From an uncultured virus (IMG/VR IMGVR_UViG_3300033112_000355) (Duplodnaviria; Heunggongvirae; Uroviricota; Caudoviricetes): DNA of 20,000 nt. Positions 1-20,000 of the stretch are shown here, one piece after another. Under the pieces are notes generated by a model. That model ran no database searches and was not told the DNA's origin. It worked only from the letters and a program-made list of their open reading frames with translations. Within the stretch, counting starts at the first letter, position 1; the number at the start of each line of letters is the position of its first letter. The translations under genes were made by a program, and so were the position numbers. The DNA is taken from the IMG/VR virus record IMGVR_UViG_3300033112_000355, one strand, 5' to 3'.

Positions 1-841
1 GTCCTCCTGTTCCTGATATATTATTTCCTGTTATAGTTGCTCCTGATATGCGAGAATAGACACCACTTGTGCCGGAAATTAAATCTCCCGTAATACTTGT
101 ACCTGAAAGATATGTAAAGACACCGCTTGTACCAGAAATGGAGTTTCCAGTGATAGTGTTACCGGTAATAGTTCCTGTTATATAAGCACCAGAAGCAGTT
201 AAAAGTCCGCTGACACCGAGAGCACCGCTTACCGTAAGCTCCCCAGTGACAGTAACGCCACTTATGGTTACTGTTTGCGCTGTTAGTGTTCCAAATTCAC
301 CAGAGACACCTGTAATAGTTCCGCCACTAATATCAGCCGCTGTGAAATTAGAAGTTGCAAAATTTAAAGCATTAACTGTATCCCCTGTTATAACTGCTCC
401 TGAAAAATAAGAAGTTACGATACCTGTTGAATAAGTAAAGGTTGTGCCAGTTAGCGTCGTAACTGTGCCAGTCCCAATTTCAGATTGATTAAAAAATGAA
501 TTATCGCCAGATACAGTATCCCCACTAATAGTTCCAGAAATAATTGCATCGTCCTGTACAGTCAGCCCAGACACGGTGGCAGCGTGGGTGACTAGCAGAC
601 CAGATGTAGTAGTTAATCCGCTTATTGTCGCGTTGCCGCCAACAATAATATCTCCTGAAAATGTATTACCGCTCGTGTTCTGAAAGTACTGATCCAGATA
701 AACAACTAGTTCATCAAACTGAAATTTCTTATTACGTAAAGAAGGATCTGCTTCGTTAACAGCTACGACTGTAAGCAGATCCTCATCAACAATAGAGCCG
801 CCCTCAATATTGGGCATCTCTGTAATTTTCCTATTAGCCAC
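1..841 (-). CDS. Putative tail fibre/spike protein with short T/S/G-rich repeats; 3'-truncated by the window edge
   Basis: Absent from the ORF track. Manual translation from GTG at 841 gives MANRKITEMPNIEGGSIVDEDLLTVVAVNEADPSLRNKKF..., then repeats such as ISGTISGDTVSG. The same frame reads ISGATITGNNISGTGG at the window edge; the middle was not checked codon by codon. A TATAAT lies 25 nt upstream. Confidence 0.7.
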   Translation of the reverse strand, partial: MANRKITEMPNIEGGSIVDEDLLTVVAVNEADPSLRNKKFQFDELVVYLDQYFQNTSGNTFSGDIIVGGNATISGLTTTSGLLVTHAATVSGLTVQDDAIISGTISGDTVSGDNSFFNQSEIGTGTVTTLTGTTFTYSTGIVTSYFSGAVITGDTVNALNFATSNFTAADISGGTITGVSGEFGTLTAQTVTISGVTVTGELTVSGALGVSGLLTASGAYITGTITGNTITGNSISGTSGVFTYLSGTSITGDLISGTSGVYSRISGATITGNNISGTGG

Positions 842-878
842 CGAAAATCAAGCAAGTTCTGATACAATTATAAATCTT

Positions 879-1304
879 TTATTTTTCCCTAATCTCAATC
901 CGCGATAAAATATCTGTAGAAAAACCCCATGCAAATTGAGCACCTGCCAAGATTCCCGTTGATAATGCCAGGATAATTAGAATTTCTGCAATTGTTAGAT
1001 TGCGGCGCAAATAAACCACATTCGGCTGTGGCGCTGGTGCTTGGTACTTCGGAGTTGGTGATGGTTGCGGACGAGGCGGGGCTTGAGGCGGTTGAGCCAA
1101 AGGCGGGGTAGCCATTGGGTTGGCAGGGGGCTGCATACCGCGAGCTGCAATTGCCTGTTGCATCGCAAGGTCACGGGCACGTGCCTTTAAGGATTCAAGA
1201 TTTTCTGGATTAAAAGTAGGTTCTTGATAGGTCTGTTCGTATTGCGGCTGCTCGTCTACTTGAGCAGGATTGCTTGAAGGAATTTGCTCTTGCATACTAG
1301 ACAT
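879..1304 (-). CDS. Hypothetical Pro/Gln-rich protein with one C-terminal transmembrane helix
   Basis: 141-aa ORF with a PQ-rich linker and hydrophobic IAEILIILALSTGILAGAQFAWGF. Confidence 0.7.
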   Translation of the reverse strand: MSSMQEQIPSSNPAQVDEQPQYEQTYQEPTFNPENLESLKARARDLAMQQAIAARGMQPPANPMATPPLAQPPQAPPRPQPSPTPKYQAPAPQPNVVYLRRNLTIAEILIILALSTGILAGAQFAWGFSTDILSRIEIREK

Positions 1305-1347
1305 TTACTTCGTAAATAGATTAGCATTATTGAAAATAAAAAGCGAT

Positions 1348-1785
1348 ATGACAGATGAAATCTCTCGCTGTCTCAAGAAAATTGGAACTGAACTTGAGAA
1401 TGTCAACAAGGCATTAAATAGTATTTGGTACAGCCGCTATCAAAATGGAGAAACCGACGTACTAGATCCAAGATGTCATGCGGATGAGTATATAACACTT
1501 GAAGTATGCGCTAAACGATTACACGTGACTCCGCAGACGATCAGAAACTGGATCAAAACCGGAATGCACAACGACAATAAGGGCTGGAAACAGGGCATTC
1601 ACTACGTAAACGTAGCCGGAGACGCAAGGATTAAGGGATACTTAAGAGTTCCTTGGAATAGTCTTGTGCAGACTTTCGCCAAAAATCCAATTGAAAAAGA
1701 AATTCTCCACAAGAATGTGGGTGGACGCAGGCTTTATAAAGACATTCCTAGGCCTGATGACGAAGCAGATCATCCGAAGTTATGA
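1348..1785 (+). CDS. Helix-turn-helix (excisionase/MerR-like) DNA-binding protein
   Basis: YITLEVCAKRLHVTPQTIRNWIKTG is a typical Xis/HTH_17-like motif. ATG 1348 is preferred over TTG 1270, which overlaps the divergent gene. Confidence 0.65.
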   Translation: MTDEISRCLKKIGTELENVNKALNSIWYSRYQNGETDVLDPRCHADEYITLEVCAKRLHVTPQTIRNWIKTGMHNDNKGWKQGIHYVNVAGDARIKGYLRVPWNSLVQTFAKNPIEKEILHKNVGGRRLYKDIPRPDDEADHPKL

Positions 1786-2237
1786 GTTATAGATTTTACG
1801 GCTTCAATATAGAAGATGTCAATTTGGAAAATTACTCGGATATCCTGCCGAAATCTTTGGCGTACCAAATAGAAATCTTTTTGCCGCCTGAAGGGTCTTT
1901 TGCAACCCCTGATCTTCAGCGGTACTTGCAAATTTTAAAAAATTATGAAGAAGAGGACGAGGGATCTAGTATGACACTCGCAAATAGATTACGTGTTGCC
2001 TTTAGAGATTTGAAACCGGATACGATCTGCGGAAAATTTCCACAGGCAGAACTTCCTCTAAAAAGAAGACTCAGGTGTGTAGCCGAATATCTTATACGTT
2101 CAAATGAATTTAGAAAACTTCGTGATGAAAATGGTAAACTCATCAAGAGAAAGGGTGTACTAGGGAAAATGGTAGTTATCTATCAACCTGAACCTAAGCT
2201 CCTTGAATCCTTACGTCGTCAAGATTTACTGCAATGA
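1782..2237 (+). CDS. Hypothetical phage protein
   Basis: 151-aa ORF with ATGA overlaps to both neighbours (translational coupling). Confidence 0.75.
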   Translation: MSYRFYGFNIEDVNLENYSDILPKSLAYQIEIFLPPEGSFATPDLQRYLQILKNYEEEDEGSSMTLANRLRVAFRDLKPDTICGKFPQAELPLKRRLRCVAEYLIRSNEFRKLRDENGKLIKRKGVLGKMVVIYQPEPKLLESLRRQDLLQ

Positions 2238-2638
2238 ACAGAAGAGAAAAGCTTTTATTAAGCATCCTTGGTAAAGAGCCTGATCTAACTAAGACAAGGA
2301 TGTTGGATACGACTGTAAAAATTATTCTTGGTGACCTGGGAAAACAGTATTCAAAATTCTGGGAGCTTGAAGGCCCTGGCGTCATGTGTTTTCAGCCCCA
2401 TCAGGAACGCTCAATGTTTTACATGACGCTTAAAGAAATTCATTCAGCAGAAGAAAACTGTCAACGTGAGAACGACGGACAACTTGCAGAAACTTTTCGT
2501 CGAATCTTAGAGGCAGGACAAAAAATCGACCCGAGTGAAAAGGCTGGTTACATAATCAATGACGATAACGGAATTCGTTATTTTGAAATTTGCTACAACA
2601 CCGCCAGTGAAAGTTCTTTAGAAGACGTTGTTCAATGA
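2234..2638 (+). CDS. Hypothetical phage protein
   Basis: 134-aa ORF, ATGA-coupled on both sides. Confidence 0.75.
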   Translation: MNRREKLLLSILGKEPDLTKTRMLDTTVKIILGDLGKQYSKFWELEGPGVMCFQPHQERSMFYMTLKEIHSAEENCQRENDGQLAETFRRILEAGQKIDPSEKAGYIINDDNGIRYFEICYNTASESSLEDVVQ

Positions 2639-3216
2639 GACCTTTTGTAGAGAATGAAGATTTTGAACTGATCTCAAACTATGACTTAGTTCAGAGTGCT
2701 CATGCTTTACTTGGCGGCATCGACTTAGATGTTGCGAGTTCAGACAAAGCAAATTGCTACGTAGGTGCGGATGCATATTACACACCATCTATGGATGGGC
2801 TAAACGAACAGCCCTGGTCGGACAGCATTTATTTGTTTCCTCCAGGGGGTACTTACTTCTGGCAGCACAAAATGCAGCGCTGGAAAAAGACAAGGTCTGC
2901 ATCAGTAACACTCACATCGTCTCAGGCTGTTTGGTTCAGGCGGATGTACCGTGAATGGATGAAAGGAAATATCAAACAAGGCGTATTCATGACAAATCAT
3001 CCTGACATGATTCGACATGATCAGCGTATATTCGATTTTCCAATCTGCATATTGAAACATGCGCCGATGATGATTAAAAACACAAGTCAGGGTGTAGACG
3101 AAAGAAAGCAAACATCAACAACCATAATCGTTTATATGCCTCCACATGGATTAAACACAGCAAATATCGAGAAGTTTATCGAGATTTATTCCGAAAAAGG
3201 CAGAATTATTTGCTAG
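2635..3216 (+). CDS. Phage Dam-like DNA N6-adenine methyltransferase homologue with atypical catalytic motif
   Basis: GGIDLDVASS, DGLNEQPW and IYLFPPG occur in the order of the phage Dam family motifs DLDPAS / DGL..W / VWxNPPY. Confidence 0.65.
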   Translation: MRPFVENEDFELISNYDLVQSAHALLGGIDLDVASSDKANCYVGADAYYTPSMDGLNEQPWSDSIYLFPPGGTYFWQHKMQRWKKTRSASVTLTSSQAVWFRRMYREWMKGNIKQGVFMTNHPDMIRHDQRIFDFPICILKHAPMMIKNTSQGVDERKQTSTTIIVYMPPHGLNTANIEKFIEIYSEKGRIIC

Positions 3217-3242
3217 GCTTTTCCTTAAGCAATGAACAAAAG

Positions 3243-3830
3243 ATGACGCTGTTAGCCGACTTTGAAATTCGAGATCTTGCCCGTGTTCATAAGATGATCG
3301 AACCTTTTGTTGAGCATGTAGTCAAAGAAGAGGACGGTCAAAAGGTTCTGAGTTACGGCTTGGGTTCTTATGGATATGACATTCGTCTTGATAGTAAAGA
3401 GTGTTTTTTATTCGGCGGTGTTCAGACAGGAGTTTGTGATCCAAAAGCTTTTGATGAAGGAATTCTGAAGCCTCTAGACTTGCATGAGGATGAAAGGGGA
3501 AAATTTTTTATTCTTCCTCCCTATGGTTATTGCCTGGGTGTTGCAAAAGAAAGGCTTAAACTGCCTCGTAATGTAACTGTAATTGCTGTTGGCAAATCGA
3601 CTTATGCTCGATCTGGAATCATGGTCAACATTACACCAGCTGAAGCTTGTTGGGAGGGTTATCTGACATTAGAAATCAGTAACTGCACAGGACTATTTAA
3701 TAGAGTCTATGCCGAAGAAGGAATTACTCAACTTTTATTTATGGCTGGGAGGCCTTGCTCTGTCAGCTACCAGGATCGAAGCGGTAAGTATCAATCACAA
3801 CCCCATCAAGTTGTCTTCTCTAAAGTCTAG
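3243..3830 (+). CDS. dcd: dCTP deaminase
   Basis: SYGLGSYGYDIRL, GKSTYARSGI, TPAEACWEGYLTLEISN, YAEEGITQLLF and SYQDRSGKYQ are the conserved Dcd motifs. ATG 3243 is the preferred start. Confidence 0.93.
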   Translation: MTLLADFEIRDLARVHKMIEPFVEHVVKEEDGQKVLSYGLGSYGYDIRLDSKECFLFGGVQTGVCDPKAFDEGILKPLDLHEDERGKFFILPPYGYCLGVAKERLKLPRNVTVIAVGKSTYARSGIMVNITPAEACWEGYLTLEISNCTGLFNRVYAEEGITQLLFMAGRPCSVSYQDRSGKYQSQPHQVVFSKV

Positions 3831-4174
3831 AAACCGTAGAACCTTCCAAACCTGAAACCTGGTTTCTTACTGACCATCATTCCGCCTGCACCGGGTCTTC
3901 CGTAATTCCGACCACGGAGACTCGGCAGCTCAACGCCATTGATTGAGAACTTACCAACTGGAATACGAGAACCAAACCCTGGCTCATTAATGTTTTGTCG
4001 TTTCCGATATTCTCCTGCTGCTTTGGCACTAGCTATTCGCCTTCTGTTTTTATCTTCTACTCTTTCAGGATTAGATCTTTCCTGAAAAGCAAATCGTGCA
4101 GCTGCATTCAAGCGACGATTATCTCCTTGAAGAAATCGCGCATCTGCTGAATAAGTAGACTGTATTTTTTTCAA
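3827..4174 (-). CDS. Hypothetical basic (Arg/Gly-rich) protein
   Basis: 115-aa ORF convergent with dcd. TTG start has a TATAAT 23 nt upstream. Confidence 0.6.
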   Translation of the reverse strand: MKKIQSTYSADARFLQGDNRRLNAAARFAFQERSNPERVEDKNRRRIASAKAAGEYRKRQNINEPGFGSRIPVGKFSINGVELPSLRGRNYGRPGAGGMMVSKKPGFRFGRFYGF

Positions 4175-4228
4175 AGTCTAAATTACTGCCTGTTACTATT
4201 ATAAAAGGACATAATCAAAGTAATAAAA

Positions 4229-4723
4229 ATGTTTGATGTAGCCACGAGTTTTCTGGAGAACTTCGTTGGAAGCAATCCTTATGTAAGGAGGTGCGTTACA
4301 GGCTGTGATACAAATGGACAGCCTTTAGATAATTATTATGCAGACGTTCCGATGTATGATAATTACAACAACGGACTTTCAACATGCGAAGAGGGTTACA
4401 ACAGGGAGAACCTTGCGCTAACGGGCAACAATCAACCTGTGTTGATGTCTCCGGAAGCAATGGCAGATCAACAAGTGACCCGGATGCCAGGAAGTCAGGC
4501 ATCAGTAGACAGGGGTTTTTATATCGGGAAGGAAATGGCTCCAGTGATTCCGGGACAAGCTCCGGGAGCACGGCCGGGCCTGACGGGCTACATTCCGAGC
4601 ATGGAGGAAGCGCTGGCTGCAGGGACGACGAACGGAGTTACCGGGTCGTTGATGATGGTGGAGCTGGGTCCGGACGAGCAGATGATGCAGGAGTCAATGA
4701 AAAGGCGTGGTTTGATCCGGTAG
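4229..4723 (+). CDS. Hypothetical phage protein
   Basis: 164-aa ORF with ATG after an AT-rich intergenic region. Confidence 0.65.
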   Translation: MFDVATSFLENFVGSNPYVRRCVTGCDTNGQPLDNYYADVPMYDNYNNGLSTCEEGYNRENLALTGNNQPVLMSPEAMADQQVTRMPGSQASVDRGFYIGKEMAPVIPGQAPGARPGLTGYIPSMEEALAAGTTNGVTGSLMMVELGPDEQMMQESMKRRGLIR

Positions 4724-4725
4724 AA

Positions 4726-4998
4726 ATGGATTGCCCTGGGGGTGTGTGTCCAGTACCTTGGGCCAACTCAAAATCAGATACAACTGAATCCGATAATGTG
4801 AATCATCCGTCACATTATACGGATGGAAACATTGAATGCATTGAAGCCATAGAAGCACAGCTTAGTGCAGAAGAATATAGAGGCTACCTCAAAGGCAACA
4901 TCGCAAAATACTTGTGGCGAGAAAAGCACAAAGGCGGAGTTGAGTCTTTAAAAAAAGCCGAATGGTATTTAAAAAGACTCATCGAAACTGACGGATAG
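4726..4998 (+). CDS. DUF3310-type (SaV-like) phage protein
   Basis: DNVNHPSHYTDGNIECIEAI...GYLKGNIAKYLWREKHKGGVESLKKAEWYL is the DUF3310 signature. The start is uncertain; the frame is open back to 4384. Confidence 0.85.
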   Translation: MDCPGGVCPVPWANSKSDTTESDNVNHPSHYTDGNIECIEAIEAQLSAEEYRGYLKGNIAKYLWREKHKGGVESLKKAEWYLKRLIETDG

Positions 4999-4999
4999 T

Positions 5000-5290
5000 T
5001 TATAAAAGACAATTGTCATCATCGTCTTCACCTATTTGGTCCTCAGGAATGTAAGACACAAGCTCTGAAAGCTCTAGGTCAGTAGGGATATCGAATTCAA
5101 TATCGACTTGTTCTTCTGCCATTAGGGCTTTCAGTGCGTTCCATTCCATCAACCTTTGGTGATAGAGGTTTAGCAATGCACAAATTAATTCATCTCGATT
5201 TAAATCCTTGGCATGCACCTCTGCCTTACGCATCGCGAATTGCATTTCCAAGGGGAGATGAAACTCTTTAGTCTCAGAACTATGTTCCAT
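5000..5290 (-). CDS. nblA: NblA-like phycobilisome degradation adaptor with acidic C-terminal tail
   Basis: LPLEMQFAMR...DLNRDE...LLNLYHQ...L aligns without gaps to the NblA pattern LSLEQQFxxR...xMSxDQ...LxxLYxQ...L. A GAGGAG RBS lies at 5295-5300. Confidence 0.7.
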   Translation of the reverse strand: MEHSSETKEFHLPLEMQFAMRKAEVHAKDLNRDELICALLNLYHQRLMEWNALKALMAEEQVDIEFDIPTDLELSELVSYIPEDQIGEDDDDNCLL

Positions 5291-5312
5291 GTAACTCCTC
5301 TTTTATACAATT

Positions 5313-5975
5313 TTACTCTAAAGCATAAAAGAGTCGATCAATTTCTTGCTCTATCGGAAAACTAAGAGTGGCATCTAAACCGAATTCATTTGCAAATTCG
5401 GATAGTACATAAGGGTTGACGCGCTCTTCGAATTTGCGAATTGCATTCACCTGACGCATGGATGCTTCATAATCTCTAAAAGCTTTTAATAAAACATCTG
5501 GCGGCATCCAGGCAAGCTCATCGATGTTTGTTAAAAATACATCTCCTTCCTCTCGTCTTCTTTCTAAAAGACCGCCAATTACTTTGTGTTCATCGTCAAA
5601 AACCCAACGGTTGAACTCATGGATTACTTCAGCAAAATCTCCTCTCTCAATTGCATCGACAATTGAGCTGTACAGAAAAGCTTCCCACCCTACAGAGTGA
5701 ATGAAAGATAGTAAAGCATTCTTCATATGCGGGTCTAGATCTAATTTCAGCGCATCAAGTTCGCTGTCAATCACGTCTAGTTCTGCAAGCAAATACTCAA
5801 ATGCTTTTTTTCTTGAAACTAGCTGACCCTTTAATACGGGAGACCCATCTGGATAAAACTCTGAACCGTAACCAATTGTATAGGGTTCTCCGCCAGTGGC
5901 TGGATCAGGACATGCACGTTCATTAAAACCCTCGTACTTTTTTATGATACAAATAGCAGGAGAAAAATCGTGCAT
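5313..5975 (-). CDS. Phage lysozyme (GH24) endolysin with C-terminal extension
   Basis: IIKKYEG...PDPATGGEPYTIGYG (catalytic E/D/T region), ALLSF..SVG and GLLERRREE. Confidence 0.88.
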   Translation of the reverse strand: MHDFSPAICIIKKYEGFNERACPDPATGGEPYTIGYGSEFYPDGSPVLKGQLVSRKKAFEYLLAELDVIDSELDALKLDLDPHMKNALLSFIHSVGWEAFLYSSIVDAIERGDFAEVIHEFNRWVFDDEHKVIGGLLERRREEGDVFLTNIDELAWMPPDVLLKAFRDYEASMRQVNAIRKFEERVNPYVLSEFANEFGLDATLSFPIEQEIDRLFYALE

Positions 5976-6060
5976 GAGATACACAGAGCTGAGCTGATTA
6001 TAAGCTATTTGTAAAAGAAAATGATTGTTACTCTAGAATATGCATAACCAAACTATTTCT

Positions 6061-6243
6061 ATGACTTCACATCAGTCAAAGCAGGGTCGTGCTGGCGCAG
6101 CAAAAGCTAAGACTTCTGCTAAAGCTCCAAAGAAACTAGAGAAGACTCCTATGAATGGAAAGGCAAAAGCAAAAGGGCCAGGTAAAGAAGAGTCAATGAA
6201 GGAGAAGATGGCCCGGCTTCGTGCTATGCGTAAAAAGAAGTAA
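6061..6243 (+). CDS. Small Lys/Ala-rich basic protein
   Basis: Within ORF 6040..6243. ATG 6061 is preferred because TAGAAT lies 21 nt upstream. Confidence 0.6.
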   Translation: MTSHQSKQGRAGAAKAKTSAKAPKKLEKTPMNGKAKAKGPGKEESMKEKMARLRAMRKKK

Positions 6244-6245
6244 AA

Positions 6246-6359
6246 TTATTTTCCCTGACCGCGCAGTTTCTTTTTACCTTTCTTGGGGCGAGAATGTTTC
6301 CCTTGCCCCTGAGAGGTTTTCTTTGGCTGACCTTCAACGTAACCGCCGCTTTTAATCAT
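6246..6359 (-). CDS. 37-aa basic phage microprotein
   Basis: Manual translation: MIKSGGYVEGQPKKTSQGQGKHSRPKKGKKKLRGQGK. It has an ATGA overlap with the upstream ORF and TATAAT 21 nt upstream. It resembles PKKTRQG...RGQGK peptides recalled from cyanophages. Confidence 0.7.
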   Translation of the reverse strand: MIKSGGYVEGQPKKTSQGQGKHSRPKKGKKKLRGQGK

Positions 6360-6535
6360 TTATCAAGAGAAGCTTCACATATTATACTAAACAAAAACAG
6401 TTTCATTTGCTGTAATTTCACTTGTTCTTCTGGAGGTCTGGCAGGAGAACCAGGCCAATATTGAATGGCATCACAGACAGCCGTGTACAAAGTTCTGCAA
6501 TCTTCAATCGATAACTGCAGTTCTACACTTACCAT
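6356..6535 (-). CDS. 59-aa hypothetical phage protein (WPGSPARPPEEQ motif)
   Basis: Manual translation: MVSVELQLSIEDCRTLYTAVCDAIQYWPGSPARPPEEQVKLQQMKLFLFSIICEASLDK. It overlaps both neighbours and exactly fills the gap between them. Confidence 0.72.
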   Translation of the reverse strand: MVSVELQLSIEDCRTLYTAVCDAIQYWPGSPARPPEEQVKLQQMKLFLFSIICEASLDK

Positions 6536-6801
6536 GCTTTACAACTCCAATATCCTGCACTCATTTTATCTTTCTTTTCGTCGCATTTATGACGAGCCCT
6601 AAAGCTTTTCCTTCTTTCTGGATTATCTTTTTTGATTGACATATTGGCATCTCCAAAACGCACAATCTTTTCTTTACCTCCTGAACAAGCTTTTACGACA
6701 GATTTTTTGCCTCCTTTTACATCCCTACGCGGTTTGTTGCAAGGCATCTTATCTTTCTGAATTTTCGCAGCTTTTGCTGCTTTTAATCTTTTGTTAGACA
6801 T
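6529..6801 (-). CDS. Small basic phage protein (KIVRFG...RRKSFRARHKC...YWSCKAW)
   Basis: 90-aa Lys-rich ORF with a motif recalled from aquatic phages; function unknown. Confidence 0.8.
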   Translation of the reverse strand: MSNKRLKAAKAAKIQKDKMPCNKPRRDVKGGKKSVVKACSGGKEKIVRFGDANMSIKKDNPERRKSFRARHKCDEKKDKMSAGYWSCKAW

Positions 6802-6803
6802 AA

Positions 6804-9620
6804 TTAGAATCCAAATCCACCGAAGCCGCCAAGGCCGCCAGATGCTCCTCCTAATAACCCTCCTCCTAAGTCAGAGGTAAAGTCATCTAAGAAAGATTGA
6901 CCTGATCGCGATTTCCTTGTACCAATTCTATTATCAGTATTGTCAAAGTCGGAAAAACTATCTGGTGATGGAGGGGTAAGAGGCGCATCAAGAAAACTGC
7001 CAATTGAACTCAAAGCTGCCTGAGGACTTGAGGTGTTAAGGCCTGACAGCAAATCAAAATCTCCAAACTCAGCTTTCACTTCTTCTTTGCTTTGTCCTGG
7101 GAAGAAAGACTCATAAAACTCTTTTTCTGTTCCACGGAAGCCTGCTTGCTGAAATATTCCAAATAGACCGGCTCCAGGTCCAACTGACGCCTCTTTATCT
7201 GTTTCTCTCTCAATGTAATCTACACCCAATGTCTTTTGAGTAATTTCTTCACCTGCTTCGGCAAGTTCTTTAATTCTCTCTCTTAACTCAAGAGTTTCGT
7301 CACCAGCGATAACAGAGCTAATAGTATTTCTAATATCATCTAATTCGTCATCACCTCCTGCAAGGGCAAGTTGCCTGCCAGCAGCAGTATTGGGGCCAAT
7401 TCCTGCATCATCTAAAACGCCTTCAGTAAATTCCTCTGGCGAAATAAAATCACCAAACACAGAAGTTCCATCTCTTTCAACCTGTCCAATAAGACTTGGA
7501 ATTAGATCAAAATTTTGAAACTGTTTAATACGATCAGGGTCAATTGGATTATCAAAAGCGGCAAAGGTAATAGGCGCACCATCTAATAAAATTTCGTTGC
7601 CTTCAATGTCTTTACCTCCTCTTGTAATATCAAAAAGTGTTCTGGCAAAGCCTGCTTTATCAATTGAATATACTAAGCTGCCGTCAAATGTAAGAGAAGG
7701 CTCAACAGCAACTCCACGTGTAAGAAGAGCGTTAATATATTTCGGATCACCTGCCTGTGCTTTTTTAAGCTCTGATGCAAAAAAGTCTTTCTGAAATTCT
7801 AATTTTCTTTCATACCTAGAGCCATCTGCTGCCTTTTGTTCTTCTACAGGTCGATTAAAGAATGGATTTTCAAAAAACCGAGCGTCAAATGTTTCATTTA
7901 CTGGTTTTAAGTTATTTAAGAACTCTTGAGTCTTTTGAGTTGCAAGATTATTCAAAGAATCTTGAGTAGTCTGAGTCTGGAAAGGGTTTTGAAACTCTTC
8001 GTCAACATTAATAAAGTTAATAAATTCATTGATTGATTTAGATGCATTAAAGCGTGGGCGTAGATAATCATTGATAAAATCACGCGCAAACTGAGAATCA
8101 ACGTTTACAGCTCTAATATTTCCATTTTCATCTCTTAATCTACCTACGAAATCAAAATCTGGATTGTTTGGATCATCTATACGTTTAATTTCATCGTCTA
8201 ATTCTTTAATACGTGCATAAGGATCTAACTCTCTACCACCTACGACAAACCTAGTTCCTGTAAGTGTCTTTAAAACATCTTGCCCACCTGGTGCATTTTG
8301 TAAATATTCAACTACTTCGTCAGAGGTTTGGAAGCCAATTTCTCTCAAAAAACTATCTTTAAATTTACCCGTTTCTGTATCAAAAACTTCTCCTTTTTCT
8401 TCTAATGCACGTGATCTAAAATTTGGATTGCTTTTGTTTGCATCATAAAACTCTTTACCAAATTGACTAATAGAAATAAAATTTGGATCTCCTGGTACCA
8501 AGCCAGCTATGCGTTCGTTATACTTGGCTAATACATCATCACGACTCTGTACATAAGCTGCAAAATCATCTGAAGAAGGTATAGCATTTTCAAAGATATC
8601 TTTTTCTAATTCCAATGCTGCGAATTTTTCGTTATAATCTTTTGCGTATCTTTCAGTTAAATCTTTTTCGAAAAAATTCTGCCAATTAACAATAGTGCTA
8701 TTGCCAAAAGTGCCTAAGGCTGAATTGAATGTACCTTCAATCTGATCTCTTACGCCAGGAGGAATGCCAGGCAGATCACCAAGTAAACTGTTAGCAGCAT
8801 TTGTACCTATATTAAGAATTTCGTTAAAGCCTCCAAGATTACCTAGTAAATCAAATTGATTTTGTTGTCTCTGTGCTCGCTCAAGCCTATTAATAGTTTG
8901 TCGTAAAACATCCTCTGCAAGCAGGCCAAATTGTTCAGTCCTTTGCGTAAGGTCTTCTCCAGCTGCAGTTATAACTGCATCTTCCGTTATTTGGCCCTCT
9001 TGCGCTGCTTTGAAACCCCTAATTGCAGTTTCTGTAGCAGGGGCAGCACCTTCGAAACCTATTAATTCATCTTCTGTACCTTGAAATTTTCCCTTCTGTG
9101 CAAAAGCATTAGGTGCCCTGCCCTCTGGGATACCTTTCATCACATAGTTTCCGCCTGCAAAAGAATTGAGGTCTGTGAAACGTGCTGTGATATCTAGATT
9201 GCCTTCTGCAACTGCCTTGTCATATTCTGCTTTTACATCAGGATTGTTTTCTAAATAGAAGATAGGATCAAAAAATTTATCACCTACTCCTTCGGTTTGT
9301 CCTGGTGAAGCAGGAGCATAACCTGGTACTTGTTTAGTATCAAAAGGTTTTACAACATTTTTTTTATAAAACTTATCGAATGCTTTTAATAGTTGATTTT
9401 TACCATTTTTGCTTAAGTTGATTCCATTATTTAAAGCTGATTTAAAATTCAGATATTGATTCATTGTGCCCTGAGCTATCCTGGCCTGCAGCACAGTGAA
9501 ATTCAAAGCTTCATTAAATCTTTTTTTCTGTTTTATTTGCCTGGGAGTTCCTGTGGTTATGTCTTTTTCATTTACAGTAAAGGTATTTGTTGTAGGATCA
9601 AACGTAAATAAATCTTGCAT
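6804..9620 (-). CDS. Large acidic probable virion (internal/ejection) protein
   Basis: 938-aa ORF that lacks Cys and His and has a Gly/Phe-rich C-terminus. The function is inferred from composition and context only. Confidence 0.6.
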   Translation of the reverse strand: MQDLFTFDPTTNTFTVNEKDITTGTPRQIKQKKRFNEALNFTVLQARIAQGTMNQYLNFKSALNNGINLSKNGKNQLLKAFDKFYKKNVVKPFDTKQVPGYAPASPGQTEGVGDKFFDPIFYLENNPDVKAEYDKAVAEGNLDITARFTDLNSFAGGNYVMKGIPEGRAPNAFAQKGKFQGTEDELIGFEGAAPATETAIRGFKAAQEGQITEDAVITAAGEDLTQRTEQFGLLAEDVLRQTINRLERAQRQQNQFDLLGNLGGFNEILNIGTNAANSLLGDLPGIPPGVRDQIEGTFNSALGTFGNSTIVNWQNFFEKDLTERYAKDYNEKFAALELEKDIFENAIPSSDDFAAYVQSRDDVLAKYNERIAGLVPGDPNFISISQFGKEFYDANKSNPNFRSRALEEKGEVFDTETGKFKDSFLREIGFQTSDEVVEYLQNAPGGQDVLKTLTGTRFVVGGRELDPYARIKELDDEIKRIDDPNNPDFDFVGRLRDENGNIRAVNVDSQFARDFINDYLRPRFNASKSINEFINFINVDEEFQNPFQTQTTQDSLNNLATQKTQEFLNNLKPVNETFDARFFENPFFNRPVEEQKAADGSRYERKLEFQKDFFASELKKAQAGDPKYINALLTRGVAVEPSLTFDGSLVYSIDKAGFARTLFDITRGGKDIEGNEILLDGAPITFAAFDNPIDPDRIKQFQNFDLIPSLIGQVERDGTSVFGDFISPEEFTEGVLDDAGIGPNTAAGRQLALAGGDDELDDIRNTISSVIAGDETLELRERIKELAEAGEEITQKTLGVDYIERETDKEASVGPGAGLFGIFQQAGFRGTEKEFYESFFPGQSKEEVKAEFGDFDLLSGLNTSSPQAALSSIGSFLDAPLTPPSPDSFSDFDNTDNRIGTRKSRSGQSFLDDFTSDLGGGLLGGASGGLGGFGGFGF

Positions 9621-9629
9621 CTAACAAAA

Positions 9630-9995
9630 CTAAGCTATCTTCAATTCTACAGGACCACTGATCAAGCAATAAATATCAATGGTTTCTTGAGCCACCCAAT
9701 TATTAATTTTAATTAGCCGGGTTTCGCAAAAGAACTCCTGTTTTCTATACCACTCCTCCATCTGGTAGCTGGCTTTATTTGAATTACACCTCTGACATGC
9801 AGGGATTAAATTGTTTCTGTTGCTAGATCCCGAACGATAACGTGGTATTACGTGATCAAGAGAGGTGGCGGGAGCACCACAGTAAGCACATTTGTTATCC
9901 CATGAATTGTATATTGATTCTCTAAAACGTCGTTTGGCTCGTTTGGGCGTTAGTTCAATGAGTAGGGCAAGCGGATCCTGTTCATTGTTAAACAT
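9630..9995 (-). CDS. Free-standing HNH endonuclease (McrA-like, CxxC...DH...N...CxxCN)
   Basis: CAYCG, SLDHVIP and NNLIPACQRCNSNK. Confidence 0.9.
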   Translation of the reverse strand: MFNNEQDPLALLIELTPKRAKRRFRESIYNSWDNKCAYCGAPATSLDHVIPRYRSGSSNRNNLIPACQRCNSNKASYQMEEWYRKQEFFCETRLIKINNWVAQETIDIYCLISGPVELKIA

Positions 9996-10046
9996 GCCTC
10001 TCGAGCAGTTATCTTATTCTAATCGAATTAACTCAAAAAATCGAAT

Positions 10047-10074
10047 TTGACAAAGCACTATAAACGTATAGTGT
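10047..10074 (+). promoter_or_regulatory. Sigma70-type promoter (TTGACA-N16-TAGTGT) for the Xis-like gene
   Basis: Perfect -35 TTGACA at 10047-10052 and TAGTGT at 10069-10074. Confidence 0.55.
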
Positions 10075-10085
10075 ACATATGTACA
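10072..10085. promoter_or_regulatory. 14-bp palindrome TGTACATATGTACA; cyanobacterial LexA-box-like operator
   Basis: Perfect palindrome with a GTAC-N4-GTAC core, overlapping the -10/+1 region of the predicted promoter. Confidence 0.5.
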
Positions 10086-10102
10086 GCTGCTGCGTTTGCA
10101 GT

Positions 10103-10315
10103 ATGAAAATTTCAAAAACCTGGAAGACGGTTCAGAAAACCCTTAATGAGCTGGGAATTGAAAAGGAGACATTGTTTAAGTACAGGGACGATGGAACCTT
10201 GAAGCTTGGTCCACACTTCCTGGCTTTCTCTGATACCTATTCAAGGGATAGTTATCGCTGGAATGTTAATGCAGTTAAGGAGCACCTAACAAGCAAGGGC
10301 TTGCTCGCGGCCTAA
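10103..10315 (+). CDS. Small excisionase-like HTH protein
   Basis: WKTVQKTLNELGIEKETLFKYRDDGTLKLGPHF...YRWN. ATG 10103 lies downstream of the predicted promoter. Confidence 0.6.
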   Translation: MKISKTWKTVQKTLNELGIEKETLFKYRDDGTLKLGPHFLAFSDTYSRDSYRWNVNAVKEHLTSKGLLAA

Positions 10316-10678
10316 GTAAAAGTTATTCTTTCTATCGCTGTGTGCGGCCAGGAGTGTATCGACATCTAAGTCGGTCTTCCCTGCTTCTATAGCTCTTTCA
10401 AGCGACTTCGAAAGATTAGATAAACGGCCTTGGATATTCCGAGGCTGTTTTTTTAACTCAAAAATTACTGCCCAATGTGGATGCATTGGTTTGATGGGTC
10501 TTTTCCTTCCTTGCAAAAGGACTGAATTATCTGGTCCCCAGGAAAAGTCTTGTAATTGTGAAGGCTTTAAACCATATGTGGCAACCATGCCGTACAGCCA
10601 CGCAATGCTCTTACTGCGTTCGCCTCTATCTAAATAAAAGAAATCATCAATGATGCGTTGGTCTACTGGTGTAGCCAT
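10286..10678 (-). CDS. Degenerate/truncated tyrosine recombinase-like protein
   Basis: WLYGMVATYGLKPSQ and R.IKPMHPHW..IFEL resemble cyanobacterial integrase box I (W..GM.ATYGLRxxE) and its downstream P..P.W motif. Catalytic Arg is replaced by Lys and no canonical box II is visible. Confidence 0.55.
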   Translation of the reverse strand: MATPVDQRIIDDFFYLDRGERSKSIAWLYGMVATYGLKPSQLQDFSWGPDNSVLLQGRKRPIKPMHPHWAVIFELKKQPRNIQGRLSNLSKSLERAIEAGKTDLDVDTLLAAHSDRKNNFYLGREQALAC

Positions 10679-10736
10679 GGCTAGAACCACAGAGATCCAT
10701 TTGTAAAAGCTTGCGTCTAGTTTAAACCATTTAAAT

Positions 10737-10967
10737 CTATGCTGGGGTGCCTCCTGTTATAGTCGCTGCCCAAGCATCGCCCATTGCACCGATGGTTGAT
10801 GTTTCTCCTGAACCAAAAGGTAAGTTGACTGTGTCTCCCGCGTGGTATCGCGAAGGGTTACCTGAAAGCTTCACAGGGCTTTTACCAAATTCTCTTTTGG
10901 TTAGCTGGCCTTCTGAAAGCTCAACTCTTGTTTGGATAATATCTCCGAATCCAGGTGTGCTAGACAT
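10737..10967 (-). CDS. Hypothetical 76-aa protein
   Basis: Likely start is ATG 10967 (MSSTPGFGDIIQ...), overlapping the stop of the upstream gene by 8 nt. Confidence 0.65.
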   Translation of the reverse strand: MSSTPGFGDIIQTRVELSEGQLTKREFGKSPVKLSGNPSRYHAGDTVNLPFGSGETSTIGAMGDAWAATITGGTPA

Positions 10968-12549
10968 TAGAAGGTTTGCCTCCAGTAGCAGGTACGTAAG
11001 CATTGCCGTCTTTATCATACATAGTAAAACCTTCAATTTTAATAAAGCTAGCAGGGATATTCAGCATCTTCTGCATCATGCTGATCATGATGGGGCTTTG
11101 TACATTCAGCGGAGGCACATCCATATAAGACAAACCATATGTGGTTATGTTGTTAAAAGCTTTTCTTTGATCTCTTTCTGTCTCATCAACTAATCTTTGC
11201 TCCCATGCCGCTTGTTCAGTTGTGAATGCAGGGAAATCAGAAGGCTCAGGAGGAAATAAATCGTCTGTATATTTCATGGCATAGATGTGCTTGCAGTATC
11301 TATACTCATCTAATAGATGGCTCCAGGTATCTTGAACTTGAATTAATTGATTAGGTTGACCAGCGGCGGCTGGAGGAATTGTGTCATAATCACCATATTT
11401 AACCATGCCTTCACTGCGTGGTACCGGAGCATTTGGATCCGAAGGAAGATCAGTACCCCTGGTATAAACACTTCCGAAGTCACTGAACACACCGGGAAAA
11501 TCACGGTTTGTATTCGACGGAATGTTGTTTATTTCTTTAGCATTTACTGATTGGTTATACGGTAACTCATATCCAGAAGGAGCGACAATTGTTAACGCTC
11601 TATCTTGTAAAGCTTGCTGCATAATGCGCTCATCAATTTCACCTGCAGTCGAGGTGACTTCATAGCGTCCCGGTTTTAATGTTGCACATTTAGTGAGAGG
11701 AAATGTCGGACTTTTTCTTTTTCCTAAAAACGTAGAAACATAGAAGTACTGACGACGCGTAAAGTCCTGACAGCTGCACGCATACTTAGATCCATTAATA
11801 AAAAATCTTCCTACCTGAGGGGCTCTTTGTGCAGGCGTAATTAATACACTATCAAACGTCGCCTCAACAGAACCTTGCTTACGTAAAATCAATACGCCGT
11901 TATAGGGTTCAACGGAATCTAATACCGCTGCAGTATATCCATAACGGATGCCTGTATTTGGATCGATTGTTTCTTTTGTAATTGGAATACCCGCTTGCGT
12001 CAGAACCCTGTCTTCTAAAACATCTCCATTCAATGGCGTTAGATTAGGTTGATCGCCTGGGGTTTCGATGAACAGAGGAGGAGGTAAAGGATTATTTGCA
12101 TCCCATGTGCCACTTAACTGCACACGCCAGAAATGTCCTGATTCCGTTACAGAAGCAATTGATAGATCTACATTATTCTGATCTACTAAATTATCAAATC
12201 TCAAGCTTCCTGCAAGAACAGATCCGCACCAATGCATACCAAGTTCTTTGTTCTTAGTCGGAAATCCTCTGATAATTCCTGCCATGACAGGGGGATTCTC
12301 GCCGCTCTGTGTTGTACCTGAGGGTAGAGGAATATTATAAGAAAAAGGATATTCAAATGCAGCATAAGCAAGATTAGAAGTCGCTAACTCATAACCTCTT
12401 CTCCAGCGGTTCCAGGATGCTTCTTTATTGCTCGAATAAAGAGAGTCAGCAACACTTCCACCGAACTCACCTAATATAGGAAAAGGTCCTAATGTTGCTT
12501 TGCTTTTTCGTGGCTCTTTAAATCCGAATGAATTACCACGTGGAGCCAT
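10960..12549 (-). CDS. Phage protein with split SWIM-type zinc finger
   Basis: 529-aa ORF with YACSCQDF (CSC at 11770-11778) and YCKHIYA (CKH at 11287-11295). Confidence 0.65.
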   Translation of the reverse strand: MAPRGNSFGFKEPRKSKATLGPFPILGEFGGSVADSLYSSNKEASWNRWRRGYELATSNLAYAAFEYPFSYNIPLPSGTTQSGENPPVMAGIIRGFPTKNKELGMHWCGSVLAGSLRFDNLVDQNNVDLSIASVTESGHFWRVQLSGTWDANNPLPPPLFIETPGDQPNLTPLNGDVLEDRVLTQAGIPITKETIDPNTGIRYGYTAAVLDSVEPYNGVLILRKQGSVEATFDSVLITPAQRAPQVGRFFINGSKYACSCQDFTRRQYFYVSTFLGKRKSPTFPLTKCATLKPGRYEVTSTAGEIDERIMQQALQDRALTIVAPSGYELPYNQSVNAKEINNIPSNTNRDFPGVFSDFGSVYTRGTDLPSDPNAPVPRSEGMVKYGDYDTIPPAAAGQPNQLIQVQDTWSHLLDEYRYCKHIYAMKYTDDLFPPEPSDFPAFTTEQAAWEQRLVDETERDQRKAFNNITTYGLSYMDVPPLNVQSPIMISMMQKMLNIPASFIKIEGFTMYDKDGNAYVPATGGKPSNV

Positions 12550-12551
12550 GG

Positions 12552-13337
12552 TTAGAAGAAGCCGCCTTGTGCAACTACTGTGATGCCCGGCGTATAGCCA
12601 GAGGGATAAGTATTAGTTGGGAGGATGCCTGCATATAAACGATCTCCCTTTTCTAAATAAACACCACGGGCACGGACAGGAGATCCGTTTGTTAAGGAAC
12701 TTACGTCTCCCGCTGCTGGTACTGGAGCGCTTAGTTGAGGCAGTACATCAGTGCAGTCCACATCTTGCTGTCCAGAAGCTAAATATTTGGTAAACACCAA
12801 AACATAATCACCACTTGCAGGAATAGGGTTGGTAGTTCCGCGAGTGTGATAGAACGATACGGTAACGCCGTATTGAGCATATAAAAATTGATTCTGGTAA
12901 GAGAAGCCAGAAGCGATGCCACCGGAATAATTTAAAGCTGTATTGACACCTGTTAAGGTTGCTGAGCCTGTATAGGTGTAGTAACCTGCGCCGCTAAAAG
13001 GTGCTCCAGCTCCTGTCAAGACTCCTGTTTCTTGAATAAATACAGTATTACCACTCTCTAAAATAATGTCAGTTCCTGACGTTGTAGTGTTTACAGTGTA
13101 GTCAGGTGGGATCTGATAATCACTACGAATAAGCTTAACGGAATCTACAACACCACCACTATTATTGTCGTCGGACAATGCAGCATCCATGTCAACAATC
13201 AGAGCCGGTGCCTGACCGCCTTGCACATCCAATGACTTGTTTGCAGAACTACCAGCAACTTGAGTAGTAAGTTTTGAGTGATCGAGAAAAGGACGATCAA
13301 TAAACAGTGGCTGCTTGTTGGTATTCGTAGATGTCAC
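12552..13337 (-). CDS. Hypothetical, probably structural, protein
   Basis: 261-aa T/S/G/Y-rich ORF in the structural block. TAAAAT lies 22 nt upstream of the GTG. Confidence 0.7.
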   Translation of the reverse strand: MTSTNTNKQPLFIDRPFLDHSKLTTQVAGSSANKSLDVQGGQAPALIVDMDAALSDDNNSGGVVDSVKLIRSDYQIPPDYTVNTTTSGTDIILESGNTVFIQETGVLTGAGAPFSGAGYYTYTGSATLTGVNTALNYSGGIASGFSYQNQFLYAQYGVTVSFYHTRGTTNPIPASGDYVLVFTKYLASGQQDVDCTDVLPQLSAPVPAAGDVSSLTNGSPVRARGVYLEKGDRLYAGILPTNTYPSGYTPGITVVAQGGFF

Positions 13338-13371
13338 TTTATTTCACTGAATAATTTTTATTTTACCAGAA

Positions 13372-13686
13372 CTAAACGCCTAAGAACCCGCCGAAATTAA
13401 AACCTGGAATATTATTGTTCATAAGACCTTTGGGAATAGTTTGACCAACCTTAGCAGCGAATAATGCATTAGGGTTATTGCTTAATGCTGCAAAAGTTCC
13501 AAAAGCTTCCCCTCGCATAAAACCTTTATTAGTATTGCCATCAAGATCAAAATCCATTTGATTCATTTGAAGTTGCTGCAAAGCATCAGAACGATCCATG
13601 GGAGTTCTGTACCTGCTAACCTGTGCTCTATAAACATCTCCAGGTAAATAGTTACCTGAATCGATGTAGTCGTAAAAACTAGCCAT
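13372..13686 (-). CDS. Hypothetical protein (possible virion component)
   Basis: 104-aa ORF coupled to the upstream gene by a TGATG overlap. Confidence 0.65.
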   Translation of the reverse strand: MASFYDYIDSGNYLPGDVYRAQVSRYRTPMDRSDALQQLQMNQMDFDLDGNTNKGFMRGEAFGTFAALSNNPNALFAAKVGQTIPKGLMNNNIPGFNFGGFLGV

Positions 13687-14306
13687 CAGAATAAACCTCC
13701 AAGTGGATTACGTAAAAGTTGCGAAAGGAATTGACCTTTAAGCTGCTCAACAAAGTTATCTTTAAGGGATGTAGCTTTTTTGTCTACTTTCTCGTATTGA
13801 TCAGTATCGTATCCTAGATTAGAAAGAATTTCATTAACACTCTTTCTTGTTTGTTTAGAGGGATCAGTGGAAGTTTGATCATAGATTACAGCGTTGTCAG
13901 GCACCATCGGAGGCGGATTACCTGGAGTATAAGGTACCTGATCCAGCATTTTTGGAACATACTGCTCGTACGCTCCTGATTTATAAACTGACCACGCACC
14001 TAAACCCTGTTGATCGTAAATAGCCTTAGCTGCTTTTGCGTTCGTTAAAGGATCAAAGAGTTCTTCATTTGATCTAATTCCAAACTGTTCTCGCCTTTCA
14101 GGACCCATTCCTCCAAGCATATTGATTTGGAAGATGCCATAACTTTGGTCGCCTGTATCTACATTCGGGTTAAACGCTTGTGGATTCAGGCTTGACTCCG
14201 CAGTTCCAATTCCAACCATTGTTGGAATCAAATTTTCTTTGAAACCTGCTTGGCGCAAATAGCCTGCAAGCTGTTCCCGAGAAAGCTTCTGCGACTTATC
14301 GGCCAT
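13686..14306 (-). CDS. Lytic transglycosylase/lysozyme-like (SLT-type) virion-associated hydrolase
   Basis: AESSLNPQA (catalytic ES), SYGIFQIN, LFDPLTNAKAA and GAWSVY. Confidence 0.85.
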   Translation of the reverse strand: MADKSQKLSREQLAGYLRQAGFKENLIPTMVGIGTAESSLNPQAFNPNVDTGDQSYGIFQINMLGGMGPERREQFGIRSNEELFDPLTNAKAAKAIYDQQGLGAWSVYKSGAYEQYVPKMLDQVPYTPGNPPPMVPDNAVIYDQTSTDPSKQTRKSVNEILSNLGYDTDQYEKVDKKATSLKDNFVEQLKGQFLSQLLRNPLGGLF

Positions 14307-15405
14307 ACCCAGGTCCTCCTGGACGGAAATTGCTTAACTGTTTAAGATACATTGAACGGTCTTCTGGACTGAGAACTGACTCAAGTCCAGGCTCGGAACC
14401 CATCCCTGCTGTCTGCTGCTCAATCATTCCATTACGGTAATAATCGGAAAGCGCCTGAGCAGAACTCTGCTGCACTCCGACAGGATTCTCCATATTGTAA
14501 TTCTTCCCTTGCATCGTTGGATTAGTCTGGTCATAAACAAGACCATCCATCAAGGGGTTACGAGTCTTAGGTGTCAGCATATCTCCATAGAGAGCCCGGT
14601 TAATCATCATTCCTTCGTCTGCGGAATAGTTAATCATCGGGGCACCTGATCTGAAATAAGGATCATTCTGTTGTGCAACACGTGAAACTTCTTGTTGATA
14701 TGCCCTATCCTCTAAATTTTTACGGGAAGGAATAACTTGTTCTCTATACTGATCAATTGTTAAATCTGGATTAAATCCGTCAATTGTGAAAACACCCCTG
14801 CGAGGCTCATTCGTAGGGGTTGGAGGTCCGTACTGGCCAGCCGCACCAGGCTGGGGAACTGGCCCAATAAATCCAGGCGTTGCTGAATAAGCCGTATTAT
14901 CTGCACCGCTGCTTGCACCCTTTTTATTTCCACTAACTGCTCTTTGGATAAGACCAGGAATTGCTGCATAACCTTCTCCTCGACCGAGGCTATCTGTAAG
15001 ACCTTTTGCAGTATCATAAAAGTCAACGGCAGCTCCAATAGGACCTACAACTTTACCTAAGTTTTTTAATACTGGAGCAGCACTTTTTACAGCGCCTGGC
15101 AACCTTCTAGTTCCTTGAGGAGTAACGTCAACAACTGATACCCTATTAACAGGTCCACCATATCCAGCTCCTTGGTTAGCCATGGGGGCTAATCCGCCTC
15201 TATTCGTAGGAACTAATGCGCCGCCTTGGTTTCCCATGGAGGCCATAGAACTAGGGCCTGGAGGGAAAAGAGCACCTCTATTACTTGTAGCTAAGGGACC
15301 AGGAATGTAATCGTTTCTTACATTCAAAGGCATCGACATGTTGACTCCAGGGATCATCCCTGTGAACTGAGCCGTTCCTCTCATCAAAACTTCGTATGGA
15401 TTCAT
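14296..15405 (-). CDS. Hypothetical Gly/Pro-rich probable internal virion protein
   Basis: 369-aa ORF lacking Cys, His and Trp, in the structural block. Confidence 0.65.
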   Translation of the reverse strand: MNPYEVLMRGTAQFTGMIPGVNMSMPLNVRNDYIPGPLATSNRGALFPPGPSSMASMGNQGGALVPTNRGGLAPMANQGAGYGGPVNRVSVVDVTPQGTRRLPGAVKSAAPVLKNLGKVVGPIGAAVDFYDTAKGLTDSLGRGEGYAAIPGLIQRAVSGNKKGASSGADNTAYSATPGFIGPVPQPGAAGQYGPPTPTNEPRRGVFTIDGFNPDLTIDQYREQVIPSRKNLEDRAYQQEVSRVAQQNDPYFRSGAPMINYSADEGMMINRALYGDMLTPKTRNPLMDGLVYDQTNPTMQGKNYNMENPVGVQQSSAQALSDYYRNGMIEQQTAGMGSEPGLESVLSPEDRSMYLKQLSNFRPGGPGYGR

Positions 15406-15407
15406 GA

Positions 15408-15869
15408 TTAACGGTAGGTAGCGTTGAGGTAAACATTTGAACCTACAGCGTTATCTGCAGGACCTGGTAGTGCTTGAATAAACTCAGCACCTGAGCGCTC
15501 ATAGCGATAGCGTGCTTGGAAAGGATCCTTGTAGTTAGGCACATACAAGATTGCCGCTAAAGCATTAGTCTCATACAGATAAATTTCATCCCATACTTTC
15601 AACGCTTCTCGAGCATTGCTGGATGAAATCGTCCGATCGACATCACCCTCGATCTTTTCAATACGAGTTGATGGAGAGGTTGCAACTTCAGTCTTACGCT
15701 CAGCTGTATCGCAACGACCTAAGTGATAAATAATCTTGCGATAAAAGAATGAGTCAGGAATAGTATTCATTGACTCTTCCAGGCGAGCGTAATCACCTGC
15801 TGGCACAGACACAGTGAAGTATCCTAAATGATAACGTACTCGACTTTTATCAAAAGTAGATAACTGCAC
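15408..15869 (-). CDS. Possible head-completion/adaptor protein
   Basis: 153-aa ORF with N-terminal LSTFDKSRVRYHLGY downstream of the capsid genes. The function is inferred from position. Confidence 0.5.
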   Translation of the reverse strand: MQLSTFDKSRVRYHLGYFTVSVPAGDYARLEESMNTIPDSFFYRKIIYHLGRCDTAERKTEVATSPSTRIEKIEGDVDRTISSSNAREALKVWDEIYLYETNALAAILYVPNYKDPFQARYRYERSGAEFIQALPGPADNAVGSNVYLNATYR

Positions 15870-15896
15870 TGGCCGACCTCTTATCTTCTTATTATA

Positions 15897-16634
15897 TTAG
15901 ATTAAACCTTGAAAGTACTGGTACATGTCATTGGTTTGTTGAGACAATGAAGGTGATGAATTAATGTATGAACCAAGAAAGCTCCCAGCTCCGAGCGGAT
16001 TTAGAGCTTGCGAAACTAATTGCATCTTTAAATTATCTTTTAAAGATTCTTTGGTGCTCTTCTTCTTTTTTGTTCTGCCTTGTCTACTGTCTAATAATCC
16101 TTGGGCATAAGCTTGATAAATATCTCTTTCACGCTCAACTTCTGAGTAAGGCTGCGACAATGGAGCATTGGGATCCATTATTGACTCAGTCTTTTTTGAA
16201 GGGTCAAGATGGAGAACTTGGATGTCATATGGACGGCCCTGTTCATCTGTAACAGATACTGTGCCCATTCCATCTCCAGGCATAAAAGATCCGGCTCCCT
16301 TGTAGCCAATCTGTGTGCCGATAGGAATACCGCCTACATCAATACCAGAGTGAAATGTAGAAGCTCCTTTGGTAGGTGCAACTCTAGTCCCATATTCCGA
16401 TGTGATTGGATAATTCCAGCTCCATTGGCCCTTTTCATTTTTTTGGACTAAGGGTGTCTGTCCTTCACCAACTACAACGTTCTGTAAGATAGACCTTGCA
16501 TATCTTGGGTTAATCTTTTCGCCCTTCTTTTCACCAAACTGTGGGATTACTCTGAAGTCAAGGTGTGGCCCAGTCGAAGCAAACCGATCCTTCTTAGGAT
16601 CAATAACACCTCCTATAGGTACAAACTGTGCCAC
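15897..16634 (-). CDS. M23-family peptidase-like protein, circularly permuted
   Basis: STGPHLDFRV...INP precedes PITSEYGTR...FHSGID...GT...LHL, the reverse of the canonical motif order. Confidence 0.72.
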   Translation of the reverse strand: MAQFVPIGGVIDPKKDRFASTGPHLDFRVIPQFGEKKGEKINPRYARSILQNVVVGEGQTPLVQKNEKGQWSWNYPITSEYGTRVAPTKGASTFHSGIDVGGIPIGTQIGYKGAGSFMPGDGMGTVSVTDEQGRPYDIQVLHLDPSKKTESIMDPNAPLSQPYSEVERERDIYQAYAQGLLDSRQGRTKKKKSTKESLKDNLKMQLVSQALNPLGAGSFLGSYINSSPSLSQQTNDMYQYFQGLI

Positions 16635-16667
16635 AACAACTACCTTTTTATTAATTATAAAATAAAT

Positions 16668-16688
16668 AAGCCCTCTTAAAGAGGGCTT
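16668..16688 (-). terminator. Probable intrinsic terminator
   Basis: AAGCCCTCT-taa-AGAGGGCTT inverted repeat just after the stop at 16692, followed on the minus strand by ATTTATTTT. Confidence 0.7.
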
Positions 16689-16691
16689 GTA

Positions 16692-17102
16692 TCAGATGCG
16701 AATCAAATCAGCCGCCATAACCGCTTCCCAATCAACTGTCTTAACAGTCTTCAATTGATCAAGGTTAGAGAATCTTTCACCCGAAAGAGACATCTGAAGT
16801 TCCTTGATCTTCTTGGCTGTTTTGATGCCAACGCCTTTGATATGATCAGCGATCATTTGAGCAGAAGCGTTATTGATGTTCAGTCTTGTATCAGGTGGAA
16901 AGTCCCTAGGCGTTTCTTTGTTGGCTCGATCTTTAACTTGTAAAGACTTTACCTTCTTGGTAGCTGTCGAATCCTCTTCAATTTCTTCACGCCAAACAGT
17001 GAAAAGGCGACCTTCGGAGTCTTGGACCATCCTCCAATCGCCGTTGTCCCACTCCGTAATTACTTTAAGAGTGGCCCCCGTTTTTTTGTGACGGTATAAC
17101 AT
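16692..17102 (-). CDS. Helix-hairpin-helix (ComEA-like) DNA-binding domain protein
   Basis: RLNINNASAQMIADHIKGVGIKTAKKI...RFSNLDQL matches the ComEA/HHH_3 pattern. Confidence 0.75.
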   Translation of the reverse strand: MLYRHKKTGATLKVITEWDNGDWRMVQDSEGRLFTVWREEIEEDSTATKKVKSLQVKDRANKETPRDFPPDTRLNINNASAQMIADHIKGVGIKTAKKIKELQMSLSGERFSNLDQLKTVKTVDWEAVMAADLIRI

Positions 17103-17130
17103 AAGACCAGTAAAATTTTACTGGTCTTAT
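17101..17130. repeat. 30-bp perfect palindrome (terminator or regulatory hairpin)
   Basis: ATAAGACCAGTAAAATTTTACTGGTCTTAT is its own reverse complement and overlaps the ATG at 17102. Confidence 0.85.
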
Positions 17131-17140
17131 TTTAACCTAT

Positions 17141-17953
17141 TCAGCTGCCGCTGCTAACAATTTTGTTAGGCAGATAAGCTTCAATGTCGTTGTAATCAGC
17201 AGCAACATCAGGTTGGATGTAGCAAAGCTCAACAACAATGTAGCCGTAGTTTCCAGCAGTGGCGTCTCCAGAGGAGATGTAGAAACCACCAGAGACAGCG
17301 GTAGCGTTACCGGAAGCCTTTGCGTAGACCTTGAAGGTCGTGGCAGCGGTGTTCTCGCGGTAAACCTTACCTGCAGTGACACCAGCAGCGCCGGTAGCAG
17401 TCAGGAAAGGAGTTGTGCTGGTAGCAGAAGAGCCACCTGCAAAGTAGATTTCACCAGCCTGGCTACCAGAAGTGGTAGAGGAAAGGTTGGCTTGGATCAG
17501 TCCCTCACCGACGCCAGAAGCGGCGACAGGTGAACCACTGTTATCGCGACCGAAGGAGATCACGTTTCCAGTAGCTGCATACACACCAGAGGCAGTGCGG
17601 TTGTCACCCCAGCCAGAGGCGATGGCAACAGTGGCGCGATAGCCGTAGGCAGGAAGGTCAGAAGAACCGGAGATCACCATTCCGGTGATGTTGGTACGGG
17701 TGTCGTCATTCCGGTAGGGGGAGGGGACGATCACGTCAGCGGAGTTAACAGCACCACCACCAGAGGTTGTGGTGACTTTCACATAACCGCGCTGTTGGAA
17801 ATAGCGGTAACCGGGGATGGCCAGCACAGAAGTGGGGCCAGCTTTGGAAGCATTGTTGGTACCGTCTTGATTAGAATCAATATTCTTGTACCAACCGTTT
17901 AAAGCTTCCGTCCAGTTACCTGGATAGATTTTCTTAGCGGACAAGTAGGTCAT
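17141..17953 (-). CDS. Capsid-associated structural protein (decoration/minor capsid, putative)
   Basis: 270-aa S/T/G/A-rich ORF directly downstream of the capsid gene, with an AGGAGA RBS and a similar GC-richer codon bias. Confidence 0.6.
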   Translation of the reverse strand: MTYLSAKKIYPGNWTEALNGWYKNIDSNQDGTNNASKAGPTSVLAIPGYRYFQQRGYVKVTTTSGGGAVNSADVIVPSPYRNDDTRTNITGMVISGSSDLPAYGYRATVAIASGWGDNRTASGVYAATGNVISFGRDNSGSPVAASGVGEGLIQANLSSTTSGSQAGEIYFAGGSSATSTTPFLTATGAAGVTAGKVYRENTAATTFKVYAKASGNATAVSGGFYISSGDATAGNYGYIVVELCYIQPDVAADYNDIEAYLPNKIVSSGS

Positions 17954-17993
17954 TTATCTCTCCTATTGAGGTTTTCGTTTTACTTAATTAGGC

Positions 17994-19980
17994 TCAAATC
18001 GTGCCGTCGTCCTGAACAAAGCTGAATGCAGTGGTGATGAAGTCCTTGTTGAGGATTTCGAAACCAGCATAGAGTTGCCAGATAAGGATGATGAACCGGC
18101 TGAAGTCATCATTGTTGTTAATGAGGACTTGAGCGTTGGGGCCGCCGATACCAACACCGATGGACTGAGGACCGAAGAAGTAACCCTGAGCAACTTCCTT
18201 GGAGGCATAGCTGCTGCCGCCATCGAAAGAGGTGGTGACGTTCTTGGTGGGGAAGTTCGTTGACTCGTAGAACTTGACACCTTCGAACTGCACGCCGGTA
18301 GGCATGACTGGCTCACCAGCCAGGAAGTAGGCTTGGCCAGCCTGAGGACCCATGTAGAAGCTGGAGTTATTAGGCATCATGGGGTTGCCCATGTACATGC
18401 CTTGTCCAGGATTGCCACTGTAGCGAGCGATCTCGCGGAAGTCCTCGTCACGACGCAGGTGCATCATGAAGGTGGGATCGCAGATACAACGATACAGACC
18501 GTCAGCGAAAGTCGGCACGTTGCGCTTACGCATTTGCTTGACAACAGTCAGCAGGTCGGTACGCACGGAGAACTGCTGAACTTGAGCAGCATACTCAGCA
18601 GCGGTGTAGGAAATACGGCCAGTGGCATCCTTCTCTTTGCTGCCAGCAAAGTAGTAACCACCGATGTCATCAGAAGCCGCGCCATTGGCTTCAGCTTTGG
18701 CCATTTCGTCAATGAAGACGCGGTCACGCCAACGACGATAATCGTCCAGCAGAGTCAGAGAACCGATGCTCTGGTGGAACATGTTCAGGTTGCCGGTGTC
18801 TAACAGCAGGCGCTGTGCAGTCACCAGGGTCTCCCGGGCAATTTTAAAAGTAGAAGGCTGGGTAGGATCGCCAGGATCTGCAGGACCAGTGTACTCCTTC
18901 AGCACAACAAGCACCTTCTCCTTGGTGATGTTGCGGCTGTTGGCGGTACCGATGGTCTGATCGGAGACGCGCTCACGGCTCTCCTTGGTTCCAGGGGTTC
19001 CCCAGAACTTATAGCGGTCTAGCTGAACGGTTTGACCGGGCTGGCGAGTGAAGTCATGAACGACCACAGGCTCAGCGGCCATCTCGCAGATATAAGCGGG
19101 GTGAGGGCGGTAAAGCTCAGCACCTAGCAGTTTTGGAAAATCGTTCTCCTGGTCTCCAATTTCTTAGAGGGGTGGACCATCTCTTCATCCCAGTGGGATG
19201 CCGGACGCTGTATCTGGTATTACGTTACAAGATCGTGTAACCCCCAGTGGCCTCTGCACGTTCCAATCACGGGCTTGATTGGCTTCGCTCAGGATTACCC
19301 TCGGCTTTACGTTAGGGCTTCCCTGAATTCATCCAGTTTTCACTTAACGATTGCTCGATAAGGTGACAACGCTTGAGAAGTTCAGGTGAGGTAAAATTTG
19401 GAAACTTGTTCATAAACAAAATGAATCCAAAATTAGTTTCGGGATTTGGTAACCTCTACTTGACTGAAACTGGTAAAGCTTTTGAAAAACACCTGGACAA
19501 AGATGACCAAGAATATTTTCAAGAACTACCCGTACAATCCACTAGCAAATATGATCGAATCTCAGTTCTTGTTGACGGTAAAAGAAAAAGATTTAATTTA
19601 CACGTTTTAATGGCGGTTGCTTTCTTAGGTTTAGACTTGCGGTCCCATGGGACACACAATTTTTCTTTACAAGTTAATCACATAGATAACAATAAAAGAA
19701 ATAACAATCTTAATAACTTAGAGATTGTTACTAAACAAGAAAACCTTACAAGGACCTGGATCGAAAATGATCAAACTCACAAGGGTTTTGCAAGTAAAGG
19801 GAAGGCGAAAAAATCACTTAGGAAATTTTCAACCGAAGATGTGATTCAGATTAAAGCTTTAAAAGAAGCTGGTCTCTCTTATAGAAAGATTGCTGAAAAG
19901 TTTAACTGCAATCACGGAGCTATTTACCAAATGCTGAAAGGAAATACCTACCAGGATCTGAACTAGCTATCAATGAACAC
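17994..19980 (-). CDS. Major capsid protein, spliced: exon 1 19969..19980 plus exon 2 17994..19145, 387 aa
   Basis: GGAGG (19991-19995) lies 10 nt before GTG TTC ATT GAT. The joined product is MFID-NDFPKLLGAELYRPHPAYICEMAAEPVVVHDFTRQPGQTVQLDRY. Size, PG.TV motif, GVQFEGVKFYES motif and codon bias fit an HK97-fold capsid protein. Confidence 0.85.
19146..19968 (-). ncRNA. Group I self-splicing intron, 823 nt
   Basis: The 5' exon ends in U and the intron ends in G. Core elements: P GAAUUCAGGG (19321-19330), Q AAUCCUGAGC (19287-19296), R GUGCAGAGGCCA (19248-19259), S GAAGAGAUGGUCC (19174-19186). P1, P3, P7, P8, P9 and P10 pairings were checked by eye. Confidence 0.93.
19421..19966 (+). CDS. Intron-encoded HNH homing endonuclease (I-HmuI/HNH_3-like) with C-terminal HTH, antisense to the intron
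   Basis: LHVLMAVAFL...VNHIDNNKRNNNLNNLEIVTKQEN plus HTH GLSYRKIAEKFNCNHGAIYQM. ATG 19421 is preferred, with TAAAAT 23 nt upstream. Confidence 0.9.
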   Translation: MNPKLVSGFGNLYLTETGKAFEKHLDKDDQEYFQELPVQSTSKYDRISVLVDGKRKRFNLHVLMAVAFLGLDLRSHGTHNFSLQVNHIDNNKRNNNLNNLEIVTKQENLTRTWIENDQTHKGFASKGKAKKSLRKFSTEDVIQIKALKEAGLSYRKIAEKFNCNHGAIYQMLKGNTYQDLN

Positions 19981-20000
19981 TTTGGTTTATCCTCCAGTGT

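Follow-up and report, generated by a model that had tools for sequence, protein, structure and literature searches.

Organization of the capsid locus

The window, by which we mean the whole 20,000-nucleotide stretch of DNA from an uncultured virus (IMG/VR record IMGVR_UViG_3300033112_000355), carries on its minus strand a major head protein gene in two parts. A micro-exon of four codons is separated from a long exon 2 by a group I intron, and a gene for an HNH homing endonuclease lies within the intron, antisense to it (Table 1). The spliced product has 387 amino acids. The 5′ splice site is directly after U19969, and AGC TAG comes next if the RNA is read unspliced. Upstream of exon 2, the capsid frame contains a TAA at 19166-19164, and ATG, GTG and TTG are all absent from there to 19145. 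The sequence GGAG[GA]AT upstream of the start is conserved in relatives with and without the intron.

Table 1. Features of the intron-bearing capsid locus (positions in the window; the capsid gene is on the minus strand)
Feature	Position	Strand	Basis
Shine-Dalgarno GGAGG, capsid gene	19991..19995	(-)	Read directly
Exon 1: GTG start and 3 codons (M F I D)	19969..19980	(-)	Contiguous with exon 2 in intronless alleles
P1 5′ strand UGAU/AGC (stroke: splice site)	19966..19972	(-)	Complementary to GUUGUCA
Group I intron, 823 nt, A19968 to omega-G19146	19146..19968	(-)	Intronless alleles, RF00028, covariation
P1 extension 5′ strand AGUUCAG	19958..19964	(-)	Complementary to CUGAACU; overlaps last HNH-gene codons
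HNH homing endonuclease gene, 181 codons and TAG	19421..19966	(+), antisense to intron	Pfam, PHROGs, I-HmuI match
Candidate -10 element TAAAAT of HNH gene	19392..19397	(+)	Weak, inferred
P1 extension 3′ strand CUGAACU	19379..19385	(-)	Pairs with AGUUCAG
Internal guide sequence: GUUGUCA (19370-19364, P1) and CGUU (19371-19368, P10)	19364..19371	(-)	Read directly
Ribozyme core P2-P9, including P4, P5, P6/P6a	19153..19363	(-)	Pair counts, covariation
P2	19362-19343	(-)	
P3 CUGGAUG:CGUCCGG	19336-19330 with 19207-19201	(-)	
P7 GAGGCCA:UGGUCC, bulged A	19254-19248 with 19179-19174	(-)	
P7.1/P7.1a hairpin, 34 nt	19247-19214	(-)	Insertion relative to Rfam consensus
P8	19200-19186	(-)	
P9	19169-19154	(-)	
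Exon 2, major head protein: 383 codons and TGA	17994..19145	(-)	phrog_1357, model, Foldseek

An earlier note, made from the letters of this DNA, had proposed a group I intron in the major capsid gene, directly behind a micro-exon of four codons. This proposal is supported by the Rfam match and the intronless relatives described below. The sequence features that the note listed (Shine-Dalgarno sequence, micro-exon, stops, internal guide sequence, P1, P10, P3, P7-P9 and terminal G) were all found where it had placed them.

The product of exon 2 matches the major head protein family phrog_1357 (2.3e-13, residues 31-373), and a Pfam search with the window's capsid protein found no family. An AlphaFold model of the protein (pLDDT 80, pTM 0.77) has as its best Foldseek match the capsid of cyanophage P-SCSP1u (8i4l_A, E 5.4e-14). 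The top matches are all phage capsids or encapsulins, and at least 326 matches have E ≤ 0.001. Judged by sequence and predicted structure, the interrupted gene is that of an HK97-fold major head protein.

Intronless relatives and the N terminus of the capsid protein

At least 599 relatives occur in IMG/VR. The junction is uninterrupted and contiguous at exactly this position in 63 of 80 IMG/VR loci, and the intron is present in the other 17. The empty site is likewise contiguous in Synechococcus phage S-EIVl (L001, 2987-4138, MFIDTDFPK...). Intronless relatives read GTG TTY ATT GAT directly into AAY GAY TTY CC, and the N terminus in S-EIVl and the 63 loci is M-F-I/L-D-N/T-D-F-P-K. Because the intronless alleles join across the junction, they set the boundaries of the intron (19968-19146) and of the micro-exon (19980-19969). 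Such an alignment had been named in the earlier note as a way to refute the intron; it revealed the contiguous junction, and no start at MAAEPV in S-EIVl or the 63 loci. Homologues at 44-52% identity begin with MF.NETDFP, MF.IDEIFP or MTFIDNQFP.

The 21 codons from the 3′ splice site to the ATG at 19082 are kept in 18 intron carriers, with 18 of the 21 residues invariant. Codon variants in this stretch comprise 23 synonymous and 9 non-synonymous ones. Given this purifying pattern, we take the stretch to be translated, which requires splicing.

Among the 120 capsid homologues listed, most have ~387 amino acids. The closest ones, which bear the intron (P0015, P0059 and P0072), were called as proteins of 362 amino acids, bearing out the expectation that automatic annotation would shorten the capsid protein by 25 amino acids. 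The capsid gene of the type phage S-EIVl is mis-annotated too.

Ribozyme structure

The Rfam model RF00028 matches positions 19385-19153 on the minus strand over its full length (model positions 1-253 of 253) with 81.2 bits, compared with a gathering score of 50 (E 1.4e-19). The covariance-model check that had been suggested was therefore positive, and this is the sole Rfam match within the 20-kb window. An RF00028 search of the nearest record, G001 (5.6 kb, 7% complete), gave no match.

P1 has 7 pairs, with the U19969.G wobble at the 5′ splice site. Its 5′ strand is the same in all introns with both ends, as is the guide sequence in all 16 aligned introns. P10 would be formed by AACG of exon 2 (19145-19142), which is complementary to the CGUU of the guide region, and omega-G is G19146, directly before exon 2. 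We also used a second set of 55 introns, fetched with an intron 26-mer and overlapping the first set in part; the 3′ end ACCAGGAG occurs in 54 of these. The minimum free energy (MFE) fold of an ORF-less mini-intron, L057, recovers P2-P6a, P7.1, P8 and P9, and in this mini-intron the GUUCAG/CUGAAC stem closes a short hairpin.

The covariation alignment consisted of 16 related introns (10 distinct rows) and covered 62 pairs in 11 helices, or 620 pair cells. Standard pairs fill 98.4% of these cells, versus 25.8-42.6% in controls with the pairing partners shifted by 1-3 columns. Eight pairs have changed on both sides: four in P2 and one each in P6, P7, P7.1a (U-A to A-U) and P9. The covariation score was reached by none of 500 shuffles. 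By this comparison of sequences, the predicted core P3-P9, with its P3/P7 pseudoknot, is backed by compensatory changes. P1, P10, omega-G, P4, P5, P7.1 and P8 are invariant, so covariation speaks neither for nor against them. The 16 aligned introns form two clades, and the compensatory changes therefore stem from few independent events.

The core looks like subgroup IA, an assignment made by the P7.1 insertion and the definition of the subgroup, not by a classifier. Michel and Westhof, in 1990, reportedly defined this subgroup by an additional hairpin, P7.1/P7.2 or P7.1/P7.1a, that separates P7 from P3′. P7.1 and P7.2 are named among the group I classifying elements in available passages of a review (PMC3984707). 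The earlier note had likened the intron to that of tRNA-Leu (IC3). Nothing in the present analysis supports this likeness: the core has P7.1/P7.1a, and the blastn relatives of the intron core in the phage collection are all phage introns.

The antisense HNH gene

The 572 nt between the two P1 extension strands contain, on the opposite strand, a gene that the earlier note overlooked. Its product matches Pfam HNH_3 (28.5 bits, cut-off 24.8) and the HNH endonucleases of phrog_59 (1.8e-24), and the structure of I-HmuI (1u3e) aligns over residues 42-175 (E 1.3e-4). This alignment spans the motif V-x-H-x-D-x-N-K-x-N-N...N, and all 10 alleles retain its H...N...N. A C-terminal helix-turn-helix (HTH_38) scores 25.2, below the Pfam cut-off of 27. 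The 181 codons are free of indels in the 10 distinct alleles, with dN/dS of ~0.06-0.19 and dS of up to >1. As far as its sequence tells, the gene is intact, I-HmuI-like and under purifying selection. The window and all 14 loci with ORF-bearing introns of the first set have it in antisense orientation, as do 49 of 49 cases in the second.

A possible promoter is suggested by a TAnnnT hexamer that lies 29-32 nt upstream of the HNH ATG in 8 of 8 distinct alleles (here TAAAAT, at 29 nt). The context TTGAGC-N17-TGn accompanies it in 4 of the 8 and is absent from this window. A scan of 18900-20000 for consensus promoters and terminators detected no site upstream of the HNH gene, and one weak plus-strand site within its ORF.

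Distribution and mini-introns

Mapped on a tree of capsid exon 2, the intron must have been gained or lost at least six times. About 85-120 nt of the 5′ flank form a haplotype that accompanies the intron, as in a co-conversion tract. In the 85 columns adjoining the 5′ splice site, the intron-bearing locus L071 is identical at 75 of 76 positions to L057, which also carries the intron but belongs to a different capsid clade. Over the same columns, L071 matches its nearest capsid relative, the intronless L072, at 66 of 76 positions, with 7 gap columns. Between -240 and -125 the relation is reversed, with 80/86 to L072 versus 39/71 to L057. We take the element to be mobile because a patchy distribution combined with a sharp 5′ co-conversion tract is the pattern expected of homing. 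To the extent that population sequences can record it, the intron is mobile and carries a homing signature.

Some introns, of 275-277 nt, have no ORF; such mini-introns make up 6 of the 55 introns in the second set. The mini-intron of L057 (276 nt) has the same 5′ end as the full intron, AGCUGGUUCAG, at 276 nt from omega-G.

Alternative explanations

We are highly confident that the major head protein gene of this S-EIV1-lineage cyanophage is interrupted by a mobile, self-splicing intron of group I that carries a gene for a homing endonuclease. If the intron were instead a dead relic, the capsid protein would be made from the ATG at 19082 (362 amino acids, MAAEPV...) and the micro-exon would be unused. 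That ATG is a standard start, and this is the very product that gene callers yield for the intron-bearing P0015, P0059 and P0072. Spliced RNA was also not found: among Logan contigs of four RNA-labelled runs (X4, X2, X1 and X7; 18500-20000), none joins 19969 to 19145; contigs lose rare forms. Contigs from all four runs (records 1, 6, 10 and 17) pass through the 3′ splice site unspliced, which may represent DNA carry-over or pre-mRNA. However, the 21 codons upstream of this ATG are under purifying selection, the ribozyme retains a full core with compensatory changes, the micro-exon and GGAGG are kept in every carrier that has the 5′ end, and the longer N terminus occurs throughout the family, down to 44% identity. 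A relic is thus very improbable.

Two other readings concern the HNH gene. It might be free-standing in an intergenic gap, next to an intron consisting only of the core (~240 nt), whose 5′ splice site would be near 19385. We find this hardly credible, since the intronless alleles join 19969 straight to 19145, no start codon or frame upstream of 19385 runs into exon 2, and the mini-intron of L057 shares its 5′ end with the full intron. The Rfam alignment does begin at 19385, where it draws a local P1, but several pairs of that P1 are non-standard. Alternatively, the intron splices and the HNH protein is no longer a homing enzyme, having perhaps become a capsid regulator or a domesticated nuclease, with the intron spread only by ordinary recombination. 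The patchy distribution with its sharp 5′ tract argues against such a role, as do the retention, in all 10 alleles, of the motif aligned with I-HmuI and the minority status of ORF-less mini-introns. Even with an antisense gene that lacks a canonical promoter in the window and a helix-turn-helix under the Pfam cut-off, both of which would fit, we consider this reading improbable.

Proposed mechanism

Under the preferred reading, that of a mobile self-splicing intron, translation of the capsid pre-mRNA would start at the GTG at 19980, yield MFID and enter the intron, whose second codon in frame, UAG, would halt ribosomes. P1 would form between the splice-site strand and the guide GUUGUCA, and its extension would close the 572-nt loop. 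Guanosine would attack at U19969, and the freed exon, held in register by P10, would then attack the bond that follows omega-G19146. The joined exons, GUG UUC AUU GAU AAC GAU, would encode the 387-residue capsid protein. We infer splicing of the capsid pre-mRNA from the sequence features and their conservation. The HNH protein (181 amino acids, with a putative C-terminal helix-turn-helix) is presumably transcribed from its own start. In a mixed infection, the enzyme may cut or nick capsid alleles that lack the intron, near the junction of TTCATTGAT with AACGAT, and repair from an intron-bearing genome would copy the intron and ~85-120 nt of 5′ flank into the cut allele.

The backwards orientation of the HNH gene could itself be functional, with three uses of one DNA stretch: it would encode protein, clamp the splice site and act as a switch in the timing of capsid and endonuclease synthesis. 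The HNH start signals lie opposite the P1 extension and the guide region, on the complementary strand, and the last HNH codons (Y Q D L N stop) coincide with the P1 extension strand and a 7-mer, UCCUGGU (19956-19950). This 7-mer is complementary to ACCAGGA (19153-19147), just upstream of omega-G; the two are paired in the MFE fold of the mini-intron only. All 55 introns of the second set share UCCUGGU and 54 of them share ACCAGGA, and the pairing is hence without covariation; mini-introns retain both. As a clamp, UCCUGGU/ACCAGGA would bring the 3′ splice site to P1. As a timing switch, convergent transcription or an RNA duplex with the capsid pre-mRNA would separate endonuclease and capsid synthesis. 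We consider a functional orientation of this kind unlikely.

Known systems and significance

The SPO1 DNA polymerase intron is likewise a phage group I intron with an HNH endonuclease, whose HNH part is N-terminal and whose DNA-binding part is C-terminal. That enzyme, I-HmuI, is a nicking enzyme whose gene lies on the intron's own strand, in a gene of DNA metabolism. The HNH protein found here has low sequence identity to it (1u3e). Intron homing by a nicking endonuclease in SPO1/SP82 is named in the title of a reference within PMC12908238.

Group I introns in capsid genes, one of them with an antisense endonuclease gene, are already in print, according to available passages of PMC3706429. There, the major capsid gene of mycobacteriophage LittleE (Cluster J; Pope et al. 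2013) has an intron of ~820 bp. As in our case, a U precedes the 5′ splice site, a G ends the intron, and the homing endonuclease gene is on the bottom strand, opposite to the capsid gene. The LittleE intron is also absent from related phages, and the cluster of LittleE also has a related intron, of 265 bp, that lacks an ORF (PMC3706429). By contrast, its enzyme is LAGLIDADG-like rather than HNH (I-HmuI-like), the intron lies deeper in the gene, past the prohead-processing site instead of after codon 4, and LittleE is an actinobacteriophage, unlike the cyanophage here. The authors established splicing in LittleE with RT-PCR and N-terminal sequencing, where we deduce it from sequence, and they typed the intron as 'most likely group I', compared with an Rfam model match and covariation here (PMC3706429).

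Nuclear rDNA group I introns can also contain an antisense homing endonuclease gene, but these are eukaryotic, reside in rRNA genes, and encode His-Cys box nucleases expressed via spliceosomal introns and polyadenylation (available text of PMC9548176). The T4 gene segD resembles the present case in being a homing-type endonuclease gene that points against neighbouring late capsid genes (23 and 24) and for which a dedicated promoter was not found; it differs in being free-standing, GIY-YIG and outside any intron (Edgell et al. 2010, PMC2988022, in the part available). Literature searches returned nothing on an intron in the capsid gene of S-EIV1-like cyanophages, with the S-EIV1 paper itself (PMC4542036) outside their scope. 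The words antisense, opposite and capsid are absent from the available passages of the review PMC3984707.

The HNH case in a cyanophage joins the one published antisense endonuclease gene in a phage capsid-gene intron, which suggests that this layout recurs. In a cyanophage lineage that is abundant and little studied, gene callers remove 25 residues from the major capsid protein, and capsid marker surveys and structural work on the S-EIV1 lineage should take the spliced form of 387 amino acids. The locus offers a natural series of one homing element, with empty sites, full introns with the endonuclease, recombinants and ORF-less mini-introns. Together with the visible co-conversion tract, this series is good material on the homing cycle in uncultured phages.

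Structure of the interrupted capsid gene

The minus-strand capsid protein matches PHROG 1357, a major head protein family (2.3e-13, residues 31-373). An AlphaFold model built from 39 sequences (pLDDT 80, pTM 0.77) retrieved phage capsids throughout in a Foldseek search of the PDB, the best being that of cyanophage P-SCSP1u (8i4l_A, E 5.4e-14), along with Pan3, Ralstonia GP4 and N4. Further downstream, a 245-aa ORF (15897-16634, minus strand) corresponds in position to the 'peptidase M23 family' gene of Synechococcus phage S-EIVl (5507-6253). Two ORFs (17141-17953 and 16692-17102) separate it from the capsid gene, and neither matches a Pfam or PHROG family.

The earlier note proposed that a group I intron splits this gene behind a four-codon micro-exon. 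Judged from sequence, both the observation and this main interpretation are right and very well supported. The capsid ORF (19082-17994) is 362 aa long when counted from its ATG, and its frame is open for 21 codons further upstream and is closed by a TAA (19166-19164). Read directly, the sequence has no ATG, GTG or TTG between this TAA and 19145. The nearest annotated phage, S-EIVl (KJ410740.1), matches only from query position 858, which is window position 19143, at the exon 2 start. Its DNA is uninterrupted, reading cactggaggataaacacaaGTG TTC ATT GAT ACC GAC TTT CCT AAG, and this contiguous sequence opens a capsid-homologous ORF of 383 aa (MFIDTDFPKILGAELYRPHPAYICEM...; 2987-4138, GTG start). 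In the GenBank record this region (2912-4138) is not annotated as one CDS; it carries a minus-strand 'hypothetical protein' (2912-3673) and a plus-strand one (3668-4138).

Scanning IMG/VR with the exon-2 protein gave at least 599 relatives, and 80 loci were kept. The contiguous junction, (G/A)TG TTY MTN GAY followed by AAY or ACC and then GAY TTY CC, occurs in 63 of the 80, and in 17 exon 2 is immediately preceded by the intron core. Since the intron and exon 2 both start with A, alignment alone leaves one base of ambiguity; the boundaries, between U19969 and A19968 and between G19146 and A19145, were set by the group I requirement for a U preceding the 5′ splice site and a G closing the intron.

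The four micro-exon residues form the N-terminus native to this family: homologues at 44-52% identity begin with MF.NETDFP, MF.IDEIFP or MTFIDNQFP. Among the 120 matches listed, most close homologues are about 387 aa long, and the closest, intron-bearing ones (P0015, P0059 and P0072) are called as 362 aa. The earlier note had predicted that annotation would truncate the capsid protein in this way. Carriers might instead simply begin capsid translation at ATG 19082, the start from which the 362 aa are counted. However, 18 of the 21 residues from the 3′ splice site to this ATG are invariant among 18 carriers, and the distinct codon variants in the same stretch comprise 23 synonymous versus 9 non-synonymous ones, which argues against such a start and in favor of a spliced N-terminus. 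No spliced joint occurs among the contigs of four RNA-labelled runs; those that span the 3′ splice site are all unspliced and could represent DNA or pre-mRNA.

Features of the capsid-gene intron and its 5′ exon
Feature	Position	Strand	Remark
GGAGG	19995-19991	-	read directly; ten bases before GTG
Micro-exon GTG TTC ATT GAT	19980-19969	-	read directly; followed by AGC TAG
Plus-strand ORF	19373-19966	+	between micro-exon and core; overlooked in the earlier note
P1: UGAU/AGC with GUUGUCA		-	U.G at splice site
P1 extension: AGUUCAG with CUGAACU	19964-19958 with 19385-19379	-	closes 572-nt loop
P7.1/P7.1a hairpin, 34 nt	19247-19214	-	between P7 and P3′; insertion relative to Rfam consensus
P10: AACG with CGUU		-	read directly

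Ribozyme fold

The only Rfam match within the 20-kb window is to the group I intron model RF00028, which matches 19385-19153 (minus strand) over its whole length (81.2 bits, gathering score 50, E 1.4e-19). Every helix named in the earlier note is present at the position given there. We aligned the final ~250 nt of the window's intron with those of introns from 15 loci (16 rows, of which 10 are distinct) and counted pairs in P2, P3, P4, P5, P6, P6a, P7, P7.1, P7.1a, P8 and P9, with P3 and P7 as a pseudoknot. Standard pairs fill 98.4% of 620 cells, versus 25.8-42.6% when partners are slid by 1-3 columns. Both-sided changes occur in eight pairs (four in P2 and one each in P6, P7, P7.1a and P9), and the covariation score was reached by none of 500 shuffles. 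Covariation is silent on P4, P5, P7.1 and P8 because these helices never vary, and the compensatory changes represent few events because the aligned rows fall into two clades.

The P7.1/P7.1a hairpin is a peripheral element characteristic of subgroup IA, to which phage introns usually belong, so the intron looks like a member of IA and not of IC3, the subgroup of tRNA-Leu introns. The review PMC3984707 names P7.1 and P7.2 among the elements used for group I classification.

Near the intron's 5′ end, UCCUGGU (19950-19956) is the exact complement of ACCAGGA (19147-19153), just before omega-G. Read backwards, UCCUGGU also corresponds to Y-Q-D codons of the HNH gene described below. UCCUGGU is invariant in all 55 further introns, including mini-introns, and ACCAGGA is present in 54 of them. 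The two are paired in the minimum-free-energy fold of a mini-intron; covariation is silent here, both 7-mers being near-invariant.

An antisense HNH gene

The plus-strand ORF has a conserved start at ATG 19421 (GTG in one locus, L003), giving 181 codons. It matches Pfam HNH_3 above the cut-off and PHROG 59, HNH endonuclease (1.8e-24). I-HmuI (1u3e) is the only solved structure below E 0.001 (E 1.3e-4, residues 42-175 against 37-159). There are no indels across ten distinct alleles. In comparisons with dS larger than 0.3, dN/dS ranges over 0.06-0.19; between clades, dS is greater than 1. The domain matches, the 181 codons without indels and the low dN/dS together argue that this is a working gene.

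The gene lies antisense to the intron, and likewise to the entire structural module: the module's remaining ORFs of at least 100 aa (5313-19082) are mostly on the minus strand. The gene's last codons and stop fall within the P1 extension stem and P1. There, the palindromic CTAG (19963-19966) provides two stops: a minus-strand UAG and the plus-strand TAG that ends the HNH gene. On unspliced RNA, translation running past the micro-exon is ended by the UAG at the second intron codon (MFIDS, then stop). CTGG replaces CTAG in four or five of six ORF-less mini-introns, judged by 5′-end sequence.

A consensus promoter scan found none upstream of the HNH gene. All eight distinct alleles have a -10-like TAnnnT 29-32 nt ahead of the ATG (TAAAAT, 19392-19397, in the window); a TTGAGC-N17-TGn context is confined to the four clade-B alleles and absent from the window, which belongs to clade A. 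The 23 nt before the ATG (19398-19420, plus strand, TTGGAAACTTGTTCATAAACAAA) are conserved across clades far above the preceding 15 nt, and the clade-B version holds a perfect 14-nt palindrome, TTGTTTATAAACAA. This conserved stretch could serve as operator or leader, or form an RNA hairpin.

Distribution and mobility

Both intron ends are present in 15 of the 17 carriers; L019 and L032 are truncated where their contigs end. In fourteen, the intron measures 823-826 nt and contains the antisense ORF. The intron of L057 is 276 nt long and ORF-less and retains the first bases of the HNH gene's 3′ end, marking it as a deletion derivative. A second scan, with an invariant core 26-mer, gave at least 120 stretches, and 80 loci were fetched, some contigs being common to both sets. 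The capsid exon-2 start lies at most 330 nt downstream in 75 of these 80, the other five being cut by contig ends. Among the 55 with both ends, 49 introns are 821-827 nt long, all with an antisense HNH-like ORF, and six are 275-277 nt long. In neither locus set was the intron found in any gene but the capsid gene.

The presence or absence of the intron requires at least six changes on a maximum-likelihood exon-2 tree (82 rows), and the starred branches force six. The carrier L071 and the intronless L072 are ~0.01 apart on this tree. In 85 columns at the 5′ splice site, however, L071 agrees with L057, a carrier from another capsid clade, at 75 of 76 positions, and with L072 at only 66 of 76, plus seven gap columns. 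At -240 to -125 the relation is reversed (80/86 with L072, 39/71 with L057). This switch of partner shows that the intron moved between backgrounds with ~85-120 nt of 5′ flank, a co-conversion tract of the kind that homing predicts. No matching tract is evident in exon 2 of L071 and L072, where the first three 100-nt bins have 2, 1 and 1 mismatches.

The IMG/VR locus L008 (1675-2500) has a recombinant intron that combines a clade-A ribozyme core (P9 CUUCAA...UUGGAG) with a clade-B-like HNH gene, whose dS is 0.42 to L076 versus 1.77 to the window; thus, the ribozyme and the endonuclease gene recombine as modules. The carriers' junction TTYATTGAT-AACGAY is found at 24 of 64 empty sites, and five end in GAC, without the U needed at the splice site.

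Relation to known introns

The earlier note's statement about the usual genes for phage group I introns agrees with a passage quoted from the literature. Pope et al. 2013 (PMC3706429) demonstrated by RT-PCR and N-terminal sequencing a ~820-bp intron, 'most likely a group I', in the major capsid gene of mycobacteriophage LittleE, with an endonuclease gene 'on the bottom strand', 'transcribed in the leftwards direction'. They also describe a related 265-bp ORF-less intron in a tail gene and cite a capsid-gene intron of lactococcal phage Tuc2009. LittleE and the window are alike in having a capsid-gene intron with a backwards homing endonuclease gene, but the LittleE enzyme is LAGLIDADG-type, whereas that of the window is HNH-type. 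Group I introns of nuclear rDNA also include cases with an antisense endonuclease gene (PMC9548176), and the T4 review PMC2988022 presents T4 segD, between genes 23 and 24, as the sole T4 endonuclease gene opposing its neighbours. Literature searches gave no paper on this capsid intron in S-EIV1-like cyanophages.

In Vibrio phage 1.187.O (MG592553.1, 1501-2348), the terminase gene is annotated in three pieces. Two blastn pieces of this locus align with the window's intron core, suggesting that a packaging gene here contains related group I introns that the record leaves unannotated.

The element is a new member of an already known kind, group I introns in capsid genes that carry a homing endonuclease gene in reverse orientation. 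The window's version has an HNH-type enzyme, in the P1 loop, after a four-codon exon, in a widespread cyanophage lineage.

Follow-up and report, generated by a model that had tools for sequence, protein, structure and literature searches.

A very probably mobile group I intron carrying an opposite-strand HNH endonuclease cassette in the major capsid gene of an S-EIV1-like cyanophage

The interrupted capsid gene and its intron

The window, that is, the whole stretch of 20,000 nucleotides analyzed here, is from an S-EIV1-like cyanophage. Its major capsid gene lies on the minus strand and is interrupted by an intron after codon 4, 12 nt from the start codon. An endonuclease gene of the opposite strand lies wholly inside the intron (19968..19146, minus strand). 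The features of the locus are as follows.

19990..19995, minus strand: capsid ribosome-binding site (RBS) GGAGGA, read from the sequence; the same GGAGGA and spacer precede the start codon in intronless relatives
19969..19980, minus strand: capsid exon 1, a 12-nt micro-exon, GTG TTC ATT GAT (M F I D), delimited by intronless alleles
19146..19968, minus strand: group I intron of 823 nt, with the 5' splice site after U19969 and the terminal G at 19146, from Rfam and intronless alleles
19966..19972, minus strand: 5' strand of P1, formed by exon UGAU and intron AGC, pairing with 19370..19364
19958..19964, minus strand: 5' arm of the closing helix, AGUUCAG, complementary to the two final HNH codons plus the T that begins the stop codon
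19421..19966, plus strand: HNH homing endonuclease gene, 181 amino acids, I-HmuI-like, from Pfam, PHROG, and PDB matches
19406..19419, plus strand: palindrome TTGTTCATAAACAA abutting the HNH start codon, from the sequence and pair counts
19392..19397, plus strand: -10-like hexamer TAAAAT of a putative HNH promoter, a conserved TAnnnT
19379..19385, minus strand: 3' arm of the closing helix, CUGAACU, pairing with AGUUCAG
19364..19371, minus strand: internal guide sequence CGUUGUCA, of which GUUGUCA is the 3' strand of P1, from the sequence and pair counts
19341..19363, minus strand: P2 hairpin with a GCAA tetraloop, from pair counts
19153..19340, minus strand: catalytic core (P3 to P9), which has 38 nt inserted between P7 and P3', from the Rfam alignment
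17994..19145, minus strand: capsid exon 2 (N D F P K L L to the stop codon), from phrog_1357 and the S-EIV1 capsid ORF

Exon 2 matched the major head protein family phrog_1357 in a PHROG search (E = 2.4e-13), and the capsid showed 84% amino acid identity with the capsid ORF of S-EIV1. Both splice sites are fixed by intronless relatives, in which exon 2 follows exon 1 with nothing in between. The reading is GTGTTCATTGAT and then, without a gap, AACGATTTTCC at most of the 63 IMG/VR loci that lack the intron; S-EIV1, also intronless, has the same direct junction, with ACCGAC there instead. Contigs of run X19 likewise carried the intronless junction, as loose ends, at exactly the inferred splice positions. 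An alternative pair of splice sites, after AUU and after G19149 (giving M F I E N D), was rejected because the intronless alleles read GAT AAC; the splice-site U after AUU would moreover pair with A.

The intron was recognized by the Rfam model RF00028, which matched 19385..19153 (minus strand) over its full length (model positions 1 to 253) with 81.2 bits (E = 1.4e-19; gathering score, 50), while the introns of relatives scored 88 to 94 bits. The core showed 73 to 75% identity with the intron cores of Klebsiella and Vibrio phages. The 5' exon ends in U19969, and the terminal G19146 stands directly before exon 2. The P2 hairpin is backed by changes on both sides in four of its seven pairs (alignment A2, described below). 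Public sequencing data from four of the 24 runs identified were compared, as contigs that carry no strand information. Parts of the intron and the HNH gene were covered unspliced by the RNA-library contigs X4 and X2, with no joint across the intron seen, and RNA-library contigs ran unspliced across the exon 2/intron and HNH/exon 1 borders.

The P1 extension and the endonuclease cassette

A first-pass annotation of this DNA had placed an HNH ORF on the plus strand, antisense to the intron and the capsid gene, between the 5' splice site and the internal guide sequence, with about 570 nt looped out of P1. This layout was borne out at the same coordinates. P1 consists of a 7-bp stem, then an internal loop, and then a helix of 6 to 7 bp with the HNH cassette at its tip; the loop between the arms of this closing helix (19957..19386) measures 572 nt, with the guide sequence close behind the helix.

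Pair counts for these helices were made on a second alignment, A2, because in A1, made with MAFFT, the group to which the window belongs was misaligned at columns 601 to 635. A2 holds 41 of 52 sequences, leaving out L008 and the 10 sequences that form the window's group; those absent from A2 are included in a table of all 53 sequences built on anchors. In the 40 distinct rows of A2, all seven P1 pairs were formed in every row, the splice-site U19969 standing opposite G19367 as a U.G wobble. The pair at position -4 covaried (UA in 35 rows and CG in 5, the latter a single clade). The sequence CGTTGTC of the guide was invariant in all 53 sequences. The segment CGUU (19371..19368) could pair with AACG of exon 2 as P10, a pairing proposed from complementarity because these positions are invariant.

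The guide nucleotide of P1 pair -4 could pair within P2 instead.

The closing helix proposed earlier (AGUUCAG, 19964..19958, with CUGAACU, 19385..19379) is more than a product of chance, judging from its conservation: all six core pairs were Watson-Crick in all 53 distinct sequences, and two of the six were changed on both sides (GC in 35 rows and AU in 5; UA in 35 and CG in 5; 40 distinct rows of A2). These compensatory changes fall in three lineages (L121, L146 to L149, and L150). The dual use of the 3' end of the ORF was upheld as well, since one strand of the helix is the complement of the last HNH codons, CTG AAC, and of the T of TAG.

The annotation had named a different guide sequence near the 5' splice site as something that would place the ORF elsewhere. 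That the guide lies outside the proposed position, with the ORF not in P1, is very improbable. Two other candidates were considered, GUUUAUGAACA at 19417..19407, which pairs with exon 1 at 10 of 11 positions in the window, and UCAA at 19376..19373, which pairs with exon UUGA and in which U-A becomes U.G in L121, L144, and L145. The former was rejected because it shows no covariation with exon position -7, opposite which many relatives have C.A or U.C, and because it is part of the palindrome, in the loop of which its variable bases fall. The latter was rejected because a C faces the splice-site U in all but L150 and because L139 and L140 lack one A. Either candidate stands on the 3' side of the ORF in the intron RNA; whichever were the guide, the ORF would still separate it from the splice site.

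The HNH ORF runs from ATG 19421 to TAG 19964-19966. Its product matched Pfam HNH_3 at residues 83 to 108 (28.7 bits; cut-off, 24.8), phrog_59, "HNH endonuclease" (E = 1.2e-24), and, as the closest solved protein, I-HmuI (PDB 1U3E; E = 1.3e-4) over residues 42 to 175, a span that takes in both the HNH motif and the helical C-terminal part. In this alignment QVNHIDNNKRNN, the motif region, stands opposite VVDHKDGNKDNN of 1U3E, and the C-terminal region aligns with the C-terminal part of the same protein; matches there to HTH_38 (25.4 bits; cut-off, 27) and HTH_23 (18.7 bits; cut-off, 24.6) were below the Pfam thresholds. I-HmuI, an intron-encoded phage HNH enzyme from the DNA polymerase intron of SPO1, has its gene on the strand of the intron itself and nicks a single strand. 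The present protein differs from it by a low sequence identity, by the other orientation, and by the other host gene. With the HNH protein as query, tblastn gave no match at an E value of ≤1e-5 among 50,697 phage records. The GC content is 0.33 to 0.39 for the HNH gene and about 0.54 for the capsid gene.

The ORF was intact in all 52 distinct relatives, where it always stops at intron position +3 to +5, and the dN/dS values had a median of 0.097 and a maximum of 0.20 (1,027 pairs). By these ratios, the nuclease is under strong purifying selection.

As first annotated, TAAAAT (19392-19397) lies exactly 23 nt ahead of ATG 19421. It falls neither in the ORF nor in a base-paired segment. The further claim that it matches a motif seen across the window did not survive counting: TAAAAT occurs 23 times (23.6 expected; 112 of 200 shuffles reach 23) and TGNTANNNT 27 times (47 expected), so these counts at or below expectation give no window-wide motif. 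The conservation among relatives is another matter, a TAnnnT ending 22 to 26 nt ahead of the start codon in 52 of 52 sequences (32 distinct upstream regions). Its middle bases vary, and most copies are preceded by TGn; those without TG have hexamers closer to the consensus (TAAAAT, TATGAT, and TATTAT). The window's own hexamer has no TG extension, and its sole -35-like box, TTGAGA, is 12 nt away. Since the TAnnnT is kept at a set distance in every relative and no other plus-strand gene near the HNH gene could supply the transcript, it is likely that the HNH gene has its own promoter. This part of the first reading therefore stands as likely, even though a scan with the sigma-70 consensus called no promoter before the HNH gene in L082 or in L099. 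L082, a viral contig 100% identical to the window over capsid, intron, and HNH gene, was also used beyond base 20000. ATG 19421 is not preceded by a Shine-Dalgarno sequence. The palindrome TTGTTCATAAACAA was 97.5% paired at its five pairs, none of which was changed on both sides (A2), and may be an RNA hairpin or a protein-binding site.

Distribution, mobility, and role of the cassette

The survey of homologous capsid loci that the annotation had suggested revealed all three states. Among 80 IMG/VR capsid loci, 63 were intronless, 14 carried intron and HNH gene, 1 carried the intron only, and 2 had an intron cut upstream by the end of the contig. The intron with the HNH gene was found at 70 loci and the ORF-less intron in 16 contigs. 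In 69 of the 70 HNH loci the intron core lies directly beside the start of the HNH gene, on the other strand; the remaining one is cut by the contig end. In the ORF-less introns the P1 extension ends in a covarying hairpin cap, and one locus, L159, is a deletion derivative of a cassette like that of L144.

Intron-bearing capsids differ among themselves by up to 22%, and the exon 2 DNA of an intron-bearing locus (L102) and of an intronless one (L072) is 98.8% identical. The capsid tree, a FastTree tree of a recombining gene on a sample chosen partly for HNH presence, has at least 10 intron gains or losses (93 distinct exon-2 sequences). This patchy occurrence of the intron on the tree argues for its mobility. 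The window and locus L084 showed 94 to 100% identity from the HNH gene through the core to about 450 nt into exon 2, and 73 to 85% thereafter; within exon 2 the identity was 97 to 100% over about 450 nt, a pattern that general recombination would also give. In run X19, intronless alleles occurred together with the intron form in one sample. From these comparisons, the intron of this capsid gene is very probably a mobile element of group I, whose P1 extension holds, on the opposite strand, the HNH gene with its putative promoter.

The states found make up a very well populated natural series of a single intron: 52 distinct forms with the ORF, ORF-less introns, one recent deletion derivative, and intronless targets. 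The gene that harbors them is, of all late genes in this widespread lineage of cyanophages, the one expressed most highly. Such a series opens tests of how an endonuclease gene invades an intron loop, of which is the greater cost in its orientation (ribosomes on the intron RNA or antisense RNA), and of splicing with the start codon merely 12 nt from the 5' splice site.

Under the mobile-intron reading, the nuclease would be transcribed by the host RNA polymerase from its own promoter, independently of late capsid transcription, and would nick intronless capsid alleles in co-infecting relatives. Repair would then copy the intron and flanking exon sequence into the nicked alleles. The backwards orientation could hold ribosomes off the intron RNA, so that translation of the nuclease could not unfold P1. 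The price would be an mRNA complementary to the P1 loop and, past the stop codon, to the capsid start codon and RBS.

The nuclease might instead be kept mainly as a weapon that cuts the capsid gene of co-infecting relatives, with or without transfer of the intron. Competition of this kind between co-infecting phages has been reported for an intron endonuclease of phage PhiPA3, in the account given in PMC11620839, and it would suit both the strong purifying selection across capsid backgrounds up to 22% apart and the presence of intronless alleles beside the intron form in run X19. Nothing observed separates it from plain homing, however, and the recombination tract shared with L084 fits gene conversion; we regard it as unlikely, if worth keeping in mind.

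The first-pass annotation had also proposed a regulatory role, in which the transcript of the nuclease gene, being antisense, pairs with both the P1 loop and the capsid start, controls splicing or capsid translation, and thereby couples homing to late timing. The geometry is suggestive: the HNH stop codon is 2 nt from the 5' splice site and 3 to 14 nt from the 12-nt exon 1. The first strong plus-strand hairpin lies about 105 to 140 nt past that stop (in L082, identical to the window), and a transcript reaching it would be complementary to the capsid start codon, RBS, and leader. In addition, the capsid promoter faces the HNH gene (in L099), implying convergent transcription. Yet this overlap follows simply from the position of the cassette, and the existence of introns without the cassette (16 contigs) and of capsid loci without the intron (63 of 80) implies that capsid expression needs no such control. 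This regulation is therefore improbable, and it would add to the explanation by a mobile intron rather than replace it. Improbable too is a further reading, in which the cassette is more than a passenger and acts as a built-in early-to-late switch that confines homing to the replication phase and delays capsid synthesis until the nuclease is shut off. With the promoter within the internal loop and extension of P1, and an mRNA complementary to the P1 loop of 572 nt as well as to exon 1 (12 nt) and the RBS of the capsid gene, early nuclease transcription and late capsid transcription would exclude each other, by convergent transcription, double-stranded RNA, and loss of P1.

That the ORF is a decaying passenger that has lost its expression, as the missing Shine-Dalgarno sequence and consensus promoter call and the ORF-less derivatives (L159 being a clear deletion) might suggest, is scarcely credible, being contradicted by the intact ORF in 52 of 52 relatives with its median dN/dS of 0.097, as well as by the fixed start and stop positions and the conserved -10-like element.

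Related introns with endonuclease genes

A capsid intron with an antisense HNH gene is not in itself a new kind of element. The layout is real and widespread at the present loci, and it has one earlier report, in mycobacteriophage LittleE (Pope et al. 2013, PMC3706429). The first-pass annotation had taken phage intron endonuclease genes to lie normally on the strand of their intron; the antisense orientation itself was confirmed here, but it is less unprecedented than implied, given LittleE and the nuclear rDNA introns with antisense endonuclease genes described in PMC3073962. In a review of bacterial group I introns (PMC3984707) the words antisense, opposite, and orientation are all absent, and our literature search found no account of the present cyanophage capsid intron.

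As described for LittleE (PMC3706429), the major capsid gene is split by an intron of approximately 0.8 kb, probably of group I, exon 1 terminates in U and the intron in G, intronless relatives exist, and a homing endonuclease ORF (gene 14) lies on the bottom strand and is transcribed in the opposite direction. Splicing of that intron was demonstrated by RT-PCR and N-terminal protein sequencing, whereas the present one is known from sequence comparison. The LittleE ORF is likened to a LAGLIDADG enzyme in the text but called HNH in the legend of Figure 10; the one found here is an I-HmuI-like HNH. The passages on the LittleE intron give no structure, promoter, or place of the ORF in the fold; here the ORF lies in the P1 extension, 12 nt from the start codon, with a stop codon overlapping P1. 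LittleE is moreover a single isolate, compared with 70 metagenomic loci and 16 ORF-less forms.

Outside phages, the gene of I-DirII, from a nuclear rDNA intron of Didymium iridis, is also antisense to its group I intron and, according to PMC3073962, is expressed from its own promoter, which in our case is putative. By the same account, I-DirII differs in belonging to eukaryotic nuclear rDNA, with a promoter for RNA polymerase II and with a spliceosomal intron and poly(A) tail of its own, in being a His-Cys box enzyme, and in having a host gene that is not protein coding. The L2066 introns (PMC9548176) belong beside I-DirII in this comparison.

Among cyanophages, the DNA polymerase intron of Pf-WMP3 encodes I-PfoP3I, and its description (PMC3428280) states that, until then, an endonuclease-bearing intron in a protein gene of a cyanophage had not been known. 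The I-PfoP3I ORF, in another host gene, is treated there as part of the intron transcript, an opposite orientation going unmentioned in that description. The resemblance lies in a cyanophage intron that encodes an HNH endonuclease, which nicks in the case of I-PfoP3I, and in the subgroup IA structure with elements between P7 and P3'.

Capsid gene and intron borders

The last 2 kb of the window are related to Synechococcus phage S-EIV1. In translation, the ORF at 17997..19151 on the minus strand gave a single S-EIV1 genome match (84% identity, residues 2-385) and matched the PHROG family "major head protein" (phrog_1357, E=2.4e-13). The only Rfam family in the whole window was a complete group I intron at 19385..19153 on the minus strand (81.2 bits, with a gathering score of 50; E=1.4e-19). 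The S-EIV1 capsid ORF is intronless; it starts with GTG TTC ATT GAT ACC GAC TTT and is preceded by the same GGAGGA. Of 599 confirmed IMG/VR capsid loci, the best 80 comprised 63 intronless ones, most of them with GTGTTCATTGAT followed directly by AACGATTTTCC; 14 carried the intron and an HNH gene, 1 (L057) the intron without the HNH gene, and 2 (L019 and L032) the intron with the upstream side lost at the contig end. On the minus strand of the window, GTGTTCATTGAT lies at 19980..19969 and AACGATTTTCC begins at 19145. Since the intronless alleles join these two sequences, exon 1 is a 12-nt micro-exon. It ends in U and the intron in G, the bases that group I splicing requires at these positions. 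An alternative splice pair (after AUU and after G19149) keeps the frame but does not reproduce the intronless sequence, and was rejected.

19980..19969, minus strand: exon 1, 12-nt micro-exon, from intronless alleles
19968..19146, minus strand: group I intron, 823 nt, from intronless alleles
19972..19969 (exon UGAU) and 19968..19966 (intron AGC), minus strand: predicted 5' strand of P1, pairing with GUUGUCA
19370..19364, minus strand: predicted 3' strand of P1, guide GUUGUCA, with G19367 opposite the splice-site U
19421..19966, plus strand: HNH ORF, ATG 19421 to TAG 19966, 181 aa

In one sequencing run (X19), contigs ending exactly at both intron borders continue into the other exon; intronless alleles are therefore present in the same sample. 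Four of 24 listed runs (two RNA, one doubtful, and one of unknown kind), all consisting of contigs without strand, starts, or ends, were compared with positions 1500-3700 of L082, a contig identical to the window over the capsid gene, intron, and HNH gene. RNA-library contigs spanned the exon 2/intron and HNH/exon 1 borders unspliced, and no contig in the four runs joined the exons across the intron, which in unstranded contigs is compatible with the presence or absence of splicing and of antisense transcription.

The literature searched gave no account of this cyanophage intron. The capsid gene of mycobacteriophage LittleE has an 819-bp intron, probably of group I, whose splicing was shown by RT-PCR and N-terminal sequencing and which, like the one described here, carries an endonuclease gene on the opposite strand (PMC3706429). 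One published phage capsid gene thus already has the backwards layout, described in the available part of that report without structural or population analysis. In three loci (L107 at 1124-1915 on the minus strand of the locus, L123, and L141), the capsid gene has a further insertion, about 0.9 kb long, following codon 48 or so, with a 263-aa ORF on the capsid strand (Pfam LAGLIDADG_2, E=1.3e-20) and no second Rfam intron at the gathering threshold, so that a single capsid gene carries two endonuclease genes, one in each orientation. Vibrio phage 1.187.O (L169, MG592553) has a related intron core (73.5% identity) in a terminase gene annotated as three pieces, with a GIY-YIG gene just upstream on the same strand.

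The P1 extension and its loop

The closing helix proposed by the first-pass annotation, AGUUCAG (19964..19958) with CUGAACU (19385..19379), is real. Its six core pairs are Watson-Crick in 53/53 distinct sequences of an anchor-based table (52 ORF-bearing introns, including that of the window, and L057), with compensatory changes in three lineages: AUUCAG/CUGAAU in L121, ACUCAG/CUGAGU in L146-L149, and GCUCAG/CUGAGC in L150. As also claimed there, one arm is formed by the two HNH codons preceding the stop. Pairs were counted on an alignment (A2) of 41 of the 52 sequences, in 40 distinct rows; it omits L008 and 10 sequences of the group to which the window belongs, because MAFFT had misaligned them in the earlier alignment A1. 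The four named helices had 99.5% of cells paired, reached in 0/500 shuffles, and two-sided changes in 7 pairs, reached in 8/500; sliding the partner strand by 1 to 3 columns left at most 46% of cells paired.

On these comparisons, the model that fits is a canonical P1 with the guide GUUGUCA (19370..19364). Every pair of P1 forms in each of the 40 rows; the outermost one, U-A in 35 rows, is C-G in the 5 rows of the L146-L150 clade (exon ATC GAT, guide GUCG). This covariation is suggestive rather than decisive, because it comes from a single clade and the guide base could alternatively pair in P2, a hairpin with a GCAA loop and two-sided changes in four pairs. CGUU (19371..19368) is complementary to AACG, the first four bases of exon 2, giving a predicted P10. 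Two other guide candidates were rejected: 19417..19407 is part of a palindrome and does not covary with exon position -7, and UCAA (19376..19373) places C opposite the splice-site U in all sequences except L150. In the intron RNA, every guide candidate lies on the 3' side of the ORF, which is thus flanked by the 5' splice site and the guide; the loop holding it, at the tip of the P1 extension, measures 572 nt (19957..19386). Both points agree with the first reading, which had about 570 nt looped out of P1.

Exon 1 GUGUUCA (19979-19973, including the start codon) can also pair with minus-strand UGAAC(G)C (19384-19378), which shares bases with the closing helix on its 3' arm. When cut-down constructs were folded to minimum energy, this pairing prevailed in the majority type (L076, L017, and L121), and it may act as a rival fold that conceals the start codon.

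Allele states and mobility

All three envisaged states, without intron, with the intron only, and with intron and HNH gene, exist. The HNH search gave 70 full-length loci (58-100% identity), and in 69 of them the intron core directly adjoins the HNH start on the opposite strand; the remaining one, L118, ends at a contig edge. A pattern scan gave 16 intron-only contigs (L153-L168; 11 distinct sequences) with 19 to 27 nt between the helix arms. In ten of the 11 ORF-less forms, the P1 extension is closed by a small hairpin with covariation in its stem (AAACAAA/UUUGUUU, AGGCAA/UUGCCU, and AAGCAAU/AUUGCUU); these may be ancestral or descend from one old deletion. The 11th, L159, retains the last HNH codons and helix-adjacent sequence of an L144-like cassette, and is therefore a fresh, clean deletion of such a cassette.

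Exon 2 of L102, with intron and HNH gene, is 98.8% identical in DNA to that of the intronless L072, while intron-bearing capsids differ among themselves by up to 22.4% (median identity, 83%). A FastTree phylogeny of 93 distinct exon 2 sequences (45 with and 48 without the intron), from a sample partly chosen for HNH presence and a gene that recombines, needed at least 10 changes of intron state; label shuffles needed 29 to 33 in the first five of 200. The window and L084 are 94-100% identical across exon 1, the HNH gene, the core, and the first 450 nt or so of exon 2. Over 17994-19145 the breakpoint about 450 nt into exon 2 is sharp, with 97-100% identity on the intron side and 73-85% beyond. 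This looks like a conversion tract; ordinary recombination would give the same picture.

The antisense HNH gene and its expression

The HNH product matches Pfam HNH_3 (28.7 bits; cutoff, 24.8), shows a weaker helix-turn-helix signal at the C terminus (HTH_38, 25.4 bits, under the cutoff of 27), and has phrog_59, "HNH endonuclease," as its top PHROG (E=1.2e-24). The nearest solved structure is I-HmuI (1U3E, E=1.3e-4; query 42-175 against chain residues 37-159). The G+C content of this gene is 33-39%, compared with about 54% for the capsid gene and about 50% for the core. The ORF is intact in 52/52 distinct sequences (181 codons in 47 and 176 in 5), with a start at a constant position (ATG in 46, GTG in 6) and TAG as stop in all. 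Over 1,027 pairs with dS>0.05, Nei-Gojobori dN/dS was 0.097 at the median and reached at most 0.20. These ratios indicate strong purifying selection on the protein, which on this evidence must be made.

The stop occupies intron positions +3 to +5, its G complementing the last base of P1. CTAG (19963-19966) reads TAG on both strands, ending the HNH ORF on the plus strand and falling in the capsid frame on the minus strand (GAT AGC TAG); translation of the precursor therefore halts six codons in, at the helix foot. Position +5 is A, G, or T in ORF-less introns and A in 52/52 ORF-bearing ones, as predicted by a stop-codon constraint.

In nuclear rDNA group I introns, an endonuclease gene that runs antisense and has its own promoter is an established arrangement (I-DirII, PMC3073962). 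In the cyanophage intron, an own promoter is likely. Between about 11200 and 19373, the plus strand has no further ORF of at least 100 aa outside the capsid antisense frames, so read-through from a neighboring gene is unlikely. A TAnnnT hexamer ends 22 to 26 nt (mostly 23) before the HNH start in 52/52 sequences (32 distinct upstream regions), with a variable middle (TATGCT, TACAGT, TATAGT, TAAGCT, TACACT, and others), a pattern that we take to reflect selection for a -10 element. TGn, the signature of an extended -10, stands before most copies; those without TG (the window's group, L136, and L008) are nearer the consensus (TAAAAT, TATGAT, and TATTAT). The majority type has a -35-like TTGAGC 17 nt upstream of the hexamer, inside the P1 internal loop, and the window only TTGAGA, at 12 nt. 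Three results speak against this. A simple sigma-70 scan called no promoter before the HNH gene in L082 or L099; that scan did pick up the opposite-strand promoter of the capsid gene in L099 (GTGACA-18-TAAAAT with TG); and the window has 23 copies of TAAAAT where 23.6 are expected, so the suggestion that it recurs there as a motif falls.

At the sequence level, the comparisons establish the intron, its splice sites, P1 and its extension, a live nuclease gene, and natural polymorphism. In the mechanism that we propose, the -10 element of the HNH cassette would direct its transcription by host RNA polymerase, the I-HmuI-like product would nick intronless capsid alleles, and repair would then copy the intron into them. 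In T4, translation of intron ORFs must be restrained, or intron folding is disturbed. A review of bacterial introns describes intron ORFs reaching core sequences as tightly controlled (PMC3984707). The backwards orientation would remove this conflict and bring another, the nuclease mRNA being a full complement of the P1 loop. On the precursor, a ribosome would sit over the 5' strand of P1 (the start codon is 12 nt from the splice site), which would make splicing and initiation on the same precursor mutually exclusive. The phage may, as the first-pass annotation suggested, use the antisense overlap for timing, but ORF-less and intronless phages show that such control is not needed for capsid expression.

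On the HNH strand, the first strong hairpin comes about 105 to 140 nt past the stop (L082 3150-3183), in a region folding with z=-4.9; a transcript reaching it would therefore also include the complement of the ribosome-binding site and start codon of the capsid gene. This hairpin (GGAGGGG..CCCCUC plus UAUACC/GGUAUA) separates the capsid promoter from the upstream gene and is likely a two-way terminator. Another hairpin (L082 3104-3117) lies in the capsid leader immediately before the ribosome-binding site, both being beyond the window end (window 20000 is L082 3080). The palindrome TTGTTnATnAACAA (= TTGTTCATAAACAA), at 19406-19419 on the plus strand, adjoins the HNH start codon in all sequences and varies only at its two central "n" positions, with no two-sided covariation; it could be an RNA hairpin in a short leader or a protein-binding site.
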